From the NCBI GenBank assembly GCA_963682045.1, contig OY821326.1, forward strand, positions 1,293,211 to 1,357,210: a DNA stretch of 64,000 nt, in the 5' to 3' direction. Source of the stretch: Synergistaceae bacterium. GTDB taxonomy: Bacteria; Synergistota; Synergistia; Synergistales; Synergistaceae. Made by a program: the position numbers and the translations under genes. The notes beneath the pieces were generated by a model. It was not told where the DNA came from. It saw only the letters and a list, made by a program, of their open reading frames with translations, and made no database searches. Positions within the stretch are counted from its first letter, which is position 1, and each line of letters opens with the position of its first letter. Of this stretch, positions 1 to 64,000 are shown piece after piece.

Positions 1-350
1 AACGACTGATGCTCTCTGGTCATCGCCTTTTATAGTTATATCTATGGAAGCTGAGAAGTTTCCGTCTGTAATTTGTTTTGTTTCTGAAACTATCCCTGTC
101 CTGTTCAATATACCGAAAGCTTCAGGGTCCGCTGTCAACTGTTCCGTCACTGCCTGGACCGTAGTCCTTGCAAGATAATCGAGCCTTGTTTTTTCGATCT
201 GTTCTGTTTGCCAGGCCCCCACACGGAGGGTATTCCTGGCTATCGTCACAACGACAGAACTGATCAGGGAAAGCACAAGGAACCCTATAAGCACTATCGC
301 TAAGAGGGCTGCTCCGGGACGTTTTTTTGTCATTGCACGATCAACTTTCA
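1..350 (-). CDS. hypothetical membrane-anchored protein (N-terminal part only; gene runs off the window start)
   Basis: ATG at 350 is preceded by a GGGGGAG RBS. The frame stays open to position 1. The N-terminus is a basic stretch plus a hydrophobic helix (KKRPGAALLAIVLIGFLVLSLIS), reminiscent of pseudopilin/GspK-type anchors. It is not in the ORF track because it is open at the window edge. Confidence 0.35.
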
Positions 351-468
351 TAAAGACTCCCCCATTTAGAAAGTATAAGTGCAGCGACGAATTACATCAA
401 TAAGAGAGATTTGCACATAATAATGATTTTTTAAGCTTTGATCAAGACAATGTGCTGTCTGCAAAAAG

Positions 469-1326
469 TTAAACTATCGAAAGGATAAGCTCCCTGATCA
501 CTTTGCATGCAACTGCGGTCGAGACTGCGCTGTTGTCATAGTGCGGGGCAAGTTCGTTCACATCGCATCCGACTACATCAAGTCCTTTCAAGCTATGGAC
601 AGCTGATATCAGATCCGTGAAAGATACGCCGCCCGGCTCAGGAGTCCCCGTTCCAGGGAATATGGAGGGGTCAAGCACATCAAGGTCTATCGTGATGTAG
701 ACAGGTTTTCCCATAAGCTCATCAAAGACTTCATCCAGGGTCCCGAAATCGTACTTCCTTTGAACGGTGTTTTCCCTGGCCCAGAGATCCTCTTCCCTTG
801 TCATCGAACGTATGCCGAACTGATATACCTTGCCTCCGACAAGCTCATGACAGCGCCTAATGACGGTCGCGTGAGAAAGTTTTTCTCCCATGTAATCGTC
901 CCGAAGATCCGCATGCGCGTCAAAGTGGACGATATTGAGGTCAGGATGCTTTTTTACAATGGCCCTGACAGCTCCGAGGGTGACAAGATGCTCTCCGCCT
1001 ATCATCAGTGGTATCTTACCGTCAGCAACTATTTCTGATGCCGCCTCTTCGATCCTTTCAAGCGCTTCGCAGGTGTTGCCGAAAGGAAGGTCCAGTTCTC
1101 CCGCATCAAAGACAGAGAGATCGGTAAGATCTCTTTCAAGATAGGGAGAGTAGGTCTCTATGCCGTATGATTCGTTGCGGATGGCAGACCCGGCAAATCT
1201 CGAGCCGGGCCTGTAGCTGCACGTGCCGTCAAATGGGGCGCCGAATATGACAAGATCCGCCTCGTCATAACCGCCTTCGCACCCTATGAAGACCATCGGG
1301 CCGTTATTCTTTATCCGCGTCATCAA
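469..1326 (-). CDS. speB: agmatinase (arginase/ureohydrolase family)
   Basis: 285-aa ORF with ureohydrolase metal-binding motifs (GGEH, HFDAHADL, DLDVLDP). It overlaps the end of speE and is the last gene of the polyamine operon. Confidence 0.9.
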   Translation of the reverse strand: MMTRIKNNGPMVFIGCEGGYDEADLVIFGAPFDGTCSYRPGSRFAGSAIRNESYGIETYSPYLERDLTDLSVFDAGELDLPFGNTCEALERIEEAASEIVADGKIPLMIGGEHLVTLGAVRAIVKKHPDLNIVHFDAHADLRDDYMGEKLSHATVIRRCHELVGGKVYQFGIRSMTREEDLWARENTVQRKYDFGTLDEVFDELMGKPVYITIDLDVLDPSIFPGTGTPEPGGVSFTDLISAVHSLKGLDVVGCDVNELAPHYDNSAVSTAVACKVIRELILSIV

Positions 1327-2161
1327 GGAGTTCCTTAACGTAGGTCGGTATCGCGAAGCAGCCCTTATGGAGATCCGTGTTGTAATACTTCGTCTTTATG
1401 CCGAGGCTGTTCCATCTGTTCGCATCAAGATCCTTAATCGGATCCTTTTTCTTGGATGCGAAGCCAAAAAGCCAGTGACCTGACGGATATGTAGGAATGT
1501 GGGCCTGATAGACCCTTGTAACAGGGAAGAACTCCCTGATCCTTTTGTGAGCCCTCTTCATGGACATCGCGTAGCTCTCATAGTAGGGGCACTCGTGCTG
1601 GTTGACAAGGATACCCTCTTCGGTCAGCGCCTTGTAGCAGTTACCGTAAAATTCTTTTGTGAAAAGTCCTTCTCCCGGGCCGAATGGGTCTGTGCTGTCG
1701 ACTATTATCAGATCATACATGTTGACCTTGTCCCGTACGAACTTCAGCCCGTCCTCGTAGTATATTGTGACCCTGGGGTCAGAGAGCTTAGATGAGGTCT
1801 GCGGCATGTATTCAAGGCATGCCTCGACAACCATCTTATCTATCTCGACCATGTCTATCTTCTCGATCGTCCTGTATCTTGTCAGCTCGCGGACAGTGCC
1901 TCCGTCGCCGGCTCCGATAACAAGGACTTTCTTTATGTCGGGGTTCGACGCCATCGGAACATGGACGATCATATCGTGGTATATGAACTCATCCTTCTCC
2001 GTAAGCATCATTAGCCCGTCAAGTGTGAGGAAACGCCCGAACTCTTCGGCTTCAAAGACGTCTATTCTCTGGAATGTACTCTTCGCTGAATAGAGCTGTT
2101 TATCTACCCTGATGGAAAATCTTACGTTTTCACTATGTTCTTCCGTGTACCAGTATTCCAT
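1304..2161 (-). CDS. speE: spermidine synthase
   Basis: 285-aa ORF with aminopropyltransferase motifs (VLVIGAGDGGTVRE, IIVDSTDP) in a polyamine operon context. Confidence 0.9.
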   Translation of the reverse strand: MEYWYTEEHSENVRFSIRVDKQLYSAKSTFQRIDVFEAEEFGRFLTLDGLMMLTEKDEFIYHDMIVHVPMASNPDIKKVLVIGAGDGGTVRELTRYRTIEKIDMVEIDKMVVEACLEYMPQTSSKLSDPRVTIYYEDGLKFVRDKVNMYDLIIVDSTDPFGPGEGLFTKEFYGNCYKALTEEGILVNQHECPYYESYAMSMKRAHKRIREFFPVTRVYQAHIPTYPSGHWLFGFASKKKDPIKDLDANRWNSLGIKTKYYNTDLHKGCFAIPTYVKELLDDADKE

Positions 2162-2164
2162 TTT

Positions 2165-3610
2165 TTATTCCTCCACTGTCTCGATATTGTTCATTTCCAT
2201 GTCCTTGGTGCCGGTCATGACGCATCCCTTTTCCTTGGCGTAGCTGATGTAGTCGATTATCTCGGCTGTCAGCCTCTCACCGGGCGCAAGTATCGGGATG
2301 CCCGGTGGGTATGCCATTACAAGTTCCGCACTGATCATTCCAAGGCTTTCCTTTATGGGAACACTTTTTTTCTTTGCGTGGAAAGCCTGCTGTGGAGTCA
2401 TAGCCACCTGCGGATCAATATATTCGTGGTCAAGCATGTTCATAGGGTCTCGGCTGAAGCGGCGCTGTATCTCTGCCAGAGCTCCAAGGAGCCTCTCAAT
2501 TTCAAGTTCCCTGTCACCCACTGAAATAATGGCCAGGACGTTGCCGATGTCCCCAAATTCTATCTGTATACCGAACTCATCCCTTAGGATGTCATAAACT
2601 TCTATTCCTGCAAGACCCATCGCACGGGTATGTATGCTCAATTTGGTCCTGTCAAAATCAAAAACTGTCTCTCCGTTGATTATCTCTTTTCCAAAAGCCC
2701 TCAGGCCTGGGATCCTGTTTACCTCTTCCCTCGCATATTCGCTTAGCGAACATACCCTTTTGAATATTTCTTTACCGTGGAGAAAGAGGTTTTTTCTTGC
2801 AATATCCAGCGATGCCATGAGCAGATAGCTTCCGCTCGTTGTCTGTGTCAGGTTTATTATCTGCCTTACAGCCTCAGCTTCGACTTTGGGGCCTAGCAGT
2901 AGCATAGAGCTCTGCGTAAGGGAGCCTCCTGTTTTGTGTATGCTGACTGCTGACATATCCGCTCCCGCGTCCATTGCAGAAAGAGGGAGGTCCTCGCCAA
3001 AGTAGAGGTGTGTTCCGTGGGCCTCATCGATAAGGGCCAGCATGCCTGCCTCATGGGCTATTTGGACTATCTCCCGCAGATCACTGCAGACCCCGTAATA
3101 GGTGGGGTTGTTAACAAATATAGCTTTTGCGTCCGGATGTTCCGATACTGCCTTTTTTACATCGCTAACAGACATTCCGAGGCTTATCCCAAGTTCAGGT
3201 TCGATCCCGGGGTTCACATAAACAGGTGCAGCTCCGCAGATCACCATTGCGTTTATTACGCTTTTATGAACATTTCTCGGCATGATGATCTTATCGTTCT
3301 GTCTGCAGCATGAAAAGATCATATTTTGCACTGCTGCAGTCGTACCGTTTGTTATAAGGAATGCGTGGCTCGCCCTGAAAGCCTCTGCTGCCAGGATCTC
3401 CGCCTCCCTGATGACTCCGGTCGGGTGGGTCAGGTTGTCAAGGGGCTTGCTTGAGTTGAGATCCATCGAGATGCACTTCTGACCAAAAGCATCAACGAGG
3501 GCCTTATGTCCTTTGCCCTGTTTGTGGCCCGGAACATCAAAGGAGACTATCCTGTTTTTAATGTATTCCTGCAGAGCATCATAGATCGGAGTCTCATTCT
3601 GTCTATTCAT
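2165..3610 (-). CDS. speA: PLP-dependent arginine decarboxylase (Orn/Lys/Arg decarboxylase family, Bacillus SpeA type)
   Basis: 481-aa ORF with the PLP-lysine motif SIHKTGGS. It lies between speD and speE. Substrate is inferred from the downstream agmatinase. Confidence 0.75.
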   Translation of the reverse strand: MNRQNETPIYDALQEYIKNRIVSFDVPGHKQGKGHKALVDAFGQKCISMDLNSSKPLDNLTHPTGVIREAEILAAEAFRASHAFLITNGTTAAVQNMIFSCCRQNDKIIMPRNVHKSVINAMVICGAAPVYVNPGIEPELGISLGMSVSDVKKAVSEHPDAKAIFVNNPTYYGVCSDLREIVQIAHEAGMLALIDEAHGTHLYFGEDLPLSAMDAGADMSAVSIHKTGGSLTQSSMLLLGPKVEAEAVRQIINLTQTTSGSYLLMASLDIARKNLFLHGKEIFKRVCSLSEYAREEVNRIPGLRAFGKEIINGETVFDFDRTKLSIHTRAMGLAGIEVYDILRDEFGIQIEFGDIGNVLAIISVGDRELEIERLLGALAEIQRRFSRDPMNMLDHEYIDPQVAMTPQQAFHAKKKSVPIKESLGMISAELVMAYPPGIPILAPGERLTAEIIDYISYAKEKGCVMTGTKDMEMNNIETVEE

Positions 3611-4409
3611 AGATATTCATTCCCGTGTAGATTTCTATCATTTCCCTGCGAAGCCTGTTGGTTATCTCAAGCCTCTCTTTGGGGGTAAATTCGAGCACGT
3701 CATTGTTGAAGAGATAATTCTGGAGGTGCAGTTCCTTTATCAGCATCTTAGTGTGAAAAATATTGGCCTGATAAACGTTAATGTCCTGGGCGTCATATTC
3801 CTGCAGGGTCCTGGAGTCTATGAAATCCTGTATCGAGGCTATCTTGTGGTCGATATAACATTTACGGCCGTCCATCTCACGGGTGAAGCCCCGGACACGG
3901 TAGTCTATCGCAATGATATCCGAATCAAAGCTGCCGATCAGATAATCAAGGGCATTCAGCGGAGAGATCTTGCCGCATGTCGATACATCTATGTCCACAC
4001 GAAAAGTCGATATAGCCTGGTTTGGATGGAACTCCGGGTAGGTATGGACCGTAAGGTGGCTCTTGTCAAGGTGGCCGCATACAGTCTCGCGTTTAGAGAG
4101 TATCTCAAACCCACAGTTGCACGAAGCGTCAAGAGTCTCCGGTGGCATGGGCATTTCGGAGATCAGAATGGTGACACTGGCTCCCTGCGGGTCATAGTTC
4201 TGCTTGGAAATGTTCAGAACATGGGCGCCGATCATGTCAGTCACATCGCAAAGTATGTTGGTGAGACGCTCTGCGTTGTACTGTTCATCTATATATGATA
4301 CATACTCGTTCTTTTCTCTTTCGGTCTTTGCGTAGCACACATCGTAAATATTGAAGCTAAGCGTTTTTGTAAGGTTGTTAAAGCCATACAGTTTTATTTT
4401 CTCGGCCAT
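3603..4409 (-). CDS. speD: S-adenosylmethionine decarboxylase proenzyme (E. coli SpeD type)
   Basis: Strong collinear similarity to E. coli SpeD (KLYGFNNLTKTLSFNIYDVCYAKT, LDKSHLTVHTYPE, IDYRVRGF). I prefer the ATG at 4409 (AAAGGAG RBS) over the longer ORF start at 4451. Confidence 0.9.
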   Translation of the reverse strand: MAEKIKLYGFNNLTKTLSFNIYDVCYAKTEREKNEYVSYIDEQYNAERLTNILCDVTDMIGAHVLNISKQNYDPQGASVTILISEMPMPPETLDASCNCGFEILSKRETVCGHLDKSHLTVHTYPEFHPNQAISTFRVDIDVSTCGKISPLNALDYLIGSFDSDIIAIDYRVRGFTREMDGRKCYIDHKIASIQDFIDSRTLQEYDAQDINVYQANIFHTKMLIKELHLQNYLFNNDVLEFTPKERLEITNRLRREMIEIYTGMNIYE

Positions 4410-5009
4410 CTCAGGCTCCTTTCTGAAAATGGCCTCCGCATGAGTGTTCATCCACTCGGGGTGCTTGCTTTACACCCCTTAAAATAAAAAACAACCACCC
4501 GCCTTCCTCAGGGGAAAAGACAGGATAGTTGTACTTGATAGATGATCCCTACTTTAATTTGACTGATGTATTATACAAATATTGGTAGTTTATTTGAGCC
4601 TATACAGTAATATATACTTTTACTGCTCATGTCGACCATTCACAAGTACTCTAAACTTATGAACACAATTTCGCGGAGGTCTCCGCAACAAAATTTGAGC
4701 TCTGGCTCATCAACACGATATCACAATCGCTAGTTCGGCATTTGACCCGGCTGTCCGTATGGCCATTCGTATAACTGTAATACAGTTAGGTCAGATTTAA
4801 AGAATGCTTGACTTGGTTTGTGATGATAGACTTAAATACCCTACCCTCCTTATGACCGCTATCACTAGTCGTTTTTTACCATATAAAGCAAAATGTTGCA
4901 AGTAATTTTATGACGATTTGATACAATTGCGTAAATATGAGATATTCTTCACAGAGAACGTTCCGAACAAAAACATCATCAATAGATAAATCAGAAAGGG
5001 GTCTGTCCA

Positions 5010-5660
5010 ATGAGCCCTAGATCAGATCATGAGTCAAGGTATCAGCAGCTTGCTTCAGACATAGCATCAAGGATCGCCGAGGGCAGCTATCAGGTAGGAG
5101 ATAAGATTTTCGCACGTTCTTCCCTCGCATCTCAGTACCAGGTCTCATCAGAGACAGCGAGAAAGGCAGTATGTGTGCTTGCAGAGTTAGGAATAGTCGA
5201 GGCTGAGAAAGGCAGCGGAGTCACAGTGAAGTCAAGGGAAAATGCGCTGCTCTTCATATCAAGGAAACGGGAAGCTAAGACCCTTTCGCACCTTAAAAAC
5301 AGCATCCTCGAAAAGGCAGAAAAACAAATGAATGAAATAGCAGAACTTAAGGAACAGGTAAAAATGCTTGTCGACCTGACAGAACGGTTTCGAGCAACAA
5401 ATCCTTTCATCCCCTTTGAAATCACACTGGAAGGAAACCTGCCTTCCCTTGGCAAAAAAATATCGGAACTATGCTTCTGGCAATCTACCTCTGCAACGGT
5501 TGTAGCCATAAAGAAAAAGGGAACTCTCATTCTTTCCCCAGGAGGTTCCACCTTTCTGGAAGAGGGCAACGTGCTTTATTTTGTAGGAGACGAGGGCAGC
5601 TACTCAAAGGTCAAATATTTCCTGCAAACTCTCCGGATAAAAGAGGCTTTCGATTATTAA
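5010..5660 (+). CDS. busR: BusR-type regulator: GntR-family wHTH, coiled coil and C-terminal RCK_C (TrkA-C) domain, copy 1
   Basis: 216 aa. The N-terminal GntR HTH is YQQLASDIASRIAEG...SSLASQYQVSSETARKAV. The C-terminal TrkA-C-like segment is LGKKISEL...VVAIKKKGTLILSPGG...GNVLYFVGD. It sits directly upstream of a betaine-binding protein, as lactococcal/streptococcal BusR does. Confidence 0.75.
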   Translation: MSPRSDHESRYQQLASDIASRIAEGSYQVGDKIFARSSLASQYQVSSETARKAVCVLAELGIVEAEKGSGVTVKSRENALLFISRKREAKTLSHLKNSILEKAEKQMNEIAELKEQVKMLVDLTERFRATNPFIPFEITLEGNLPSLGKKISELCFWQSTSATVVAIKKKGTLILSPGGSTFLEEGNVLYFVGDEGSYSKVKYFLQTLRIKEAFDY

Positions 5661-5719
5661 CTAAGCAAAGAAAAAAACGCCTTTTTACCTATAAATGTTA
5701 TTGATTGTTGAATTTTAGG

Positions 5720-5748
5720 TTGAAAAAGTAACAACTTTATGTAAGAAT
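5720..5748 (+). promoter_or_regulatory. putative sigma70 promoter of opuAC copy 1 with an embedded inverted repeat (candidate BusR operator)
   Basis: TTGAAA (5720-5725), 17-nt spacer, AAGAAT (5743-5748). The inverted repeat AAAGT-aaca-ACTTT (5725-5738) lies in the spacer. The block is conserved almost exactly at 9395-9423. Confidence 0.45.
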
Positions 5749-5783
5749 AGGAGTGTTGAAATCAAATAAGTGGGGGGATACTG

Positions 5784-6770
5784 ATGAATAAATCACTGAA
5801 AAGAGCTTTTTTATTTTGTCTGATTGTCATTGTTTGCGCAATGCCCGTACAGGCATTCGCTAAAACTGAGATAATCGTTACAGACAACGGATGGGACAGC
5901 CAGAAACTTCACAACGAGATAGCAAGGATAATCGTTGAGAACGCATATGACGGATATGTGCTCAAAACATCGACAGCGTCTTCAACTATGAACTGGCAGG
6001 CGATAATTGCCGGTGACGTGGATCTGGATATCGAAAGCTGGACCGACAACGTTGCTACATATCCTAAAGATGTGGCGAACGGAGATATAGTTGACGTTGG
6101 AATTTTGGCTCCGGACAGCAAGCAGGGACTCTATGTGCCAAGATACGTCATTGAAGGGGACGCCAAACGCGGCATCAAGCCTTTAGCGCCAGACCTTAAA
6201 ACAGTAAAGGATCTGGCAAAATACCACAAGATATTCCAGGATGACGAGGATAAGCGCAAGGGAAGGATCTACGGCTCCATTCCCGGATGGATGGCCGACG
6301 AGGTTCTCCATAAAAAATATGAGCTATACGGGCTAAACAAAAATTACAACTACGCGCGTCTTGGAAGCGAAGCTACTCTTTTCGCATCGCTCGTATCTGC
6401 GTACAACCTGGGCGAACCATGGGTGGGATATTGTTATGAACCTACCTGGGTCAGCGGAAAACTGGATATCGTGCTTCTTGAGGATGAACCTTACAGCAAA
6501 GAGCTTTTCGAAAAGGGAGCCTGCGCCTTCCCGTCTCAGGAGCTCAAGATCGTAAGCAGCAAATATTTTGCAAAAAAAGCGCCCGATCTGCTTGAATTCT
6601 TCAAAAAATACAGAACAGGCAGTGAACTCATGTCCGAAGCTCTGGCATATCTTGATGAGAAAAAAGTCAGCCACACGGAAGCAGCGAAATGGCTCCTCAA
6701 AACTCACCCAAACCTGCTCGACGAATGGCTGCCCAAGGAGAGAGCCGAGAGGGTAAGAGCTATTCTCTAA
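5784..6770 (+). CDS. opuAC: glycine betaine/compatible-solute ABC transporter substrate-binding protein, copy 1 (orphan)
   Basis: 328 aa with a signal peptide and an OpuAC/ProX-family sequence. It is a close paralogue of 9459..10460. It is not followed by an intact permease or ATPase. Confidence 0.8.
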   Translation: MNKSLKRAFLFCLIVIVCAMPVQAFAKTEIIVTDNGWDSQKLHNEIARIIVENAYDGYVLKTSTASSTMNWQAIIAGDVDLDIESWTDNVATYPKDVANGDIVDVGILAPDSKQGLYVPRYVIEGDAKRGIKPLAPDLKTVKDLAKYHKIFQDDEDKRKGRIYGSIPGWMADEVLHKKYELYGLNKNYNYARLGSEATLFASLVSAYNLGEPWVGYCYEPTWVSGKLDIVLLEDEPYSKELFEKGACAFPSQELKIVSSKYFAKKAPDLLEFFKKYRTGSELMSEALAYLDEKKVSHTEAAKWLLKTHPNLLDEWLPKERAERVRAIL

Positions 6771-6815
6771 GGACTTCCTTATGTAAAAAAGATACAAAAT
6801 CAGGAAAGTCTTTAA

Positions 6816-6965
6816 ATGAATTTTCTTTTCAACTTCCCCGAAAGCCTTCAAATAGGGAACGGGGAAGTTGTGGATATTTCTGTAAAAGCTTTTGGTTCAA
6901 TAAACCCTCTGTTGTACGACGTGTTGAGGATGTCCAGTAATTATTATGGGCATCTAGGCGATTAG
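6816..6965 (+). pseudogene. truncated opuAB (permease) 5' fragment
   Basis: It translates to MNFLFNFPESLQIGNGEVVDISVKAFG..., which matches the first ~27 aa of the intact permease at 10509 (MEFLYKFPESLQIGSGEAIDIAVKAFS). It then diverges and stops at 6965. Confidence 0.7.
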
Positions 6966-6978
6966 CATAGCAACGTTT

Positions 6979-7036
6979 GCTCCCTGCGGGTCATAGTTTT
7001 ACCTGGAAATGTTCAGGAGGTGGGCGTCAGTCATGT
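6979..7036 (-). pseudogene. 58-nt relic of speD coding sequence
   Basis: gctccctgcgggtcatagttttacctggaaatgttcagg... aligns with 4180-4237 inside speD (gctccctgcgggtcatagttctgcttggaaatgttcaga...) at roughly 85% identity by eye. Confidence 0.6.
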
Positions 7037-7073
7037 ACACAAATTAAGATAAAACGGAGGGGAGGTCTTTTCC

Positions 7074-7724
7074 ATGAGCCCTAAGTCAGATCATGGGTCA
7101 AGGTACCAGCAGCTTGCTTCAGACATAGCATCAAGGATCGCTGAAGGCGATTATCAGGTCGGTGATAAGATTTTCGCGCGATCCTCCCTTGCATCTCAGT
7201 ATCAGGTCTCATCAGAGACAGCAAGAAAAGCAATATGCGTGCTCGCAGAACTAGGAATAGTAGAGGCTGAAAAGGGCAGCGGAGTCACGGTAAAGTCCAG
7301 AGAGAACGCGCTGCTCTTCATATCAAGGAAACGGGAGACAAAAACTCTTTCGCACCTTAAAAACAGCATTCTCGAAAAAGCAGAAAGACAGATGGTTGAA
7401 ATAACAGAACTGAAGAAACAGGTAAAAATGCTTGTCGACCTGACAGAACGGTTTCGAGCAACAAATCCTTTCATCCCATTTGAGGTCATACTGGAAGGAG
7501 ACCTGCCCTCTCTTGGAAAGAAAGTATCTGAGCTTTGTTTTTGGCAGTCGACTTCTGCAACAGTAATAGCAATAAGAAAAAAGGGAACTCTTCTCCTTTC
7601 ACCCGGTGGCGCTACTGTACTGGAAGATGGTGACGTGCTTTATTTTGTAGGGGATGAAGGCAGCTACTCAAGAGTCAAACATTTTCTTCAAACTCTCCAG
7701 ATAAAAGAAACTTTTGATTATTAA
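7074..7724 (+). CDS. busR: BusR-type GntR/RCK_C regulator, copy 2
   Basis: 216 aa, collinear with copy 1, with mostly conservative differences. Confidence 0.75.
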   Translation: MSPKSDHGSRYQQLASDIASRIAEGDYQVGDKIFARSSLASQYQVSSETARKAICVLAELGIVEAEKGSGVTVKSRENALLFISRKRETKTLSHLKNSILEKAERQMVEITELKKQVKMLVDLTERFRATNPFIPFEVILEGDLPSLGKKVSELCFWQSTSATVIAIRKKGTLLLSPGGATVLEDGDVLYFVGDEGSYSRVKHFLQTLQIKETFDY

Positions 7725-9329
7725 CTCAAACTTCGCACATAAATAAGCTAGACAGCACCTTGACAATTCAATAATAATCGGCAAAAAAGAGCGGCATGAG
7801 CCCCGTTTTTTGGTAAAATTTAGTTACCACACTAAAACGATACCATACGGAGGTCCATGCCATGAAAAGAATATCACAGACCCTTAATTTTGACTATGAA
7901 CTTACTACTGCAACAGATGCTTTCTTCCACAGATTCAAGCTCTGCTCAGTGCTTAAGAAGGCCAATGCGTACAAGTCAAGAGGGATTCCTGCTGTGAGCG
8001 TTTTTCAAAAACTTTTCAACCTAGCTTTCAATAGCCGCAGTCTCTTTATGGAGCTGAGGACGGGAACAAATTCTTATAAAACAGGGAAAGATACCTTCTA
8101 TCGTTTCATAAATTCCTGCTCTATTAACTGGATGAAGTTTACTTCACTTCTTGCAGAAAGAATCATAAACAGCATGGTTACGAAACTCACCGATGACAAG
8201 AGAGTGAATGTATTCATCGTGGATGACACGCTGTACGAGCGAAGCCGCGCCAGAAAAGTGGAGCTAATGACTAAGGTATTTGACCATTCAAAACACAGAT
8301 ATACATCAGGGTTCCGTCTTTTGACTCTGGGCTGGAGCGACGGTAATACCTTTCTTCCTGTAAACAGCTGTCTTCTTTCCTCAGAAAAAGAGAGTTCCCG
8401 TATTCAGGAAGTAAGAGAAAAACTGGACAGACGTTCCTGCGGCTCCAGGACAAGAAAGCTGGCACAGACGAAAGCTCCGGTTGTTATGCTTGAAATGATA
8501 GATACTGCGGTCAGATCAAGAATATCAGCTTCGCACGTGCTCTTTGATTCCTGGTTCTGCTCTCCTTCCACACTGATGTCTGTTAAGGAGAGGGATATGG
8601 ACGTCATCGCAATGGCAAAGAAGACATCAAAAGTACACTACATGTACAAAGGGCAAATGCTCCCTGTAACTGAGATCTACAGAAGAAACAGAAAACGGAG
8701 GGGCAGATCCAAATATCTGCTCTCTGCAGAGATCCGAATATGCAGCAGAGACGGCAGTTGCTCGATTCCTGCCAGACTTGTATATGTCCGCAACAGAAGC
8801 AAACATAAAGATTATCTTGTCCTTATTTCGACAGATATGACCCTTTCAGAGGATGAGATCATCCGCATATATGGAAAGCGCTGGGACATAGAGGTATTCT
8901 TCAAGGTCAGCAAGACATACCTAAAACTGACAAAAGAATGCCACTCACTTTCTTACGATGCAATGACAGCATATGTAGCTGTGGTTTTTGCAAGATACAT
9001 GATGCTTGCCATAGAAAACAGGACTCGAAGAGATGAGAGGACTTTTGGTGAAATATACTGCCTTATGTCGAATGAACTCTCTGACATCACATGGCTTGAA
9101 GCTTTCAGGCTTCTGATGGAAGTATTTTTGTCGGCAGTAACCGACAAATTATCGTTGACGGATAAAAAGCTAGACATACTGCTTGAAACATTCATGGAAG
9201 CTTTGCCAGAGATGCTGAAAAACAAGCTACTCAGGTGTGCGTGAAAATGACTAAAAATAACATTCTTAATGTTCGCCGATTATTGAATTGTCAAGGTGCT
9301 ATGCACTTTATTTATGTGCGAAGTTTGAG
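7725..9329 (+). mobile_element. IS4-family insertion sequence (about 1.6 kb)
   Basis: Terminal inverted repeats: CTCAAACTTCGCACATAAATAA at 7725 and its reverse complement ending at 9329, plus a second matching block AGCACCTTGACAATTCAATAAT. The flanking 7-bp direct repeat is TTATTAA (7718-7724 and 9330-9336). It carries a single DDE transposase ORF. Confidence 0.85.
7862..9244 (+). CDS. IS4-family DDE transposase
   Basis: 460 aa. The C-terminal Y-x2-R-x3-E-x6-K signature (YGKRWDIEVFFKVSK) is typical of IS4-family transposases. Confidence 0.8.
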   Translation: MKRISQTLNFDYELTTATDAFFHRFKLCSVLKKANAYKSRGIPAVSVFQKLFNLAFNSRSLFMELRTGTNSYKTGKDTFYRFINSCSINWMKFTSLLAERIINSMVTKLTDDKRVNVFIVDDTLYERSRARKVELMTKVFDHSKHRYTSGFRLLTLGWSDGNTFLPVNSCLLSSEKESSRIQEVREKLDRRSCGSRTRKLAQTKAPVVMLEMIDTAVRSRISASHVLFDSWFCSPSTLMSVKERDMDVIAMAKKTSKVHYMYKGQMLPVTEIYRRNRKRRGRSKYLLSAEIRICSRDGSCSIPARLVYVRNRSKHKDYLVLISTDMTLSEDEIIRIYGKRWDIEVFFKVSKTYLKLTKECHSLSYDAMTAYVAVVFARYMMLAIENRTRRDERTFGEIYCLMSNELSDITWLEAFRLLMEVFLSAVTDKLSLTDKKLDILLETFMEALPEMLKNKLLRCA

Positions 9330-9394
9330 TTATTAATAAAGCACAGCAAAAAAACCTTCTTGGCTATGAAAGATATCATTTGCTGTTTTTTAGC

Positions 9395-9423
9395 TTGAAA
9401 AAGTAACAACTTTATGTGAGAAT
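9395..9423 (+). promoter_or_regulatory. putative promoter of opuAC-opuAB-opuAA with the same embedded inverted repeat as copy 1
   Basis: TTGAAA (9395-9400), 17-nt spacer containing AAAGTaacaACTTT (9400-9413), then GAGAAT (9418-9423). Confidence 0.45.
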
Positions 9424-9458
9424 AGGGAGGTTACTATAAGACTAATAGGAGGGTTCAG

Positions 9459-10460
9459 ATGAATAAAACAATAACAAAAGGTGTACTTTTACTTTTTTTG
9501 ATGGTCTTTGTTTGTGCAATGCCAATACAGGCACTAGCTAAAACGGAGACAACAGAGATCGTGATAACGGATAATGGGTGGGACAGCCAGAAGCTTCACA
9601 ACGAAATAGCCAGATTGATCGTTGAGAATGCCTATGATGGTTACGTCATAAAAACGTCGACAGCTTCTACAACCATGAACTGGCAGGCAATAATTGCCGG
9701 AGACGTGGACCTGGATATCGAAAGCTGGACTGACAACTTTGCCACATATCCTAAAGACGTTGCAAACGGAGACATTGTGGATGTCGGAATTTTAGCTTCG
9801 GACGGTAAGCAGGGGCTTTATGTTCCAAGATACGTCATCGAAGGAGATGCCAAACGTGGTATCAAACCTTTAGCTCCTGACCTTAAAACAGTAAAGGATC
9901 TGGCAAAATACTACAGGGTATTCCAGGATGACGAGGATAAGAACAAGGGAAAGATCTACGGCGCCATTCCCGGATGGCTGGCTGACGGAATACTCCATAG
10001 CAAATATGAGCTTTACGGGCTGGACAAAAATTACAACTACGCACGTCTTGGAAGCGAAGCCACCATTTTTGCCACCCTCGTTTCGGCATACAACCTCGGA
10101 GAACCATGGGTAGGATATTGTTATGAACCTACCTGGGTCGCAGGAAAACTGGATATCGTACTTCTTAAGGACGAACCCTACACCACCCAAGAGATTTACT
10201 TAAAGGGAGGCAGCGAATTCCCATCCCAGGAGCTTAAGATAGTGAGCAGCAAATATTTTGCAAAGAAAGCTCCTGATCTGCTTGAGTTCTTCAAAAAATA
10301 CAAAACAGGCAGCAAGCTGATATCCAAAGCGCTGGCATATCTTGACGAGAAAAAAGTCAGTCACACGGAAGCTGCGAAATGGCTGCTTAAGACCAACGAT
10401 GACCTGCTTGACCAATGGCTGCCCAAAGAAAGGGCAGATAGAGTGAGAGCCATTCTCTAA
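9459..10460 (+). CDS. opuAC: glycine betaine/compatible-solute ABC transporter substrate-binding protein, copy 2
   Basis: 333 aa with a signal peptide, OpuAC/ProX family. It is followed by the permease and ATPase genes. Confidence 0.85.
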   Translation: MNKTITKGVLLLFLMVFVCAMPIQALAKTETTEIVITDNGWDSQKLHNEIARLIVENAYDGYVIKTSTASTTMNWQAIIAGDVDLDIESWTDNFATYPKDVANGDIVDVGILASDGKQGLYVPRYVIEGDAKRGIKPLAPDLKTVKDLAKYYRVFQDDEDKNKGKIYGAIPGWLADGILHSKYELYGLDKNYNYARLGSEATIFATLVSAYNLGEPWVGYCYEPTWVAGKLDIVLLKDEPYTTQEIYLKGGSEFPSQELKIVSSKYFAKKAPDLLEFFKKYKTGSKLISKALAYLDEKKVSHTEAAKWLLKTNDDLLDQWLPKERADRVRAIL

Positions 10461-10508
10461 AAACTTCCCTGTTATATAACAGAAATACGAGATTAGGGAG
10501 GTCCTTAA

Positions 10509-11372
10509 ATGGAATTTTTATATAAGTTCCCCGAAAGTCTTCAAATAGGAAGCGGGGAAGCAATCGACATAGCTGTAAAAGCCTTCAGCAGGGAGAACAG
10601 GGAAACACTAAGGCTGATAAAATCAGCGATCATTGCTTCCATCAACTCAATAAACTCTCTGTTGGAAGCGATTCCATGGCCCGTTATGATCCTTATTGTT
10701 GCATATCTCGGCTGGAGAGTCAGCAAAAAGCTTTATGTAGGTCCTATGTATGCGGCGATGCTCTTTTTTGTGGGCATGTGCGGTCTATGGGACAACATGC
10801 TGGAGACGATCAGCATGGTAATAGTGGCTGTCTTACTTTCAATTGTCATGGGCTTCCCTTTGGGGATAGTAGTGGCCATGAGCAAAAGAACTTCCACAAT
10901 CGTGAGGCCGATCCTGGACCTTATGCAGACCATGCCTGCCTTCGTCTATCTTGTACCGGCGGTCATCCTGTTCAGTCCCGGGAAAACTCCGGCTCTGATA
11001 GCAACCACGATATATGCCATAGTACCAATGGTCAGAATGACTAACCTGGGGATAATCCACGTGAACAAAGAGATGGTAGAGGCAGCTTCTTCATTTGGAT
11101 CGACCAAAATACAGCTTCTTGCCAAAGTACAGATCCCTCAGGCACTGCCTTCTATAATGGCTGGTATCAATCAGACGATCATGATGGCGATGTCTATGGT
11201 GGTTACATGCGCCCTTATCGGTGCAAACGGCCTGGGTATGGAAATACTGCTTGCAACAAACAGGACCGAGATGGGCAAAGCGCTTATGCCCGGTATAGCA
11301 ATAGTGATCATTGCGATCATACTTGACCGGCTGACCCAGGGCATGGTAAAGAAAGAGGCTGTGTCTGAATGA
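10509..11372 (+). CDS. opuAB: glycine betaine ABC transporter permease
   Basis: 287 aa, polytopic, with a BPD-transporter EAA-like loop (EAASSFGSTKIQLLAKVQIPQALP). Confidence 0.85.
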   Translation: MEFLYKFPESLQIGSGEAIDIAVKAFSRENRETLRLIKSAIIASINSINSLLEAIPWPVMILIVAYLGWRVSKKLYVGPMYAAMLFFVGMCGLWDNMLETISMVIVAVLLSIVMGFPLGIVVAMSKRTSTIVRPILDLMQTMPAFVYLVPAVILFSPGKTPALIATTIYAIVPMVRMTNLGIIHVNKEMVEAASSFGSTKIQLLAKVQIPQALPSIMAGINQTIMMAMSMVVTCALIGANGLGMEILLATNRTEMGKALMPGIAIVIIAIILDRLTQGMVKKEAVSE

Positions 11373-12550
11373 TGAATGAAGATTACATTGCGGAAGCAAA
11401 AAACGTTGTAAAAATATACGGCAAAAACAAGGCAGAAGCCATTAAAATGATGACAGCAGGCCTTGGCAAGGATGAAGTCTACCGAAAAACAGGCGCGGCA
11501 GTTGCGCTCTGGGACGTATCTTTCAAAGTTAAAAGAAAAGAAATATTCGTTATAATAGGACTCTCCGGCTCGGGCAAATCAACCATAATAAGATGTTTCA
11601 ATCAGATTTTGAGGCCAACTTCGGGAACGATCCTCTTCGAGGGACAGAATGTCGAAAAACTCAAAGGCAAAGAACTCTTAAATCTGAGACGGGATAAAGT
11701 ATCGATGGTATTTCAGAACTTTGGTCTGCTCACACATAGAAATGTCATCGACAACGTCGTTTACGGACTCGAGGTAAGAGGCGTACCAAAAAAAGAACGC
11801 CTCGAAAAGGCACAGAATTTCATCAAGATGGTGGGGCTTGAGGGATGGGAAGACAAACCTATATCCACTCTTTCAGGCGGAATGATGCAGAGAGTCGGGA
11901 TCGCGAGAGCTCTGGTCAATTCTCCTGATATGTTGTTAATGGACGAACCCTTTTCAGCCCTGGATCCCCTTGTACGCAGGGAAATGCAGTTTGAGCTGCT
12001 TTCGATCCAGAGAAAGCTTGAAAAAACTATCATCTTCATAACCCATGACATAAACGAAGCTTTTAAGCTGGGTGACAGGGTCGCAATAATGCATAACGGG
12101 CGGATAGTACAGTCCGGGACCCCTGAAGAGATGTCAACAAATCCTGCCGATGACTATGTCCGTAACTTTATCGAAGGAGCAGATATGAGTATGGTACTCA
12201 GAGTAAAACATGTCATGTTCAAACCTCATTGCATAGTCAGGGAACATGTCTCTCCGGCAAACGCTGTTATGGAGATGAGAGAAAATCAGGTCTCAAGCGC
12301 ATACGCAGTAGGCGACGACATGAAGTTCCTGGGAGTCATAACTTTGGACGATGCTATCAGAGCACGGCAGGAAAAGCTCCCCCTCTTTTCCCTGCTAACA
12401 AAGAATATACCTGTAACAGGGGAAGAAATGATGATCAAAGATGTAATACAAAAAGCAGCAGAGGCAAGGTTTCCAATCGCAGTACTTGGAGACAGGGGAA
12501 AGCTCAAAGGCATCGTGAGCAGGGCATCAGTACTCTCTTCACTGGCCTGA
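11369..12550 (+). CDS. opuAA: glycine betaine ABC transporter ATP-binding protein with C-terminal CBS pair
   Basis: 393 aa with Walker A GLSGSGKST, signature LSGGMMQR and Walker B LLMDEPFSALD. The C-terminal ~120 aa are CBS-like. The start overlaps the opuAB stop (ATGA). Confidence 0.9.
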   Translation: MMNEDYIAEAKNVVKIYGKNKAEAIKMMTAGLGKDEVYRKTGAAVALWDVSFKVKRKEIFVIIGLSGSGKSTIIRCFNQILRPTSGTILFEGQNVEKLKGKELLNLRRDKVSMVFQNFGLLTHRNVIDNVVYGLEVRGVPKKERLEKAQNFIKMVGLEGWEDKPISTLSGGMMQRVGIARALVNSPDMLLMDEPFSALDPLVRREMQFELLSIQRKLEKTIIFITHDINEAFKLGDRVAIMHNGRIVQSGTPEEMSTNPADDYVRNFIEGADMSMVLRVKHVMFKPHCIVREHVSPANAVMEMRENQVSSAYAVGDDMKFLGVITLDDAIRARQEKLPLFSLLTKNIPVTGEEMMIKDVIQKAAEARFPIAVLGDRGKLKGIVSRASVLSSLA

Positions 12551-12571
12551 TCTTTACAAAAAGAGATAAAG

Positions 12572-12622
12572 CTGAGGGCGTCAAAGATACCAGCCGGGTA
12601 TGTTTGACACCCTCAGTATTTT
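12572..12622. terminator. bidirectional hairpin between convergent opuAA and alkA
   Basis: ctgagggcgtcaaa ... tttgacaccctcag (one mismatch), followed by TATTTT. Confidence 0.5.
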
Positions 12623-12629
12623 ACTGATT

Positions 12630-13238
12630 TTAGCGTCCATTCTCCGAGAGATGCCACAGGTATAGAGAGGCTATAGTCCCATATGGAGAATAGCGCTTCC
12701 TGTATTTGTCGAAAATCGCCATCTCAAGATCCTTCAGACCATAAAGCAACATCAGCCCTTTTCTAATGGCAAAATCTTTGTAACTTAATATGTTCATCCT
12801 GCCAAGTGAAAAGATAAGGAACATCTCCGCAGTCCAATCTCCTATGCCCTTTATAGAGGTAAGACGTGATGCCACAGTTTCGTCAGGCAGGGCGGCAAGG
12901 CCCTCTATATCAAGACTGCCTGAAAGGACAGCCTTACTCAATCCTTTTATGTACTGAGCCTTTCTCATTGATATACCTACGGACTTGATCTCTTCATCAG
13001 GAAGGGATGCTGTCTTTTCTGGTGTAACGATTCCAAATTTTTGAGTTATCCTCATTCTGACAGTTTCCGCAGCTCGGTTGGATATCTGCTGCGTTGCAAT
13101 ATAGCCTACCAGCGAGTCAAAAAGATCTTCACTCACTTCACATTTCAGATATCCCGTGCTTTCGATCAGCTTTCCAAGTTTTTTGTCTTTCCGAGAGAGG
13201 AAGAAAAGTTCTCTTTCCCCGTATTCAAGAACGGGCAT
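12630..13238 (-). CDS. alkA: DNA-3-methyladenine glycosylase II (HhH-GPD, AlkA-like)
   Basis: 202 aa with an HhH-GPD motif region (LTSIKGIGDWTAEMFLIF). It overlaps the ogt stop. Confidence 0.75.
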   Translation of the reverse strand: MPVLEYGERELFFLSRKDKKLGKLIESTGYLKCEVSEDLFDSLVGYIATQQISNRAAETVRMRITQKFGIVTPEKTASLPDEEIKSVGISMRKAQYIKGLSKAVLSGSLDIEGLAALPDETVASRLTSIKGIGDWTAEMFLIFSLGRMNILSYKDFAIRKGLMLLYGLKDLEMAIFDKYRKRYSPYGTIASLYLWHLSENGR

Positions 13239-13704
13239 TTTTTCTTTCCAATTCCAGCAAAAATTCCTTTATGTCCAGACCCCCGCCGTATCCGACAAGT
13301 TTGCCGTTTGATCCTATTATTCGGTGACAGGGGATGATTATGGCGATCGGATTTCTGTTGTTTGCCATCCCTACAGCTCTGAAACCTCTTGGGCTTCCCG
13401 CCGCCAGGGCAATATCTCCGTAACTTCGGGTCTCTCCATAGGGCACCTGCAACAGAGCTTTCCAGCATCTTATCTGAAAATCTGTTCCCGCAGGCGCAAG
13501 GGGAAGATCAAAGACCTTACGTGTGTCCACAAAATATTCCCTTAGCTGCTCTGCCGCTTTCCTGTGAAGAGGTGTTTCCTTCCGTTCGTACTCTGACGGA
13601 AGTACGAAAGACTTTGCAAAATGGACATCGGTTATGCTCTCTGATTCCGTCCCTATCTCAACTTTTCCGACACCGTCGTAAGTGTAGCAGTAAAATGTTT
13701 TCAT
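13225..13704 (-). CDS. ogt: methylated-DNA--protein-cysteine methyltransferase
   Basis: 159 aa with the active-site motif IIIPCHRIIGSNG. Confidence 0.85.
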   Translation of the reverse strand: MKTFYCYTYDGVGKVEIGTESESITDVHFAKSFVLPSEYERKETPLHRKAAEQLREYFVDTRKVFDLPLAPAGTDFQIRCWKALLQVPYGETRSYGDIALAAGSPRGFRAVGMANNRNPIAIIIPCHRIIGSNGKLVGYGGGLDIKEFLLELERKNARS

Positions 13705-13816
13705 CTATTGCAGGCCTCCTTTGTCGTGCTGTTTTACACTACTTAAACTATACTTGCTTATAGGCTAAAATTATAGTTGCTCTGTATCATCTCATAAAGA
13801 GACAGGAGGAATGTTT

Positions 13817-14608
13817 ATGAAGATTTTTGTTTCGGGCGCATCGGGCAACGTAGGAAAGACCCTCGTTAGGACAATACAGAAGATAGAGTGGGCAGAACTA
13901 GTCGGGGGATGGTGTAAGGAAACGGGAGAAGATCTCGGAGAAATTGCCGGGATAGGGCCAATAGGAATAATTGCCACCAACAATCTGAGATCCGGCATTG
14001 AGACCTCAAAGCCTGACATAGTCATAGATTTTTCTGCAACACCAGTACTCCCGGGAAACCTGAAGCTCTACGCCGAGAAAAGCCTGAACGCCGTCATCGG
14101 CACAACCGGACTGACGGACGATGACCTAGCACCATTCATAAAAGAAGTTAAGGAAAAGGGGCTTCGCTGGTCGGTAATACCAAATTACGGTCTCGGGATA
14201 AGCCTTGTGAGGGATTTTATCAAAAAAGTACGCCAGTATTATCCCTATGTGAGCATAATCGACCGCCATTTCCCGGGAATGGCCAACGCTCCAAGCGGAA
14301 CTGCAGCAAGCCTTGCAAAGGCATCATCGGGAACACCCGCACCTGTGGAAAGCAAAGAGATCTATCCCGGGGTACTGGGCGCAAAGATCTCTGACGTTCC
14401 GGTCCTTTCACAGCGACTGCCGTGGCCGGGACCATACTCTGAACATGAGGTGCTTCTAGGGCGAAATGACGAAATCATAAGGATATCTGTTCAGGATCAC
14501 ACAAGTGATATATATATGGACGGGGTCTTCCTGACGGTGGAAAAGCTTCCTAAACTGGCTCCCGGAACATTTATCCGGGAATTGTCAGAAATCATGGAAG
14601 CAAGCTGA
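13817..14608 (+). CDS. DapB-family (4-hydroxy-tetrahydrodipicolinate reductase-like) oxidoreductase with a divergent catalytic motif
   Basis: N-terminal Rossmann motif (KIFVSGASGNVGK). The DapB signature region reads DRHFPGMANAPSGTA where E. coli has EAHHRHKVDAPSGTA. I prefer the ATG at 13817 (AGGAGGA RBS). Confidence 0.6.
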   Translation: MKIFVSGASGNVGKTLVRTIQKIEWAELVGGWCKETGEDLGEIAGIGPIGIIATNNLRSGIETSKPDIVIDFSATPVLPGNLKLYAEKSLNAVIGTTGLTDDDLAPFIKEVKEKGLRWSVIPNYGLGISLVRDFIKKVRQYYPYVSIIDRHFPGMANAPSGTAASLAKASSGTPAPVESKEIYPGVLGAKISDVPVLSQRLPWPGPYSEHEVLLGRNDEIIRISVQDHTSDIYMDGVFLTVEKLPKLAPGTFIRELSEIMEAS

Positions 14609-14707
14609 GGTGTTCGGGATCAACGCCAATAATAAGCAAAGAGCACGAGACGGTCAATGATCATACCTGTATAATTGATTTCAAATCCATACTGAAAAGG
14701 TGATCGT

Positions 14708-15316
14708 ATGCGTCGTCAACTTATACTTGCACTGGTGCTTTTTTCCCTGATGATCCCCTCTAGCTCGTGGTCATCCGATACAGTTGAATTCAGCGCGCTT
14801 ATTATTGAGAAGGACAACGGCGTGGAACAGAGAGGAAAGATCTACGTAGCTGAAAACATGTTGCGATATGAACTCGAGGGAAGCAACGAGGTCGTAGTCA
14901 CCAGACATGATAAAAAAGTCATCTGGCTGATATTCCCGAAGCTCAAAAAGTACGTCGAACAACTATATCTTGGCGAACAAAAACAAAATTACGCTGGTGC
15001 TCATGAAGCAGATACAGGCAATCTCTCAAAGGAATTTATCGAGCATGAAATGGTGGACAGCTACAGGCTTAAAAAATTCCTTGTCACAGTTAAATACAAC
15101 AACGGGGAGAGCAAGGACCAGTATTATGAATGGTACCGGGACAATTTTCCGGTCCCTGTAAAAACACAATCCCTCAATGGAATGACATCTTACGAATACG
15201 TGAACATCAAGCTGGGCAGACCACCGACAGAGTTTTTTTCTGAGCCTAGGGGATACAAAAAGATAACGGTCGAGGAGCTGGCTGAGATAGAAGAAAACAA
15301 TAGCACTCAGCCCTGA
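14708..15316 (+). CDS. secreted hypothetical protein
   Basis: 202 aa with an N-terminal signal peptide (MRRQLILALVLFSLMIPSSSWS). I recognise no family. Confidence 0.5.
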   Translation: MRRQLILALVLFSLMIPSSSWSSDTVEFSALIIEKDNGVEQRGKIYVAENMLRYELEGSNEVVVTRHDKKVIWLIFPKLKKYVEQLYLGEQKQNYAGAHEADTGNLSKEFIEHEMVDSYRLKKFLVTVKYNNGESKDQYYEWYRDNFPVPVKTQSLNGMTSYEYVNIKLGRPPTEFFSEPRGYKKITVEELAEIEENNSTQP

Positions 15317-15324
15317 TAGAACAA

Positions 15325-15364
15325 TATAGAAGGAGGGGGCATCTGTCCGCCCCCTCCTTCTATA
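15325..15364. terminator. bidirectional hairpin between convergent genes
   Basis: tatagaaggagggggc / gccccctccttctata, a near-perfect 16-bp stem. Confidence 0.6.
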
Positions 15365-15381
15365 TATATTTCTTCAGTATA

Positions 15382-16182
15382 TTATGACTGACTGGCTTTC
15401 TTCAGATCATCAAGATTCCCGCCTCTTCTTACCGCTATGATCTCGGCAAGGACAGAAACAGCGATCTCTTCGGGAGTCTCCGCTTTTATCGGAAGTCCTA
15501 TAGGCTGGTGTATCCGGTCAAGATGTTCCTGCGATACACCTCTTGCAACAAGCATCTTCCTCAACGCTGCTATTTTTGAGCGCGAACCTATCATCCCATA
15601 ATATGCTCCGGGCTTTTTATCCGTTATCGCCACAGCCTCTGCATCCAGGGCATGTCCTCGGGTCACTATGACGACATAACTTCTCTCGTGGAGAGTTATC
15701 CCTTTTTCGTATATATCACCGATAGGACAGACGATCGTACGAGCGCAGGGGATATTTTCGCTGTTAGCGTACTCTTCCCTCTCGTCCCATACCGTGACCC
15801 TGAATCCTGCAAAAGCCCCGACCTCGGCAACAGCCTTTCCCACATGTCCGGCACCAAGGATCACAAGTTCATCTTCCCTTCCTATCACTTCCATATAGAT
15901 CGTTGCTGAACCTCCGCAGAGCATTCCGTCTTTCTCTGTAAGCTCCTTCTTCCATACGAGCACTGTATCACCTGAAGCTAGAAGTTCCCTAGCTTTTTTG
16001 ATCGTTTCAAATTCTAAGAGTCCCCCGCCGATAGTACCGCTGATGCTGCCATCCTTGTACACCCACATGGAAGCGCCTTTGCTCCTGGGGGTCGATCCGG
16101 ATTCCTCGGTAACTGTGCAAAGCACACCGTAGTCACCGGCTTCGACCTCTCTGCTTATTAGGGCCAAAAGATCTCTGTTCAT
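15382..16182 (-). CDS. xdhC: XdhC/CoxI-family molybdoenzyme maturation protein
   Basis: 266 aa collinear with XdhC and with the N-terminal half of E. coli YqeB (VLCTVTEESGSTPRSKGA..., ILGAGHVGKAV, GMIGSRSKI, IGLPIKAETPEEIAVSVLAEI). Confidence 0.8.
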   Translation of the reverse strand: MNRDLLALISREVEAGDYGVLCTVTEESGSTPRSKGASMWVYKDGSISGTIGGGLLEFETIKKARELLASGDTVLVWKKELTEKDGMLCGGSATIYMEVIGREDELVILGAGHVGKAVAEVGAFAGFRVTVWDEREEYANSENIPCARTIVCPIGDIYEKGITLHERSYVVIVTRGHALDAEAVAITDKKPGAYYGMIGSRSKIAALRKMLVARGVSQEHLDRIHQPIGLPIKAETPEEIAVSVLAEIIAVRRGGNLDDLKKASQS

Positions 16183-16255
16183 GCTTTATGCTCCTTTGCC
16201 AAAAATTTCCTGATGACCGAAGGGAGGCAAGATTGCTCTCCGAGAGGAAAACACA

Positions 16256-17302
16256 TCAGCTTCCTGCCGCGAAAGAGCACGAAGGATAATGGCAGGTCGG
16301 GCAGTGTTCGCAAAGTCCTCCCACGCCCCATCTTCGTACAAGGTCGCCGGGCTCTATACCTGCAAAGACAAAGGGCAGGAGTTTATCCAGCGCTGTCCTC
16401 TCATCAAAAGCAACACAGGCAGGTGCGCCTATGACCGCTACATCTTCTCCATCGATGGGCGACTTGGCGTAACCCAGCATAAGCATGGCACCCGGCAGGG
16501 CGGGAGATCCCTGGAAAGAAATCTTCCTGCAGACAGAACGGATAGCTCCGGGTGTTCTGTCATCCGCGTCCACACTCATCCCCCCCGTACAGATTATCAC
16601 TTTGGCACCCTCATTTAGGAATTTACTGATCGCATCGGCTATCTGTTCAAGAGAATCAGTGCAGAATGCCTGCCCTATAACGCTGCCGCTGAGCCTGCTC
16701 AGTTTTTCATCAAGCTTTGGCCTGAAAGCATCATGCACCCTTTTGTCAACTATCTCTTTGCCTGTGGTCACGACAGCTACTTTGAGATCCCTGAAGGGCA
16801 GCACAGCAAAAGGCCTGCTTCCTCTCACTGCCGCAACGGCACGTTCGACCCTGTAGTCTTCCATCACAAGGGGTCTTATGCGAAAGCCAGCGACCATCTG
16901 CCCCTTCAGCACAGGACGGTGAGGCGCCAGTGCAGAAAGTACCCAGTCTGGATCCTGATTCACCCTGTTGACTGTCTCTGCAAGGTACCATAGTATGCCT
17001 GAACTTGTCGCAACAAGATTGCAGCGCCCCTCTTCTGGAGGCGTAATCCTTAAGTTCTCTCCGCAGAGCACCTCTGCGAGCTGCATAGCAGCGTCATCTT
17101 CATGAACTTCCCCGGGAGACATTTCCATTACAGAGAGGTTTTCCCTTCCCATGTCTTTCAGTGTGGGAATATCTTCTTTTGTAATGACCTGGCCTTTTTT
17201 GAAACGGGCAGATTTAATGTGGTTTACCGCGTCTATCTGTGTAAGGTCATGTGCAAGAGGCCTGCCAATGGCTCCTTCAAGCGGGATCACTGTTATCTTC
17301 AT
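16256..17302 (-). CDS. MoCF-biosynthesis (MoeA/MogA-like) domain protein with a Cys-rich C-terminal tail
   Basis: The domain core is molybdopterin-binding-like (VAVVTTGKEIV...VIICTGGMSVDADD). The C-terminus is CEHCPTCHYPSC. I prefer the ATG at 17302 (GGAGG RBS), 2 nt after the stop of the Fur-family gene. Confidence 0.6.
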   Translation of the reverse strand: MKITVIPLEGAIGRPLAHDLTQIDAVNHIKSARFKKGQVITKEDIPTLKDMGRENLSVMEMSPGEVHEDDAAMQLAEVLCGENLRITPPEEGRCNLVATSSGILWYLAETVNRVNQDPDWVLSALAPHRPVLKGQMVAGFRIRPLVMEDYRVERAVAAVRGSRPFAVLPFRDLKVAVVTTGKEIVDKRVHDAFRPKLDEKLSRLSGSVIGQAFCTDSLEQIADAISKFLNEGAKVIICTGGMSVDADDRTPGAIRSVCRKISFQGSPALPGAMLMLGYAKSPIDGEDVAVIGAPACVAFDERTALDKLLPFVFAGIEPGDLVRRWGVGGLCEHCPTCHYPSCSFAAGS

Positions 17303-17304
17303 GT

Positions 17305-17727
17305 TTATCTGGCCTCCGTTTCGGGGCTGCATTCACTGCAGCACCCATATACAACAAGCTGTTTGCCTTCAACGGTCATACCCTCGGGAACCTCGACCCG
17401 GGGAAGCCGCTGATCTGTAAGACAAAACATTTTTCCGCAGTGAAGACAAAGAAAATGGGGATGATCCCCGGGACAGCCCTTTGACTCCGGATCATGGGCG
17501 CAAAAGCGCCATACTCCGTCCAGCCCCTGGACCTGGTGTACAATGCCCGCGGCTTTAAGGGTCTGCAGGGTCCTGTACAGCGTGACCTTATCAAGCGATT
17601 CGATAAGGGTAGAGGATATCTCGCTATGAGAGAGAGGGGAACCTTTTTCCACCAAAAGCCGCAGTACGAGCTTTCTCTGATGTGTGGCTCTCAGTTTTGC
17701 AACGCTAAGTATTTTTTCAACGTTCAA
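17305..17727 (-). CDS. Fur-family transcriptional regulator
   Basis: 140 aa with a wHTH (ATHQRKLVLRLL...VTLYRTLQTL), a His-rich site (DHPHF) and two CxxC pairs (CLHC, CSEC). TTG start with an AAGGGGTGG RBS. Confidence 0.8.
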   Translation of the reverse strand: MNVEKILSVAKLRATHQRKLVLRLLVEKGSPLSHSEISSTLIESLDKVTLYRTLQTLKAAGIVHQVQGLDGVWRFCAHDPESKGCPGDHPHFLCLHCGKMFCLTDQRLPRVEVPEGMTVEGKQLVVYGCCSECSPETEAR

Positions 17728-17751
17728 AAAACCACCCCTTAAATATTAAAC

Positions 17752-17764
17752 GCAACCAATTTGC
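17752..17764. promoter_or_regulatory. GCAAC-N3-TTTGC near-palindrome upstream of the Fur-family operon
   Basis: cGCAACcaaTTTGCa matches 10 of 12 positions of the TGCAAC-N3-GTTGCA motif seen at 28094, 31565 and 50078. It lies about 10 nt upstream of the RBS. Confidence 0.35.
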
Positions 17765-18017
17765 ATTTTAATGCATTCCATCTGAGCCTGCAAGGTTTTT
17801 CTATAACCACATCTGATCTAAAACATTTTACTTTCATATTTTCCATAAATAAACAAAATTTATTTTAGTTTGTTTTCAGCAAATTGATCGTTAATTAACT
17901 TTGGATTCATGATAGAAATAATTATAATATTAACCACATTTACCTATTAACATTGTTTTTTATAATATTGCCAATGACGGTGACCTGCAGATAGTCATTT
18001 TTTTAACAAACGAATGG

Positions 18018-18046
18018 TTGACATTTATCGTATATGGTCGTATTAT
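18018..18046 (+). promoter_or_regulatory. sigma70-type promoter of the ilv-leu operon
   Basis: TTGACA (18018-18023), 17-nt spacer, TATTAT (18041-18046). Confidence 0.6.
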
Positions 18047-18112
18047 GTCGCCCATTACGTCAGGCCATAGCACCCGGCGAGCAGGCCAAAACCTCGAAAG
18101 GTGGGACATAAA

Positions 18113-18208
18113 ATGCGAATAGACAGTTTGATCCGTGACATATTTAGTCTGGTTCTTGTACTAGTACTTCTTATTAGCAGTGGGTCCCCCGAGGTGGCCG
18201 ACGCTTAA
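18113..18208 (+). CDS. ilv-leu leader peptide (31 aa, rich in Leu/Val/Ile)
   Basis: The AAAGGTGGG RBS precedes ATG 18113. The peptide is MRIDSLIRDIFSLVLVLVLLISSGSPEVADA, with nine consecutive branched-chain codons at 18149-18175. It is followed by alternative hairpins and a terminator. Confidence 0.65.
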   Translation: MRIDSLIRDIFSLVLVLVLLISSGSPEVADA

Positions 18209-18227
18209 ACGTCGTGTTACTTTCGGA

Positions 18228-18259
18228 CCGGGACCCTTCAAGGGTCCCGGTTTTTTTTT
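18228..18259 (+). terminator. attenuator terminator upstream of ilvN
   Basis: ccgggaccct / agggtcccgg stem followed by nine T (18251-18259). GGGTCCC at 18182-18188 can pair with the 5' arm GGGACCC (18230-18236) as an antiterminator. Confidence 0.7.
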
Positions 18260-18291
18260 GTCTCTATCATCAACATACAGGAGGACATGAT

Positions 18292-18816
18292 ATGAAAAAC
18301 ACTTTTACCATCCTATCTGAAGACAATCCAGGAGTTCTTATGAGAATAGCCGGATTGATCTATCGGAGGGGCTACAACATTGAGAGCCTCAGCGTAGGAC
18401 AGACAGATACTCCCGGAATATCAAGATTTACGATCGTTATTGAGGGTGAAGAGGGTGTTTATGACCAAATCAGAAAACAGCTTCTTAAGCTCATTGAGGT
18501 CATAGAGGTCACAAACCTTACACAGGAAGGGCCGTTTGTGGAGCGTTGGCTCGCCCTTGTAAAGGTCAGGGCTCCCCTTGACAGGCGTCCTCACGTTCTT
18601 CAGACAGCAGAGGTATTCCGCTGCAGGGTCGTAGACCTGGGAACAGAAGCTGTGACACTTGAGATAACGGGAGACAAGGGAAAGATGATCGCCTGCATGG
18701 AAGCTTTTAGGCCTTACGGAATAATTGAGACAGCGGGTTCGGGGCAGGTGGCTCTTTCACGTTCCGGGTTTGTTCCCGAAGAGTTGGTTGAAACAGGTTT
18801 TGCAGCAATCAAATAA
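18292..18816 (+). CDS. ilvN: acetolactate synthase small (regulatory, ACT-domain) subunit
   Basis: 174 aa from ATG 18292 (CAGGAGGA RBS) with the ACT motif region LSEDNPGVLMRIAGLIYRRGYNIESLSV. The longer track ORF start at 18214 lies inside the terminator. Confidence 0.85.
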   Translation: MKNTFTILSEDNPGVLMRIAGLIYRRGYNIESLSVGQTDTPGISRFTIVIEGEEGVYDQIRKQLLKLIEVIEVTNLTQEGPFVERWLALVKVRAPLDRRPHVLQTAEVFRCRVVDLGTEAVTLEITGDKGKMIACMEAFRPYGIIETAGSGQVALSRSGFVPEELVETGFAAIK

Positions 18817-18912
18817 TTTCCATGATCGTTATGACGAGGCCTCAAAGAGACCCAAGCATAAATAGATAACATAATTTTAAATGTCCAGCAGGACAGAAGG
18901 AGTGTTTTTGTT

Positions 18913-19923
18913 ATGGCAAAAGTATATTACGACCGCGACGCAGACCTTAGTTTTCTCGATGGAAAGACTATAACGATAATCGGTTATGGAAGCCAGGGGC
19001 ACGCACACGCACAGAATCTCCGCGATAGCGGAGCAAATGTGATCGTAGCCCTCCACGAGGGAAGTAAGTCAAAGGTGACCGCGGAGAAAGATGGTTTTGA
19101 AGTCTGCACTGTTTCAGAGGCTGCAAAGAAATCCGATGTAATGATGTTCCTCATGCCTGACCATCTGCAGGCATCTATATACAAAAACGAAGTGCTCCCC
19201 AACCTTAAGAAGGGAGCAAAACTTGCTTTCGCACACGGATTCGCAGTCCACTTCGGACAGATAGTACCCGAGCCCGACCGCGATGTCTTCATGGTAGCAC
19301 CCAAGGGACCGGGACACATGGTGCGTCACATGTATAAAGAAGGAAAGGGCGTACCCTGCCTCATCGCGATCTACCAGGACGCATCCGGCAAAGCGAAGGA
19401 CTTCGCCCTTGCATATGCGTCCGGTGTAGGCGGAGGAAGGGCCGGGATCATAGAGACCTCGTTCCGTGAAGAGACAGAGACAGACCTCTTCGGAGAACAG
19501 GCGGTCCTCTGCGGCGGAGTCAGCGAGCTCATGCAGGCAGGATTCCAGACCCTCGTAGAAGCAGGCTACCAGCCTGAGATGGCTTACTTCGAATGCATCA
19601 ACGAACTCAAACTGATCGTTGACATGGTTTTCGAGGGCGGTCTCAGCTGGATGCGCTATTCAGTAAGCGACACCGCGAAGTACGGCGATATGATAGCCGG
19701 ACCGCGAGTGATCGGCGAGGAATCAAAGAAGGCAATGAAACAGCTTCTGACAGAGATCCAGGACGGGACCTTCGCACGCGACTGGATACTTGAGAACCAG
19801 ACAGGCCGCCCCCGCATGAAGAAATGGGCAAAGGCCGCCCAGGAAGCTGAATGTGAAGGGGTAGGAAAAGAACTCCGCAAGATGATGCCCTGGATGGAGC
19901 AGAAAGAAATACCCCGGTTCTAA
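18913..19923 (+). CDS. ilvC: ketol-acid reductoisomerase
   Basis: 336 aa with typical class I KARI sequence ([27 protein letters not shown]). Confidence 0.95.
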
Positions 19924-20065
19924 TAACAACATTACAGAAGCGGTGAGCGCTTATCCTGACCGGGCGGCATGACAACAATAAAAACAGAAAAACATCATCC
20001 GCCCGCTCCTCGCTTCTCACGGCATAATCAGCCGATTTCACTACCTTAATAAAGGAGAGAACGAC

Positions 20066-21619
20066 ATGATAGATCGCGTACGAATTTTTGACACAACACT
20101 CAGAGACGGAGAACAGGCTGCAAGGATCAATCTCAACAAGGGAGAAAAGCTCCAGATTGCCCGTCAGCTGGCCCGACTTGGTGTTGATGTCATAGAGGCG
20201 GGTTTCCCCGCTTCGTCACCCGGCGACTTTGAATCCGTACAGGCAATAGCCCGTGAGATAAAGGGCCCGATAATAGCTGGGCTTGCGAGAACCAGATCAG
20301 AGGATATAAGAAGCGCAGCAGAAGCTGTAAAGGACGCTGACCGCCCGCGTATACACACGTTTATAGCGACAAGCCCGATACACATGGAGTATAAACTGAA
20401 GCTTGATAAAGAGGGTGTACTTGCAGAGGTCCGGAGCGCCGTGAGCCTGGCAAAGTCACTGATTGACGATGTTGAATTTTCTGCCGAAGACGCAAGCCGT
20501 TCTGAGGTACCGTTCCTCATCGAAGTCTTTAAAACAGCCATAGAGTGCGGGGCAACGACCCTCAATATCCCGGATACAGTAGGGTATGCACAGCCTGATG
20601 AGTTTTACTCTTTTGTTAAAGAGATCATCAGCGGAGTCAATCCTCCGGAAAATATAGTCTGGTCCGTACACTGCCATAACGATCTCGGGCTCGGGGTCGC
20701 AAACTCACTGGCCGCGGTAAGGGCAGGGGCAAGACAGATCGAATGCACTATCAACGGTCTCGGAGAACGTGCAGGAAATGCCTCAATGGAAGAGATAGTA
20801 ATGGCTCTTAACACAAGGCAGGACCAGTATCCCTCCAAGACAACAATTGACACGACAAAGCTCTACAGCACCAGCAAGCTTGTAGCTCATCTTACCGGAG
20901 TTATGGTACAGCCGAACAAAGCAATAGTAGGACTGAACGCTTTCGCTCATGAAGCTGGCATACACCAGCACGGAATGCTCTGCAACAGGGCAACGTATGA
21001 GATTATGACCCCTGAAACTGTAGGAGCTCCGGGGTCTGACCTCGTCCTCGGCAAACACTCGGGTCGCCACGCATTCAGGGATCGGGTAGAAAACATGGGT
21101 TACCAGCTTTCAAAAGAAGACATTGAGACAGGGTTTACTTACTTCAAAGAACTCTGCGACAAGAAAAAAGACGTGAGCGACGGCGACATCGAAGCCCTGA
21201 TGCTTGACAGGGTCCTCTCTTTCGTGCCTGAGAGAAGGTACATCCTCAAGGACTATGCGGTACATGTAGGCACAGGAAGCAAACCGACCGCCAGCGTCAC
21301 CCTGACATCGGGCGATGACGACTACACTGAAGCGGCAGTAGGCAACGGACCAGTAGATGCATCCTACAACGCTGTGAAGAAAATCCTCGGATTCTCCCCG
21401 CAGCTGAAGGGATTCAGGATAGGGGCAACGAGTGAACGTTCAGATGCTCAGGGGGAAACCAGGATAGTTCTCCACCATAAAGACATCCAGGCCCAGGGAC
21501 GCGGAACCAGCACGGACGTCATTGAATCGTCCATCCGCGCTTATGTGGACGCAATAAACAGACTGTACGCTGCGGCTGCAGCAAGGGAGATAAAACTAAA
21601 TGGGCATGACTCTCGCTGA
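20066..21619 (+). CDS. leuA: 2-isopropylmalate synthase
   Basis: 517 aa with the motifs IFDTTLRDGEQ and HCHNDLGLGVANSLAAV, plus a C-terminal LeuA dimerisation/regulatory domain. Confidence 0.9.
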   Translation: MIDRVRIFDTTLRDGEQAARINLNKGEKLQIARQLARLGVDVIEAGFPASSPGDFESVQAIAREIKGPIIAGLARTRSEDIRSAAEAVKDADRPRIHTFIATSPIHMEYKLKLDKEGVLAEVRSAVSLAKSLIDDVEFSAEDASRSEVPFLIEVFKTAIECGATTLNIPDTVGYAQPDEFYSFVKEIISGVNPPENIVWSVHCHNDLGLGVANSLAAVRAGARQIECTINGLGERAGNASMEEIVMALNTRQDQYPSKTTIDTTKLYSTSKLVAHLTGVMVQPNKAIVGLNAFAHEAGIHQHGMLCNRATYEIMTPETVGAPGSDLVLGKHSGRHAFRDRVENMGYQLSKEDIETGFTYFKELCDKKKDVSDGDIEALMLDRVLSFVPERRYILKDYAVHVGTGSKPTASVTLTSGDDDYTEAAVGNGPVDASYNAVKKILGFSPQLKGFRIGATSERSDAQGETRIVLHHKDIQAQGRGTSTDVIESSIRAYVDAINRLYAAAAAREIKLNGHDSR

Positions 21620-22859
21620 GGCGATAATAGCAAAGCATACCAAGGACCCTGTTGAAACAGGCTCCATCTGCCGTGTCAGCGTAGATTTCGCTTTCACGAA
21701 CGACATAACCGGCCCCCCCGCGATAAAAGAATTCAGGAAAATGGGGGCGAAAAAGGTCTTCGACCCTGCGCGCTGCGCAATTTTACCCGACCATTTCTCG
21801 CCGGCAAAGGACATCGCTTCTGCAGAGCAGATCAAGGAGTGCCGTGAATTTGCATACGAACAGGACATGCTTTTCTGGGAAGTAGGCAGGGTCGGGGTCG
21901 AACACGCCTTCCTTCCTGAAAACGGGCTCGTCCTTCCGGGAGAAATAGTTCTCGGCGCTGACAGTCACACCTGCACGCACGGAGCTATGGGAGCACTTGC
22001 AACAGGAGTAGGTTCGACTGACCTCGCAGCTGCATGGGCTTTGGGTGAAACCTGGCTCAGAGTACCTGAGACCATGAAGGTCTCTTATGAAGGGACTCCG
22101 TCGGAATGGATCTGCGGCAAGGACATGATACTCGCTCTGATAGGAAAGATCGGGGTAGAGGGAGCCCGCTACATGGCCCTCGAATTCCACGGAGAGGCTC
22201 TTGGAAAGCTTGGGCTTGATGACAGGTTCACCCTGTCAAACATGGCCATTGAAGCAGGGGGAAAGACAGGTCTGATAAACCCCGATGAGAAACTCCTCCA
22301 ATACGCCCGCGAACGTGCGGCGAGGCATTTTGAGCCGATCTTTGCCGATAAGGACGCAGTCTATGCAGCTTCCCTCACGATAGATGTGACAGATATGGAA
22401 CCTCAGGTGGCAATGCCGCACCTGCCTGAAAATGTAAAACCTGTATCTGAGGCGGCAGGAACACCTGTCGACCAGGTCTTCATCGGCTCCTGCACCAACG
22501 GCAGAATCAGCGACTTAAGAAGCGCTGCCAGGATACTCAAAGGAAAGAAAGTACACAAGAAGACAAGGCTTATGGTCATCCCGGCATCTTACGAGATCTA
22601 CCGCCAGGCGATGAAAGAAGGGCTTTTTGACATATTCCTCGACGCAGGAGCAGCGATCTCGACCCCAAGCTGCGGTCCATGTCTCGGAGGCCACCTCGGT
22701 ATCCTTGCCGCAGGCGAACGCTGCATATCAACAAGCAACAGGAACTTCGTAGGCAGGATGGGTTCGCCCAAAAGCGAGGTAGTTCTGGCCGGTCCTATGG
22801 TAGCGGCAGCATCCGCAGTTGCAGGCTACATCTGCCATCCAAAAGAAATAATGGAATAG
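21600..22859 (+). CDS. leuC: 3-isopropylmalate dehydratase large subunit
   Basis: 419 aa, aconitase-family, with Cys ligand motifs (GADSHT, GSCTNGR, CGPCLG). Confidence 0.9.
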
Positions 22860-22870
22860 GAGGCAAAGAG

Positions 22871-23368
22871 ATGGAGACGAAATTAAAAGGAAACACCTGG
22901 GTTTATGGCGACAACGTTGACACTGACGTAATAATCCCCGCAAGATACCTTGTTACAAGCGACGAAAGATCTCTGGCTGCCCACTGCATGGAAGATATTG
23001 ATGAGACTTATGCAAAAGGAGTATCGAAGGGCGACGTTATAACCGCAGGCAACAATTTCGGCTGCGGCTCAAGCAGGGAACACGCCCCTATCGCAATAAA
23101 AGGATCCGGTGCATCCTGTGTTATAGCAAAATCATTCGCACGGATATTCTACCGGAACGCAATAAATATCGGTCTCCCGATCCTTGAATGCACGGAGACA
23201 GACCGCATTGCAAAAGGAGATCTCCTTGAGATAGACCTGACAAAAGGAACTATTACAAACAGAACAAAGGGCGAGACGTACCATGCCAAGCCTTTCCCTG
23301 AATTCCTGCAGAGCCTCATCGGTCTTGGGGGGCTGGTCCCCTACGTCAGGGCAAGACTTTCTGAATAA
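22871..23368 (+). CDS. leuD: 3-isopropylmalate dehydratase small subunit
   Basis: 165 aa from ATG 22871 ([27 protein letters not shown]; GCGSSREHA). The longer track ORF overlaps leuC out of context. Confidence 0.9.
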
Positions 23369-23382
23369 GGACGGTAATCAAA

Positions 23383-24510
23383 ATGAAAACATATAAGATA
23401 GCGGTCATACCCGGTGACGGGATAGGCCCCGAAGTGATCGGGGAAACCATAAAAGTTCTTGAAAAATCCGGCGAAAAATTCGGCTTTTCTTTCGAGTGGG
23501 GAAAATATCCCTACGGGGCAGGGCACTACCTGGCGACAGGGGAGGTCATTCCTGAAGAGGCAATGGAAGAGATGTCGAAATGCGATGCCATGCTCCTCGG
23601 CGCTATCGGCGACCCGAGGGTAAAGCCCGGCATCCTGGAACAGGGCATCCTGCTTGCCTTCCGCTTCCGCTTTGATCAGTATGTCAATCTGCGCCCCGCC
23701 TTTTCACTGCCGAAAGTCCACACCCCCGTCGACCTCAAGGGGGCGAAAATGGATTCTGTTGTGGTCCGTGAAAACACTGAAGACCTTTACATGTGCATAG
23801 GTGGAACTACAGAAACAGGTGTGCTTGAACTTCCGGTAGATGTCAGCAGGGGCAAATATGAACTCAAAGGCATGGTAAACCTCAAAACAGATCCTGGATT
23901 TCCTTTCGCAGCCCAGGCTGCTATCAACAGCAGACCGGGCGTGGAAAGGATCACGAGATACGCATGTGAGCTTGCAAAAAAACGCGGAGAAGATACTGTG
24001 ACTGTCGTATCTAAATCCAACGCAGTCTCTGCCCTCTACGGATTCTTCGAAGAAACAGCAAAAAGGGTAATGGCAGAGGAATACCCTGGACTCAAATATG
24101 CCATGGTAAACGTGGATGCCCTCTGCTACCACCTGGTCCGCAACCCGGCGGCTTACGGAGTACTGCTTTGTCCGAACCTCTTCGGTGATATAATCAGCGA
24201 CCTGCAGGCCGGACTGGCAGGAGGACTCGGTACAGCCGCGGGAGGAAACATCGGGGACGGCCTTTCGATGTTTGAGCCGGTACACGGCTCTGCGCCTGAC
24301 ATTGCAGGCACAGGCAGGTCAAATCCTGTTGCGGCGATACTTTCAGGAGCCCTGATGCTGGAACATCTTGGGGAACAGGAAGCCTCTAAAGCTGTAAACT
24401 GCGCCGTATCAAATTTCCTTGAAAATGCAGATGAAAATGAGCTACCATTTGAATTCGGCGGGACAGCCGCCTTTGACCAGGTGGGAGAGGGTATCAGAAA
24501 GTATATTTAG
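23383..24510 (+). CDS. leuB: 3-isopropylmalate dehydrogenase (isocitrate/isopropylmalate dehydrogenase family)
   Basis: 375 aa (IAVIPGDGIGPEV, NLFGDIISD). Function is assigned from the operon context. Confidence 0.8.
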   Translation: MKTYKIAVIPGDGIGPEVIGETIKVLEKSGEKFGFSFEWGKYPYGAGHYLATGEVIPEEAMEEMSKCDAMLLGAIGDPRVKPGILEQGILLAFRFRFDQYVNLRPAFSLPKVHTPVDLKGAKMDSVVVRENTEDLYMCIGGTTETGVLELPVDVSRGKYELKGMVNLKTDPGFPFAAQAAINSRPGVERITRYACELAKKRGEDTVTVVSKSNAVSALYGFFEETAKRVMAEEYPGLKYAMVNVDALCYHLVRNPAAYGVLLCPNLFGDIISDLQAGLAGGLGTAAGGNIGDGLSMFEPVHGSAPDIAGTGRSNPVAAILSGALMLEHLGEQEASKAVNCAVSNFLENADENELPFEFGGTAAFDQVGEGIRKYI

Positions 24511-24578
24511 CAAAGTTACACACCAGCCACTGATCTGAGGCTCGGGTGGTGTCGCTTTTACAATAGGAGGTATTTCCA

Positions 24579-26261
24579 ATGGCTAAAATGAACGGAGCCC
24601 AGATGGTGGTCAAGTCCCTTGAAGCAGAAGGTGTGGACACAATATTCGGACTGCCCGGCGGAACTGTTATCCATCTTTATGACGCAATATATGACTCAAA
24701 GATCAACCACGTGCTGATGCGCCATGAACAGGCAGCTTCGCATGCCGCTGACGGATATGCGAGAGTGAGCGGAAAACCCGGGGTATGCATAGCCACATCC
24801 GGTCCCGGAGCAACAAATCTGGTGACCGGTATCGCTACTGCAAATCTGGACTCCGTTCCTATGGTCGCTATCACCGGACAGGTAGCAACCACGGTGATCG
24901 GAACAGACGCCTTTCAGGAGGCAGACATCATGGGAGCTACTATCCCACTTGTGAAGCACAGCATGCAGGTGAGGACTCCGGAACAAATACCCACCGCAGT
25001 AAAAAAGGCTTTTTACATCGCCTCTACGGGAAGGCCGGGCCCTGTCCTGATAGATGTACCAGCGGATGTACAGAAAGGTTTCGCAGAATTTGAATACCCC
25101 GAAAACATAAGCTTCCTGGGGTATGACCCTGAGATGGGATCGGACCTTTCTCAGCTTAACAACGCTGTCTCACTTCTAGAACATGCAGAGAGACCTGTTA
25201 TTTTTGCGGGAGGCGGCGTAATAAGGTCAGGAGCAGCCGGAAAACTTACAGAACTCGCTGAGAAGCTGGAGATACCGGTAGTGACATCCCTCCTTGGAAA
25301 GGGAGCTTTCCCGGAATCACATCCGCTGGGGCTCTCCCTCGGAATGGCAGGGATGCACGGTCATCCTGTAGCTAACAGGGCACTCATGACAGCCGATGTC
25401 ATCCTCGCGATCGGATCCCGTTTCAGCGACAGGACCACGGGAAAGAGATCGAGCTTTGCCTCGGAGGCAAAAATAATCCATATCGACCTCGACCCTGCAG
25501 AGATAGATAAGGCTATAGGTTCTGAAGTCTGGCTTGTGGGCGACGCAGGTAAGATCATTGATGCGATCACAAGCTCAATGAAGAAAAAATACTTCGACCG
25601 TTCAAGCTGGCTTGAAGAGCTTGAGATGATACGGCAGAAAGAGCCTCTCCCCAGAAACGAATACGCAGGAGAGATAGCTCCCTGGCAGGTGATAGAATCT
25701 CTGCGCGAGATAACCGGTGGTAAATCAGTGCTTACGACAGAGGTAGGCCAGCACCAAATGTGGGCAGCTCTCCACTACAAAGTCGAAGAACCGCGCCGCT
25801 TCGTGACATCAGGAGGTCTCGGGACCATGGGATTCGGCTTTCCCGCCGCGATAGGAGCTGCGCTAGCATGTCCCGACCAGCACGTCTGCTGCATCGCAGG
25901 TGACGGGAGTTTTATGATGAATATCCAGGAGCTCGACACCTGTGCGCGGTACAATATACCTGTCAAGGTTTTCATCCTCAACAATTCATGCCTTGGCATG
26001 GTCCGTCAGTGGCAGCAGCTCTTTTATGAGCACCGTTACTCCAATACTATATACAACCGTAATCCTGATTTCGTAAAAATTGCAGAGGGTATGGGAGTAA
26101 GCGGTTTCTCAGCTACCAGACCGGAAGAGATAAGAAAAACGATCGAGGCGGCTTTGAACGTACCGGGGCCAGCACTTGTAGATTTCAGGATCCCGCAGGG
26201 GGCGCTCGTGCTTCCCATGGTCCCTCCGGGCGGATCGATAGACAAAATGATACTTAACTGA
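24579..26261 (+). CDS. ilvB: acetolactate synthase large (catalytic, ThDP) subunit
   Basis: 560 aa with a ThDP-binding motif ([16 protein letters not shown]...GDGSFMMN). Confidence 0.9.
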
Positions 26262-26277
26262 GGGGAAGGATCTAAGA

Positions 26278-27942
26278 ATGAACAGCGACAAGGCAAAAAA
26301 GGGTTATCAGAGAAGCCCTCACCGCTCCCTGCTTAAGGCGGCGGGATATACGGACTGGGAGATAGAGCGCCCATGGATAGGCGTTGCGAACTCTTACAAC
26401 GCCATAATACCGGGACACGTTCATCTTAAGACCATAACAGAGGCTGTAAAGGCCGGCATATACGCTGCCGGCGGACTCCCAATAGAATTTCCTGTGATAG
26501 GAGTCTGCGATGGCATAGCAATGAACCATGAGGGCATGAAGTTTTCTCTCCCAAGCCGCGAGCTGATCATGGACTCCATCGAGGTCATGGCCCGCGGACA
26601 TGCCTTCGACGGTCTTGTCCTCGTTACAAACTGCGACAAGATAGTCCCCGGAATGGCAATGGCTGCAGGCAAACTCAACCTCCCTTCCGTTGTGATCTCC
26701 GGCGGCCCGATGATGGCAGGCACCATGAAGGGCAGGGTCCTTGACCTCAACAGTGTTTTTGAAGGAGTCGGGATGAAGGCGGCAGGTAAAATTTCAGATG
26801 AAGAACTAAGGGATGTCGAAGACAACGCCTGTCCCGGGTGCGGATCATGTTCAGGAATGTTCACGGCAAACACCATGAACTGCATGATGGAGGCCCTTGG
26901 GCTTGGACTCACCGGAAACGGCACAATTCCGGCCGTCCATGCCGGACGTGTCAGGCTAGCTAAAGATGCAGGACGGGCAATAATGACACTCGTTGAAAAG
27001 AACATAAGGCCAAGGGATATCCTTACGATGGAAGCCTTTGAAAACGCACTTGCCGTCGATCTCGCCCTTGGAGGATCCACTAACACTTCTCTCCACCTTC
27101 CTGCAATCGCATGGGCGGCAGGACTGAAACTCCCGCTTGAACTCTTCAACGAGATTGGGGCAAGGGTCCCTCATCTCTGTTCAATGAGCCCAGGCGGACA
27201 TCATCACATAGAAGACCTCTGGCAGGCAGGGGGAGTCGAGGGGCTTATGGCGAGACTCCTTGAAAAAGGCCTGATACACGGAGAACTTATAACTGTCACA
27301 GGAAGTACGGTAAAAGAAAACCTCAAAAAGGCAAAGGTCGTAAACGACAGCGTCATCCGCCCGGTGGAGGACCCCTATCACAAAGAAGGCGGACTGGCCT
27401 TTATGAAAGGCACTCTGGCTCCGCTCGGAGCTATCGTAAAACAGTCTGCCGTGCTTCCTGAAATGCTTGTACATGAAGGACCTGCAAGGGTCTTTGACTG
27501 CGAAGAGGAAGCAAGCAAAGCCATCCTGAACAATGAGATAAAGGACGGAGATGTGGTAGTCATCCGTTTTGAAGGACCAAAGGGGGGCCCAGGGATGCGT
27601 GAAATGCTCACACCGACCTCTGCCATAATGGGGCAGGGCAAGGGAGGCACAGTCGCGCTCATAACAGACGGCCGTTTTTCCGGAGCTACAAGAGGCGCTT
27701 CGATCGGACATGTTTCTCCTGAGGCAGCTGTAGGGGGTCCTATAGGACTAGTTGAAGAGGGAGATATCATATCGATCAACATTCCGGCAAAAAGGCTTGA
27801 TCTTAAGGTAAGCGAAAAAGTGCTCGCAAAGAGAAGGGAAAAATTCGTTCCGAAGGTTCAGCCCGTTGACAGCCCCTTTTTGGAAAGATACAGAGAATTC
27901 GCAAGCTCAGGTGTAGAAGGAGCAGTGCTCAGAAAAAAATAA
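26278..27942 (+). CDS. ilvD: dihydroxy-acid dehydratase
   Basis: 554 aa with IlvD/Edd family motifs ([34 protein letters not shown]). Confidence 0.95.
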
Positions 27943-28005
27943 GAGTAGAAGCTCCAACGAAAATTTCTCCTGTTATTTCTATGATAAACATACTTACAAT
28001 TTAAA

Positions 28006-28046
28006 GGGGATGCCTGTATTACTGGCATCTCCTCTTTATTTTTGCT
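28006..28046 (+). terminator. putative terminator after ilvD
   Basis: ggggatgcc / ggcatctcc stem (one mismatch), followed by TCTTTATTTTTGCTTTT. Confidence 0.5.
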
Positions 28047-28093
28047 TTTAATCAAACTTTATTCAGCAAATATAAACTTAAACGCCAACATAA

Positions 28094-28132
28094 TGCAACA
28101 TTGTTGCAAAACAAACCATGCTAATTTATAAT
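28094..28132 (+). promoter_or_regulatory. modA promoter with an overlapping perfect palindrome TGCAAC-ATT-GTTGCA
   Basis: The palindrome spans 28094-28108. The -35 TTGCAA (28104-28109), a 17-nt spacer and the -10 TATAAT (28127-28132) follow, so the right half-site overlaps the -35. Confidence 0.55.
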
Positions 28133-28169
28133 TGCCTAATCTAAGTTCAATCATGTCAGGAGGATCATT

Positions 28170-28994
28170 ATGAATATATTTAAAAGGTTATGCAATAGTA
28201 TTTTTACCATCGTTATTTGCGCAGTAATAGCTTTATCCATACCGGCAACAGCTTTTGCCCAGACAGAACTGACCGTATTTGCAGCAGCTTCCATGACAGA
28301 ATCAATGAAATTGGTTGCCGACCAATATAAAAAAACAGCCCCGGACGTTAAAATTATATATAATTTCGACTCCAGCGGTACGCTAAAAACTCAGATAGAA
28401 CAAGGTGCTTTTTGTGATGTTTTTGTTTCAGCAGGACAAAAACAGATGGATCAGTTAGACATAAACGCAAACCCCAAGGTCAATACGAAAAAGCTGGACT
28501 TTATAATGACTGGGACTCGATTCAATGTTGTCTCTAACAAAGTTGTACTCGTAGTTCCCAAAGGACACAACTCCAAGGGAATCAGTGATTTCAAAGATAC
28601 GCTGACCGATAAAGTTTTTATTATTGCACTCGGGAACTCAGATGTTCCTGTCGGCCAATACTCGGAAGAAGTTCTGAAGAGCCTTGGCATTTGGGATAAG
28701 CTAAAGAAAATGAATAAGATAAGCTACGGCAGCAACGTAAAAGAAGTACTTTCGCAAGTTGCTGCAGGAGCAGCTGACTGCGGAATGGTTTACAGTACGG
28801 ATGCTGCTACATCTAATGCGGTAGAAGTTGTTGCAGAGGCTCCCAAGGGCACGCACAGACCAATAACTTATCCTGTCGCTATTTTAAAAGAGACCCAAAA
28901 CCTCGAAGCAGCTACTGCATTTACCAATTTTCTTAAGGGGCCGGAGAGTATAAAGATTTTTACTGGAATCGGCTTTGCAATACCAAGCAAATAA
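28170..28994 (+). CDS. modA: molybdate ABC transporter substrate-binding protein
   Basis: 274 aa with a signal peptide and ModA-like sequence (LTVFAAASM...FDSSGTL...VPVGQY). Confidence 0.85.
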   Translation: MNIFKRLCNSIFTIVICAVIALSIPATAFAQTELTVFAAASMTESMKLVADQYKKTAPDVKIIYNFDSSGTLKTQIEQGAFCDVFVSAGQKQMDQLDINANPKVNTKKLDFIMTGTRFNVVSNKVVLVVPKGHNSKGISDFKDTLTDKVFIIALGNSDVPVGQYSEEVLKSLGIWDKLKKMNKISYGSNVKEVLSQVAAGAADCGMVYSTDAATSNAVEVVAEAPKGTHRPITYPVAILKETQNLEAATAFTNFLKGPESIKIFTGIGFAIPSK

Positions 28995-29079
28995 CGCAAT
29001 CCGATTAGAAAAAAATTCAAAAAGTGGCCATTCCGAAAACGGTCTGGCCACCTTTTGAATTACTGGATAGGGGTAAGAC

Positions 29080-29778
29080 ATGGACTGGTTTCCTCTTTAT
29101 AATTCGTTGCGCGTAGCATCGATCTCAACATTTATAACATTTTTCCTCGGAATATTTGCCGCGCACTACATTGCAAAAACACCTCGTTTTATCAAAGGAA
29201 TACTTGATGGCATTCTGACTTTACCTCTGGTTTTACCTCCTACTGTAATTGGATTTTTTCTGTTAAATATAATAGGCCCTCTGGGACCGGTGGGTTCGCG
29301 AGTTCTTGAGGTATTTGGCTTTAAATTGACGATGACATGGTATTCGGCTGTTTTTGCAACAACAATAATTTCCTTTCCCCTGATCTATCGTACAGCACGC
29401 GGCGCGTTTGAATCATTTGACAGTACACTGCTCTACTCAGGACAAACTCTCGGATTATCGAATACCTTCCTATTCTGGCGGGTCGTGATGCCTAACTGCA
29501 AACAGGGAATCCTGGCTGGCGCAGTTCTTGCTTTTGCGCGTGCGCTTGGAGAGTTCGGAGCTACAACCATGGTCTCAGGCTATATTCCAGGCAGAACCGC
29601 AATAATATCTACAACTGTATACCAACTTTGGAGAGAAGGAAACGATGCTCTTGCCTATAAGTGGGTATTTATAAATCTTATAATCTCGTTTATGGTATTA
29701 GTAACAGTAAACATGCTCGAAAATCGTTATAAACAGCCCATTGGGGCAGCGAAAGATCATTTTGAGCATGAAGATTAG
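29080..29778 (+). CDS. modB: molybdate ABC transporter permease
   Basis: 232 aa, CysTW/ModB-type permease (ARALGEFGATTMVSG). Confidence 0.85.
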   Translation: MDWFPLYNSLRVASISTFITFFLGIFAAHYIAKTPRFIKGILDGILTLPLVLPPTVIGFFLLNIIGPLGPVGSRVLEVFGFKLTMTWYSAVFATTIISFPLIYRTARGAFESFDSTLLYSGQTLGLSNTFLFWRVVMPNCKQGILAGAVLAFARALGEFGATTMVSGYIPGRTAIISTTVYQLWREGNDALAYKWVFINLIISFMVLVTVNMLENRYKQPIGAAKDHFEHED

Positions 29779-29786
29779 GGGTAAAA

Positions 29787-30857
29787 ATGTCAATATACGT
29801 TAAAATAATTAAATCGTTCGGTAATTTTGTCCTTAATACCGAATTTGAAGCGGAAAATGAGATCCTGGCTCTCCTGGGGTCTTCAGGTTCCGGCAAAAGC
29901 ATGACGTTGAAATGCATAGCCGGCATAGTCAAACCGGATAAAGGATGTATCGTTGTAGACGGCGTAACATTGTTTGATTCAGATAAGAAGATCAACCTGA
30001 GCCCTCAGGAAAGACATGTCGGACTGCTTTTCCAAAACTACGCCCTTTTTCCTAATATGACGGTGGAACAGAATCTTTATACCGTTCTGAAAAACTGTAA
30101 TGGTCAAAAGAACACAAAAGAACGGTTAGACCTCCTTCTGGAAAGTTTTTATTTAACAGGACTTGAAAAACATTATCCCGGACAGCTTTCAGGAGGGCAG
30201 CAGCAGCGTGTCGCACTTGCCAGGATCATGGCAAGCAGCCCCCAAATTATAATGCTCGATGAACCATTATCCGCACTTGACAGTTACCTGCGGTGGCAGG
30301 TGGAAAGGGAGCTTTCGGAAATCCTGGGCAAATTTAAAGGAACAACGCTTTATGTTTCCCATAATCGTGATGAAGTTTATAGGTTATGCCAGAAGGTATG
30401 TGTCATAAACAAAGGACATTCTGAAAAGGTAAATTCGGTCGACGAATTCTTCAATTCTCCATCAACACTAGCGTCAGCTTTGTTATCGGGATGCAAAAAC
30501 TACTCAAAAGCAGAAAAACTATCTCATAACACTGTGCATGCTTTCGACTGGAAGGTTAACTTAAGGTGTGATACCTTTATACCTGATGATACGAAATATA
30601 TTGGCGTACGTGCTCATAGAATTCTTCCTTTTCGCATGGGTGATGAATGCCAAAACAAAGTTATTTGCCGCGTACTTGAGGTCAGACATGATCTCTTTTC
30701 CGTTATTATTACACTAACACCTCAGGACGCTGATCCCAAAAAAGAATTTTCTCAAATTAGAATGGAACTGCCTTCTATTGAGAATAATTCTGTTCAGCCG
30801 GGAGATATTATGGCAGTAAACATCCCTACTGATATGATTATGCCCTTAAGAAAATAA
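29787..30857 (+). CDS. modC: molybdate ABC transporter ATP-binding protein with a C-terminal TOBE-like domain
   Basis: 356 aa with Walker A GSSGSGKS, signature LSGGQQQR and Walker B IMLDEPLSALD, plus a C-terminal ~120-aa extension. Confidence 0.8.
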   Translation: MSIYVKIIKSFGNFVLNTEFEAENEILALLGSSGSGKSMTLKCIAGIVKPDKGCIVVDGVTLFDSDKKINLSPQERHVGLLFQNYALFPNMTVEQNLYTVLKNCNGQKNTKERLDLLLESFYLTGLEKHYPGQLSGGQQQRVALARIMASSPQIIMLDEPLSALDSYLRWQVERELSEILGKFKGTTLYVSHNRDEVYRLCQKVCVINKGHSEKVNSVDEFFNSPSTLASALLSGCKNYSKAEKLSHNTVHAFDWKVNLRCDTFIPDDTKYIGVRAHRILPFRMGDECQNKVICRVLEVRHDLFSVIITLTPQDADPKKEFSQIRMELPSIENNSVQPGDIMAVNIPTDMIMPLRK

Positions 30858-31289
30858 GCATATTTCACCATGCCACATAAGAACAGCCCAAGAATTTATC
30901 TGCACTCCCAAAATCAGGCTTGTTGGTAATTGAGACAAAAAACCCCGAACGATTTCAGCAGCTTGTTCAGGTTGAAGCCGCAGGATGCCACCAAGGCCGT
31001 TTATTTCATTCCACGATTCTGTCACTTTTCTTCGTTTGAACCTTTTATTCTGAGCCGCTGTGGCTTGCAACTTTGCTCCTGGGATAAAAACTTTATATTG
31101 CAGGTTTTCATGTAACTTTTTACTCCTGTATCCTTTGTCGCAGTAAACGTCTTCCTGACAGCGGCCAGCCATTTCCTCCATCCGGTTCAGTGTGTCCGGC
31201 GGTGCGGTGACGTCATTCGGTGATCCCTTGTATCTCCTTGCTCCAGGTGCCCAATTGCCTTTCAGGATCGTTACTGATGCATTCAGCAA
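30846..31289 (-). pseudogene. DDE transposase C-terminal remnant (IS5/IS1182-like)
   Basis: The 147-aa ORF contains a DKGY motif and a degenerate downstream block. It has no N-terminal catalytic region and I found no inverted repeats. It abuts and overlaps the modC stop. Confidence 0.45.
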
Positions 31290-31520
31290 ATTTTTTTATT
31301 CAATAACTACTTTATTCATGTTTTTCAGTGACGATTTGGTAATTTGAGGCCAACTGAACCCCTGCACATAATCACAAATGGATGATAAAGGAGAATCACG
31401 AATCGATAATAAATATTACTAAAATTTATGCTTTTAAATTAAAATTAACAATATAATCACTTATAGTTAGTAATTTCTCTATATAATTTATTTATTTCTG
31501 TAAAAACACAAAAACATCTC

Positions 31521-31549
31521 TTGACTCGATAATCTGATAAGACTATCAT
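31521..31549 (+). promoter_or_regulatory. near-consensus sigma70 promoter of pruA
   Basis: TTGACT (31521-31526), 17-nt spacer, TATCAT (31544-31549). Confidence 0.55.
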
Positions 31550-31561
31550 ACTTGCAACACT

Positions 31562-31584
31562 TAGATGCAACTTGGTTGCATCTA
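31562..31584. promoter_or_regulatory. perfect 10+3+10 palindrome TAGATGCAAC-TTG-GTTGCATCTA at the predicted start of the pruA transcript
   Basis: Read directly from the sequence. The core GCAAC-N3-GTTGC is shared with the modA, tup and Fur-operon sites. It may act as an operator or as a 5' stem-loop. Confidence 0.5.
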
Positions 31585-31608
31585 AAAAATATCAAGGGGG
31601 TTTTTGGT

Positions 31609-33240
31609 TTGAGCAACGCACTTTTTAGTTATGAAAAACCGTTTAATGATGTATCCAGAGATTATGCTCCGGGATCAATGGATAGAAAACTTCTAAAAGA
31701 AGCCATTGATGAAATATCTTCTAATGTCGCAGAAATACCTCTAATAATAGGCGGAGAAGAAATCTTTACAGGAAACACAGGCAATGTCGTTATGCCTCAC
31801 GATTACAAACACAGGCTGGCAGTCTATCACAAAGCAGGAAGTGCGGAAATGGAAATGGCCATCAAGGCGGCCCTTGATGCCCACAATAAATGGGCGGGCA
31901 TATCTTACACCGATCGCGCTGCGATAATTATGAAAATAGCGGAACTGATAAAAACAAAATATCGCTACATATTAAACGCAGCTACTATGATGGGGCAAAG
32001 CAAGAATGTATGGCAGGCTGAAATAGAATCGGCAAGCGAAACCATAGATTATTTCCATTATGCAGTCCATTATATGAGTGAAATTTATAAAAATCAGCCG
32101 TCATCAGAAAGTGGGGTTATTAACTGCATTGAATACAGACCTCTTGAAGGCTTTGTTTACGCAGTATCTCCGTTCAATTTCACTGCTCTCGCAGCAAACC
32201 TCCCGATGGCTCCCGTTCTGATGGGAAACACTGTGGTATGGAAACCGGCAACTACGTCTCTGCTGTCAAGCTATTACCTGATGAAGATTTATGCAGAAGC
32301 GGGCCTGCCTGCAGGCGTTTTAAACTTCATGCCGGGGCCGGGATCGGTAGGAAGCAAAGTCGTTCTGAACCATAAAGACCTGGCTGGGATACACTTTACT
32401 GGCTCGACACAGGTTTTCAATGGTCTGTGGAAGGGAATAGCTGAAAACCTGAATACATATAAGTCGTATCCTCGTTTAGTTGGGGAAACAGGTGGCAAAA
32501 ATTTCGTTTTCATGCATAATTCCGCAGATGCAACAGAGGTTACAACTGCGCTGGTAAGAGGCGCTTTTGAATATCAGGGACAGAAATGCTCTGCAACATC
32601 GCGCTGCTATATTCCAGCCAGCCGCTGGAATGAAGTGAAAACTGAGCTGGATACAATGATGGCAACCGTAAAAACAGGAGATCCGCGTGATTTCCGTAAT
32701 TTTGTAAATGCAGTCATTGACGAAGATTCTTTTGAAAATTGCATGAAATATATAGATTATGCAAAAAAATCACACGAAGCAGAAATACTTTATGGCGGCT
32801 CGGGGGATAAAAGCGTAGGATATTTTGTCCAGCCTACAATTATCAAAACAAACAACCCGCACTTCCTGACAATGGAAGAAGAAATATTCGGTCCGGTACT
32901 TACCCTCTTCGTTTATGAAGATGACAAATTTGAAGAAATGACGGAGATCTGCAATAATACGTCTCCATATGCATTGACCGGCAGTTTCTTCGCAAAGGAC
33001 CGTGCAGCAATAAGAAAATCACATGAAACACTGAAATACGCAGCAGGCAATTTCTACATAAACGACAAAACGACAGGAGCCTGTATAGGACTGCAGCCGT
33101 TCGGCGGCGGGCGGGCATCAGGGACAAATGACAAGGCCGGGAGCCAGTTGAACCTCTTAAAATGGGTTTCCCCGAGGACAATAAAAGAAATCCTTATGCC
33201 GCCGCGTTGGTATTCATATCCTTTTATGGAAGATAAATAA
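31609..33240 (+). CDS. pruA: L-glutamate gamma-semialdehyde (1-pyrroline-5-carboxylate) dehydrogenase
   Basis: Aldehyde dehydrogenase family with P5CDH-type motifs (GETGGKNF, EYQGQKCSA). I prefer the TTG at 31609 behind the AAGGGGG RBS. The track ORF begins at 31552, inside the palindrome. Confidence 0.8.
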   Translation: MSNALFSYEKPFNDVSRDYAPGSMDRKLLKEAIDEISSNVAEIPLIIGGEEIFTGNTGNVVMPHDYKHRLAVYHKAGSAEMEMAIKAALDAHNKWAGISYTDRAAIIMKIAELIKTKYRYILNAATMMGQSKNVWQAEIESASETIDYFHYAVHYMSEIYKNQPSSESGVINCIEYRPLEGFVYAVSPFNFTALAANLPMAPVLMGNTVVWKPATTSLLSSYYLMKIYAEAGLPAGVLNFMPGPGSVGSKVVLNHKDLAGIHFTGSTQVFNGLWKGIAENLNTYKSYPRLVGETGGKNFVFMHNSADATEVTTALVRGAFEYQGQKCSATSRCYIPASRWNEVKTELDTMMATVKTGDPRDFRNFVNAVIDEDSFENCMKYIDYAKKSHEAEILYGGSGDKSVGYFVQPTIIKTNNPHFLTMEEEIFGPVLTLFVYEDDKFEEMTEICNNTSPYALTGSFFAKDRAAIRKSHETLKYAAGNFYINDKTTGACIGLQPFGGGRASGTNDKAGSQLNLLKWVSPRTIKEILMPPRWYSYPFMEDK

Positions 33241-33308
33241 ATTCCGACAAACCTCTGTCTCTCCTTTCTCCTGGTGCCACCTACTTCAGAGTGGCGCCGA
33301 TAAAAAAG

Positions 33309-33350
33309 AGCGGGCCGAAGATTTTTTCCTTTCTTCGTCCCGCTTTTATT
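33309..33350. terminator. bidirectional terminator between convergent pruA and citF
   Basis: agcgggccgaaga / tcttcgtcccgct stem, flanked by an A-run and TTTATT. Confidence 0.55.
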
Positions 33351-33497
33351 GATCTGTTTGTACGTTCTGATCTGTCCTTGTTAGGCGGACAAGCTTCAAT
33401 GGGCCTGATGGGGCAGCGGCAGAAACCTTGTCAAACAACCTCTCTTCACACTTCAGTTCAAGTAGATGTTTTTGATATAGTGATTTGAAAATATACC

Positions 33498-35060
33498 CTA
33501 TTTCCTGCAATATACAGTATCTATAAGGGTCCCGTCGCGATATTCAACTACTGCAGCAATTTTATCGTGATCAAGTTCAGGCGGGCGCGGGATGCCTGTG
33601 AGTTTTTCGACTTCCTTCTTCAATGCCGTGATATCGACAACAGGGAGTCCTGATTTTAAAGCAGAGCCAAGAAGATCTTCCCTGAGCGGGTTAATGCAGA
33701 TCCCCCTCTCTGTTACGATGGCGTCAACTGTCTCACCGGGTGTTGTTACTGTTGTGACTCTGTCCTTTATTGAGGGAACTCCACCTCTGAATGATGGCGC
33801 GACTACTATAGAGAGCTTTGCTCCCGCGGCGGTATCCTGATGTCCGCCGGATGCCCCTCTGAGTACTCCATCGTGTCCGGTGAGTACGTTTACATTAAAA
33901 TCCGTATCGACCTCAAGAGCGGCAAGGATCACACAATCCAGGTTATGTACCATACACCCCGCGTTAAATGGGTTTGCGTACCACGAGGCATCTATTTCAA
34001 TATGGTTTGGATTTTCCTGCATCGACTTCGTGACAGCTGAATCAAAACTCTGGACATCAAAGACTGCATCAAAGAGCCCCTCCTCAAGCATGGCCGCCAT
34101 ATATCCGCCCACTCCGCCAAGTCCGAAGCTGCCGCGGAGACCTTTTCCCTTCATATATTCACCGAGGTATTTTGCCACAGCCAGGCTTGCCCCGCCCACT
34201 CCCATCTGAAAAGAGAAACCGGGTTCCAGTATTCCGGAAGCCTTCATCAGGCGGAAAGAATCTTTGGCGATCCTGAGATCAACAGGATTCCTTGTTATCC
34301 TTGCAGCTCCTGTAGCAATTTTTTTCGGATCTCCCAGACTGTCGACACATACTATGCTGTCAACAAGATACTGCGGTATAGAAATCCTGGGATTAAGCGG
34401 ATATTCTACTAGGTTGTCCGTTATAGCAACGACATGCTTCGCATGCCGCGCATCGGTCATCGCATAACCGAGGGAACCGCATGCGGAAGGCCCTGTACTG
34501 CCGGTGATATTACCAAGTGAATCGCAGGCAGGAGCTGCAAGGAATGCGACATCTATGGATATCGATCCTTCCTCTATAGCCCTGGCCCGTCCACCGTGGC
34601 TGCGGATCACAACGGGTATTTCCAGCTCGCCGTCGGATAGAAGCTTTCCGAGTTCGCCGCGGACTCCAGAAGTATAAAGACGGTTTATCAGGCCGCTGCG
34701 GATATAGTCAGCAATGCAGTCGTGGGCATCCGGTATTGAGCTTGGAGCAAGGGTAAGACCTTTAAAGCCCATTTTTCGCAGGATATCAAGGACCATGGGT
34801 ATCACAGCATCACCGTTTCTCAGATGGTGGTGGAATGAGATCGTCATGCCGTCTTTCAGCCCTGAGAGCTCCACAGCTTTCTCGATATTTTCAACGACCT
34901 TGCTCCGTGCAGGCGCCGGACGGCGCAGCTGTATCTGAGTCCCCGAAAATGCGCCGGGCTGACCGAGCATAGCAAATGGTGACTTATACGGAGCGAAAGA
35001 TCCTACTCCGGGGAGTTCAAGAGGGACACTTCTGCCAAGGGAATTCAATGCCATATCCAT
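33498..35060 (-). CDS. citF: citrate lyase alpha subunit (citrate CoA-transferase)
   Basis: 520 aa, CitF-like in length and sequence. It overlaps the citE stop by 1 nt. Confidence 0.85.
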   Translation of the reverse strand: MDMALNSLGRSVPLELPGVGSFAPYKSPFAMLGQPGAFSGTQIQLRRPAPARSKVVENIEKAVELSGLKDGMTISFHHHLRNGDAVIPMVLDILRKMGFKGLTLAPSSIPDAHDCIADYIRSGLINRLYTSGVRGELGKLLSDGELEIPVVIRSHGGRARAIEEGSISIDVAFLAAPACDSLGNITGSTGPSACGSLGYAMTDARHAKHVVAITDNLVEYPLNPRISIPQYLVDSIVCVDSLGDPKKIATGAARITRNPVDLRIAKDSFRLMKASGILEPGFSFQMGVGGASLAVAKYLGEYMKGKGLRGSFGLGGVGGYMAAMLEEGLFDAVFDVQSFDSAVTKSMQENPNHIEIDASWYANPFNAGCMVHNLDCVILAALEVDTDFNVNVLTGHDGVLRGASGGHQDTAAGAKLSIVVAPSFRGGVPSIKDRVTTVTTPGETVDAIVTERGICINPLREDLLGSALKSGLPVVDITALKKEVEKLTGIPRPPELDHDKIAAVVEYRDGTLIDTVYCRK

Positions 35061-35944
35061 TACGAGCCGCTCCTTTCAAAACCATAGAGATCTGCAAGCT
35101 CCAAAAGATGACGGGCCCTTGTTACAACTGGAGCATCTACCATTTTACCGTCTACCGATACTACCCCTTTGCCCTCTTTTTTAGCATTTTCCGCGGCTTC
35201 CGTTACGCGTAACGCTTTTCTGAATTCTTTTTCGTCCGGCATGAAAGCCTGATGTATCGTTTCTATCTGATCGGGATGTATGGCGGCCTTGCCGGTAAAG
35301 CCAAGACCCACTATCGATCTGCATTCTTTGAGAAGTCCTTCTTTATCAGTGATGTCTGCCCACACCGTGTCATATACATCCACACCGGCAGCGCGCGCTG
35401 CGACTACAACTCTGCTTCTGGCATAGAAAAGCTCCCAGCCCTCTTTCGTTTTCTGGACACCCATATCTGCCGTAAGGTCCTGTCCGCCCAGAGTAAGGGC
35501 CTGGACACGAGGGCATGCGGATGCTATAAAAAATGCGTTCTCGACACCTACTGCTGTTTCGATCATCGCATGGATCCTGACTTTTCCGACCGGGATGGAA
35601 TTAGCCTTTTCTATCTCTTCAATTTTTTTGTCCGCTGCCAAAACGTCTACGGGACCATTGCATTTCGGGATCCTTATGGCAGACGGCGAACATGGGATGA
35701 TCTCTTTCAGGTCGTCATCAAAAAATTCCGTATCCGCACCGTTTACCCTGACAGTTACGATGAGATCCTTAAAATCATAGTCCTGTAAATAGCAGGCAAC
35801 CATTTTTCTGGCTGCATCCTTCTCCGTGAGAGCAACTGCATCTTCAAGGTCGAGCAGTATGCTGTCAGCTCCGAATACCGGCGCATGCTGGATCATGCCG
35901 GGGGAGTCGCCAGGGATATATAGCATTGAACGGCAGGGCTTCAT
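35060..35944 (-). CDS. citE: citrate lyase beta subunit (citryl-CoA lyase)
   Basis: 294 aa, HpcH/CitE family (MLYIPGDSPGM, DLEDAV). Confidence 0.85.
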   Translation of the reverse strand: MKPCRSMLYIPGDSPGMIQHAPVFGADSILLDLEDAVALTEKDAARKMVACYLQDYDFKDLIVTVRVNGADTEFFDDDLKEIIPCSPSAIRIPKCNGPVDVLAADKKIEEIEKANSIPVGKVRIHAMIETAVGVENAFFIASACPRVQALTLGGQDLTADMGVQKTKEGWELFYARSRVVVAARAAGVDVYDTVWADITDKEGLLKECRSIVGLGFTGKAAIHPDQIETIHQAFMPDEKEFRKALRVTEAAENAKKEGKGVVSVDGKMVDAPVVTRARHLLELADLYGFERSGS

Positions 35945-36228
35945 TCTTTCGCCACTTCCTTTACCGCACGCATGAGAGCTGTTTCGAGTCGCGCCTTCAT
36001 TGTTATTTCAAGGGCCCCCTGGTCATGTATTGACACTTTGGCACCCGGCAGGGAATGCTGCTCTGCAATGTCCTCCACAAGCTGTCTCGTTCTTTCCGCA
36101 AAGACGGTACTGTTGGCCCCTTTATATTCAAGTTCCAGTTTTTCTGCCGGCGAAACAGTGACCACGCAGTCAGATGATTCCAATGTTCCGGCACTTGCCG
36201 TACGAATCAAAATCAACTTATTCATCAC
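35941..36228 (-). CDS. citD: citrate lyase acyl carrier protein (gamma subunit)
   Basis: 95 aa. The prosthetic-group serine motif AGTLESSD matches E. coli CitD AGTLESGD. Confidence 0.85.
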   Translation of the reverse strand: MMNKLILIRTASAGTLESSDCVVTVSPAEKLELEYKGANSTVFAERTRQLVEDIAEQHSLPGAKVSIHDQGALEITMKARLETALMRAVKEVAKE

Positions 36229-36293
36229 CTTTCATTCTTGGTTATATGTTTGAATGGAGGAGATACATACCTCCTCCATTTGCTTTTATACCT

Positions 36294-37499
36294 TTACTGG
36301 ATCCCGGCGGCGGCTGCATGCAGGAATTCTTCGGTTGTCACTGTCCTTTTGCTGTGCATATCAGCTATCGTTACCAAGTCTTTGGTCATTATTCCCGATT
36401 CTATGGTTTTTATTGAGGCTCTTTCAAGCCTGTCCGCAAAAGTCTGGAGTTCTTTTATTCCGTCAAGTTCACCGCGCTTCCTGAGAGCTCCCGACCATGC
36501 GAAAATAGTCGCCATCGGGTTGGTGGAAGTAGCTTCACCCTTGAGATATTTGTAATAGTGGCGGGTAACTGTACCGTGTGCCGCTTCGTATTCAAAGACG
36601 CCATCCGGGGAGACAAGCACCGATGTCATCATTGCAAGACTTCCGAATGCAGTGGCCACCATATCTGACATAACATCACCATCGTAGTTTTTGCAGGCCC
36701 AGATAAATCCCCCTTCAGAACGTATTACTCTTGCTACTGCATCATCGATCAGGGTGTAAAAATATTCTATCCCGCATTTTTCAAAATCCGCTTTAAATTC
36801 AGCGTCATATATTTCCTGGAAAATATCCTTGAATCGGTGGTCATACTTTTTTGAGATGGTGTCTTTCGTTGAGAACCAGAGAGGCTGTTTGGTCGCCAGT
36901 GCATATTTGAAGCATGAACGCGCAAAGCTTCTTATTGACCTGTCAAGGTTGTGCATTCCCATTACGACTCCGCCGCCCGTAAAGTCATGGATCAGCTCTT
37001 TTTGAACTTTCCCCTCGTCACCGTCTGCCGACTCAAATGTCATATAAACTTTGCCCGGGTCTTTGATAACCATCTCAACGTCTTTGTAAATATCGCCGTA
37101 TGCATGACGCGCGATCGTGATCGGCTTGTTCCACGTTCTTACAGAGGGGCTGATGCAGTCCAGAAAGATAGGAGACCTGAAGACGGTTCCGTCAAGTATC
37201 GCCCTTATTGTGCCGTTTGGGCTCTTCCACATCTGTTTAAGATCATATTCTTCGACTCTTTGCTGGTTGGGCGTTATTGTGGCACATTTTACGGCTACAC
37301 CGTATTTTTTTGCCGCTTCCGCAGCTTCTACAGTTATCCTGTCATCTGTTTCATCACGTTTTTTAAGTCCAAGGTCGTAGTATTCGGTTTTCAGGTCAAT
37401 GTAAGGTTCAAGCAGGATCTCTTTGATCTTTCCCCAGATGACCCTGGTCATCTCATCCCCGTCCATCTCTACCAACGGTGTCTTCATTGCAATTTTCAT
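36294..37499 (-). CDS. icd: NADP-dependent isocitrate dehydrogenase (about 400-aa homodimeric, eukaryote-like type)
   Basis: 401 aa ([20 protein letters not shown]). Confidence 0.9.
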
Positions 37500-37526
37500 A
37501 TCATTCCCACCCTTCTCTTCAGATAT

Positions 37527-39902
37527 CTATATGTATTTGATAACTGCTTTTTTTCTGTTTATCTCACTCTTCATGTCATTTTGCTGCGAGTAATAATTCA
37601 TGAGGCATCCCGCAAGGATGATCTCCCTGTCTTCCTTGGTAAGGCCCGGCATTTTAAGCGTGATAGCGGTCCTTGAAGCTCCGCGTATCACAACCGCATC
37701 AATTTGATCGTTACCTTCCCTGACCGCATTGCGGATCCCCGGTATGAATATCCAGTCCCCGACGGAAAGTTTTTCCTTGTCTTCAGGGGCAATGATAAAG
37801 GGGATCATTCCCCAGTTGATAAGGTTGCTCCTGTATCTTTTGGTTGCATATTCCTCTGCTATGTTTGACTGGCCTCCGAGTACTTTCTGGGAAGAGGCCG
37901 CCTGTTCACGGGCAGAACCATCTCCAGGCTTGACAGCGAATATCGTGCTGCCTATTCCTGTATCCTTTATGGCGTTGTCTGTTTTGGTCAGTGCAAGCAC
38001 GGATCTGAGATCAAAAGGAATCTCCCCGGATTTTGCCTCAACAGTCTTCCTGCGCACGTTTTCAAGGGATTGCGCAGCCTTTGCCCTGCCTACATATCCG
38101 GGGTCCTTGCGTGAAAGGGCATATTCTGCCAGTTTTAGAGGATTGGAGCGAAGGGATGACGTCTCGCCGGACGGAATAAGTTCATCCGTGGTCGTAACAG
38201 GATCGGTTATGACCGATGCTACGCTGAGCATCAGATTTTCTGCCAGAGGATAGACCCTGGGCCAGGGACGGATGTTGGGACCGTAGATAAGTTCTTTATG
38301 GGTCTGCGGCTTTCCAAAACCACGGTAAACTTTTTTATCATATATATCTTTGCGGAATGTATATTCAACCTCATGCAGGAATTCTCCATATTGCTCCGCG
38401 GATGTGAGGACCCCTCCATTTGCCGCAGTCGCTGCTATCGATCTGGCATCCATCAGCGCAACTGACGCAAGCTGCCCGTCGTTCGGCTTGGATCCTTCCC
38501 GGTTCGGGAAGTTCCTGGTCGTATGTCTGATGCTGAGCCCGTTGTTGGCCGGCGTGTCACATGCCCCGAAACAGGGCCCGCAGAAGGCTGTTCTTACTGT
38601 TGCTCCGACAGACATCAGGTCATAAAGTGTGCCGTTTTCCGCAAGCTCCATTTTTATCGGCTGACTGCCCGGGTATATGCTCAGCGAAAACTCACCGATC
38701 CCTGATCCGCTTGCCTTGAGTATCTGGGCTGCCGCAGATATGTTGTCCGGCGTACCGCCCGCACATCCGGCAATGACGCCGTGATCGACAAGTAAGCGTC
38801 CGCTGCGGATTTTATCCGTAAGAGATAGCGTGAGATTGGGATTCTCTATCTGCATGGATGCCTCTTTTTCTACTTTTTCCAGTATATCCCAGGCGTTTTC
38901 GTTCAGCTCATCTATTGTATAAACGTTGCTGGGGTGGAACGGCAGAGCTATCATTGCCCTGACTTTATCAAGATCGATCACCACGGCACCGTCATACCAT
39001 GCTGTTTCATCTGGATCCAGCTGCCTGTAATCGCCGGGTCTGCCGTGTATCTCATAATATTTTTTCACATGGCCGTCTGTTCTCCATATGGAGGAGAGGC
39101 AGGCTGTTTCGGTTGTCATTACGTCTATGCCGTTACGGAATTCCACAGGCAGGCTGCTTACGCCCGGACCAACAAATTCCAAAACTTTGTTTTTTACAAA
39201 ACCGTCGTTGAAAACAGCTCCTATGAGAGCAAGGGCAACATCCTGCGGACCTACGCCGGGACGCGGTGAACCTTTAAGGTAAACTGCGACAACTTCTGCT
39301 CGAGGAAAGTCATATGTATGGCTCAAAAGCTGTTTTACAAGTTCCGGGCCTCCTTCTCCTATCCCCATGGTTCCAAGCGCACCATACCGTGTATGGCTGT
39401 CAGAACCAAGGATCATTTTGCCGCACCCGGTCATCATCTCACGCACGTATGAATGGATAACAGCCATGTGCGGAGGAACGAAATCCCCACCAAACTTTTT
39501 GGCTGCGGAGAGTCCATAGACATGGTCGTCTTCGTTTATTGTTCCGCCTACGGCACAAAGGCTGTTATGACAGTTTGTCAGCACATAGGGTATCGGAAAT
39601 TTTTTCATGCCGCTGGCTATCGCAGTCTCAATTATTCCCACGTAGGTAATGTCATGTGATGCCAGCGCATCAAAATGTATCTTTAATTTTTCTCCGGTCT
39701 TATCTGCATTGTGCGCCTGCAGGATACGACAGGCAATGGTTCCGTTTGACGCTTTCATCTTGTCGGGCAGGACACTTCCCATTGGATCGAGGCCTGCGTT
39801 TGTCAAGCGGTCGTTTATCTCATCCATGTTGATATTTTCCGACTCTTCTACCAAAAGGCTCCCGCGGAGTAAATATACTCCTTTTCTGACCAACTTCAGC
39901 AC
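37527..39902 (-). CDS. acn: aconitate hydratase
   Basis: Aconitase family (GSDSHT, CGPCFGA, C-terminal swivel domain GDGSAREQAA). The start is uncertain. I prefer the GTG at 39902 behind AAAGGAGAGG; the track ORF starts at 39965 (TTG). Confidence 0.85.
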   Translation of the reverse strand: MLKLVRKGVYLLRGSLLVEESENINMDEINDRLTNAGLDPMGSVLPDKMKASNGTIACRILQAHNADKTGEKLKIHFDALASHDITYVGIIETAIASGMKKFPIPYVLTNCHNSLCAVGGTINEDDHVYGLSAAKKFGGDFVPPHMAVIHSYVREMMTGCGKMILGSDSHTRYGALGTMGIGEGGPELVKQLLSHTYDFPRAEVVAVYLKGSPRPGVGPQDVALALIGAVFNDGFVKNKVLEFVGPGVSSLPVEFRNGIDVMTTETACLSSIWRTDGHVKKYYEIHGRPGDYRQLDPDETAWYDGAVVIDLDKVRAMIALPFHPSNVYTIDELNENAWDILEKVEKEASMQIENPNLTLSLTDKIRSGRLLVDHGVIAGCAGGTPDNISAAAQILKASGSGIGEFSLSIYPGSQPIKMELAENGTLYDLMSVGATVRTAFCGPCFGACDTPANNGLSIRHTTRNFPNREGSKPNDGQLASVALMDARSIAATAANGGVLTSAEQYGEFLHEVEYTFRKDIYDKKVYRGFGKPQTHKELIYGPNIRPWPRVYPLAENLMLSVASVITDPVTTTDELIPSGETSSLRSNPLKLAEYALSRKDPGYVGRAKAAQSLENVRRKTVEAKSGEIPFDLRSVLALTKTDNAIKDTGIGSTIFAVKPGDGSAREQAASSQKVLGGQSNIAEEYATKRYRSNLINWGMIPFIIAPEDKEKLSVGDWIFIPGIRNAVREGNDQIDAVVIRGASRTAITLKMPGLTKEDREIILAGCLMNYYSQQNDMKSEINRKKAVIKYI

Positions 39903-40597
39903 TTCTATCCTCTCCTTTTGATTCTTCAGCTCTGTTCCTGCCGTCTCCAAAATCTGACCGATCAAACTGTTTCCTGGATCCTCTAAACAACTCTCGTACG
40001 GATCAATCTATGATCAATACTTCTATATCACCCCCCAAATAATACCTAATGAAAAACTTATGCGGCCCTTAAATGTCAACATTAAAATCCTGCAATGAAA
40101 ATTTAATGAGAAATAAGACTTATGTTCCTTTGTCCGTGTTTTAAACACTACGAACGGAATCAAGGTTATGAAAATAGGTGTAGGAAAAAGCGCTTTTTTT
40201 ATTATGTTATCTGAAAACACAGAAATTTTTAATTGTTATCAACAAAGATTCCAAAGTTGAAAACCTAGGAATAGCTACAATAGATCAATATACCCGTATA
40301 ATCCATACTTGGGCTTTAGAGAGACTATTCCTGCTAAAATGCAGATGCCCAATGACTTACAAGTTCTTACTTTTAAGGCTGGAGATGGATCATTGGTAAT
40401 ATTTACATACAATGCCACTTTCCGCTTTTTCAGCAGTTACATATATATATACACTTTTCGCTAAAACGTCAATATAATTTTCACAATTTGAGTCATATTT
40501 AGAATAGTACGTTAATTGCAAGCAATTCTATCATAGGATATCTCCGAAGATTTATGTATATGGAATCATCACGCGGAAAAAATATCATTCCACTGAC

Positions 40598-40643
40598 CGT
40601 ACAGCAACGAGACAGGGCCGAAGGAAGTATCCTTCGGCCCTGT
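40598..40643. terminator. 20-bp perfect-stem hairpin downstream of nrdJ
   Basis: caacgagacagggccgaagg aagtat ccttcggccctgtctcgttg, about 40 nt past the nrdJ stop. Confidence 0.55.
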
Positions 40644-40683
40644 CTCGTTGTCATTTCTCTTTTAAGGCTTGAATTTATTCCTG

Positions 40684-42396
40684 TCAGTCCTGTCTTCTTC
40701 TTAGAAGAAGTTTTAGCGGTCTTGCCGCAGGCACAGTAACAGAAACTTTGTCAAAAGACTCTTCTTCCTTCCGGTCCTCGGTTTCAGGTTGGAGTTTTTT
40801 ATCCTCCTCTTTCCTGTAAAGAACCTGCATTGACTTTGAGCCGTCGCGGTATATCGTTATCCCCTTGCATCCGAGTTTCCACGCGAGAACATAAGAATCA
40901 AGAACGTCCTTTATTGAACTCTCGTGGGGAAGGTTGACCGTTTTTGAGACTGCAAGGTCTGTGTATTTCTGAAATACTCCCTGGGTGCGGACATGGAAGA
41001 GCGGCACAACGTCATGAGACGTAACAAAAACAGATTTTATTACATTTTCCGGCAGTTGATCTTTGAGGGCATCGTCATAATGCCTATTCACCTGTTTCAT
41101 AACTACCTTTGTCCCGTCTATCTGGGTGCGTATCCGCGTGTGCTCAAGTGCAAAGAGAGGTTCGATCCCCGAAGAACAGTCTGCAAGAAGGGCTATCGTT
41201 CCAGTGGGAGCGATGCATGTAAGAGTCGCGTTGCGGCGTCCAAGATGCTTAAGCGCTCCGGGTATGCCCTTTTCTTTTCCAAGTTCGACTGATGTTTTGT
41301 GCGCCGTATCTTTGATCAGGGACATTATATTTTCTGCAAGCTCTATGGCCTGTTCGCTGTCATAGGGGATCCTCAGCTGGAAAAGAAGATCAGCCCAGCC
41401 CATCACTCCAAGCCCGATCTTGCGCGTATGCCTGACCGCTTCCGATATTTCCGGAAGCGGGTAGTGGTTTACGTCTATCACGCTGTCAAGAAACCTCGTA
41501 GCAATAGCTGCTGTCTTCTTTAAAAGCTCATAATCGAACTCACCTTTGATCGCCATTTTGGCCAGGTTTATCGATCCCAGGTTGCAGGCCTCGTTAGGGT
41601 AGAGGGGTGATTCGCCGCAGGGGTTGGTGCTGGTAAGAGGGCCAAGATCAGGTGTTGTATTTCCCCTGTTAATGGCATCCAGGAATATTATTCCCGGATC
41701 TCCTGTCCGCCAGGCTGTCTCTGCAATTTCGTCAAGGAGTCCGGCTTCAGCTCCGTCAGGTGCAGCCGCTGCTTTCTCCATAAAACTGTCGAAAACACCC
41801 ACTGAGATATTGAAATTTGCGATCGTCCCGTCTTTATCCTTACAGTGTATGAAGTCGCGTATATCCGGGTGGTCAACGTTCAGGATGCCCATATTGGCCC
41901 CTCTGCGCATTCCGCCCTGCTGGACCGTCTCAGTGGCCTTGTCAAAAAGGCTCATAAAAGAGATCGGACCGGATGCCCGTCCGTTCGTACTGTTCACTTT
42001 TGCCCCGCTGCTGCGTAGGTTCGAGAAATTGAAACCTGTTCCTCCGCCGCTCTTGTGAATCAGCATCTGTTTCCTTATCGCCTCACATATGCTTTCCATA
42101 GAATCTTCGATCCCTATAACAAAACAGGCAGCCAGCTGACCATGGGGGGCGGGGCGCCCGGCATTCATGATAGTGGGACTGTTGGGCAGGAATAGAAGCT
42201 TTGCCATCACATCGTAGTATTCGTCGGCCCATACATACTGGAGCGGGGCGGTTTTTTCGGCAGACGCGACATGCCTGGCTACACGTAAAAGCATCTGCTC
42301 AGGTGTTTCAGATGAATTTCCGAAATAGTCCTTCCACAGGTAACGGTCGTTGAGTATCTCTCTTGCTGGCTTATTGAATTCCGGTTTTTGCAACAT
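40684..42396 (-). CDS. nrdJ: adenosylcobalamin-dependent (class II) ribonucleotide reductase
   Basis: 570 aa with RNR core motifs (NPCGE, SGGGTG, ACNLGSINL). It is monomeric-length and has no adjacent beta subunit or activase. Confidence 0.8.
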   Translation of the reverse strand: MLQKPEFNKPAREILNDRYLWKDYFGNSSETPEQMLLRVARHVASAEKTAPLQYVWADEYYDVMAKLLFLPNSPTIMNAGRPAPHGQLAACFVIGIEDSMESICEAIRKQMLIHKSGGGTGFNFSNLRSSGAKVNSTNGRASGPISFMSLFDKATETVQQGGMRRGANMGILNVDHPDIRDFIHCKDKDGTIANFNISVGVFDSFMEKAAAAPDGAEAGLLDEIAETAWRTGDPGIIFLDAINRGNTTPDLGPLTSTNPCGESPLYPNEACNLGSINLAKMAIKGEFDYELLKKTAAIATRFLDSVIDVNHYPLPEISEAVRHTRKIGLGVMGWADLLFQLRIPYDSEQAIELAENIMSLIKDTAHKTSVELGKEKGIPGALKHLGRRNATLTCIAPTGTIALLADCSSGIEPLFALEHTRIRTQIDGTKVVMKQVNRHYDDALKDQLPENVIKSVFVTSHDVVPLFHVRTQGVFQKYTDLAVSKTVNLPHESSIKDVLDSYVLAWKLGCKGITIYRDGSKSMQVLYRKEEDKKLQPETEDRKEEESFDKVSVTVPAARPLKLLLRRRQD

Positions 42397-42501
42397 AATA
42401 ATATAAAACCTCCCTCTGATTTTAAGGGCAAATAATTCCCGTCAAATTATCTGACAACAATAATTATAATAACATAAAAATTTATATATGTAAGTGGCAA
42501 A

Positions 42502-42548
42502 ACACTATATGCAATAGAACCTTATCCACCAAACACTACATATTGTGT
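42502..42548. promoter_or_regulatory. tandem NrdR boxes upstream of nrdJ
   Basis: ACACTATATGCAATAG (42502-42517) and ACACTACATATTGTGT (42533-42548) resemble the acaCwAtATaTwGtgt consensus. The spacing is 31 bp start to start. Confidence 0.6.
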
Positions 42549-42603
42549 GATTATCTATGTGGATATCAGTGAATGGGAAGGGGACAGAACCGAAATTTGG
42601 TAT

Positions 42604-44055
42604 TTATCTATGCCAGGAATCTTTTGAGAAGAGCACGAGGATCGTGTACAGCTCCAGCCTTCCGCAAAGCATGCAAAATGAATATATCCACTTTGCGGCG
42701 TCATGCTGGGAAGCAAAGTTATTAACTGGGCCTACAGCCCCAAATCCGGGACCAACATTTCCAAGTGTTGTGGCTACGGCGCTGAAAGATGTTATCAGAT
42801 CCTCTCCTGTCGCTGACACAGCAACTGAGGAAGAGACAAAAATGAGGACATATAAAACAATAAAGGTCGCCGTGGAAGCCACCATCCTGCTCTCTATCGT
42901 CTGATTTCCTACCCTTACTGTGATCGCTGCATGGGGATGGATAAATCTTTTTACTTCCGCAGCGATCTGTCGGAAAATGACCTGGATACGGATACATTTG
43001 ATGGATCCTGCAGTTGAACCCGCGCAACCTCCGATGAACATCAGAGATAAAAGCAGTACCTGCGTGAATGGAGGCCAGAGGGAATAATCCGCTGTTACAT
43101 ATCCTGTAGTGGTCATTATGCTAACAACCTGGAAGGCACCGTAGCGTAGAGCGTGCATGACAGTGTGTGAAAAACCTTGTGTATAAAGGTAAAAGGATAT
43201 GGCAAAAGTTGCTGCAAAAGCTGTCTTCACATAAAAAACAAACTCCGGATCTTTGTATGGGTTGAGGCTCTTCTTTTTTATTGCCAGAAGATGTAGGTTA
43301 AAGTTAGCTCCCGACAAAAACATTATTATGGTAAGCGCCCAATCAAAATACGCTGAATCATAGGCCGCTATACTGGCGTTTCTTGGAGAAAACCCTCCTG
43401 TAGATACAGTCGTGAATATATGGCAAATAGACTCATAAAAACTCATGCCTCCTGAGAAAAGCACTGCTATTCCGAGGATAGTCAGACCCATGTATACCTT
43501 CCAAAGCATAGTCGCGACATCCTGTATCCTCGGACTTATCTTTTCCAGCACTGGTCCAGGCACCTCTGCCTTGAAAAGCTGTGTAACGCTCATTCCAAGC
43601 ATGGGGAGCAGGGCAAGGGTCAGAACAACTATACCCATTCCTCCAAGCCATTGGGTCTGTGCCCTCCACATAAGGATACCCCTGGGATTCATCTCAATAT
43701 TGGTGAGTATTGTTGCCCCTGTCGTGGTAAACCCGGACATCGCTTCAAAATAAGCATCTGTGAAGGAGGGGATGTAGCCTCCTGCAATGTAGGGCAGGCA
43801 CCCCTGGAGAGATGCGAATATCCATGCAAGCGCCACAGCGGCAAATGCCTCTCTTGTCCCCATATCCTTTGCCCTGGCCTTGTAGCCAAATAAGAAGAGA
43901 ATCAATGAAAACAGCGAACCAGCTGCGATCGAAACTGCGAAGGCTCTGATGTCGCTGCTACCGTCTTTAACTGCCCATCCGAGCGGCATCAGCATGCATA
44001 ATGAGATCAAAAAAACTATAACGGCAAGAAATCTTGCGACTACTCTTAATTTCAC
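42604..44055 (-). CDS. trkH: TrkH/KtrB-family potassium uptake membrane protein
   Basis: 483 aa, polytopic, with repeated selectivity-filter-like MSGFTTTG, VSTGGFS, TTTGY and GCAGSTAGS. It overlaps the trkA stop. Confidence 0.85.
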   Translation of the reverse strand: MKLRVVARFLAVIVFLISLCMLMPLGWAVKDGSSDIRAFAVSIAAGSLFSLILFLFGYKARAKDMGTREAFAAVALAWIFASLQGCLPYIAGGYIPSFTDAYFEAMSGFTTTGATILTNIEMNPRGILMWRAQTQWLGGMGIVVLTLALLPMLGMSVTQLFKAEVPGPVLEKISPRIQDVATMLWKVYMGLTILGIAVLFSGGMSFYESICHIFTTVSTGGFSPRNASIAAYDSAYFDWALTIIMFLSGANFNLHLLAIKKKSLNPYKDPEFVFYVKTAFAATFAISFYLYTQGFSHTVMHALRYGAFQVVSIMTTTGYVTADYSLWPPFTQVLLLSLMFIGGCAGSTAGSIKCIRIQVIFRQIAAEVKRFIHPHAAITVRVGNQTIESRMVASTATFIVLYVLIFVSSSVAVSATGEDLITSFSAVATTLGNVGPGFGAVGPVNNFASQHDAAKWIYSFCMLCGRLELYTILVLFSKDSWHR

Positions 44056-45452
44056 CTTGCTGATTCTCCAAGAGCTTCCATTACCTGCGGCATTGTGTCC
44101 GCAGAGGCAAACACAACTATTTTATCTCCCTTTTTAAGTTCTGTCTTTCCTGTTGGAATGAGTAGTTCTTGATTTCTCTCTATAAGGCCTATTATCGACC
44201 CGGCAGGCATGTGAAGATCCATAAGAACCATACCCACGGATGGCGATTCCCCTGACAGGGTCAGTTCAAGAGCTTCAGAACTGATTTCTTCAAAGACAGT
44301 TAGTACCCTTGAAGAACCTGGGTAGCGGACATATCGTATTATAACCTGTGCTAGTGTCTGGTTCCTGTTTACTATGGAATCCACGGGTATATGCTCTGTC
44401 ATTCCTAGGTAATTCGATCTTTTGACCACAGCAATGCTCTTTGAGGCCCCCAGAGTTTTACCTAGGACTGCGAGCATAAGGTTGGTTTCGTCCTGATCTG
44501 TTGCGGCGACAAAACCATCCGCCTTGTCAACTCCTTCAGAAAGAAGCAGCTCTGAATCCGCACCATCTCCGCATATCACCAGCACTTCAGGGAGCTCTGC
44601 TGCTATTCGCTCACTCTTTGCTTTGTCCTCCTCGACTATACATATCTCGATCCCTGGCGTTCTGGTTATCAGACGTTTTGCTGTCTGGAAACCTATCTTT
44701 CCGGCTCCAATTATGAAGACTCTTCTCAGTTTTTTTGAAAGAGAGGGCTGAAAAAGCGATTCAAGTTCATGGACCTGGTCCCGATAGCACATCGAATAGC
44801 ATATGTCACCGGGCAACAGAACATCGTTAGCTTTCGGGACAAAACTTTTGCCGTCTCTCTGGATCGAGACAACCAGTGTGATAAGATTTGGATTTTTCTT
44901 CCTTACATCACATAAGGGCATCTCTTTTATTACTGAGTCCTCTGCTATTCTGAAGACGTATATGCCCGCCTTACCACCTGCGATCTCAACGGCATGAAGA
45001 GCTCCTCTTACCTCAAGAAGTTCCTCAAGTTCCCTTGCAACTGACCTTTCCGGAGAGATAAGCATATCTATGCCAAGGTCCTTTGCCCACCCCTCGTTAT
45101 CTGTGAATTCAAGACCTACTGCTCTGGCAATGACATGAGGAACACCCATCTTTTTTGCGATCCAGCATGACATTATGTTGACTTCATCTTTGTTGGTACA
45201 GGCAATGAGGAGTGGTATATCCTCCGCTCCCGCTTTGATTCCGGCTTTCTCAAGGACACTTGGCCTGGCTCCGTTTCCCCTCACTACCATAACGTCGAGG
45301 TCGTTCTCGACCCGGATTGCTCTCTCTTCGTCATCTTCAACCACAATTATCTCGTGCCCATCGGCAGAAAGATCTTTCGCAACGTTATAACCTACTTCTC
45401 CGGCTCCGACAAGAACGATCTTCAAATCTATTCCGCCTTTCAAATAAATCAA
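44052..45452 (-). CDS. trkA: TrkA potassium uptake protein (two RCK_N/RCK_C repeats)
   Basis: Two Rossmann motifs (VLVGAGEVG, IIGAGKIG) and two TrkA-C segments. An alternative TTG start lies at 45425 behind AAAGGCGGA. Confidence 0.85.
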   Translation of the reverse strand: MIYLKGGIDLKIVLVGAGEVGYNVAKDLSADGHEIIVVEDDEERAIRVENDLDVMVVRGNGARPSVLEKAGIKAGAEDIPLLIACTNKDEVNIMSCWIAKKMGVPHVIARAVGLEFTDNEGWAKDLGIDMLISPERSVARELEELLEVRGALHAVEIAGGKAGIYVFRIAEDSVIKEMPLCDVRKKNPNLITLVVSIQRDGKSFVPKANDVLLPGDICYSMCYRDQVHELESLFQPSLSKKLRRVFIIGAGKIGFQTAKRLITRTPGIEICIVEEDKAKSERIAAELPEVLVICGDGADSELLLSEGVDKADGFVAATDQDETNLMLAVLGKTLGASKSIAVVKRSNYLGMTEHIPVDSIVNRNQTLAQVIIRYVRYPGSSRVLTVFEEISSEALELTLSGESPSVGMVLMDLHMPAGSIIGLIERNQELLIPTGKTELKKGDKIVVFASADTMPQVMEALGESAR

Positions 45453-45546
45453 ATCTTTGCTTCAATCAACTTTAGTAAACATCTTATAGCACCATACACG
45501 ATAAAAGCAAGCTGGAAAAGTATGTCTGTATACATTGCCTAAGCGT

Positions 45547-45585
45547 TAAAAAACGGAGGCGGCTTAATGCCGTCTCCGTTTTTTA
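45547..45585. terminator. bidirectional terminator after the NSS/MetS-like pair
   Basis: aacggaggcgg / ccgtctccgtt stem, flanked by an A-run and a T-run. Confidence 0.6.
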
Positions 45586-45615
45586 CTTTAAAAGGCTATT
45601 AAGAATAATTACAGC

Positions 45616-45720
45616 CTAACCCTTTTTTTTCTTCTTTTCAGCTTCCATTGTCCTTTTAAGAGCCCATGCAAAGGAACCGAAACCTACAGCGATACATACT
45701 GCCATATTAAGCTGCCACAT
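45616..45720 (-). CDS. MetS-like NSS-transporter small subunit (34 aa)
   Basis: Not in the ORF track (under 60 aa). A GGAGGAA RBS precedes ATG 45720. The peptide is MWQLNMAVCIAVGFGSFAWALKRTMEAEKKKKKG: one TM helix plus a basic tail, 33 nt downstream of the NSS gene. Confidence 0.6.
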   Translation of the reverse strand: MWQLNMAVCIAVGFGSFAWALKRTMEAEKKKKKG

Positions 45721-45753
45721 ATATATTTCCTCCTTTTTCCATTCCAGCCTAAG

Positions 45754-47247
45754 CTAATCGAGCTTATTGGCATGGACAAGGTTCTTCGCCATGGCTCCGT
45801 TAAGGATGAAGAGGATCACAGCCAAAATCGTCCACTCCACTACCATGGATCCGGGTGTGTATGCATACTTCTGCAGCGGCCAGAATTTGAACCATTCTCC
45901 CGGATACCACGTCATGGACTGATAGACCCACCAGCCCCAGACCAATGCAAATTCGATGGGGAAGAACTTTATTATCGTCCACATCCATTTGACATGCATG
46001 TCTGAGCAGGGGGCGATGTCTTCCTTCCACAGCTTTTCAACACCGAACTTCATAGCGGCTATTGAATAGCAGAGTCCTACCATCAGAAGCGCGACTCCCC
46101 AGACCATGTCCTGGTTTTCGAAGATACCGTTGTCAAGTGCCGACCAGCTTCCGACGATGAGGAAGAATGCCGTTACGAAAGCTGTCGCCTTCGGGCGGCT
46201 GAAGCCCATGTCCATAAGGTTGCGGCATCCAAGCTCGACCATTGCTATTACAGAACTAAGTGCTGCAGAGAATAGCGCAATGAAAAAGAGGACCGCCATA
46301 AGGAATCCGCCTGTTGTATGGGCAAAAAGGTTCGTCAGGTTGACGAATGTCAGACCGTTGGCACCTGATTTCATGACTGCCATAGGATCGGGAGCGAGCG
46401 CGAAAACTGCCGGAAGTACGACCATACCGGCGAGCATCGCTGCTACCATATCTCCGAATGTTGCGGTAAAGGCGTTGAGCATGATGTCCTCATCTTTGGC
46501 CGCATAAACGAAGTAAACGTGGAACATTCCCCACCCTGCTCCGGACGACCAGGCTGCCTGTGTAAATGCTGCCAGCCAGACATTTGGCCTTGCAAAGTCG
46601 ACCATGTCTACGTGGTACATGTATTCAAGGCCTTTCCATGCGCCCGGAAGCATAAGGACACGGACGAGAAGGATCGCCAGAAGGATGAAGACTGACGGGA
46701 TCATTATCTTGTTTGCCTTCTCAATGCCGCCCTGTACACCACGTACGATAATTGCGGCAGCAATAAGGACAGCGGCCACAAACCACATCCAAGCCTCGAC
46801 TGCAGGAGGAGTTGTGGCAAAGTTCTTCCAAACTTCGGAAGTAAGCTCTGTGCCGCCTGCCTGTACCTGTGTAAGGAAGCCGGTGAATATCAGAGCAAGG
46901 TATTTCATGACCCAGCCGAGAACTACGACATAGTAGCAGCCGAGCATAACACAGACCATCGCGCACCAGGCGCCTAGCCAGGTCCAGTTATCTCCCAGAA
47001 GCACCTTAAAGGCTCCGGCGTTGGCCATACGGGTCTTTTTTCCAAAAACGGATTCAGCACAGATAAGAGGTACTGCCCAGATAAATAATGCAAGGAAACA
47101 GATAAGAATGAACGCGCCACCATTGTTGCTTGCTACTTCGCGCGGGAAACGCCATATATTTCCCGTACCGACTGCCATGCCAAGAACTGTTGCAATAAGT
47201 CCCCAGCGGCTTCCAAACTGATCGCCGCCCTGTTTGATTTCAGCCAT
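45754..47247 (-). CDS. sodium-dependent neurotransmitter:sodium symporter (NSS/SNF) family transporter
   Basis: 497 aa with a characteristic N-terminus (WGSRWGLIATVLGMAVGTGNIWRFP). Confidence 0.9.
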   Translation of the reverse strand: MAEIKQGGDQFGSRWGLIATVLGMAVGTGNIWRFPREVASNNGGAFILICFLALFIWAVPLICAESVFGKKTRMANAGAFKVLLGDNWTWLGAWCAMVCVMLGCYYVVVLGWVMKYLALIFTGFLTQVQAGGTELTSEVWKNFATTPPAVEAWMWFVAAVLIAAAIIVRGVQGGIEKANKIMIPSVFILLAILLVRVLMLPGAWKGLEYMYHVDMVDFARPNVWLAAFTQAAWSSGAGWGMFHVYFVYAAKDEDIMLNAFTATFGDMVAAMLAGMVVLPAVFALAPDPMAVMKSGANGLTFVNLTNLFAHTTGGFLMAVLFFIALFSAALSSVIAMVELGCRNLMDMGFSRPKATAFVTAFFLIVGSWSALDNGIFENQDMVWGVALLMVGLCYSIAAMKFGVEKLWKEDIAPCSDMHVKWMWTIIKFFPIEFALVWGWWVYQSMTWYPGEWFKFWPLQKYAYTPGSMVVEWTILAVILFILNGAMAKNLVHANKLD

Positions 47248-47950
47248 ACGTTAGACCTCGCTTTCTTATCGATGTTTCTGATTTTGAATTAAATAATAAA
47301 AAGCAAAACAGACAGTTGTTCTCATTCGGGCCTGAATATTGACAGAAATACTTTACAAATCCCCCTTTCTTAGTCACAGTCAATGAATTCGAATATATAT
47401 ACAAAATAGATATTCAGAACCCAACTTATTAACAGCTTATCATATATGAACTTTAATATCAATAATATAAATTTTGATAACCTTTGTCTTTTTTACCGAA
47501 AAATCTTCGTGAAATATCTGAACAATCTAAAAGTACAAACTTTACTGATGCAATTAAACACCGTTTATTTCAATTTTTTTCTAACTTTGGCTTTAAAACT
47601 TTCAATTTTACTTCATAAATAATTCAGTTCAGAAACATCAAGAAATATCATTCTTGATATAAATTTTTATAAAGCATGACATGTATGTCAGAATATTTAG
47701 AAATAACTATCAATTTGTTGGCATATTAATTTTGGAATGGCATGACGAAAAGTGACGGGTAAGGATGTCAGGCTTCCACAAAAGCAATTTCCCTGCAAAA
47801 AACTGTGCTTGCTTGCAGGAAAAAGATGTTCTTGATGTATGTTTAATTTTAACAAAGAAATCCAGTTGTATCGAATTTCGTCAAAAACTAACACAAATAA
47901 ATAAAATTATTTAAACTATAAATATATATAATTTAATTCTTTGATTTTAT

Positions 47951-48973
47951 CTATTGTTTTATCTCTTGCTTTTCTTCTAACTTTTTTTCCAGCCTGAGCA
48001 GTTCGTTTCTGGTATCAGAATCCATATTCTTCATGATCTCGTTTCTATAGAGCATGCCAATGTCATTCCTGGAAAATCCCGGATGCGACTCAAGTTCGGT
48101 ATATGCGCTCACCTTTTTATCCTTAAAGAAAACATCAAAGTCTGCAAAACGCTGCCCCATCTCGTTGTATTCCAGTCCCATGGCTATCCTTTTGATCTCC
48201 TGCACTTCCATCGGTGTAAATATCTTCACAAGGTAGATTGGTACGCTCATCATTACCATAGCCTGGTCCTTGCCCCATCTTTCCGCAAGGACTACTCCTG
48301 CCTGGAGGCCCTGGGTGGCCATCCAGAGCCTCTGCCTGTGTATATCAAAATATCCGTTTGCGTCATATATTTTGATCTCGACATCATTCCAGTCAGGTGT
48401 ACCCATTGCATCTCCGAGATACTCTATCCCCCTGGTCCCCAGGTATTGGATAATTGCACCCTTTGACCTGTCATGTATCAGCAGCGCCTTTTCGTACATG
48501 TCGTTAGCGGAGACAGCTCTATTTATCGCTTTTGGAGTAAAATATACAACTGACGATGTCCCTGGTATGTAATTTCGAAACATCGGATCCCTGTCGATTA
48601 TTTCCCCGCCCAGATCTTCGTGTATCGCCCTGATACCGTTTTCTATATTGCCCATCAATCTCATCATTATGAAGCCCGGCATCATTTTGACCTCTTCAAC
48701 GCCGCTTATAAGCCTTTTGTTGATCAGAGTACAGAGAAGGAGTTCAATAGAATTTTCAGATACGAATGTTTCCTCTTCCTCTTCTTCGGTGAGCAGGTCA
48801 GGAGATGAAATAAAAAAAATCAGCCTCCTGTTGTTCCCATATATGCCCAGTGCTTTTTCAGGGTCCAGGGATACCAGTGAACCCCACTCATTGAGATATT
48901 TTTTAATTTCGGCAACCTTATCTGTTGCGTGGAGAACAAGACTTTCCGGACCGCTTCTGACAAGAGAGAGCAT
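47951..48973 (-). CDS. hypothetical protein (340 aa), no family recognised
   Basis: Long ORF, 16 nt downstream of the metallophosphoesterase gene. It has an acidic run (TEEEEEETF) and a C-terminal charged helical tail (LLRLEKKLEEKQEIKQ). Confidence 0.6.
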   Translation of the reverse strand: MLSLVRSGPESLVLHATDKVAEIKKYLNEWGSLVSLDPEKALGIYGNNRRLIFFISSPDLLTEEEEEETFVSENSIELLLCTLINKRLISGVEEVKMMPGFIMMRLMGNIENGIRAIHEDLGGEIIDRDPMFRNYIPGTSSVVYFTPKAINRAVSANDMYEKALLIHDRSKGAIIQYLGTRGIEYLGDAMGTPDWNDVEIKIYDANGYFDIHRQRLWMATQGLQAGVVLAERWGKDQAMVMMSVPIYLVKIFTPMEVQEIKRIAMGLEYNEMGQRFADFDVFFKDKKVSAYTELESHPGFSRNDIGMLYRNEIMKNMDSDTRNELLRLEKKLEEKQEIKQ

Positions 48974-48988
48974 TAAGAAAACCTCCCA

Positions 48989-49675
48989 TTATAATGATAT
49001 GCGTTTACGTTCGAGCCTGGCATCGTTGGTCCCCGGCGGATATTTGAAAGGGATCACATCTCCTGTTTCCATGTGTATCAGGTGCATTTTTTCAAGTCCG
49101 TTCAGAAAAAACCTTCCGCATTCATCTATAGAAGTAGGATGTTCCATACTGTGTCCAAAGAGGTTGTACTCTCCGGCATCGTTCATTACGTCCTCATAAG
49201 TATGACCGGCCCTGAAACGAAAACTTCCTATGTAAAAACGACCGGGCCTGCTCCATACCTGGATCGAAGAGTTCTCTGTCATTTCAAGCAAACTCGGAAG
49301 ATGGTCATGGTTTCCGGTAAGAAGGATGGCCCCACATGTTTCGTCAGTGAGCAGGTTCAAAAGCACACGAAGTTTTTTTCTGTAAAGATCTATCATGCCC
49401 GGCCTGGTCTCAAGCTTTATGTCATCTACGAGATCCCCTGTATGTACGATCCATGCCGGACGAAGACGCTGTATGGCTCTCCGCAGGTAGGGAAACATGG
49501 TCGAAGGGGTGTCAGAAATGTGAAGGATCATGTCCCTGCCGTCCAAAGGAGGAGGATTGAGGCCCGCCCGCACTGCAATATTATCTATTCTGCTCCTGAT
49601 AGGACAGTTTCTTATCTCCTCAAGCGTTGGCTTGGGCAGGTTGCTCGGCAAGTGCAGAGTCGTCATGTTCTTCAC
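48989..49675 (-). CDS. calcineurin-like metallophosphoesterase
   Basis: 228 aa with motifs HTGDLVDD, LTGNHDH and FGHS. The first motif reads HISDTPS, with no His where DxH is expected. Confidence 0.7.
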   Translation of the reverse strand: MKNMTTLHLPSNLPKPTLEEIRNCPIRSRIDNIAVRAGLNPPPLDGRDMILHISDTPSTMFPYLRRAIQRLRPAWIVHTGDLVDDIKLETRPGMIDLYRKKLRVLLNLLTDETCGAILLTGNHDHLPSLLEMTENSSIQVWSRPGRFYIGSFRFRAGHTYEDVMNDAGEYNLFGHSMEHPTSIDECGRFFLNGLEKMHLIHMETGDVIPFKYPPGTNDARLERKRISL

Positions 49676-49846
49676 CTCTTAAATTAAAAACCGGATTTAC
49701 ATCTGAACTTCTACTCAAAATCAAACCTTTTCCAATGATATTATAGCAGGAGGATGCATAAAAACCATTTCAAACTGCATGAGCACTTATGAACAAAATA
49801 CTTGTTTTTTTACCAGCCAACATGTAGGATAGCAAAAGTAATCGAT

Positions 49847-49932
49847 TGTTCTCCGAGCCTGTCCGCCTAAAGATATTATCCACGGGGGCCGGGCCGTTAG
49901 GGTTTCGCTGGAAACGGTGGAGCCTCCCTTTG
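49847..49932 (+). promoter_or_regulatory. Moco-class riboswitch-like aptamer (copy 1)
   Basis: P1 is gttctcc/ggagaac. It carries a 5' CCGAGCC and a 3' GGAGCCUCCC-UUU-GGAAAGGAG block, as I recall for the Moco RNA motif. It lies upstream of tungstate transporter genes. Confidence 0.6.
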
Positions 49933-49949
49933 GAAAGGAGAACGGCTGT

Positions 49950-49990
49950 CTGTATTTTATTCGGCCGTCTTCTCCAGTGAGGACGGCCGA
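49950..49990 (+). terminator. intrinsic terminator of riboswitch copy 1
   Basis: cggccgtc / gacggccg stem followed by ATTTCTGTTTTT. The 5' arm can alternatively pair with the P1 3' strand. Confidence 0.65.
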
Positions 49991-50033
49991 TTTCTGTTTT
50001 TAAGGGATATAATACAAAATCCCAACCCTCCCC

Positions 50034-50060
50034 TGCGAGATCGCCCCCAACGATCTCGCA
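50034..50060 (+). terminator. second terminator-like hairpin in the tup leader
   Basis: tgcgagatcg cccccaa cgatctcgca, a perfect 10-bp stem followed by TCTTCATTATTT. Confidence 0.4.
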
Positions 50061-50077
50061 TCTTCATTATTTATAAC

Positions 50078-50092
50078 TGCAATCAAGTTGCA
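50078..50092. promoter_or_regulatory. TGCAAT-CAA-GTTGCA near-palindrome in the tup leader
   Basis: Matches 11 of 12 positions of the TGCAAC-N3-GTTGCA motif. It lies between the two riboswitch-like elements. Confidence 0.4.
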
Positions 50093-50189
50093 AATAATAG
50101 TAAGTTTTCTTTTTTTCTCTTAAATTCACGACAAAAACAATTAAATAGTGTAGAATTACGTCTATGCCATATATTTTACTTTTATGGTT

Positions 50190-50313
50190 TTTGTCTCCTG
50201 ATCAAATCAAGAGACGACCCTGAATCTGTTTTTCCTGTAGCGCCTGCTATGGAAAACAGACGTTAGGGCGGATCTGGAAACGGATCCGTCTCCCATTGTG
50301 GAAAGGGGGCAAA
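50190..50313 (+). promoter_or_regulatory. Moco/Tuco-class riboswitch-like aptamer (copy 2, diverged)
   Basis: The 3' half aligns with copy 1 (cgttaggg...ctggaaacgg...gtctccc...gtggaaaggggg). P1 is tttgtctcc/gggggcaaa with two GU pairs. The 5' half differs and lacks CCGAGCC. It lies about 100 nt upstream of tupA. Confidence 0.45.
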
Positions 50314-50409
50314 TATTTCGCCACGTGCGATATCAATATCAATGCCCTCCTATTCTTCAAGGTCTCAAGGTTTTTAGCACCAATATATCTTTTAAGGAGG
50401 AGTATCCCC

Positions 50410-51261
50410 ATGAAAAGCAACAAGCGCTTCTTACTTTTCATCACCATCATTGCAGTATGCATGCTCACTTTGGGCTCATTTGCATACGCCAAACCGCCAG
50501 TTCTCAGAATGGCAACAACTACCAGCACCGACAATACAGGCCTTCTCGATTATATGGCTCCTATCCTGCTGAAGGATACAGGGATCGAGATCCAGTGGGT
50601 ATCCGTTGGAACAGGAAAGGCGCTTGAATACGGGCGTAACGGAGATGTTGACGTAGTCCTTACCCATGATCCGGCAGCCGAAGACAAGTTTATGGCAGAC
50701 GGCGCAGGTGTTAACCGACGTAAGGTCATGTACAACGACTTCGTACTGATCGGCCCCGCAAACGACCCGGCAGGTATAAAGGGCAAACCCATAACCCAGG
50801 CGATTGCGACAATAGCCGCGAAGGGACAGCCTCTCGTGAGCCGCGCGGACAAATCCGGCACACATTCAGCAGAACTTAAGCTTCTCAAAGCGGCCGGAGT
50901 CAAAAATTTCGACAAGGCGACCTGGTATGTACAGACAGGACAGGGAATGCTCAATACGATCAACATCGCTGATGAACGCAAGGGATACGCACTTGCTGAC
51001 AGAGGCACATTCATTAAATATGACGCAAATCTCAAAGGCAAACCGGGGCTCGTTATAGTAGTAGAGGGAGACAAACAGCTCCTAAACATGTACAGTGTTA
51101 TGGCTGTCAACCCTATCAAACACCCGCATGCAAAGTACGACCTTGCGATCAAGTACATCGACTGGATCACCTCTTCAAAGGTCCAGAAGGATATCGCAAA
51201 CTTCAAGCTTGAAGGCAAGCAGCTCTTCTTCCCCAACGCCGAAATCAGATCCGGACACTAG
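50410..51261 (+). CDS. tupA: tungstate ABC transporter substrate-binding protein
   Basis: 283 aa from ATG 50410 (AAGGAGG RBS) with a signal peptide and a TupA-type motif (RMATTTSTDNTGLLD). The longer track ORF extends into the leader RNA. Confidence 0.8.
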   Translation: MKSNKRFLLFITIIAVCMLTLGSFAYAKPPVLRMATTTSTDNTGLLDYMAPILLKDTGIEIQWVSVGTGKALEYGRNGDVDVVLTHDPAAEDKFMADGAGVNRRKVMYNDFVLIGPANDPAGIKGKPITQAIATIAAKGQPLVSRADKSGTHSAELKLLKAAGVKNFDKATWYVQTGQGMLNTINIADERKGYALADRGTFIKYDANLKGKPGLVIVVEGDKQLLNMYSVMAVNPIKHPHAKYDLAIKYIDWITSSKVQKDIANFKLEGKQLFFPNAEIRSGH

Positions 51262-51332
51262 GCTATCTTATATTATTCGACTGGACCGGGTCCCGCCGTC
51301 AGGACCCGGCCTGATTTTAAGGAGGGTACCGG

Positions 51333-52031
51333 GTGGATTTCATTATTCAAGGTTTTTTTCAATCCATAAGGCTTATTGCATCAATGGACGAGGAAACTCT
51401 GAATATAGTGCTTACGACCTTAAGGCTGACCGGCCTTTCCATGCTCTTTATCCTTGGACTCGGTCTGCCCCTGGGCTTTGCGCTGGGTTATTTCGATTTC
51501 CCAGGCAAACACCTTCTAAGAACCATATCTGATACCCTGCTTTCTCTTCCTACCGTTGTAGTAGGGCTGCTTGTTTATGCCTTCATATCGAGAAGAGGTC
51601 CCCTGGGTGATTTTCAGCTTCTTTTCACCATTCGCGGAATGGCGATAGGGCAGATCACACTAGGGCTGCCGATCGTTATTTCTTATACGGCCACTGCTAT
51701 AGAAGGCCTTGACAACAGACTGAAACTTACTCTGCAGACACTCGGGGCTTCAGGCGCAAAACTTGCGGTAACAAGCCTTTGGGAAGGGCGTTTTCAGGTC
51801 CTTGTCGCCGCGCTAACCTCCTACGGAAGAATCATAGGAGAGGTAGGTTCAGCAATGATGCTGGGCGGAAACATTAAATGGCACACAAGAACGATAACAA
51901 CTGCAATCACACTTGAAACAGGCAAGGGAGATTTCGCACTGGGAATTGCCCTGGGTATCGTTCTGCTCTCAATTTCATTAGTATTGAACATCTCCCTCTC
52001 CTTCCTTAGGAGAAGAGTGGGAAACAGCTAG
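51333..52031 (+). CDS. tupB: tungstate ABC transporter permease
   Basis: 232 aa, GTG start behind AAGGAGGG, ABC permease fold. Confidence 0.8.
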   Translation: MDFIIQGFFQSIRLIASMDEETLNIVLTTLRLTGLSMLFILGLGLPLGFALGYFDFPGKHLLRTISDTLLSLPTVVVGLLVYAFISRRGPLGDFQLLFTIRGMAIGQITLGLPIVISYTATAIEGLDNRLKLTLQTLGASGAKLAVTSLWEGRFQVLVAALTSYGRIIGEVGSAMMLGGNIKWHTRTITTAITLETGKGDFALGIALGIVLLSISLVLNISLSFLRRRVGNS

Positions 52032-52065
52032 GAAAAAATATTTAACATACTACGGAGGAAACTCA

Positions 52066-53094
52066 TTGGACCCGAAGATCATTTATGAGATCAAAAACCT
52101 GACTCACAGCTACGGGAAAGGACCTCAGACCATCCATATCGACTATCTGAAAATATGTGAGGGCAGCGTAACCGGAATCGTAGGCCCCAACGGAAGTGGA
52201 AAATCAACTCTTCTGAGGGTACTGGCTTTCCTTGAACCATACACAGGCGGTTCACTTTTTTTCGGCGGTCTCGATCCTTCCGGTAGTGAGGTCGACAAAA
52301 GAAAAAACGTAACATATCTCCTTCAAAACTCCTATCTCCTGAAAAGGTCCGTTTTTGAAAACATAGCATATGGGCTGCGGCTGAGAAATGAGACTGAGGA
52401 CCTCAAGGAAGGGGTTTTTGATTCTCTTGAAAGAGTAGGGCTATCCCCATCAAAATTTGCCCATAGGCCTTGGTACAGACTCTCCGGCGGTGAAGTCCAG
52501 CGTGTGGCCCTGGCCGCAAGGCTGGCGCTCCATCCCAAAGTACTTATCCTTGACGAACCTACCGCAAACGTTGATGAATCAAGCGCTCTGCTAGTTAAGG
52601 AGGCTGCTGTGTCGGCATGGAAAGAATGGGGAACAACCGTAATAGTAGCCACTCACGACATTCCCTGGCTTACCGAGGTATCTACGGACATAATAAGTCT
52701 TTTCCGTGGAAAAATAGTCGGACACGGGACCGAAAACCTGATACACGGACCATGGATCAGGGAGAACGGAAGCGTGGTCAAAACACTAACCGACGGACAG
52801 AAGATCCATGCACTCATAAATGAAGCGGCGGAACTTCACGCAGCAGTGCTAAACCCTTCGGATATCGAGCTGATAACGGATAGCGAAATAGTCTCTTTAT
52901 ATGCGAACAGGCTCAGGGGAACGGTCACAAGCATGGCGCTTGAGAGAGCAACCGGATCAGCCCTTATTTCAGTTCAGACAGGCGATATTATCCTGAAGTC
53001 AAGGATGCCGGTCGAAAAAATAAAAGAAGTACAGATCTCCCCTGCATCAGAAGTCACTCTGTCCTTTTCACCGGAAGACGTCCGCTGGATTTAG
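52066..53094 (+). CDS. tupC: tungstate ABC transporter ATP-binding protein
   Basis: 342 aa with Walker A GPNGSGKST, signature LSGGEVQR and Walker B LILDEPTANVD, plus a C-terminal extra domain. Confidence 0.8.
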   Translation: MDPKIIYEIKNLTHSYGKGPQTIHIDYLKICEGSVTGIVGPNGSGKSTLLRVLAFLEPYTGGSLFFGGLDPSGSEVDKRKNVTYLLQNSYLLKRSVFENIAYGLRLRNETEDLKEGVFDSLERVGLSPSKFAHRPWYRLSGGEVQRVALAARLALHPKVLILDEPTANVDESSALLVKEAAVSAWKEWGTTVIVATHDIPWLTEVSTDIISLFRGKIVGHGTENLIHGPWIRENGSVVKTLTDGQKIHALINEAAELHAAVLNPSDIELITDSEIVSLYANRLRGTVTSMALERATGSALISVQTGDIILKSRMPVEKIKEVQISPASEVTLSFSPEDVRWI

Positions 53095-53219
53095 ATAGCC
53101 GCTTATACTGTTTACCAAACAGATTCCTGTTTAAGTGAAAATAATGTAGAATGATATGGTGTTGCAGCAAACTTTTGCTTATGTCTGCTGCAAATGATCA
53201 GCGTGAGAGGATGATATAT

Positions 53220-55046
53220 ATGTGCGGCATCATGGGATATATTGGAGATAGAGACACAACTAAGGTTATCCTAGAAGGGCTGGCAAAACATGAATACAGG
53301 GGCTATGACTCTGCAGGAATAGCCGTTATAAAAGATGGCGTTATCCATGAGCTCCGTACCACAGGAAGGGTCTGCCAGCTTGCAGAAAAAGTCGCAAAAG
53401 AACATTTCAACGGAGATTTCGGCATTGGCCACACCAGATGGGCAACACACGGCGGGGTAACCGAAAACAACGCCCATCCTCATATGAGCAGCGACAATAA
53501 GGTGGTCCTGGTCCACAACGGTATAATTGAGAATGCGAGAGAGATCAGAACTGACCTTGAAGCTGCCGGGATAAAATTCCACACTGAGACAGACACTGAA
53601 TCAGCGGTCCAGTACCTCGCCTCAGTCTACAGCGGAGACCCGAAGGAAGCCATAGTCAAACTTACAAAGAGAATAAGAGGCGCTTTTGCCCTTGTGATAA
53701 TGTTTCATGATAAACCAAATGAAATATGGGTGGCGAGAAAAGGTTCGCCGCTGGTAGTCGGACATGCAGGAGAAGAGGGTTTCTGCGCTTCCGACCCAAC
53801 CGCATTGCTGGAATTCACCAGGGATGTCTGGTTCATGGACGACAACGAGATCGCAATGATATCAAAAGACGGCTGCACTTTCTACGATTTCGACGGAAAC
53901 CAGCACGACAAGGAATCCATGCATCTGGACTGGGAAGCTGCTATGACCAGCAGAGGAAATTACCCGCACTTTATGCTGAAGGAAATACATGAGCAACCGG
54001 AAGTAGTTACTCATACTCTTCTTGGAAGGGTCGCCTGCAACAGTGTAGACCTCAGTCATGAGCTTGACTGGACACCGGAACAGATATCAGGATGGAAAAA
54101 GATCCATTTTGTCGCCTGCGGCACCTCACATTATGCAACGATGGTCGCAGCGCGCATAATGGAGGAGGTCGGAAACTTCGAGATAAGGACCGAGGTCGCC
54201 TCGGAATACCGCTACAGGAATATCCCCATCGGACCCGACACCCTCGCCGTATTCGTATCCCAGTCAGGGGAAACGGCCGACACTCTGCATGCGGCAAGGC
54301 TTGCCAAAGCAAAAGGAGCAAAATGCATCGTCGTGACAAATGTGCGGGGATCGACTATCCACCGTGAGGTTGGTGAAGCACTGATAACACCGGCCGGACC
54401 CGAAATAGGCGTGGCCGCGACAAAGACATTCATGGCTCAGATTACGGTACTCACCCTTCTGGGGCTTTACCTTTCAAAGCTGAAAAACGAACTCTGCCCG
54501 GAAACTGAGCAAAGGATCGTTTCTGCGCTGATGGACATACCTGCCAAGCTCGCTTCGATCCTGGAAAAAGAAAAGGAGATAGAGGCTGTGGCCAGGAATT
54601 TTGCTGAGGCAAGAGGCTTCTTTTTTATTGGAAGAGGTCTGGCCTATCCGCCCGCACTGGAGGGCGCACTTAAACTAAAAGAGATCTCCTATCTGCACGC
54701 TGAGGCATACCCGGCAGGAGAGATGAAGCACGGACCTATCGCGCTGCTCGGCAAAGAACTCCCGGTGGTTGCGCTTGTACCCAAAAACAACCTTTGGGAA
54801 AAGACCATTTCGAACATTGAAGAATCAATGGCAAGGAACTCGCCGATAATAGCTCTTGCAACAGAGGGAGATACTGAAATTGAACACTATTCAAAAAATG
54901 TCATATTCACGCCCGAAACCGAGCCGGAGCTGTTCCCCTTTATTGCGGTCGTGCCGCTGCAGCTTTTTGCTTACTACATCGCAAGGCAGCGCGGCTGTGA
55001 TATAGACATGCCCAGAAACCTTGCCAAGTCAGTGACGGTGGAATAA
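53220..55046 (+). CDS. glmS: glutamine--fructose-6-phosphate aminotransferase
   Basis: 608 aa from ATG 53220 (MCGIMGYIG, the Ntn Cys2). It has two SIS domains and ends in KSVTVE. Confidence 0.95.
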   Translation: MCGIMGYIGDRDTTKVILEGLAKHEYRGYDSAGIAVIKDGVIHELRTTGRVCQLAEKVAKEHFNGDFGIGHTRWATHGGVTENNAHPHMSSDNKVVLVHNGIIENAREIRTDLEAAGIKFHTETDTESAVQYLASVYSGDPKEAIVKLTKRIRGAFALVIMFHDKPNEIWVARKGSPLVVGHAGEEGFCASDPTALLEFTRDVWFMDDNEIAMISKDGCTFYDFDGNQHDKESMHLDWEAAMTSRGNYPHFMLKEIHEQPEVVTHTLLGRVACNSVDLSHELDWTPEQISGWKKIHFVACGTSHYATMVAARIMEEVGNFEIRTEVASEYRYRNIPIGPDTLAVFVSQSGETADTLHAARLAKAKGAKCIVVTNVRGSTIHREVGEALITPAGPEIGVAATKTFMAQITVLTLLGLYLSKLKNELCPETEQRIVSALMDIPAKLASILEKEKEIEAVARNFAEARGFFFIGRGLAYPPALEGALKLKEISYLHAEAYPAGEMKHGPIALLGKELPVVALVPKNNLWEKTISNIEESMARNSPIIALATEGDTEIEHYSKNVIFTPETEPELFPFIAVVPLQLFAYYIARQRGCDIDMPRNLAKSVTVE

Positions 55047-55070
55047 GACCCTAACAAAGAGATATCAGGG

Positions 55071-55122
55071 GAGGCTCATTGCAGGCCGGTTTGACGCCGC
55101 CGGAGGGAGCCTCTTTGTTTTT
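55071..55122 (+). terminator. putative terminator after glmS
   Basis: gaggctc ... gagcctc stem enclosing a second small hairpin, followed by TTTGTTTTT. Confidence 0.45.
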
Positions 55123-55152
55123 GCTGATTTAATTATTAAAAGGAGAGAGATC

Positions 55153-55491
55153 TTGAAAAAGAATAAGATCGTAGCGACATTTATGCTCACATTGCTTTGC
55201 CTGACCTGCGTACTGCCCTCTTTTGCATGCGCATCCGACAGCGAGGATACGAGTTTTGAGACATTTTTGTCCGTGCTAAAGGCATGGGGGACTTTTCTTG
55301 CCAAAATCACCGGATCCTACGATGCCCTGGACAATATCTCCATTTTCTCAAATTTTGCAAGGATGTGGCACGGTTTTGTAGGATCGGAAGGTTTCAGCGT
55401 TGAAAGGCTTTTTGAAGCGATCATGAGATGGCTTGGCATTTCCATCATGATGCAGCCGGAGGAAGGGCCTCAGGAAAGTTATTCGATATGA
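55153..55491 (+). CDS. small secreted hypothetical protein
   Basis: 112 aa, TTG start behind AAAGGAGAG, with a signal peptide (MKKNKIVATFMLTLLCLTCVLPSFACA). Confidence 0.45.
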   Translation: MKKNKIVATFMLTLLCLTCVLPSFACASDSEDTSFETFLSVLKAWGTFLAKITGSYDALDNISIFSNFARMWHGFVGSEGFSVERLFEAIMRWLGISIMMQPEEGPQESYSI

Positions 55492-55739
55492 GGGCATGGG
55501 TGTACATCCTACGGTGCTCAGATGACTCCCTATACACAGGGTGGACCAACGATATCGAGAAGCGGTTTGCTTCGCATAACCGGGGCACAGCCTCAAAATA
55601 TACGAGGGGCCGGAGGCCTGTCGAAATCGTCTTCAAAGAGGGGTTCGATACAAAAGAAGAGGCCATGTCGCGAGAGGCAGAGATCAAGTCAATGACAAGA
55701 GCAGAGAAGCTCCTGATCGTTGATCAAGATAACAAATAA
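55488..55739 (+). CDS. GIY-YIG nuclease family protein
   Basis: 83 aa from ATG 55488 (ATGA overlap with the preceding stop). Motifs: WVYILRCSDDSLYTGWTND and a conserved R/E region. Confidence 0.75.
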   Translation: MRAWVYILRCSDDSLYTGWTNDIEKRFASHNRGTASKYTRGRRPVEIVFKEGFDTKEEAMSREAEIKSMTRAEKLLIVDQDNK

Positions 55740-55759
55740 TATAATTATTGATAAACGTA

Positions 55760-55785
55760 TACTATATATAGTACAATATATTGTA
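55760..55785. promoter_or_regulatory. two abutting 14-bp perfect palindromes upstream of purA
   Basis: TACTATATATAGTA (55760-55773) and TACAATATATTGTA (55772-55785) share 2 nt. They lie about 65 nt upstream of the purA ATG. Confidence 0.35.
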
Positions 55786-55850
55786 ACTCAAATTTAATGT
55801 AAGGATATTTGTCTTTTGTTTCTTTGAATATCCGTAAAGAGGGGTTAGGC

Positions 55851-57137
55851 ATGAAAGGTCGTACAGATGTAATAGTAGGCGTTCAGTGGGGAGACGAGGG
55901 CAAGGGACGCGTAGTCGACGCACTTGCAGGCAAGTCAGGCGTAGTAGTCCGTTATCAGGGCGGAGCGAATGCAGGACATACCGTGGTAGTTGAGGACGAA
56001 AAATATGTCTTTCACTTACTCCCTTCCGGCATCCTCTATCCCGGCAAAGTTTGTGTGATCGGAAACGGGGTAGTGATAGACCCTGAAACGCTCTTTGCAG
56101 AACTTGACGATCTCAGGGATAGGGGAAAGACCCTTGCCAGGCTGGTCGTCAGCCATGGCGCACATGTGGTCATGCCGTATCACAAACAGCTGGACAAACT
56201 GGCTGAGGGAGCAAGGTCAGAGGGCACGAAGATAGGAACTACCGGACGTGGGATCGGTCCATGTTACTCCGATAAGTTCGAGAGGGTCGGGATAAGGGCG
56301 GAGGATCTTGTAAACCCGGAAATTCTGAAAGAAAAACTTCTGATAAACATCGAACTTAAAAATAAGATCCTGACAAAGATCTATGGCTCCGAGCCCTTGG
56401 ATCTCAAGAGTACGTACGAGACAGCCCTTGAGTGGGGCAAAAGGATAAAGCCGCTTCTTGGAGACGCTTTCCTTGAGATACACCGAGCACTTGATTCAGG
56501 AAAGAACGTCCTCTTCGAAGGAGCCCAGGGGACCCTCCTTGATGTCGACCACGGAACATATCCTTTTGTCACGAGCTCCAGCCCATGCTCCGGAGGAGCC
56601 TGCACCGGAGCGGGGATAGGACCGGGGAGGATAGACCGTGTGATAGGAGTCACCAAGGCTTACTGCACCAGAGTAGGAGAGGGTCCCTTCCCTACCGAGG
56701 ATAGGGGATCTCTCGGAGAACTGTTAAGAACAAGAGGCGGGGAGTTCGGCGCTACGACCGGCCGTCCAAGGCGCTGTGGCTGGAACGATCTTGTGGCAGT
56801 AGACTACGCGGTAAAGATAAATGGAATAGACGGGCTTGCGCTGACAAAGCTTGATGTCCTTTCAGGATTTGAAAGGATCCAGGTCTGCACTGCTTATGAT
56901 ATCGAAGGGGCCATACATAAGAATTTTCCAAGCAGCTGTGCGAAACTGGCAAAAGCAGTCCCGGTTTTTGAGGAACTACCGGGCTGGAAGGAGGATATTA
57001 GCAAGTGCAGAAGATTTGAGGATCTTCCCTCTGCTGCACAGGACTATGTCCGCTTCATCGAAGAAAGGGTACTGACCCCCGTCGTACTTATCGGAGTCGG
57101 ACAGGGAAGAGAAGATACTATCCTGAGAGGTATATGA
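55851..57137 (+). CDS. purA: adenylosuccinate synthetase
   Basis: 428 aa from ATG 55851 (GVQWGDEGKGRVVD, GTTGRGIGP). Confidence 0.95.
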   Translation: MKGRTDVIVGVQWGDEGKGRVVDALAGKSGVVVRYQGGANAGHTVVVEDEKYVFHLLPSGILYPGKVCVIGNGVVIDPETLFAELDDLRDRGKTLARLVVSHGAHVVMPYHKQLDKLAEGARSEGTKIGTTGRGIGPCYSDKFERVGIRAEDLVNPEILKEKLLINIELKNKILTKIYGSEPLDLKSTYETALEWGKRIKPLLGDAFLEIHRALDSGKNVLFEGAQGTLLDVDHGTYPFVTSSSPCSGGACTGAGIGPGRIDRVIGVTKAYCTRVGEGPFPTEDRGSLGELLRTRGGEFGATTGRPRRCGWNDLVAVDYAVKINGIDGLALTKLDVLSGFERIQVCTAYDIEGAIHKNFPSSCAKLAKAVPVFEELPGWKEDISKCRRFEDLPSAAQDYVRFIEERVLTPVVLIGVGQGREDTILRGI

Positions 57138-57623
57138 AGCTAAAATTTATGGACTGCATTGCTTCTGCCAAATCTGGAAATGTAAAAATGATGAAAACCG
57201 GGGAAAATAGAAAAACAGTAATTGTAAGAGGCGGCGGAGATCTTGCCACAGGCATAATATACAGGCTATGGAGATCCTGTTTTGATGTTTTGTGCCTTGA
57301 GATCCCCCGCCCCACTGTTGTAAGGCGTTTCGTTGCTGCAGCCCGGGCTGTTTATGACGGAAACTGCCGGATAGAAGATATGGATGTATGTCTGGCGGAG
57401 AACCCTGATCAAATAGACTTCAGCAAAGAGATAAACGTATTGATAGACCCGGAGGGAAATTCCATCGCTTTACTCAAACCCTTCGCTGTCATTGATGCGA
57501 TGATGTCGAAAAGAAAGACAGCGACAAACAAAAATATGGCAGACCTTGTGCTGGCGATAGGGCCGGGCTTCAGTGCACCTGAAGATGTTCATGGGATCGT
57601 TGAGACAAAGAGAGGGCATTCTC
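57134..57623 (+). pseudogene. YqeB-family (selenium-dependent molybdenum hydroxylase system) gene, 5' part, interrupted by an IS
   Basis: VIVRGGGDLATGIIYRLWRSCFDVLCLEIPRPTVVRR is collinear with the C-terminal half of E. coli YqeB (VVIRGAGDIASGVALRLYHAGFKVIMLEVEKPTVIR). The frame runs into the IS end at 57624 and stops at 57640. Confidence 0.75.
57411..57623 (+). repeat. left copy of the 213-bp direct target duplication
   Basis: Identical by eye to 59665-59877. Confidence 0.85.
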
Positions 57624-59664
57624 CTGACTTTAGAACTTAAGAGGTCAAAAAGTGCCACAAGCTCTGTCTAACAGCTGATTTAGTCGTTTTAATTTTATCC
57701 TGTTATTTCAGATTAATACTCAAATCGAGCTTGGTACAGGCCCGGAACTTAGTCAGGGTCATGTTCGTTTTCATGTTAGACATTCCCAGCAAACCTGCCA
57801 GATTTAGGTAGGTCTGGGTGATGCGGGTTGGTGTGACGACACAGCGTGGAAATTCTCCCTGCACCAAAACCAACGGCTCTCGAATTGCTTCCATAATAGT
57901 CCTAGCTGACACTGACACCTGCTTTTCTGTCTCCAGCAGGTATTGAGCATAGCGGAGCATACAGAGGGATATGAAACACATGGCAAAATGACCCTTAATG
58001 TGTTTGTCAGACCAGACAAAAACAGGTCGGGCTCTTAAATCACTCTTCAGTATTCGGAAGCTCTCTTCAATTTTCCACAGACCTCCGTAAATTTTACATA
58101 CACTTTGCGTATCCAGCTCCAGATTATTGGTTATAACCGCATAGTATCCGTCATAGCGGGCAGCTTCCTCGATCTTAGATTCATCCAAGCTCCAGTTCTC
58201 CGTGTCGAGTTCCATCTGAAGAAACTGATTGCCGCCGCGCCGGATAGCCGCTTTCAACTGGTAGGGCTTGTCTAGCTTTTTCCTCAGTCGTTCAAGCATC
58301 CGCTCCCGGTCTCCCCGATCTTTCTCAGCACGTTTGGCCGACCACGTTAGATGAATCTTCACCAGGATCTCCACTTCGCGTAACGTTCGTGGCCGTCCCC
58401 GCTTGCCTGTTACCTCACGTTCTTCCTCGGAAAGCGGCAGCCTTACCTTAAGGGAATCTCCGACCACTTTGGAGCGAAACGTCACGGCATCGCCTTCTTT
58501 GCTATCATCGTGCCATCCAGCTTCTGACCATACCAGTTCTTTGAAGATCTGCGGGGCTCGCTTCAGTGTGTAGCTGATTACAAAATCATGGCCACTGCTG
58601 TACAGGTATTCCAGATTGTTTCCACTATTGAGTCCTCGGTCAGCGACCACTATTATTTTTTCCAAACGATATAAGTTTTTGAGCTTCTCGATGGATTGCA
58701 CCAGGGTGTTCTGGTCCATAGTATTTCCAGGAAATAATTCGTAGGTGATAGGTATGCCGTTGTTGTCCATAAGCAACCCCATTACTACCTGCACTTCGTT
58801 GTTTTTATGATCCTTGGAGAATCCGAACATCCGCAGTTCACCCCAGTGTGTGCTTTCAAAGGCATAAGTTGTGACATCGTAGAAGGCTTCTGGTCCCTGT
58901 CTATTGGTTTTACGTTCGAAAAAGCGTGATAAATGTTCTATCACCGCAGATTTCTGCTCAGACAGTATATCTAGGACGTCATACAGCACATCCAGACTTA
59001 GCGGGTTCACACCGGCATAGGTAGGCAACTCCTTAACACAAGCATGTACGCTGGCCGGTTCGGCACAGCGATGGGCTGCCAGATAGTAGATCGCCTGGGC
59101 TACAGTCTCAGCATTACGCTTCCCAGACTTGGTTACGAAGAAGGTGTCCAGATCCATTTGCTGCCAAATTTGCTTAACCAAACCATGCCCGAATTGAAAA
59201 GAAGGCACCACATCGTCAGGTTTTAAGATATCGCCCACTGGTACTTCTAGAGTGATGGGTGCCCCTGCGGCCTTTTTCTCACGAGTCAGGCGTGCTGCCT
59301 CCAGCTTTAGCTTTGCAACGACATCCGGGTCCTCGGCAAGCATTTTCTCGTAGTTGCCGATGGTTTTTACAACATGAGTTTTCTTTTTACTTGTGCCAGG
59401 AATATGTGTTTCCTCTCTAAACTGGATGACGCGCGACTTACCGTAACCGGAGATTGCAACGTACATAGGGGACCCCTCGCTTCTGTAAAATATAAATAAA
59501 CATGTGCAAGGTCATTATACCACAAAATGAGCTAAAAAGCAGGATATAGCAGGACAAAAATAAACAAAGTTTTTTGTAAATAAAAAACCCCCGAAACCGC
59601 CTTATTACAGCGTATTCGAAGGATTGATGGCAGTGGTTATAGGGCGTTAAGTTCCAAAGTCAGG
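57624..59664 (-). mobile_element. IS1634-family insertion sequence (about 2.04 kb)
   Basis: The terminal inverted repeats are (C)CTGACTTTAGAACTTAA at the left end and (C)CTGACTTTGGAACTTAA as the reverse complement of the right end. It has a single 587-aa transposase ORF and is flanked by a 213-bp direct duplication of the target gene. Confidence 0.85.
57703..59466 (-). CDS. IS1634-family (IS4 superfamily) transposase
   Basis: 587 aa. The N-terminus (YVAISGYGKSRVIQFREE...KTIGNYEKM) and the length are typical of IS1634-family transposases. Confidence 0.7.
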   Translation of the reverse strand: MYVAISGYGKSRVIQFREETHIPGTSKKKTHVVKTIGNYEKMLAEDPDVVAKLKLEAARLTREKKAAGAPITLEVPVGDILKPDDVVPSFQFGHGLVKQIWQQMDLDTFFVTKSGKRNAETVAQAIYYLAAHRCAEPASVHACVKELPTYAGVNPLSLDVLYDVLDILSEQKSAVIEHLSRFFERKTNRQGPEAFYDVTTYAFESTHWGELRMFGFSKDHKNNEVQVVMGLLMDNNGIPITYELFPGNTMDQNTLVQSIEKLKNLYRLEKIIVVADRGLNSGNNLEYLYSSGHDFVISYTLKRAPQIFKELVWSEAGWHDDSKEGDAVTFRSKVVGDSLKVRLPLSEEEREVTGKRGRPRTLREVEILVKIHLTWSAKRAEKDRGDRERMLERLRKKLDKPYQLKAAIRRGGNQFLQMELDTENWSLDESKIEEAARYDGYYAVITNNLELDTQSVCKIYGGLWKIEESFRILKSDLRARPVFVWSDKHIKGHFAMCFISLCMLRYAQYLLETEKQVSVSARTIMEAIREPLVLVQGEFPRCVVTPTRITQTYLNLAGLLGMSNMKTNMTLTKFRACTKLDLSINLK

Positions 59665-59877
59665 AAATAGACTTCAGCAAAGAGATAAACGTATTGATAG
59701 ACCCGGAGGGAAATTCCATCGCTTTACTCAAACCCTTCGCTGTCATTGATGCGATGATGTCGAAAAGAAAGACAGCGACAAACAAAAATATGGCAGACCT
59801 TGTGCTGGCGATAGGGCCGGGCTTCAGTGCACCTGAAGATGTTCATGGGATCGTTGAGACAAAGAGAGGGCATTCTC
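59665..59877 (+). repeat. right copy of the 213-bp direct target duplication
   Basis: Identical by eye to 57411-57623. Confidence 0.85.
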
Positions 59878-60254
59878 TCGGAAGGCTCATCACCAAAGGA
59901 AGTGCTGAAGCCAACACGGGCATTCCTGGAGAGATCCTGGGATTTACATGTGAACGTCTCTTAAGGTCTCCCTCGGATGGATACCTCTCCCCGGCCTCAT
60001 CGATCGGTGAGAGGGTAAAAGAAGGGGATGTCATCGGGTCGGTAAACGGCATTCCGGTAAAGGTGCCGATAGGAGGCATAATTCGCGGTCTTATCCACCC
60101 ATCGGTATTAGTCAGGGAAGGCTCCAAAATAGGAGATATCGATCCCCGGAATGAACCGGGCAACTGCTGCATTATAAGTGACAAAGCCCTTGCCGTCGGA
60201 GGAGGAGTCCTTGAGGCGATACTCCGTTTCGAAGCAAGGGGCAGGTTGGATTAA
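59878..60254 (+). pseudogene. YqeB-family gene, 3' part
   Basis: IVETKRGHSLGRLITKGSAEANTGIPGEILG...KIGDIDPR...DKALAVGGGVLEAIL is collinear with the E. coli YqeB C-terminus. Removing the IS plus one repeat copy restores a 288-codon in-frame ORF. Confidence 0.75.
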
Positions 60255-60586
60255 TCTTCTTTTCTAAGAGCGGTAGCAGGCAGCTCCACTATATCGCCTT
60301 CCTGTTCCTCATCATGATCGGCAGGCTCGCTTCCCGCAAAATCTGAGTGATCTTCACAACTTTCGTCCGTTGTATCTATCACTTCGGAATTGCTCTTTCT
60401 ATAGCTTCCGCCGCTGAAAGGATCATAGCTCTTCGATGTATAGACCCTGACTCCGTTGCCTCTCAGTAGCCCTACAATGATCAATGCAAAGAGAACTATT
60501 CCCACCAGTCCCGCGATGAGTATTATGGCCGGGAAGGCAAATCCGAATATCAGCGTTCCGACAAGTAAAAAGACCAGTAGTCTCAT
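60251..60586 (-). CDS. small membrane protein, hypothetical
   Basis: 111 aa with two N-terminal hydrophobic helices and an acidic C-terminal tail. Confidence 0.45.
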   Translation of the reverse strand: MRLLVFLLVGTLIFGFAFPAIILIAGLVGIVLFALIIVGLLRGNGVRVYTSKSYDPFSGGSYRKSNSEVIDTTDESCEDHSDFAGSEPADHDEEQEGDIVELPATALRKED

Positions 60587-60600
60587 TAAGTCTCTCTCCT

Positions 60601-62340
60601 TCAGGATCTTTTCTGCCTGTTATCCTTTGCGGCAGTACGTGGTTTCTTTTTCCTGCTTTCGGCCGCGGCTTTTCCTCTTCCGGTACCACCAGCTGCCACA
60701 GGTTTTTTTGCAGATTTATATATGCTTCTTTTTTTCTTTTCATCTGTACTCGAAGGGCGGTCTGCACTTTGTCCTTCGGATCCAGCCCTGTAGGAAGGCC
60801 TTTTTGCGGCTCTTGCTGTGCCGCTTTTTCTCTTCTCATCCGTCCTCGAAGGGTGGTCTGCACCGCGGCCTTCGGATCCAGCCCCGTAGGAAAGTCTTTT
60901 GGGGGCTCTTGTTGTGCCGCTTTTTTTCTTCTCATCCGTTTCCAAAGCACGGTCTGCATCGTGGGACTCAGGCTTAGCCCTGTAAACAGGCCTTTCTTCT
61001 TTCATCTTGCCGCTTCTGTATCTTTCTTTCGGCGGGGCGTCAGTCTTCCTTCGTTTATCCTCTGAGGCAGGTCTCTTTGCTCCGCGCTCTTCAACAAATC
61101 CACCGGATGCCTTTGTTCCCGTTCTCTCTGTTTTCTCCCTCTTCTGTCCGGCCGCATCGGATCCGCTTTTGCCCCTGGAGGGTCCTGACGTTCTTCTGGG
61201 ATCTGACGCCTCTCTTTGGGGTGCACGAACCTCTTTCTTTTTTGCCTCAAAAGCAGGTTTTACCTTTGGTCCCGGTTCAAGTATGCATGGATCACCGGCC
61301 ATCGTTTTTCTTCTCAGCTGACCGCATGCAGCGTCAATATCGGAACCCAGTTCCTCCCTTATCTCTGCTTCGAAACCGGCTGTGACAAGGACCGAACGGA
61401 ACTTAAGGATGTTTTCAGGAGAGGGTTTCTCATAACGGCCGTCGACCTGGTTGAACGGGATCAGGTTGATGAAGACATGTATGCCCTTCAAATAGCGCAA
61501 AAGCAGTCTGGCATGTTCAACACTGTCGTTTATTCCTCCGAAGAGCGCGTATTCTATGGTGATCCTGTTCCCTGTTGTCTTCTGATATTCCTGCATGGCC
61601 TTCCTCAGCTCATCAAGCGGGAATGTCTCGTTGACCGGCATAAGGCTGCTTCTCAAATCATCATCAGCCGCATGCAGGGATACTGCAAGGCGAACTCCCA
61701 GGCCGGATGCTGCGAGATCCCGTATGCCGGGCACTATACCCGAGGTAGAGATCGCAATGTGTCTGATGCCGAGATTTCTCATATCCGGATCGTTAAGCAT
61801 CCTGACTGATTTGAGTACCTCCTCGGTATTGAGGAAGGGCTCACCCATCCCCATGTAGACTGCGTTGTTGATATCGCGGCCGACAGATCTCTCCATGGCA
61901 AGGAACTGGCCTGCGATCTCTCCGGCAGAAAGGTTCCTTACATAGCCGGAAAGCCCCGTGGCGCAGAATGTGCACCCGAGAGGGCATCCTACCTGTGTCG
62001 AAATACAGGCCGTCAGCCTCTCTCCCTGTCTCATAAGGACAGATTCGACACTTTGGCCGTCACGCAGCTGCCAGAGATATTTTCTTGTCCCGTCAATCGA
62101 TGAACGTTGTTCCTTTATCAGCAGGGGAGCCCCAAAATCTATCTTTGACTCGAGCAGATCCCTAAGCGTCTTTGAGAGATTGGTCATCTCAGCGACATCA
62201 AAGGCCCTTTTCTGCCAGATCCACTGGCAGATCTGATCAGCACGGAACCTGGGCTCACCAAATTCCTTATCAAGGATCTGTGACCATTCGCTGTTATCAA
62301 GATCCAGAGCATAAATTTTATCTGTCATTAATTTGCCCAA
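60601..62340 (-). CDS. rlmN: 23S rRNA/tRNA (adenine-C2)-methyltransferase RlmN with a ~238-aa basic repeat C-terminal extension
   Basis: Radical-SAM [11 protein letters not shown] and C-terminal DIDAACGQL define a normal ~340-aa RlmN core. The ORF then continues for ~238 aa of K/R/S/G/E-rich sequence. An alternative start at 62328 gives a TAATG overlap with glyA. Confidence 0.85.
60728..61005. repeat. 96-bp tandem repeat, about 2.9 copies, in frame within the rlmN tail
   Basis: Units at 60728-60823 and 60824-60919 are close copies. A third, diverged unit starts at 60920. They encode 32-aa repeats (TDEK+KSGT.RA.KR.SY.AGSEG..ADHPS). Confidence 0.75.
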
Positions 62341-63602
62341 GGCTCAGCGAGGTCGGGATATAGAGGAAATCCATCTGTCAATGCGGCCATGCTAGCCTTT
62401 ACTTCTTTCTTTATCAGATTGTTTTCCGGATTTGAAAGTACTTTTTCGATAGCATCAGCTATTTTCTCCATTTCAGGCTCTTTCATCCCTCTGGTCGTTA
62501 CAGCGGCTGTTCCAAGCCTTACTCCGCTTGTAACCATTGGCTTGGCAGGGTCGAAAGGTATCATGTTTTTATTGGATGTAATGCCGACTTCTCCCAGAAG
62601 CACCTCTCCCTCTTTGCCTGTCACGTTCCTCGAACGTACGTCAAGCAGTATGAGGTGGTTGTCGGTACCTCCCGAAACAAGGCGGAAACCTCTGTCAGTA
62701 AGCGCTTTGGCAAGGGCAGAGGTATTGCTTACTACCTGGCTTGCGTATTTTTTGAACTCTTCAGTTCCCGCGAGCATGAATGTGACTGCTTTTCCTGCTA
62801 TCGAATGCACCAAAGGCCCGCCTTGTATCCCCGGAAATACTGTCCTGTCAAGAGTTTGAGCATACTCCTTTTTGCAGAGTACAAAAGCTCCCCGTGTACC
62901 TCTGAGTGTTTTATGCGAGGTCGAGCTGACATAATCAGAATAAGGCACCGGGCTGGGGTGCGCACCTCCTGCAACAAGCCCCGCAATGTGGGCCATGTCC
63001 ACGAGAAGTACCGCCCCCACCTCATCTGCTATTGCACGGAAGCGGGCAAAATCTATGAACCGGGGATAAGCGCTTGCGCCTGCAACTATGAGTTTGGGCC
63101 TCGTCTCCTTAGCCAATCTCTCTACCTCGTTATAGTCGATCGTCTCTGTTTCCCTGTTTACTCCGTAGCCTACGATGTTGTAAAAACGGCCTGAAAAATT
63201 GACCGGGTGACCGTGTGAAAGATGTCCGCCGTGATCTAGCTTCATTGAAAGGACAGTGTCCCCCGGATCGACTGTCGCGAAGAATACTGCCTGGTTTGCG
63301 CTTGCTCCTGCATGCGGCTGGACATTGGCATGGTCGGCTCCGAAAAGTTCACAAGCCCTTTTTATGGCAATTTCTTCTATCTCCTCAACAAACTCACACC
63401 CGCCGTAGTACTTTTTATAAGGGTAACCTTCCGCGTATTTATTGGTAAGGATAGAACCCTGTATCTCCAGCAGAGAGCGGGGGACAAAGTTTTCTGACGC
63501 AATGAGCTCTATGTGGACCCTCTGTCTTTCCAGTTCGCTTTCAGCAAGGCCGTATATCTGCGGGTCCAGACTTTTCAGCGTCTCTGTCATAATCTTATTC
63601 AT
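62328..63602 (-). CDS. glyA: serine hydroxymethyltransferase
   Basis: 424 aa with the PLP-lysine region ([14 protein letters not shown]). Confidence 0.95.
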
Positions 63603-63645
63603 CTATTGCACTCCTTTTTTATTATTCTTTATATGATCCTTATGA

Positions 63646-64000
63646 TTATACCAGTTCAAGAACAGAATGAAGGAGAACATTACAACCGTTCTCCAGGTCT
63701 TTGATATCAGACCACTCTTCGGGGCAGTGGCTTCTCCCTCCGACAGAAGGAACGAATATCATAGCGGATGGACAGAAAGAAGACAAAAACTGAGCATCAT
63801 GGGAAGCCCCGCTGATCATCTTCATTGAATCAAAACCCAGGAACGAGGCACTGGAAGCGACAAATTCGACCATACCCCTGTCAAAAACTACCGGAGCCGC
63901 CTCGGCTGTCTTTTTGAAGCTGTATTTCAGTCCGCGTTTGACCGCACAGGATACTATCAGTTTTTCAACTTCCATTTTTCCCTCTTCAAAGAGCTCCGTG
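63646..64000 (-). CDS. M20-family amidohydrolase (allantoate amidohydrolase / N-carbamoyl-amino-acid hydrolase type), C-terminal part
   Basis: The frame is open to the window end. C-terminal motifs are SGASHDAQ and MIFVPSVGGRSHCPEE. Confidence 0.65.
   Translation of the reverse strand, partial: TELFEEGKMEVEKLIVSCAVKRGLKYSFKKTAEAAPVVFDRGMVEFVASSASFLGFDSMKMISGASHDAQFLSSFCPSAMIFVPSVGGRSHCPEEWSDIKDLENGCNVLLHSVLELV

Follow-up and report, generated by a model that had tools for sequence, protein, structure and literature searches.

A palindromic element with the consensus yGCAAy-N3-GTTGCr recurs upstream of genes for molybdate and tungstate uptake, Moco maturation and an aldehyde dehydrogenase (pruA) in a 64,000-nucleotide stretch of a Synergistaceae genome (the window), and it is conserved at the orthologous promoters of related bacteria. 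With a probability of about 0.7, we interpret this box as the operator to which a distinct Fur subfamily binds, and the local member of that subfamily as a repressor of the mod and tup genes, its own operon and pruA. A first-pass annotation of the same DNA had suggested that the Mo/W and cofactor genes are under the joint control of a single dimeric regulator, perhaps the Fur-family protein encoded locally; phylogenetic footprinting and the linkage of the regulator gene with mod genes now support that suggestion, in the absence of binding data. An autoregulated repressor of Mo/W homeostasis is the most likely function of the protein, although no expression data are available.

A pattern scan of the window detected two perfect copies of the palindrome (TGCAACNNNGTTGCA) at positions 28094-28108 and 31566-31580, and scanning with mismatches allowed added a one-mismatch copy (TGCAATCAAGTTGCA) at 50078-50092 and a two-mismatch copy (CGCAACCAATTTGCA) at 17751-17765, which reproduces every coordinate of the four sites in the first-pass annotation. 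The copy TGCAAC-ATT-GTTGCA at 28094-28108 overlaps the -35 element of the only promoter-like site in the modA intergenic region, TTGCAA-17-TATAAT (28104-28132, plus strand; 10/12 matches). This site precedes the molybdate ABC transporter genes modA, modB and modC (28170-30857, plus strand), which were identified by Pfam and NCBIfam TIGR01256 (174 bits for modA, cut-off 62.5). The box lies on the modA -35 in the orthologous loci L001, L002, L004 and L115 as it does in the window (CGCAAC-AGT-GTTGCA in L001 and L002, CGCAAC-CGC-GTTGCA in L004), and it is also present upstream of modA in L087 and L122; no box was found in the Synergistaceae modA promoter of L003. Synergistaceae bacterium UBA6101 is the nearest species representative; its ModA protein shows 92% identity.

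The second perfect copy, TGCAAC-TTG-GTTGCA at 31566-31580, is located between the -10 element and the ribosome-binding site of pruA, downstream of TTGACT(31521)-17-TATCAT(31549). Its perfect core had been placed within a 23-bp palindrome; the core is indeed there, but the palindrome is one pair longer, an 11-3-11 structure at 31561-31585. The 23/25-bp extension is restricted to the window, the other species having 6 bp and a 3-nt loop. The downstream gene (31609-33240, plus strand) encodes L-glutamate gamma-semialdehyde (P5C) dehydrogenase, as assigned by TIGR01236 (739 bits, NCBIfam cut-off 614) and Pfam Aldedh. Between the -10 and the ribosome-binding site, the pruA box is retained in L115, L116 (Cloacibacillus), L117 (Synergistes jonesii), which has two copies, and L118, where the copy is perfect; it spans four genera or lineages. 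In L117, pruA stands beside a modC/modA/modB/modD-like cluster, ModD being inferred from a QRPTase-domain match. A transposase fragment (30846-31289, minus strand) separates modC from pruA in the window, and L001 has no pruA between modC and citF. Recent insertion of pruA was considered and rejected: L115 has the order ilvD-modABC-pruA-citF without the transposase fragment, and pruA bears the box in other gene contexts too. Judged by the conservation of its putative operator, pruA is a regular member of the regulon and not an odd one out; it is also the most widely conserved target, and this remains unexplained. To our knowledge, pruA has no reported link to Mo/W, and we know of no Mo/W enzyme with glutamate semialdehyde as its substrate, nor was one identified in this analysis. 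That an NAD-dependent aldehyde dehydrogenase might serve when Mo/W aldehyde oxidoreductases are left without cofactor, a cofactor-sparing role for PruA, is only a hypothesis.

The copy TGCAAT-CAA-GTTGCA at 50078-50092 is located in the leader of the tungstate ABC transporter genes tupA, tupB and tupC (50296-53094, plus strand; NCBIfam and Pfam, TupA scoring 320 bits in NCBIfam, under the cut-off of 400). The leader contains two Moco/Tuco riboswitches on the plus strand, both above the gathering score of 36 for Rfam RF01055: one at 49839-49956 (75.2 bits) and another at 50206-50324 (56.3 bits), which either overlaps the start of tupA or immediately precedes it. Located in the interval that separates the aptamers, the palindrome belongs to neither. 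It comes after riboswitch 1 and two terminator-like hairpins and is followed, after about 36 nt, by a weak promoter-like site (50128-50156); this is not a classical repressor position. Among metagenomic tupA loci, six carry the box (L088, L089, L090/91, L092 and L096), all from one clade, as TGCAAT-NNN-GTTGCA with the spacers TAA, CAA, TGG and AGA. In each of these loci it is the sole match of at least 14 bits, and it forms the main conserved block in the alignment of the window with the 73%-identical L096. The other tupA lineages examined lack the box.

The fourth copy reads TGCAAA-TTG-GTTGCG on the minus strand (17751-17765) and is separated by 24 nt from the TTG start codon of a gene for a 140-aa Fur-family regulator (17305-17727, minus strand; Pfam FUR and structure matches), the proposed binder of the box. 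By reading, this box appears to abut a TTGCAG-17-TAAAAT promoter. The regulator gene is overlapped by 28 nt by the gene for a 358-aa protein with a MoCF_biosynth domain (16256-17332, minus strand; Pfam), followed by the gene for an XdhC-family Moco insertion/maturation factor (15382-16182, minus strand; Pfam XdhC_CoxI and XdhC_C), which reaches 256 bits against NCBIfam XdhC_rel_AOR, below the cut-off. The three genes form one overlapping operon, Fur-MoCF_biosynth-XdhC, divergent from an ilv/leu operon; a T-box considered for the ilv leader had no Rfam match. Among the four target units, only this one encodes a DNA-binding protein. The positions of the box relative to promoter-like elements are of the repressor type at three of the units: the modA copy overlaps the -35, and those of pruA and the regulator's own operon coincide with the -10 or closely follow it.

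Homologues of the Fur-like protein are common in Synergistaceae, and the order Fur-MoCF_biosynth-XdhC is kept in L081-L086, with boxes TGCAAT-AAA-GTTGCA (L081/82), TGCAAA-TCT-GTTGCG (L083/84), TGCAAT-TAT-GTTGCA (L085) and TGCAAT-GCA-ATTGCG (L086). The box was observed upstream of the Fur-like gene in all lineages examined, which represent at least three phyla-level groups and range from 51% to 98% in identity and from 47% to 65% in GC content. In L087 (60% identity), a perfect box heads a single operon, modA-modB-modC-MoCF_biosynth-Fur-DUF364-moaA-moaC-MOSC-MoCF. In L122 (59% identity, 65% GC), the box is the sole match in 16 kb and is located 3' of a TTGACT-17-TATGGT promoter and 5' of modA-modA-modB-modC-MoCF_biosynth-Fur, an operon that adjoins genes for a Mo hydroxylase, XdhC and a MocA-like protein. 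In a database protein (P0243), a Fur-like domain is joined to a ModA lipoprotein by fusion or read-through. The more distant homologues adjoin transporters of unknown substrate: in L119 (a Spirochaetales MAG, 51% identity), a perfect TGCAAC-AAT-GTTGCA, some 35 nt ahead of the Fur-like gene, is the only match in 7 kb, and in L120 (54%), TGCAAC-TTA-ATTGCA is found between the Fur-like gene and a divergent ABC importer. An assignment of the L120 transporter to the MolA type was ambiguous, since its best PDB matches are iron-complex binding proteins and MolA is only a partial match.

The regulator matches Pfam FUR (E=1e-11, 45.5 bits; cut-off 23.1) and shows the Fur-family architecture of an N-terminal winged helix and a C-terminal dimerisation domain (PF01475 fold). 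For its AF2 model (pLDDT 91.7), the top Foldseek matches in the PDB are all Fur, Zur, PerR or Mur proteins with probability 1.00, and the search did not tell these four apart; its PDB sequence matches, 13 of them at E<=0.01, are Fur, Zur and PerR proteins. No named group (Fur, Zur, PerR, Irr) could be assigned, all NCBIfam equivalogs scoring 26-45 bits against cut-offs of 146-220. The homologues constitute a tight subfamily of 37 clusters at 50% identity (E<=1e-30), beyond which there is a score gap, with the signature VHxVQGxDGxWRFCAH...GCPGxHPHFLCxxCG. In 28 homologues, the Cys4 zinc site (C94-x2-C97 and C130-x2-C133) is invariant or nearly so, and beyond it the invariant residues are H64, D70, H78, C85, H89 and H91, with C76 and C102 being almost invariant. 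On this sequence evidence, the regulator is classified as a member of a small and distinct Fur subfamily marked by GCPGxHPHF.

Several explanations of the palindromes other than an operator of this protein have to be weighed, beginning with random recurrence, in AT-rich intergenic DNA, of a palindrome that resembles a -35 element. The first-pass annotation had expected less than 0.01 copies of the pattern, a figure that is right for a pre-specified pattern (2 perfect copies against 0.01) but overstated post hoc: the window contains 26 perfect 6-3-6 palindromes, about 7% of random 64-kb sequences generated by a Markov-1 model contain some 6-3-6 half-site more than once, and TTGCAA resembles a -35 element. 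The near copies, which had been counted as further support, are not enriched, with 6 matches at up to two mismatches against 2.7 expected; they are not significant alone, since 6 of 100 shuffles also reach 6 matches. Thus the window by itself is no proof of a regulon, and the within-window statistics are weak. Specificity is better seen with weight matrices. A matrix trained on nine sites from orthologous modA and fur promoters gave five matches of at least 16 bits in the window against 0.1 expected, and three of the five (pruA, tup and a match at 17009-17023) were absent from its training set. Four of the five are intergenic, while intergenic DNA makes up 13% of the window (p = 0.0014). In matrix scores, the five stand at 17.6 bits or above and no other match in the window exceeds 13.2 bits, a gap that speaks against chance. 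In 1.19 Mb of unrelated modA loci, the nine-site matrix yielded a single match of at least 17.5 bits against five in the window, for which 0.04-0.1 are expected. The fifth match, 17009-17023 within the MoCF_biosynth gene, scores 18.1 bits and has counterparts in L081, L082 and L085; it was set aside as a coding coincidence because it consists of in-frame codons for C-N-L-V-A and synonymous changes (TGT, GTC) destroy it in L085 and L082. A weak intergenic match at 55356 (TGCAAGGATGTGGCA, 12.2 bits) was not counted as a site.

It is footprinting, and not the statistics within the window, on which the rejection of chance rests. This check, which the first-pass annotation had proposed, found the box kept in relatives upstream of modA, tupA, pruA and the Fur-MoCF_biosynth-XdhC operon. 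In the 24 sites of orthologous promoters from which the consensus was built, GCAA (positions 2-5) and TTGC (11-14) are invariant and G10 is kept in 22, while the N3 spacer varies freely; such conservation at four orthologous promoters, even in DNA of 65% GC, leaves chance scarcely worth entertaining. Formation of RNA hairpins, acting as 5' UTR stabilisers or attenuators, could be invoked for the pruA, fur and tup copies, which are probably transcribed, and would be consistent with the 11-bp stem of the pruA copy in the window and with T/G variants in L116 that still pair as G-U. We regard it as very improbable: the modA copy of five Synergistaceae species (the window, L001, L002, L004 and L115) is on the -35 and precedes the transcript, the half-sites are invariant and show no covariation, the stem extension is peculiar to the window, and no T-run follows on the sense strand. 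There is little doubt in our minds that the box is a real DNA operator, even with binding data absent.

The identity of the protein that binds it is less certain. The Fur-like protein is assigned by co-localisation only, without binding data, and whole genomes were outside the analysis, so other candidate regulators are not excluded; an unlinked factor, ModE-like or another dimeric protein, could bind a genuine operator of which the Fur-like gene is merely a target. Such a factor would need to co-occur everywhere, however, as the box accompanies the Fur-like gene in all tested lineages despite their spread in identity and GC content. The E. coli-type ModE operator, ATCGnTATATA-N6-TATATAnCGAT (PMC545781), is also missing: no such TATAT-rich box was seen when the modA upstream region (27943-28169) was read directly, and no ModE protein (HTH with two Mop/TOBE domains) was detected by Pfam among the 50 ORFs of the window, the only DNA so searched. 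An unlinked factor is therefore considered improbable, and binding by the Fur-like protein is inferred as the probable case.

More weight is due to the possibility that the same protein and operator constitute a Zur-type system sensing zinc or another thiophilic cation, with the Mo/W genes and pruA as a cation regulon. The box is identical to the predicted ZUR_D box at znuABC-zur of Desulfovibrio (discussed below), so that its only published use concerns a presumed zinc transporter, and Zur structures are among the PDB matches of the regulator. The invariant Asp, Cys and His residues, together with an E-to-C change 8 residues after the first CxxC, resemble, on our reading of the alignment, the regulatory sites of the E. 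coli and S. coelicolor Zur proteins, and the same residues are invariant in homologues without mod linkage. The conserved sensor residues H64, C76, H78, C85, H89, H91 and C102 look, from the alignment, better suited to a thiophilic cation than to an oxyanion, and it is this Cys/His-rich site along with the Desulfovibrio precedent that argues for a cation such as Zn. Against this, neither a ZnuA/TroA-type nor any other zinc-related gene carries the box in the window or in any of the loci retrieved, a scope short of whole genomes, and the regulator is embedded in modABC/Moco operons of three independent architectures. We know of no physiological rationale or precedent for Zn-dependent repression of molybdate or tungstate uptake, and a zinc or similar cation regulon seems unlikely overall. 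Conversely, repression of two oxyanion importers and of Moco maturation under an abundant signal is sensible only for a signal that reports Mo/W or Moco status, and from this we infer such a signal. The nature of the effector is unresolved: a Mo/W-related one has slightly less than an even chance, with a thiophilic cation such as Zn as the alternative.

For the preferred reading, a Fur-like repressor of Mo/W genes, the following mechanism is proposed. A dimer would bind the 15-17 bp inverted repeat yGCAAy-N3-GTTGCr, with one winged helix on each GCAA/TTGC half-site. Reasoning from other members of the Fur family, we expect the ligand-bound form to be the repressor. The bound dimer would block RNA polymerase at the modABC -35 and occlude the start regions of pruA and of its own Fur-MoCF_biosynth-XdhC operon, the latter resulting in autoregulation, while in the tup leader it may act from an upstream site or as a roadblock, stacking protein control over the Moco/Tuco riboswitches. 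When the signal is plentiful, molybdate and tungstate uptake and Moco maturation would be turned down; when it is scarce, uptake, Moco maturation and pruA would be derepressed. The most complete form of this model describes the first Fur-family sensor of Mo/W status (as metal, thio-form or pterin cofactor), using the extra Cys/His site, which would serve in Synergistota, Spirochaetota and other anaerobes as a ModE-independent repressor of modABC and tupABC beside Moco riboswitches, autoregulate a Moco-maturation operon and include a cofactor-sparing PruA arm; taken as a whole, it is a tentative proposal that may well fail in one or another part.

If true, the model extends the Fur family past Fe, Zn, Mn, Ni, peroxide and haem, and explains Mo/W control in anaerobes that lack ModE, among them the Synergistaceae, a group abundant in digesters and guts. 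The tup operon offers a testable case of protein and riboswitch control on one operon, and the conservation of the pruA site indicates that Mo/W supply is connected, in a way not recognised so far, with the metabolism of amino-acid aldehydes. Even on the zinc interpretation, a Zur protein controlling molybdate and tungstate transport would be unexpected.

Among known systems, ModE is the only protein molybdate sensor named in a 2024 review of metallostasis (PMC11672702), and our literature search found no description of a Fur-family Mo/W regulator. The system proposed here resembles ModE regulation in that a protein repressor at the modABC promoter is combined with Moco riboswitches (reviewed in PMC11672702). 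It differs in the regulator, which belongs to the Fur family, whereas ModE has a LysR-type HTH and Mop/TOBE domains that bind molybdate directly. The mod genes of Desulfovibrio have regulators with integrase and Mop domains, encoded by a chimeric gene (PMC545781). The likeness to these integrase-domain/Mop regulators is that a non-ModE, lineage-specific protein would control molybdate/tungstate uptake in anaerobes; the fold and operator are unrelated, and the Fur-like protein is without Mop oxyanion-binding domains. The Desulfovibrio regulator was later named TunR.

The first-pass annotation had found the motif unlike Fur, Zur or PerR boxes, a statement that does not hold, as the box equals the ZUR_D box ATGCAACnnnGTTGCAT (PMC545781) and agrees in its core with the Nur box. 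The latter, described in Streptomyces coelicolor, is the 6-5-6 palindrome tTGCaa-N5-ttGCAA (An et al. 2009, NAR, PMC2691836), and the core GCAA-N5-TTGC is found in 24/24 of our sites; both systems have a Fur-family dimer, proposed in our case, and a non-conserved centre, unlike the n-1-n Fur boxes, and Nur also controls an enzyme that is a cofactor alternative (sodF). The outer T/A are only partly kept in our sites, while the inner C6 and G10 are conserved, which favours the 6-3-6 reading; in addition, the protein is no close relative of Nur, judging by the absence of any Nur chain among the 13 PDB sequence matches at E<=0.01, and nickel genes are not among the targets. The branches of Zur, Fur and Nur regulons that spare a cofactor, such as Zn-independent ribosomal paralogues, flavodoxin and Fe-SOD (PMC545781), provide a possible, though speculative, rationale for derepression of pruA when the Mo/W cofactor is scarce.

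The closest precedent is the 17-bp palindrome ATGCAACnnnGTTGCAT, which Rodionov et al. (2004, Genome Biol 5:R90) predicted upstream of znuABC-zur_D in D. vulgaris and D. desulfuricans and assigned, by computational prediction only, to the atypical Fur-family protein of that operon (PMC545781); no later work on this box was found in the literature. The pruA site of the window matches it at 17/17 positions and the modA site at 16/17. As with ZUR_D, the box precedes the operon of the regulator (in the window and in L081-L087, L119, L120 and L122), and this precedent strengthens the assignment to the Fur family. Unlike ZUR_D, the target of which is znuABC with a presumed role in zinc uptake, the targets here are modABC, tupABC, Moco-maturation genes and pruA. 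The box itself has already been predicted once; what is new is a regulon of Mo/W, Moco and pruA genes and a distinct Fur subfamily, in the light of which the 2004 'Zur' assignment in Desulfovibrio is worth revisiting.

A high-scoring copy of the box, the yGCAAy-N3-GTTGCr palindrome proposed as the operator of the Fur-family regulator, lies within the MoCF_biosynth gene (17009-17023, minus strand), and copies are likewise present in three of the Fur-MoCF_biosynth-XdhC comparison loci (L081, 10786; L082, 10776; L085, 10773). This in-gene copy consists of in-frame codons for C-N-L-V-A and is disrupted by synonymous changes in relatives, so that, judged from sequence alone, coincidence within coding sequence is its probable explanation; a role as an operator inside the gene remains possible.

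The leader of tupA, the first gene of the tungstate transporter operon, contains a tandem pair of Moco/Tuco riboswitch aptamers (49839-49956 and 50206-50324). Two terminator-like hairpins (49961-49990 and 50034-50060) come after the first aptamer, and the second shares sequence with the annotated start of tupA. This layout, with the protein box between the two aptamers, is kept in the tupA loci L088-L092.

Other arrangements of half-sites, or of units resembling them, were observed in two comparison loci. In Synergistes jonesii (L117, ~2745-2775), the same half-sites are spaced differently (TGCAAC-N8-GTTGCA) and overlap a TATAAT element upstream of an ABC ATPase gene, taken as modC, that heads a mod-like cluster; they could form an operator variant, or be a pair of half-sites offset by half a helical turn. 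A Synergistaceae modA promoter without the box (L003, 530-565) carries the repeat GGTTGCGT-N5-GGTTGCGT, which covers the -35 element and spacer of a TATAAT promoter and whose units are half-site-like, oriented directly rather than inverted.

Elsewhere in the window, a near-consensus promoter, TTGACA-17-TATTAT (18018-18046), precedes a leader of ~190 nt upstream of ilvN (region 18018-18260) that ends in a GACCCTTCAAGGGTC hairpin (18232-18246), and similar sequence is present in L081 and L083. Comparison of this leader with Rfam gave no family match and no T-box, so it could be an attenuator that works through a leader peptide, or else an RNA element not yet described. An SpF59/ldcC RNA motif (Rfam, 54 bits; 4735-4793, minus strand) lies upstream of a polyamine operon encoding AdoMet decarboxylase, Orn/Lys/Arg decarboxylase, spermidine synthase and an agmatinase-like protein. 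Between 5010 and 10460, a gene pair for a GntR-HTH/TrkA_C regulator and an OpuAC-type binding protein is duplicated (5010-6770 and 7074-7724/9459-10460), the second pair being interrupted by a DDE transposase (7862-9244); two more transposase genes or fragments are located at 30846-31289 and 57703-59466.

The database protein P0243 (398 aa; 2.5-kb contig of a JGI metagenome) joins a Fur-like domain and a ModA-type lipoprotein in a single reading frame, with the signal/lipobox in mid-protein, and reflects either a true fusion or loss of the stop between adjacent genes. Outside the Synergistaceae, the same Fur subfamily and the box adjoin importers of unknown substrate at two loci with more distant homologues, L119 from a Spirochaetales MAG (4801-7371) and L120 (6779-7822). 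In L119 the ABC ATPase is duplicated and accompanied by two small proteins without annotation, whereas the L120 importer is of the Peripla_BP_2/FecCD type and partially matches the molybdate-binding protein MolA.

Follow-up and report, generated by a model that had tools for sequence, protein, structure and literature searches.

The window, by which the whole 64-kb stretch of Synergistaceae DNA under analysis is meant, carries on its + strand an operon for a tungstate ABC transporter, tupABC. The best NCBIfam matches of the three genes are to TupA (E 7.9e-96), TupB (3.2e-81) and TupC (1.2e-47), none of which reaches the strict equivalog cut-offs, and PBP_like_2, BPD_transp_1 and ABC_tran domains are present. 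Upstream lies a leader of about 600 nt, in which the predicted elements would follow one another, in an order kept across Synergistaceae, as promoter P1, aptamer 1, terminator T1, hairpin 2 (HP2), the palindrome (where it is kept), internal promoter P2, aptamer 2, the anti-Shine-Dalgarno (anti-SD) and Shine-Dalgarno (SD) sequences and tupA. In window coordinates, the features are:

49801 to 49830, + strand: predicted promoter P1, with a -35-like cTTGTTT (49802-49807), a 17-nt spacer and a -10-like TG-TAGGAT (49823-49830).
49839 to 49956, + strand: aptamer 1, a P3-less match to the RF01055 covariance model.
49937 to 49975, + strand: antiterminator, in which the 3' strand of helix P1 and the linker, ggagaacggctg/GGAGAACGGCUG (49937-49948), can pair with the T1 5' arm, cggccgtcttctcc/CGGCCGUCUUCUCC (49962-49975).
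49961 to 50001, + strand: terminator T1, detected by a terminator scan, a hairpin (49961-49990; 12 bp, 8 of them G-C) followed by the U-tract TTTCTGTTTTT/TTTCTGTTTT.
50002 to 50033, + strand: C-rich, G-poor spacer ACAAAAUCCCAACCCUCCCCU between T1 and HP2.
50034 to 50072, + strand: HP2, a 10-bp stem (50034-50043 with 50051-50060) with the loop CCCCCAA (50044-50050) and the T-rich tail TCTTCATTATTT.
50078 to 50092, no strand assigned: palindrome TGCAATcaaGTTGCA, lying upstream of P2 and a candidate transcription-factor operator.
50128 to 50156, + strand: predicted internal promoter P2, with the box TAGTGTAGAAT (50146-50156), a -10 TAGAAT (50151-50156) and a weak -35 ACGACA (50128-50133).
50206 to 50324, + strand: aptamer 2, a P3-less match to RF01055 (56.3 bits, E 8e-11).
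50344 to 50402, + strand: aptamer 2 expression platform, with the anti-SD GCCCUCCU (50344-50351) and the SD AAGGAGGAG (50394-50402).
50410 to 53094, + strand: tupABC operon, with tupA (50410-51261), tupB (51333-52031) and tupC (52066-53094).

A sequence-only reading of this DNA had flagged an element at 49847-49990, a span that is correct, as a Moco-class riboswitch, and the covariance-model search that it proposed as a check bears out the family call: aptamer 1 scores 75.2 bits against RF01055 (Moco/Tuco riboswitch), for which the gathering score is 36, with an E-value of 2.4e-16, the RF01055 E-values being those of a search of the whole window. In both aptamers the match is full-length (model positions 1-135) and agrees with a local scan, and model positions ~58-74 are deleted in the alignments, leaving both without P3. 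The aptamer 1 core comprises CCGAGCC, GCCUCCC and GGAAAGG, and P4 is capped by a GAAA tetraloop; CCGAGCC and the 3' conserved block had both been recognised beforehand, and are placed here at 49853-49859 (CCGAGCC), 49919-49928 (GGAGCCTCCC) and 49932-49940 (GGAAAGGAG). The pairing of gttctcc with ggagaac that closes the element as helix P1 also stands, with its strands moved from 49847-49853 and 49926-49932 to 49848-49854 and 49937-49943; the element closed in this way measures 96 nt, not ~86 nt. Aptamer 1 is the best-conserved part of the region, scoring 58-80 bits across all ~38 loci in which the arrangement was found, and its core (CUCCGAGCC, GCCUCCC, GGAAAGG) is invariant across all orthologues, as is the P4 loop GGAAAC, for which a receptor CCUAA(A/G)...(C/U)A(U/C)GG is present. 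The compensatory changes anticipated at homologous loci were found in the terminator as well as in the aptamer helices, where they affect 11 of the 27 predicted pairs of aptamer 1 (17 orthologues), helix P1 itself hardly varying and being uninformative for covariation. The minimum free energy z-score of 49839-50075 is -3.85. These values lie well outside what chance would produce. Taken together, the sequence evidence indicates that the flagged DNA encodes a genuine riboswitch of the Moco/Tuco family, equipped with a terminator switch and with a predicted capacity for ligand binding.

Because P3 is absent, aptamer 1 belongs by its sequence features to the P3-less 'Tuco-type' subgroup and not to the E. 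coli moaA type with which it had been compared at first; tungsten-related genes (tupABC) lie downstream. We infer Tuco as the probable ligand. The absence of P3 was linked to the tungsten cofactor by Regulski et al. (2008; PMC2408646), the Tuco link of P3-less aptamers being a correlation, and a search of one literature library for recent work on Tuco-type or tandem Moco riboswitches gave nothing beyond this 2008 description.

The switch itself lies immediately downstream. The terminator arms cggccgtc and gacggccg exist as reported earlier, at 49962-49969 and 49982-49989 in place of 49951-49958 and 49971-49978, and form a hairpin of -23.1 kcal/mol whose helix is 93% paired in 20 loci, with four pairs changed on both sides and with G-U pairs that fit the + strand. 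The competing pairing had likewise been described properly with displaced coordinates: it joins 49937-49948 to 49962-49975, as 7+5 bp around a 2-nt bulge in RNAduplex, with an energy of -19.5 kcal/mol against -23.1 kcal/mol for T1. A potential for this antiterminator, of about -11 to -21 kcal/mol, is found in 28 of 30 distinct sequences; in L085/L095 the terminator was mis-parsed by the automated split (-2.5), and GGAG:CUCC and CGGC:GCCG pairings were read by eye. Both terminator and antiterminator potential were thus found or read in every lineage examined, including those with differing terminator sequences, and the CGGCUG and GGCCG of the switch are (nearly) invariant. A transcriptional OFF switch is marked by an intrinsic terminator behind the aptamer and by an antiterminator built in part from a strand of helix P1, and the present element has both; the mutual exclusion of helix P1 and the antiterminator, already proposed as ligand-OFF logic, was reproduced by the energy calculation and is kept in all lineages examined. 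Upon cofactor binding, helix P1 (49848-49854 with 49937-49943) would close, which would free the T1 5' arm and stop transcription from promoter P1 near position 50000. Without ligand, the 3' strand of helix P1 and the linker would pair with the T1 5' arm and RNA polymerase would read on.

The sequence-only reading had regarded the absence of a gene behind the switch as an oddity. The gap is real, 420 nt separating the end of the terminator from the next ATG (50410), and the second hairpin (50034-50060 plus a T-rich tail), the palindrome and the second aptamer reported within it were all confirmed. The element is nonetheless no orphan: its apparent lack of a gene comes from its place as the first of two riboswitches in a long, conserved tupABC leader. 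The 5' leader of this single operon holds two complete aptamers with separate platforms. In aptamer 2, CUCCC and GGAAAGG are retained, J1/2 is a variant (CCCUGAAUC instead of CUCCGAGCC) and UCUCCC replaces CCUCCC; compensatory changes occur in 13 of its 29 pairs (16 orthologues). Its anti-SD GCCCUCCU can pair either with the 3' strand of the aptamer, GGAAAGGGGGC, or with the SD AAGGAGGAG, and both alternatives are seen in minimum-energy folds among ~30 distinct orthologous platforms, a C/U-rich anti-SD lying 35-60 nt upstream of the SD in every lineage. Aptamer 2 with bound cofactor would release the anti-SD, leaving the SD sequestered and translation repressed (OFF). In our estimation it is reasonably probable that 49839-49990 is a functional P3-less Moco-family riboswitch with a transcription-terminating OFF platform, acting as the upstream unit of a composite tupABC leader.

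The tandem pair occurs at ~38 Synergistaceae loci. The genome set holds 20 complete and two partial loci, with TupA identities from 98% down to ~73-75%. In metagenomes, a scan with a 22-base pattern from module 1 (promoter P1, aptamer 1, T1, the C-rich spacer and HP2) gave 18 loci, all of them tupA leaders, and 17 have the pair, the 18th being cut by a contig end. Module 1 was considered as an element of other gene contexts and this was rejected, as in every case it runs in the direction of tupA and lies directly before that gene. One locus, L084, diverges after HP2, at a contig end, and its tail matches no other fetched locus. A metallophosphoesterase and an unannotated 340-aa protein are the upstream neighbours at many loci, not all. 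Two relatives, L018 and L023, have module 2 (P2 and aptamer 2) alone, with nothing resembling aptamer 1 or HP2 present, while L025, L026, L027 and L057, which lie outside the tandem loci, have just one aptamer before tupA, canonical and P3-less, followed in L025 and L026 by a terminator-like hairpin and a T-run (read by eye). Given these single-aptamer relatives, control of tupA by an aptamer of the first type appears to be ancestral. In L016/L088, an insertion of ~300 nt, holding no convincing ORF, extends the gap to 543 nt versus ~200-250 nt elsewhere, with both modules retained.

Each module seems to be furnished with its own promoter. The predicted promoter P1 ends 17 nt before helix P1 of aptamer 1, and 21 loci, including those with a different upstream gene, keep CTTGT...17 nt...TGTA(G/A/C/T)nAT ahead of aptamer 1, which would suit the reading of 49801-49830 as a promoter. 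Further downstream, the TAGTGTAnAAT box is invariant in all 20 aligned loci, is present in each of the 17 metagenome loci long enough to cover it, is flagged as promoter-like by a sequence scan, and stands 10-26 nt upstream of the aptamer match in L018 and L023; since it is kept in these relatives with aptamer 2 alone, it is read as a putative internal promoter, P2. Of ten matches to TGTAnAAT/TGTAGGAT in the window, seven fall in intergenic DNA, which accounts for 15% of the sequence. The palindrome is kept in the window-like, L009, L010/12, L014, L016 and L085/95 lineages, and exact TGCAA-N5-TTGCA copies occur also in the modABC promoter (28094-28108) and at 31566-31580, suggesting a possible transcription-factor operator. 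A regulator gene beside the third copy was considered and rejected, the 147-aa ORF at 30846-31289 being a transposase fragment. The possibility that the gap encodes a leader peptide or other small ORF was likewise rejected, as the only ORFs are of 20-44 aa and the region is indel-rich among orthologues. According to the composite-leader model, tupABC mRNA would arise from P2, probably under the control of a transcription factor, and from promoter P1 by read-through past T1 and HP2, and all of it would be translationally shut off by the cofactor via aptamer 2. We infer promoter activity at P1 and P2 and the extent of read-through past HP2. Within the 250-nt gap, the invariant -10-like box, the palindrome shared with modABC and a covarying hairpin with a CCCCAA loop appear to be undescribed.

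This hairpin, HP2, bears most directly on the alternatives. Its stem is 94.8% paired, with nine of its ten pairs changed on both sides among 31 distinct sequences, and a covariation of 0.826, where shuffled controls give 0.28 and slid registers no more than 0.19; 30 of these 31 sequences carry the loop N-CCCCAA. With a stem of -16 to -32 kcal/mol and 3-8 U in the 10 nt that follow, it is terminator-like in the terminator scan, with an imperfect U-tract. In the preceding spacer, most lineages in the alignments retain CACAAAAUC(C/U)C and a block resembling CUCC. A permissive Rfam scan for a known RNA family (E <=10, 49680-50420) returned the two RF01055 matches and eukaryotic-family noise. HP2 is not a dispersed repeat, CCCCCAAC occurring once in the 64-kb window, nor a common type of terminator, as its covariance model matches in 40 of 99 sources, never twice in one source and only at this place in the leader, with no other match below E = 0.8 in 681 kb. 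Transcription from the minus strand is disfavoured by 18 G-U against 4 A-C pairs, which points to a + strand RNA. The distance to aptamer 1 is fixed (105-121 nt), while that to P2 ranges from 53-101 nt at most loci to 387-392 nt in L016/L088, which was the ground for rejecting HP2 as a DNA element of P2 and suggests that module 1 could form a transcription unit closed in itself.

The presence of the terminator-like HP2 and of a self-sufficient predicted P2 in between counts against promoter P1 transcripts reaching tupA. Module 1 might, by analogy with EutX/Rli55, be a separate riboswitch-gated non-coding RNA, with tupABC expressed from P2 only, an explanation that we consider unlikely. Cofactor would then yield an RNA of ~160 nt ending at T1, and its absence one of ~235 nt ending at HP2, whose C-rich spacer and CCCCAA loop would bind a protein or G-rich (SD-like) mRNA in trans. 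Such a unit would be consistent with a promoter-like element of its own, two successive terminator-like hairpins and no ORF, with the covarying stem, conserved loop, U-rich tail and fixed position of HP2, with the autonomy of P2 and aptamer 2 in L018 and L023, and with the L016/L088 insertion, which parts HP2 from P2 with the loss of neither module; moreover, no conserved complement of at least 6 nt to the HP2 loop, as a partner for a pseudoknot or kissing interaction in cis, was found anywhere in the leader, and the riboswitch-truncated decoy sRNAs EutX/Rli55 provide a precedent (PMC5821096). On the other hand, module 1 is co-oriented with tupA and directly upstream of it in all ~38 loci, whereas the trans-acting EutX can be inverted with respect to its targets (PMC5821096); relatives without the second aptamer have the same aptamer type upstream of tupA, with a terminator-like hairpin in L025/L026; and the U-tract of HP2 is imperfect.

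HP2 could alternatively be a second, factor-controlled attenuator, its CCCCAA loop being read by a protein or RNA in response, for example, to a tungstate or molybdate signal, so that promoter P1 transcripts would need two permissive signals to reach tupABC. A sequence-invariant loop on a terminator-like hairpin is unusual for a passive terminator, and the candidate operator in common with modABC suggests multi-signal control; nonetheless, an alternative (antiterminator) pairing for HP2 was not found and no candidate RNA-binding regulator gene is conserved beside the locus, which leaves this explanation improbable. Reasoning by analogy, there is a limited chance that the upstream unit is no leader but a tungsten-cofactor-gated sRNA ('tungsten-sparing', C-rich-seed-like) or that HP2 is a new protein- or ligand-responsive attenuator motif.

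The two aptamers might also sense different ligands (e.g. Tuco versus Moco or a precursor), forming a two-input gate and not a sharper single-input switch. Aptamer 2 has CC(C/U)UGAAnC and variants in J1/2 where aptamer 1 has the invariant CUCCGAGC, departing there from the Rfam consensus as well, often has UCUCCC for CCUCCC, and scores ~20 bits below aptamer 1 in every locus. Both, however, are P3-less, with GGAAAGG, the CUCCC core and the GAAA loop and receptor, and aptamer 2 has a J1/2 that varies from lineage to lineage and has settled on no new consensus, making a difference in ligand rather doubtful. That aptamer 1 is a decaying, functionless duplication remnant, as the lack of an ORF directly downstream and of aptamer 1 in L018 and L023 might suggest, is contradicted by 58-80 bits in ~38 loci, compensatory stems and a preserved core, linker and terminator, and is very improbable indeed.

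Synergistaceae are common in gut and anaerobic-digester communities, and the riboswitch annotation, itself a routine and confident one, both explains an apparent orphan element and assigns cofactor feedback control to their tungstate uptake. With an internal promoter, the two riboswitches would act on partly different mRNA populations, a design not considered by the standard 'digital tandem' models. HP2 constitutes a small, strongly supported RNA structure that offers a handle on the roles of riboswitch read-through products, and the palindrome shared with modABC points to a factor that may co-regulate molybdenum and tungsten uptake.

Among known systems, the closest is the P3-less subgroup of RF01055 (PMC2408646), which shares the P1, P2 and P4 helices with covariation, the GAAA tetraloop with a CCUAA...AUGG-type receptor, the CCGAG, CCUCCC and GGAAAGG core, the location upstream of a tungstate transporter and the intrinsic-terminator platform; the host differs, Synergistaceae not being among the groups in the abstract of the 2008 paper. 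EutX/Rli55, an AdoCbl-riboswitch-gated decoy sRNA (PMC5821096), resembles module 1 as predicted here in its anatomy of own promoter, aptamer, ligand-stabilised terminator, conserved hairpin present only upon read-through and lack of an ORF. Its effector is a dual hexaloop ANTAR site bound by EutV, while HP2, one hairpin with a C-rich loop of 7 nt, has no ANTAR-type dual hexaloop site and would be an analogue, not a family member; EutX also need not be co-oriented with its targets, as module 1 always is with tupA. In E. coli, moaABCDE combines ModE/FNR-regulated promoters with a translational Moco riboswitch (PMC2408646). Module 2 is similar in having a predicted promoter with a candidate operator and, behind it, a Moco-family aptamer that masks a ribosome-binding site, but in E. 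coli the aptamer includes P3 and acts on genes for cofactor synthesis, and the TGCAA-N5-TTGCA candidate operator is not a ModE site.

The tandem P3-less arrangement is itself known since 2008: Syntrophomonas wolfei has tandem or triple P3-less Moco RNAs, each with a terminator, before a Mo/W-transport operon (PMC2408646), and the tandems of S. wolfei and Geobacter metallireducens share with the present leader serial P3-less aptamers, terminators after the upstream aptamers and a long gap before the first ORF. In contrast to S. wolfei, the two platforms here differ (terminator, then SD sequestration), and an invariant promoter-like box and a conserved hairpin with an invariant loop lie between the two aptamers, neither being mentioned for S. 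wolfei, with which the comparison is by description. For the tandem TPP riboswitches of Bacillus anthracis tenA, a steeper 'digital' response has been proposed (Welz and Breaker, 2007, as cited in PMC2408646 and bioRxiv 10.1101/2024.10.15.618519). As summarised there, that leader likewise joins two complete riboswitches of the same class, each with its own platform, but both act on one transcript by termination, whereas the predicted internal promoter P2 would allow part of the tupABC mRNA to bypass the first switch.

In an Rfam scan of the whole window, the Moco/Tuco riboswitch aptamer model RF01055 (gathering threshold 36 bits) matched twice over its full length: aptamer 1 at 49839-49956 (75.2 bits, E 2.4e-16) and aptamer 2 at 50206-50324 (56.3 bits, E 8e-11). 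The best matches of the genes after the aptamers (50410-53094) are tupA, tupB and tupC, a tungstate ABC transporter, and the upstream gene, a metallophosphoesterase (48989-49675), is divergent, so that both aptamers lie within a 740-nt intergenic region leading into tupABC. A sequence-only reading had proposed a Moco-class aptamer with no gene directly behind it; the class is borne out by the score of aptamer 1, and 420 nt do separate the terminator end from the next start codon, while the apparent orphan is explained as the upstream unit of the tupABC leader. When the region was read directly and motifs were located exactly, every string quoted in that reading was present, and its outer bounds, second hairpin, palindrome and second aptamer were correctly placed. 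Other coordinates had drifted: the strands of the P1 stem, the aptamer-closing helix, occupy 49848-49854 and 49937-49943 and close an element of 96 nt rather than about 86 nt, the terminator arms lie at 49962-69 and 49982-89, and the competing pairing joins 49937-48 with 49962-75.

Membership in RF01055 is indicated by score, core nucleotides, covarying helices, a tetraloop with its receptor, gene association and platform, with compensatory changes in P2 and P4 at 11/27 pairs of aptamer 1 and 13/29 of aptamer 2. Both alignments lack the model's P3 hairpin; the family has been divided on its presence or absence (Regulski et al., 2008; PMC2408646), and P3-less RNAs track tungsten-cofactor (Tuco) metabolism, as a correlation rather than a binding experiment (PMC2408646). 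In the window (50206-50324) and its orthologues, aptamer 2 has a consistent J1/2 variant, CC(C/U)UGAAnC or similar versus the invariant CUCCGAGC, and UCUCCC often replaces CCUCCC. Its score falls some 20 bits short of that of aptamer 1 at every locus, and its affinity or specificity may differ.

The two aptamers have separate platforms. Aptamer 1 is followed by terminator T1, a 12-bp G+C-rich hairpin with a U-tract (-23.1 kcal/mol), which covaries and whose G-U pairs fit the plus strand. The P1-stem 3' strand and linker, GGAGAACGGCUG, have the T1 5' arm as an alternative partner (-19.5 kcal/mol), and P1-stem closure and antitermination are therefore mutually exclusive, as had been suggested from the sequence. 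Every lineage examined has this pairing potential, which in the one with a different terminator sequence (L085/L095) was read by eye, and across the aligned inter-aptamer region CGGCUG and GGCCG vary little or not at all. The platform of aptamer 2 has no terminator; here a C/U-rich anti-SD, GCCCUCCU (50344-51), can pair with either the aptamer 2 3' strand or the Shine-Dalgarno AAGGAGGAG (50394-50402), and both alternatives recur in folds of ~30 distinct orthologous platforms. From these alternative pairings, OFF control reads as transcriptional for riboswitch 1, which supports the earlier interpretation, and as translational for riboswitch 2. Such feedback, with the finished cofactor repressing tungstate import, is physiologically sensible.

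Related loci were collected by anchoring on TupA, with one genome per species, and scanned with Rfam. They placed the window in Synergistaceae, with 98% identity to several MAGs, and yielded tandem loci, 20 complete and 2 partial, in which TupA identity reaches as low as ~75%; Synergistes, Cloacibacillus and Caccocola MAGs are among them. When metagenomes were scanned with a 22-base pattern taken from the aptamer 1 3' core, 18 loci were recovered, all of them this tupA leader, with both aptamers in 17 and the last cut by a contig end. Two Synergistaceae loci (L018 and L023) carry only the aptamer-2 unit; in the other scanned riboswitch-bearing loci (L025, Thermovirgaceae L026, Acetomicrobium L027 and Bacillota MAG L057) tupA is preceded by one canonical P3-less aptamer, which in L025 and L026 leads into a terminator-like hairpin and T-run, judged by eye. 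The divergent pair upstream (47951-49675, minus strand), a 225-228-aa metallophosphoesterase and a 340-aa protein that no Pfam or NCBIfam entry matches, keeps synteny with the tandem leader in many Synergistaceae loci, though not in all.

Alignment of the inter-aptamer region revealed four conserved features, T1 and the following three:

50034-50060, plus strand: hairpin 2 (HP2), conserved in the alignment
50078-92: palindrome TGCAAT-N3-GTTGCA, in about half of lineages
50146-56: box TAGTGTAnAAT, invariant in 20/20 aligned loci

Across 31 distinct sequences the HP2 stem is 94.8% paired, with 9/10 pairs changed on both sides and a covariation of 0.826; shuffled controls give 0.28 and slid registers no more than 0.19. 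G-U pairs exceed A-C pairs (18 vs 4), indicating a plus-strand RNA structure, and the loop is N-CCCCAA in 30/31 sequences; no conserved cis complement of it was found in the leader. A U-rich tail, with 3-8 U in 10 nt, and a stem energy of -16 to -32 kcal/mol give HP2 the look of a moderate intrinsic terminator. No Rfam family matches it, and its covariance model found matches in 40/99 sources (681 kb), no more than one in each and only at this position. HP2 lies 105-121 nt from the aptamer 1 core in every locus and 53-101 nt from the next element, or 387-392 nt in L016/L088. In the latter two loci, which share one sequence (L016 2390-2700), the gap from HP2 to palindrome/P2 is ~300 nt longer (543 nt vs ~200-250 elsewhere), without a convincing ORF in the insert and with both modules intact. 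In one metagenome contig (L084, 4255-4340), similarity to all the other loci is lost within the palindrome, immediately past HP2, and 85 nt remain to the contig end; an insertion, a rearrangement or a break in the assembly could explain this.

The TAGTGTAnAAT box occurs in all 17 metagenome loci extending past it and before the lone aptamer of L018 and L023, and the variability of its third position is consistent with a -10 hexamer. Related TGTAnAAT/TGTAGGAT boxes lie ahead of both aptamer 1 and glmS, and 7/10 in the window fall in the intergenic 15% of sequence. Given this conservation, the lone-aptamer loci and the intergenic bias, we read the box as a predicted internal promoter, P2, and CTTGT-17 nt-TGTAGGAT (49801-49830), which is kept in 21 loci, as a putative promoter P1. 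At glmS, a ATAATGTAGAAT box (53141-52), like the -10 of P2, lies just upstream; the ORF is listed from 53151, yet the family profile aligns from residue 24-25 onward, so the true start is probably near 53220. No glmS ribozyme was detected there (53141-53220).

The window holds three exact copies of the palindrome TGCAA-N5-TTGCA. One lies upstream of the predicted tupABC promoter P2 (50078-50092), one covers the -35 region of the promoter (28094-28108) of a modABC molybdate-transporter operon (28170-30857), and one sits in the P5C-dehydrogenase gene 5' leader (31566-31580; longer form AGATGCAAC-TTG-GTTGCATCT). Allowing up to one mismatch, 8 matches were observed against 3.5 expected, and the palindrome is a candidate operator for a factor common to Mo and W uptake. 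The Rfam scan of the window gave no Moco riboswitch before modABC. Between modC and the P5C-dehydrogenase gene, a 147-aa ORF (30846-31289, minus strand) with a weak DDE transposase match is apparently a transposase fragment. At 57134-59466, a 168-aa yqeB-like ORF (selenium-dependent Mo-cofactor maturation) matches only the first 138/256 profile positions and is directly followed, on the opposite strand, by an IS1634-family transposase (57703-59466), which probably truncated it. An RF02440 (SpF59 sRNA / ldcC RNA) match at 4735-4793 (minus strand; 54.1 bits, threshold 37.2), its 3' half nearly identical to the consensus, is unexpected for a Synergistaceae genome.

As judged from sequence, the leader architecture is modular:

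Module 1: predicted promoter P1, aptamer 1, T1, spacer, HP2
Module 2: palindrome, predicted P2, aptamer 2, anti-SD/SD, tupABC

The preferred reading, held with moderate confidence, is a tandem-riboswitch leader of known kind, in which aptamer 1 would gate read-through from promoter P1, P2 would supply extra mRNA bypassing aptamer 1, and aptamer 2 would gate translation of all tupABC mRNA. It is preferred because module 1 is always adjacent to and co-oriented with tupA, and because other riboswitch-bearing relatives have one canonical aptamer before tupA. The same strict co-orientation, together with the lack of an identified partner, makes unlikely the main rival, that module 1 is a closed transcription unit for a cofactor-gated ncRNA whose long form bears HP2 as effector, even though module 1 has its own predicted promoter, two successive terminator-like hairpins and the invariant HP2 loop, and module 2 is self-sufficient; its logic would be that of EutX/Rli55 (PMC5821096). 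That HP2 is a second, factor-controlled attenuator appears quite improbable, and it is similarly doubtful that the two aptamers bind different ligands, to which the deviant J1/2 and lower score of aptamer 2 point; both are compatible with a tandem leader. Aptamer 1 as a decaying relic is ruled out by conservation.

To a riboswitch specialist the riboswitch finding itself is ordinary; it is lifted slightly past routine by the predicted promoter between the switches and by HP2, conserved and invariant in its loop. No description of the predicted internal promoter or HP2 was found in the literature searched, and uniqueness is not claimed. S. wolfei gives the tandem-leader reading its precedent: three successive P3-less Moco RNAs, the first and second each followed by a terminator, and then, beyond a long gap, an operon that includes genes for Mo/W transport (PMC2408646).

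Follow-up and report, generated by a model that had tools for sequence, protein, structure and literature searches.

Tandem Moco RNAs have been described in Syntrophomonas wolfei and Geobacter metallireducens (Regulski et al. 2008, PMC2408646). The S. wolfei RNAs form a triplet without helix P3, with terminators after the first two copies, and precede an operon with molybdate/tungstate transport genes (PMC2408646). P3-less Moco RNAs are associated with tungsten metabolism, and P3 is the sole feature reported to part the Moco from the Tuco types (PMC2408646). Other features of the family are a GNRA tetraloop (usually GAAA) capping P4 and its receptor, a bulge in P2 of the CCUAAG...UAUGG type, which a few members lack (PMC2408646). 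Neither PMC2408646 nor PMC11725836 contains an in vitro assay of ligand binding by a P3-less RNA. The five bacterial groups named for the motif in the abstract of Regulski et al. 2008 do not include Synergistota (PMC2408646).

In the tally of Sherlock et al. 2022 (PMC9481103), Moco riboswitches form 13 doublets and 2 triplets, and tandem Wco riboswitches occur as well. The supposition of an earlier note on the DNA considered here, that a tandem arrangement would be novel for this class, is thus overtaken by the literature (PMC2408646; PMC9481103). In the scheme of Sherlock and colleagues, a tandem consists of two complete riboswitches with their own expression platforms, with one ORF downstream, none in between and at most about 300 nt separating them; the class in which a terminator comes first and control of the ribosome-binding site (RBS) second is termed 'bi-mechanism' (PMC9481103). 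In Eubacterium limosum, a P3-less riboswitch with an RBS sequestor precedes tupABC (PMC11725836).

The tupABC leader of a Synergistaceae bacterium carries two non-identical, complete, P3-less members of RF01055 (the Moco/Tuco aptamer family) in series. The window, i.e., the whole stretch of DNA analysed, comprises 64,000 nucleotides of contig OY821326.1, and all coordinates given below are window positions on the + strand. The operon (50410-53094) consists of tupA (50410-51261), tupB (51333-52031) and tupC (52066-53094). The best NCBIfam matches of its products are TupA (E 7.9e-96), TupB (3.2e-81) and TupC (1.2e-47); since all of them score under the equivalog cut-offs, 'tupABC-like tungstate transporter' is the safe name. 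Pfam recognizes PBP_like_2, BPD_transp_1 and ABC_tran domains in these proteins. The gene on the other side of the leader (48989-49675) lies on the opposite strand.

Scanning of the whole window against Rfam 15 with cmscan locates copy 1 at 49839-49956 (75.2 bits, E 2.4e-16) and copy 2 at 50206-50324 (56.3 bits, E 8e-11), against an RF01055 gathering threshold of 36 bits. Both matches are full-length (model positions 1-135), and the model positions of P3 are deleted in both alignments. Since P3 is the only published discriminator, its absence from both copies points to the tungsten-cofactor (Tuco/Wco) type, and the tungsten cofactor is the presumed ligand of each. The aptamers are 249 nt apart and each has a platform of its own (terminator T1 for copy 1, an anti-SD/SD pair for copy 2; see below), which makes the locus a tandem as defined by Sherlock and colleagues. 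No + strand ORF of 50 or more amino acids was found between the aptamers. The only + strand ORFs that overlap the gap encode 28 and 44 amino acids, start with TTG/GTG and overlap aptamer 1 and T1.

The doublet is widely kept. Relatives of TupA were gathered from one genome per species and their loci (L numbers) were scanned with Rfam. The nearest relatives of the window are uncultured Synergistaceae whose TupA is 97-98% identical, and the doublet recurs in 20 complete Synergistaceae loci with TupA identities of 75-98%, Synergistes, Cloacibacillus and Candidatus Caccocola among them. In these loci, 195-252 nt separate the two copies (544 nt in L016), and the end of aptamer 2 is 62-97 nt from the ATG (81-97 nt in all except L013). 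Metagenomes contribute at least three further doublets. Among the 120 stretches listed by a metagenome scan with GGAAAGGAGAMCGGCTG, 115 are chance matches without aptamer context; the other five are three doublets, one locus truncated where its contig ends and one singlet of high GC content preceding a tupA-like gene. The main claim of the earlier note, a genuine second aptamer of the Moco family in series with copy 1 before tupA, is therefore borne out by the score of copy 2, well above the gathering score in the kind of covariance-model search that the note had proposed, by covariation (see below) and by conservation of the doublet in at least 20 related genomes, as revealed by the comparison of tupA leaders that it had likewise proposed. 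The doublet is real, conserved and was correctly located.

Aptamer 1 (49839-49956) is a canonical P3-less Moco/Tuco RNA, with P1 formed by 49849-49854 and 49937-49942, P2 by 49857-49894 and P4 by 49900-49925. In an alignment of copy-1 orthologues from about 23 loci, 83.5% of cells are paired, 21 of the 37 pairs show compensatory changes and none of 500 shuffles reaches the observed covariation score. Directly downstream, a terminator scan identifies the intrinsic terminator T1 (49961-50000), a 12-bp stem (49961-49990) followed by UUUCUGUUUU. T1 is conserved with covariation across 20 loci, with folding energies of -14 to -24 kcal/mol and 5-7 U among the first eight bases of the tail. Its 5' arm (CGGCCGUCUUCUCC) can pair instead with the 3' strand of aptamer 1 P1 plus the linker (GGAGAACGGCUG), forming an antiterminator (49937-49972) into which nascent RNA 49937-49976 folds at -18.3 kcal/mol. 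The equivalent duplex amounts to -14 to -17 kcal/mol in most orthologues, and both ACGGCU in the linker and GGCCGU are invariant in an alignment of 16 loci. The transcriptional platform that the earlier note had ascribed to copy 1 thus consists of T1 and a mutually exclusive antiterminator, both of them conserved. Together with aptamer 1 they most likely constitute a textbook transcriptional switch, presumably of the OFF type.

Aptamer 2 (50206-50324) is a diverged P3-less member of the same family. Its helix P1, formed by 50216-50221 (GACCCU) and 50305-50310 (GGGGGC), is conserved and covarying; J1/2 is GAA (50222-50224), P2 spans 50225-50260, J2/4 (CGUUA, 50261-50265) is the sole link from P2 to P4, and P4 (50266-50291) is capped by a GAAA loop (50277-50280). 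Among 23 copy-2 orthologues, 87.2% of cells are paired, compensatory changes affect 21 of the 35 pairs and, again, none of 500 shuffles attains the observed covariation. The compensatory pairs number 9 of 10 in P2 and 6 of 11 in P4, and inner P1 is 82.6% paired with three such pairs; the outer extension of P1, 49% paired, is unsupported. The GGAAAC of the P4 tetraloop is invariant in 22 of the 23 sequences.

The resemblance of 50261-50313 to the 3' half of copy 1, pointed out in the earlier note, corresponds to J2/4, P4, P5 and the 3' strand of P1 as they occur in the family. The note was also right that copy 2 has no CCGAGCC, the position being taken by CCCUGAAUC. The ctgtttttcc/ggaaaacag hairpin that it described is present and represents the family P2 stem (50225-50260). 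With respect to the junction consensus of the family (CCGAGCC ... AGGG ... CCUCCC ... GGAAAGGAG), copy 2 retains the 3' elements UAGGG, CUCCC and GGAAAGGGG, while its 5' element is CCCUGAAUC in place of CUCCGAGCC. As a consequence of the latter change, P1 ends with U.G, J1/2 reads G-A-A instead of G-A, and P2 opens with U-A instead of G-C. These three changes are modest, and the variant hardly differs from one copy-2 orthologue to another. Indeed, the GAA of J1/2 (versus GA), a GUCUCCC (versus GCCUCCC) junction and a longer P5 loop mark the copy-2 lineage as a whole.

The P1 helix originally drawn for copy 2, tttgtctcc (50190-50198) with gggggcaaa (50305-50313), did not survive comparison with more distant orthologues. 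This duplex (-12.2 kcal/mol) can form in the window and its closest relatives only, is without counterpart in L011, L022, L023, L047 and L018, and competes with a conserved leader hairpin (see below). Two peculiarities mark the clade of the window. Its tetraloop receptor is CCUGUAG...CUAUGG, with a canonical 3' half and the AA platform replaced, and an A.G mismatch lies within helix P1. More distant copy-2 orthologues have the canonical CCUAAG...UAUGG receptor (e.g., CCUAAGG...CUAUGG in L014) and a U-A pair at the mismatch. The mismatch and the missing platform may weaken the tertiary docking or the affinity of copy 2.

Within the window, the two copies are 47% identical. Over all loci, the mean identity between the copy-1 and copy-2 groups is 49%, compared with 69-71% inside a group, and all 47 sequences are closest to a member of their own group. 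A recent duplication within the genome is ruled out as the source of copy 2, since all copy-2 sequences cluster apart from all copy-1 sequences. The covariation, the wide conservation and the separate lineages indicate that the pair is old and that both members are under selection.

The translational expression platform of copy 2 (50342-50403) comprises an anti-SD, AUGCCCUCCU (50342-50351), with a conserved CCCUCC core (50345-50350), and an SD region, AAGGAGGAG (about 50393-50403), in which the SD proper, GGAGG (50396-50400), belongs to a conserved AAGGAGG. The anti-SD can pair either with the region of the P1 3' strand (50300-50310), leaving an ON arrangement, or with the SD region, giving an OFF arrangement. 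Unconstrained minimum free energy (MFE) folding of the full leader (50163-50420) yields the ON arrangement at -83.6 kcal/mol (z = -4.5). When the bound state is mimicked by withholding the P1 3' strand, 15 of 18 loci have the SD paired to the anti-SD in their MFE fold. In mimics of the free state, the P1 3' strand takes the anti-SD in the clade of the window; in several distant orthologues, however, the SD remains paired in the MFE fold, which counts against the ON/OFF model. In the metagenome locus L187, the SD (GAGGGGG) and the anti-SD (CCCCCU) are altered jointly. The tgccctcc (50343-50350) and GGAGG elements on which the earlier note had based its translational OFF platform are both found at these positions and are both conserved. 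The folds, the conserved complementarity and the joint change in L187 argue that such a platform probably serves copy 2.

Promoter-like elements precede both copies. The upstream one, P1 (49802-49830), has a -35 TTGTTT (49802-49807), a 17-nt spacer and a -10 TAGGAT (49825-49830), with a predicted start at about 49837, just 5' of aptamer 1; CTTG (49801-49804) and T.TA..AT (49823-49830) are invariant in 16 loci. The internal one, P2 (50128-50156), was found by a scan and has a -35 ACGACA (50128-50133), a 17-nt spacer and a -10 TAGAAT (50151-50156), with a predicted start at about 50163. The -10 candidate, already singled out in the earlier note, lies inside an 11-nt block, TAGTGTAnAAT (50146-50156), that does not vary across the aligned doublet loci (16 of 16) and is also located directly 5' of the lone copy-2-type aptamers of L018 and L023. 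The block does not qualify as a canonical extended -10, its TG being one position too close. The two elements match each other, in that the stretch before copy 1 (49801-49830) reads CTTGT, 17 nt, TGTAnnAT. The motif TGTAnRAT is over-represented in intergenic parts of the window, which make up about 15% of the sequence but contain 7 of the 14 matches when the one at 53145 is taken as intergenic (it was automatically called coding, yet it is upstream of the real glmS start). These features suggest that P1 and P2 function as two promoters. The stretch from the predicted P2 start to aptamer 2 holds a pair of leader hairpins (50166-50188 and 50193-50215); they recur at this place in the per-locus folds of nearly all orthologues, with differing stem sequences. 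The second of them is part of the MFE fold of the whole leader, and its 5' arm contains the 5' strand of the P1 helix proposed in the earlier note.

Another conserved element (50016-50075) separates T1 from the P2 element. It consists of a C-rich stretch, ACAAAAUCCCAACCCUCCCC, a covarying, terminator-like hairpin (hairpin 2), whose stem pairs 50034-50043 with 50051-50060 around a CCCCCAA loop (50044-50050), and a U-rich tail. In the alignment, 92.4% of stem cells are paired, 9 of the 10 pairs are compensatory, and the covariation score is 0.80, as opposed to at most 0.23 in slid controls. The CCCCA(A/G) of the loop is invariant in 21 loci. G.U cells (12) outnumber A.C cells (4), which favours an RNA read from the + strand. 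The folding energies range from -15 to -24 kcal/mol, and the U-runs that follow are interrupted, with U at 3-6 of the first eight tail positions. In L016, hairpin 2 stays with the upstream aptamer despite 330 nt inserted between the two halves of the leader. Apart from noise, nothing but the two RF01055 aptamers emerged when 49680-50420 was compared with Rfam at a permissive cut-off (E up to 10). A search by regular expression and folding for other hairpins with a CCCCAAC loop, covering the window and 80 loci, found only this position in doublet loci, the remaining hits being weak or coding. No conserved complement of the loop was seen in the tupA leader when the alignments were inspected by eye, the SD and the P1 3' strand providing no more than a GGGG run. 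Hairpin 2 may be a second, leaky terminator. As such, it could stop transcripts from P1 before they reach P2, in which case the two switches would never be present on one RNA; whether P1 transcripts arrive at aptamer 2 depends on how leaky it is. The simple series wiring put forward in the earlier note is thus not supported: given the conserved promoter-like element and terminator-like hairpin that intervene, few transcripts, or none, may carry both aptamers.

The region comprises two self-sufficient modules. This follows from the conservation of T1, hairpin 2 and the promoter-like features, and from the fact that each aptamer type stands alone in other loci: L018 and L023 have a single copy-2-type aptamer before tupA and no copy 1, while L025, L026 and L057 have a lone copy-1-type aptamer with its terminator directly before tupA and no counterpart of the downstream module. 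Where both modules are present, they have the same orientation and are directly adjacent, as is the case in at least 20 genomes. Module A would comprise promoter P1, aptamer 1 and the mutually exclusive antiterminator and T1, acting as a transcription-termination OFF switch. Module B would comprise promoter P2, the two leader hairpins, aptamer 2 and the anti-SD/SD pair, acting as a translation-initiation OFF switch.

We believe that the two modules probably form a same-ligand, 'bi-mechanism' tandem with an internal promoter, devoted to feedback repression of tungstate uptake. According to this model, a shortage of the pterin cofactor would act at both aptamers: the P1 3' strand of aptamer 1 would pair with the 5' arm of T1, allowing the polymerase to read on, and the P1 3' strand of aptamer 2 would hold the CCCUCC anti-SD, leaving the tupA SD free. 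Conversely, when the cofactor is abundant, both P1 helices would close, T1 would form and the anti-SD would pair with the SD. Transcripts from promoter P1 that read through into tupA would face both checkpoints, those from promoter P2 only the second. The predicted outcome is negative feedback on tungstate uptake.

The feature least accounted for by such a tandem is hairpin 2. It is conceivable, if rather doubtful, that the region houses two separate units, module A producing a short non-coding RNA that never extends into tupA and module B alone controlling tupABC. Depending on whether the cofactor is abundant or scarce, this RNA would end at T1 or at hairpin 2 (about 50065-50075), respectively, and the C-rich tract with the CCCCCAA loop would make it a cofactor-regulated RNA that serves as a base-pairing sRNA or a protein decoy. 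The riboswitch-controlled EutX/Rli55 RNAs provide an analogy for a regulated non-coding RNA of this kind. Hairpin 2 is indeed terminator-like, with U-rich sequence after it in every locus, but its U-tracts are interrupted and weaker than that of T1 (3-6 versus 5-7 U of 8). The strong covariation of its stem, the invariant loop and a conserved ACACAAAAUC(C) stretch ahead of it suggest a function beyond spacing, and yet the alignments disclose no conserved partner for the loop in the tupA leader. Its persistence beside module A across the 330-nt separation in L016, the invariance of the P2 element and the occurrence of module B alone in L018 and L023 fit independent units; against this, the copy-1-type aptamers with a terminator directly before tupA in L025, L026 and L057 indicate that module A genuinely regulates tupA in other loci, and the co-orientation and immediate adjacency of the modules in at least 20 genomes are not what separate units would lead one to expect. 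That module A is a tungsten-cofactor-controlled non-coding RNA acting in trans, rather than a tupA leader, seems improbable. If true, read-through of T1 under scarce cofactor would add a 3' extension ending at hairpin 2 and carrying the C-rich strand and the CCCCCAA loop. By base pairing as an sRNA or by titrating an RNA-binding protein as a decoy, this extension would reprogramme other genes, e.g., in a cofactor-sparing response.

The divergence of copy 2 bears on what the second aptamer senses. It is possible that copy 2 recognizes a different pterin species; a true two-input gate, with aptamers for different ligands (Moco and Tuco, or cofactor and precursor), appears very improbable. Copy 2 does belong to a lineage that parted from copy 1 long ago (the two are 47-49% identical, and 0 of 47 sequences have their nearest neighbour across groups) and that has conserved, lineage-specific core differences (the GAA of J1/2, the GUCUCCC junction and the longer P5 loop). 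However, age by itself, or selection that keeps the aptamers from mispairing with each other, would also be expected to make tandem copies diverge. The other highly conserved junction nucleotides are kept in copy 2, which scores 20 bits over threshold, and lone aptamers of its type precede tupA in L018 and L023, as expected of a tungsten-cofactor sensor. As for the two-input Moco/Tuco control envisaged in the earlier note, both copies are without P3, the one feature reported to separate the two types (PMC2408646), and no positive evidence for it emerged. At the other extreme, copy 2 might be a decaying duplicate devoid of ligand sensing, with tupA translation constitutive or controlled by the leader hairpins. 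This we regard as hardly credible: the A.G mismatch in P1, the non-canonical tetraloop receptor of the window clade and a score below that of copy 1 would agree with decay, but 21 of 35 pairs are compensatory and 87% of cells paired in 23 orthologues, the junction nucleotides and the GAAA loop are invariant, the anti-SD is conserved, and in L018 and L023 copy 2 is the only riboswitch present.

Read as a same-ligand tandem with an internal promoter, the locus shares with the S. wolfei and G. metallireducens tandems and the Moco/Wco multiplets the serial placement of several complete RF01055 riboswitches before one operon. In the S. wolfei triplet, all members are likewise P3-less, with terminators after the upstream copies, a long distance from the last copy to the first ORF, and molybdate/tungstate transport genes in the operon downstream. 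The present locus differs from the earlier Moco/Wco tandems in that it is a doublet of anciently diverged lineages, in Synergistota and directly before tupABC, with a conserved promoter-like element and hairpin between the copies and an explicit SD sequestor on copy 2. The Moco/Wco tandems are filed under 'pseudo-cooperative', not 'bi-mechanism', in PMC9481103. In the SAM-II/SAM-V arrangement (PMC9481103), as in our model, transcription is terminated first and ribosome access controlled second in response to the same ligand; unlike here, the two aptamers belong to separate structural classes, and the description includes no internal promoter. The E. limosum Tuco riboswitch (PMC11725836) is likewise a P3-less RF01055 member preceding tupABC; it has an RBS sequestor, and its anti-sequestor overlaps with a helix of the aptamer. 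The RNA-seq data of that study support translational regulation (PMC11725836), but E. limosum belongs to the Bacillota and has a single riboswitch. The Clostridium botulinum pair of an adenine riboswitch and a T-box(Tyr) (PMC9481103) resembles our locus in having promoters both upstream and between, such that only transcripts from the first promoter see both elements. It responds to different ligands as a logic gate, whereas the aptamers here are of the same class.

Thus, given the tandems of Regulski et al. 2008 and Sherlock et al. 2022 and the E. limosum case, no component is without precedent in print. The novelty lies in the instance, a Synergistota doublet of diverged lineages that combines a terminator, an internal promoter-like element and an SD sequestor with an unexplained hairpin. 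It leaves the knowledge of the riboswitch class unchanged, the covarying hairpin with its invariant loop being the only possible lead to something new. It does add a well-conserved and unusually clean Synergistota case to the short list of tandem Moco/Wco riboswitches, and it would be a good natural system in which to ask whether stacking of same-ligand switches sharpens the response and how the choice of promoter sets the number of checkpoints. For the organisms concerned, it would mean negative feedback on tungstate uptake in a phylum that is common in anaerobic digesters and guts.

Between the two Moco/Tuco aptamers that precede tupA lies a conserved element (50016-50075, plus strand) made up of a C-rich single strand, a hairpin and a U-rich tail, in that order. 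The single strand that opens it reads ACAAAAUCCCAACCCUCCCC. The hairpin (hairpin 2, 50034-50060) has a 10-bp stem in which nine of the ten pairs covary in the alignment of orthologues, whereas its loop, CCCCCAA, is invariant. Among loci carrying both aptamers (doublet loci), the element is confined to this one position, and a search for a match to it in Rfam found none. Candidate roles for it are those of a second, leaky terminator, the 3' module of an sRNA or a protein-binding site.

Elsewhere in the window, the Rfam scan returned a match to RF02440 (SpF59 / ldcC RNA) on the minus strand at 4735-4793, scoring 54.1 bits against a gathering score of 37.2. It lies about 280 nt upstream of the minus-strand gene 3603-4451, and a TGTATAAT is found in the interval between them.

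In L016, an orthologous locus from a Synergistaceae MAG, the two modules of the tupA leader are separated by an unrelated insert of about 330 nt (L016 2380-2710), which follows hairpin 2 and precedes P2 (the promoter-like element of the second aptamer copy). The gap between the aptamers is 544 nt in this locus. T1 (the intrinsic terminator that follows copy 1) and hairpin 2 stay beside copy 1, while a TGCAA palindrome and P2 stay beside copy 2.

In the window, the centre of this palindrome (TGCAA-TCAAG-TTGCA, 50078-50092, plus strand) lies some 78 nt upstream of where transcripts from P2 are predicted to begin. The palindrome is conserved in the window's clade as well as in L010, L012, L014, L016 and L187, and is missing from loci of the Cloacibacillus/Caccocola type. 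A transcription factor acting on P2 may bind there. Another palindrome, AACAA-AATAC-TTGTT (49792-49806, plus strand), overlaps the -35 of P1, the promoter-like element before copy 1. The block around it, TGAACAAAATACTTGT, is kept in most doublet loci of the alignment, and a possible role for this palindrome is that of an operator for a DNA-binding regulator of P1.

The motif TGTAnRAT is probably the organism's -10 region together with the adjoining TG. It has 14 sites in the window, among them 14668, 49823, 50149, 53145 (upstream of a glmS-like gene) and 59484; half of them (7/14) fall in or beside intergenic DNA, which accounts for only about 15% of the window.

At the tupA start codon (50406-50412), the CCC immediately 5' of the AUG is invariant in the window and its orthologues. 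This CCC and the 3' end of the Shine-Dalgarno (SD) sequence fold into a small GGGG-N3-5-CCCC hairpin in most orthologues; the corresponding structure is weaker in the window, where the SD region is GGAGGAG. The tupA leader of L187 (metagenome contig, reverse strand) has AGAGGGGGA instead of AAGGAGGGG as its SD and UUCCCCCUG instead of CCCUCCU as its anti-SD. Because the two change jointly in this locus, the sequestor helix that they would form is supported.
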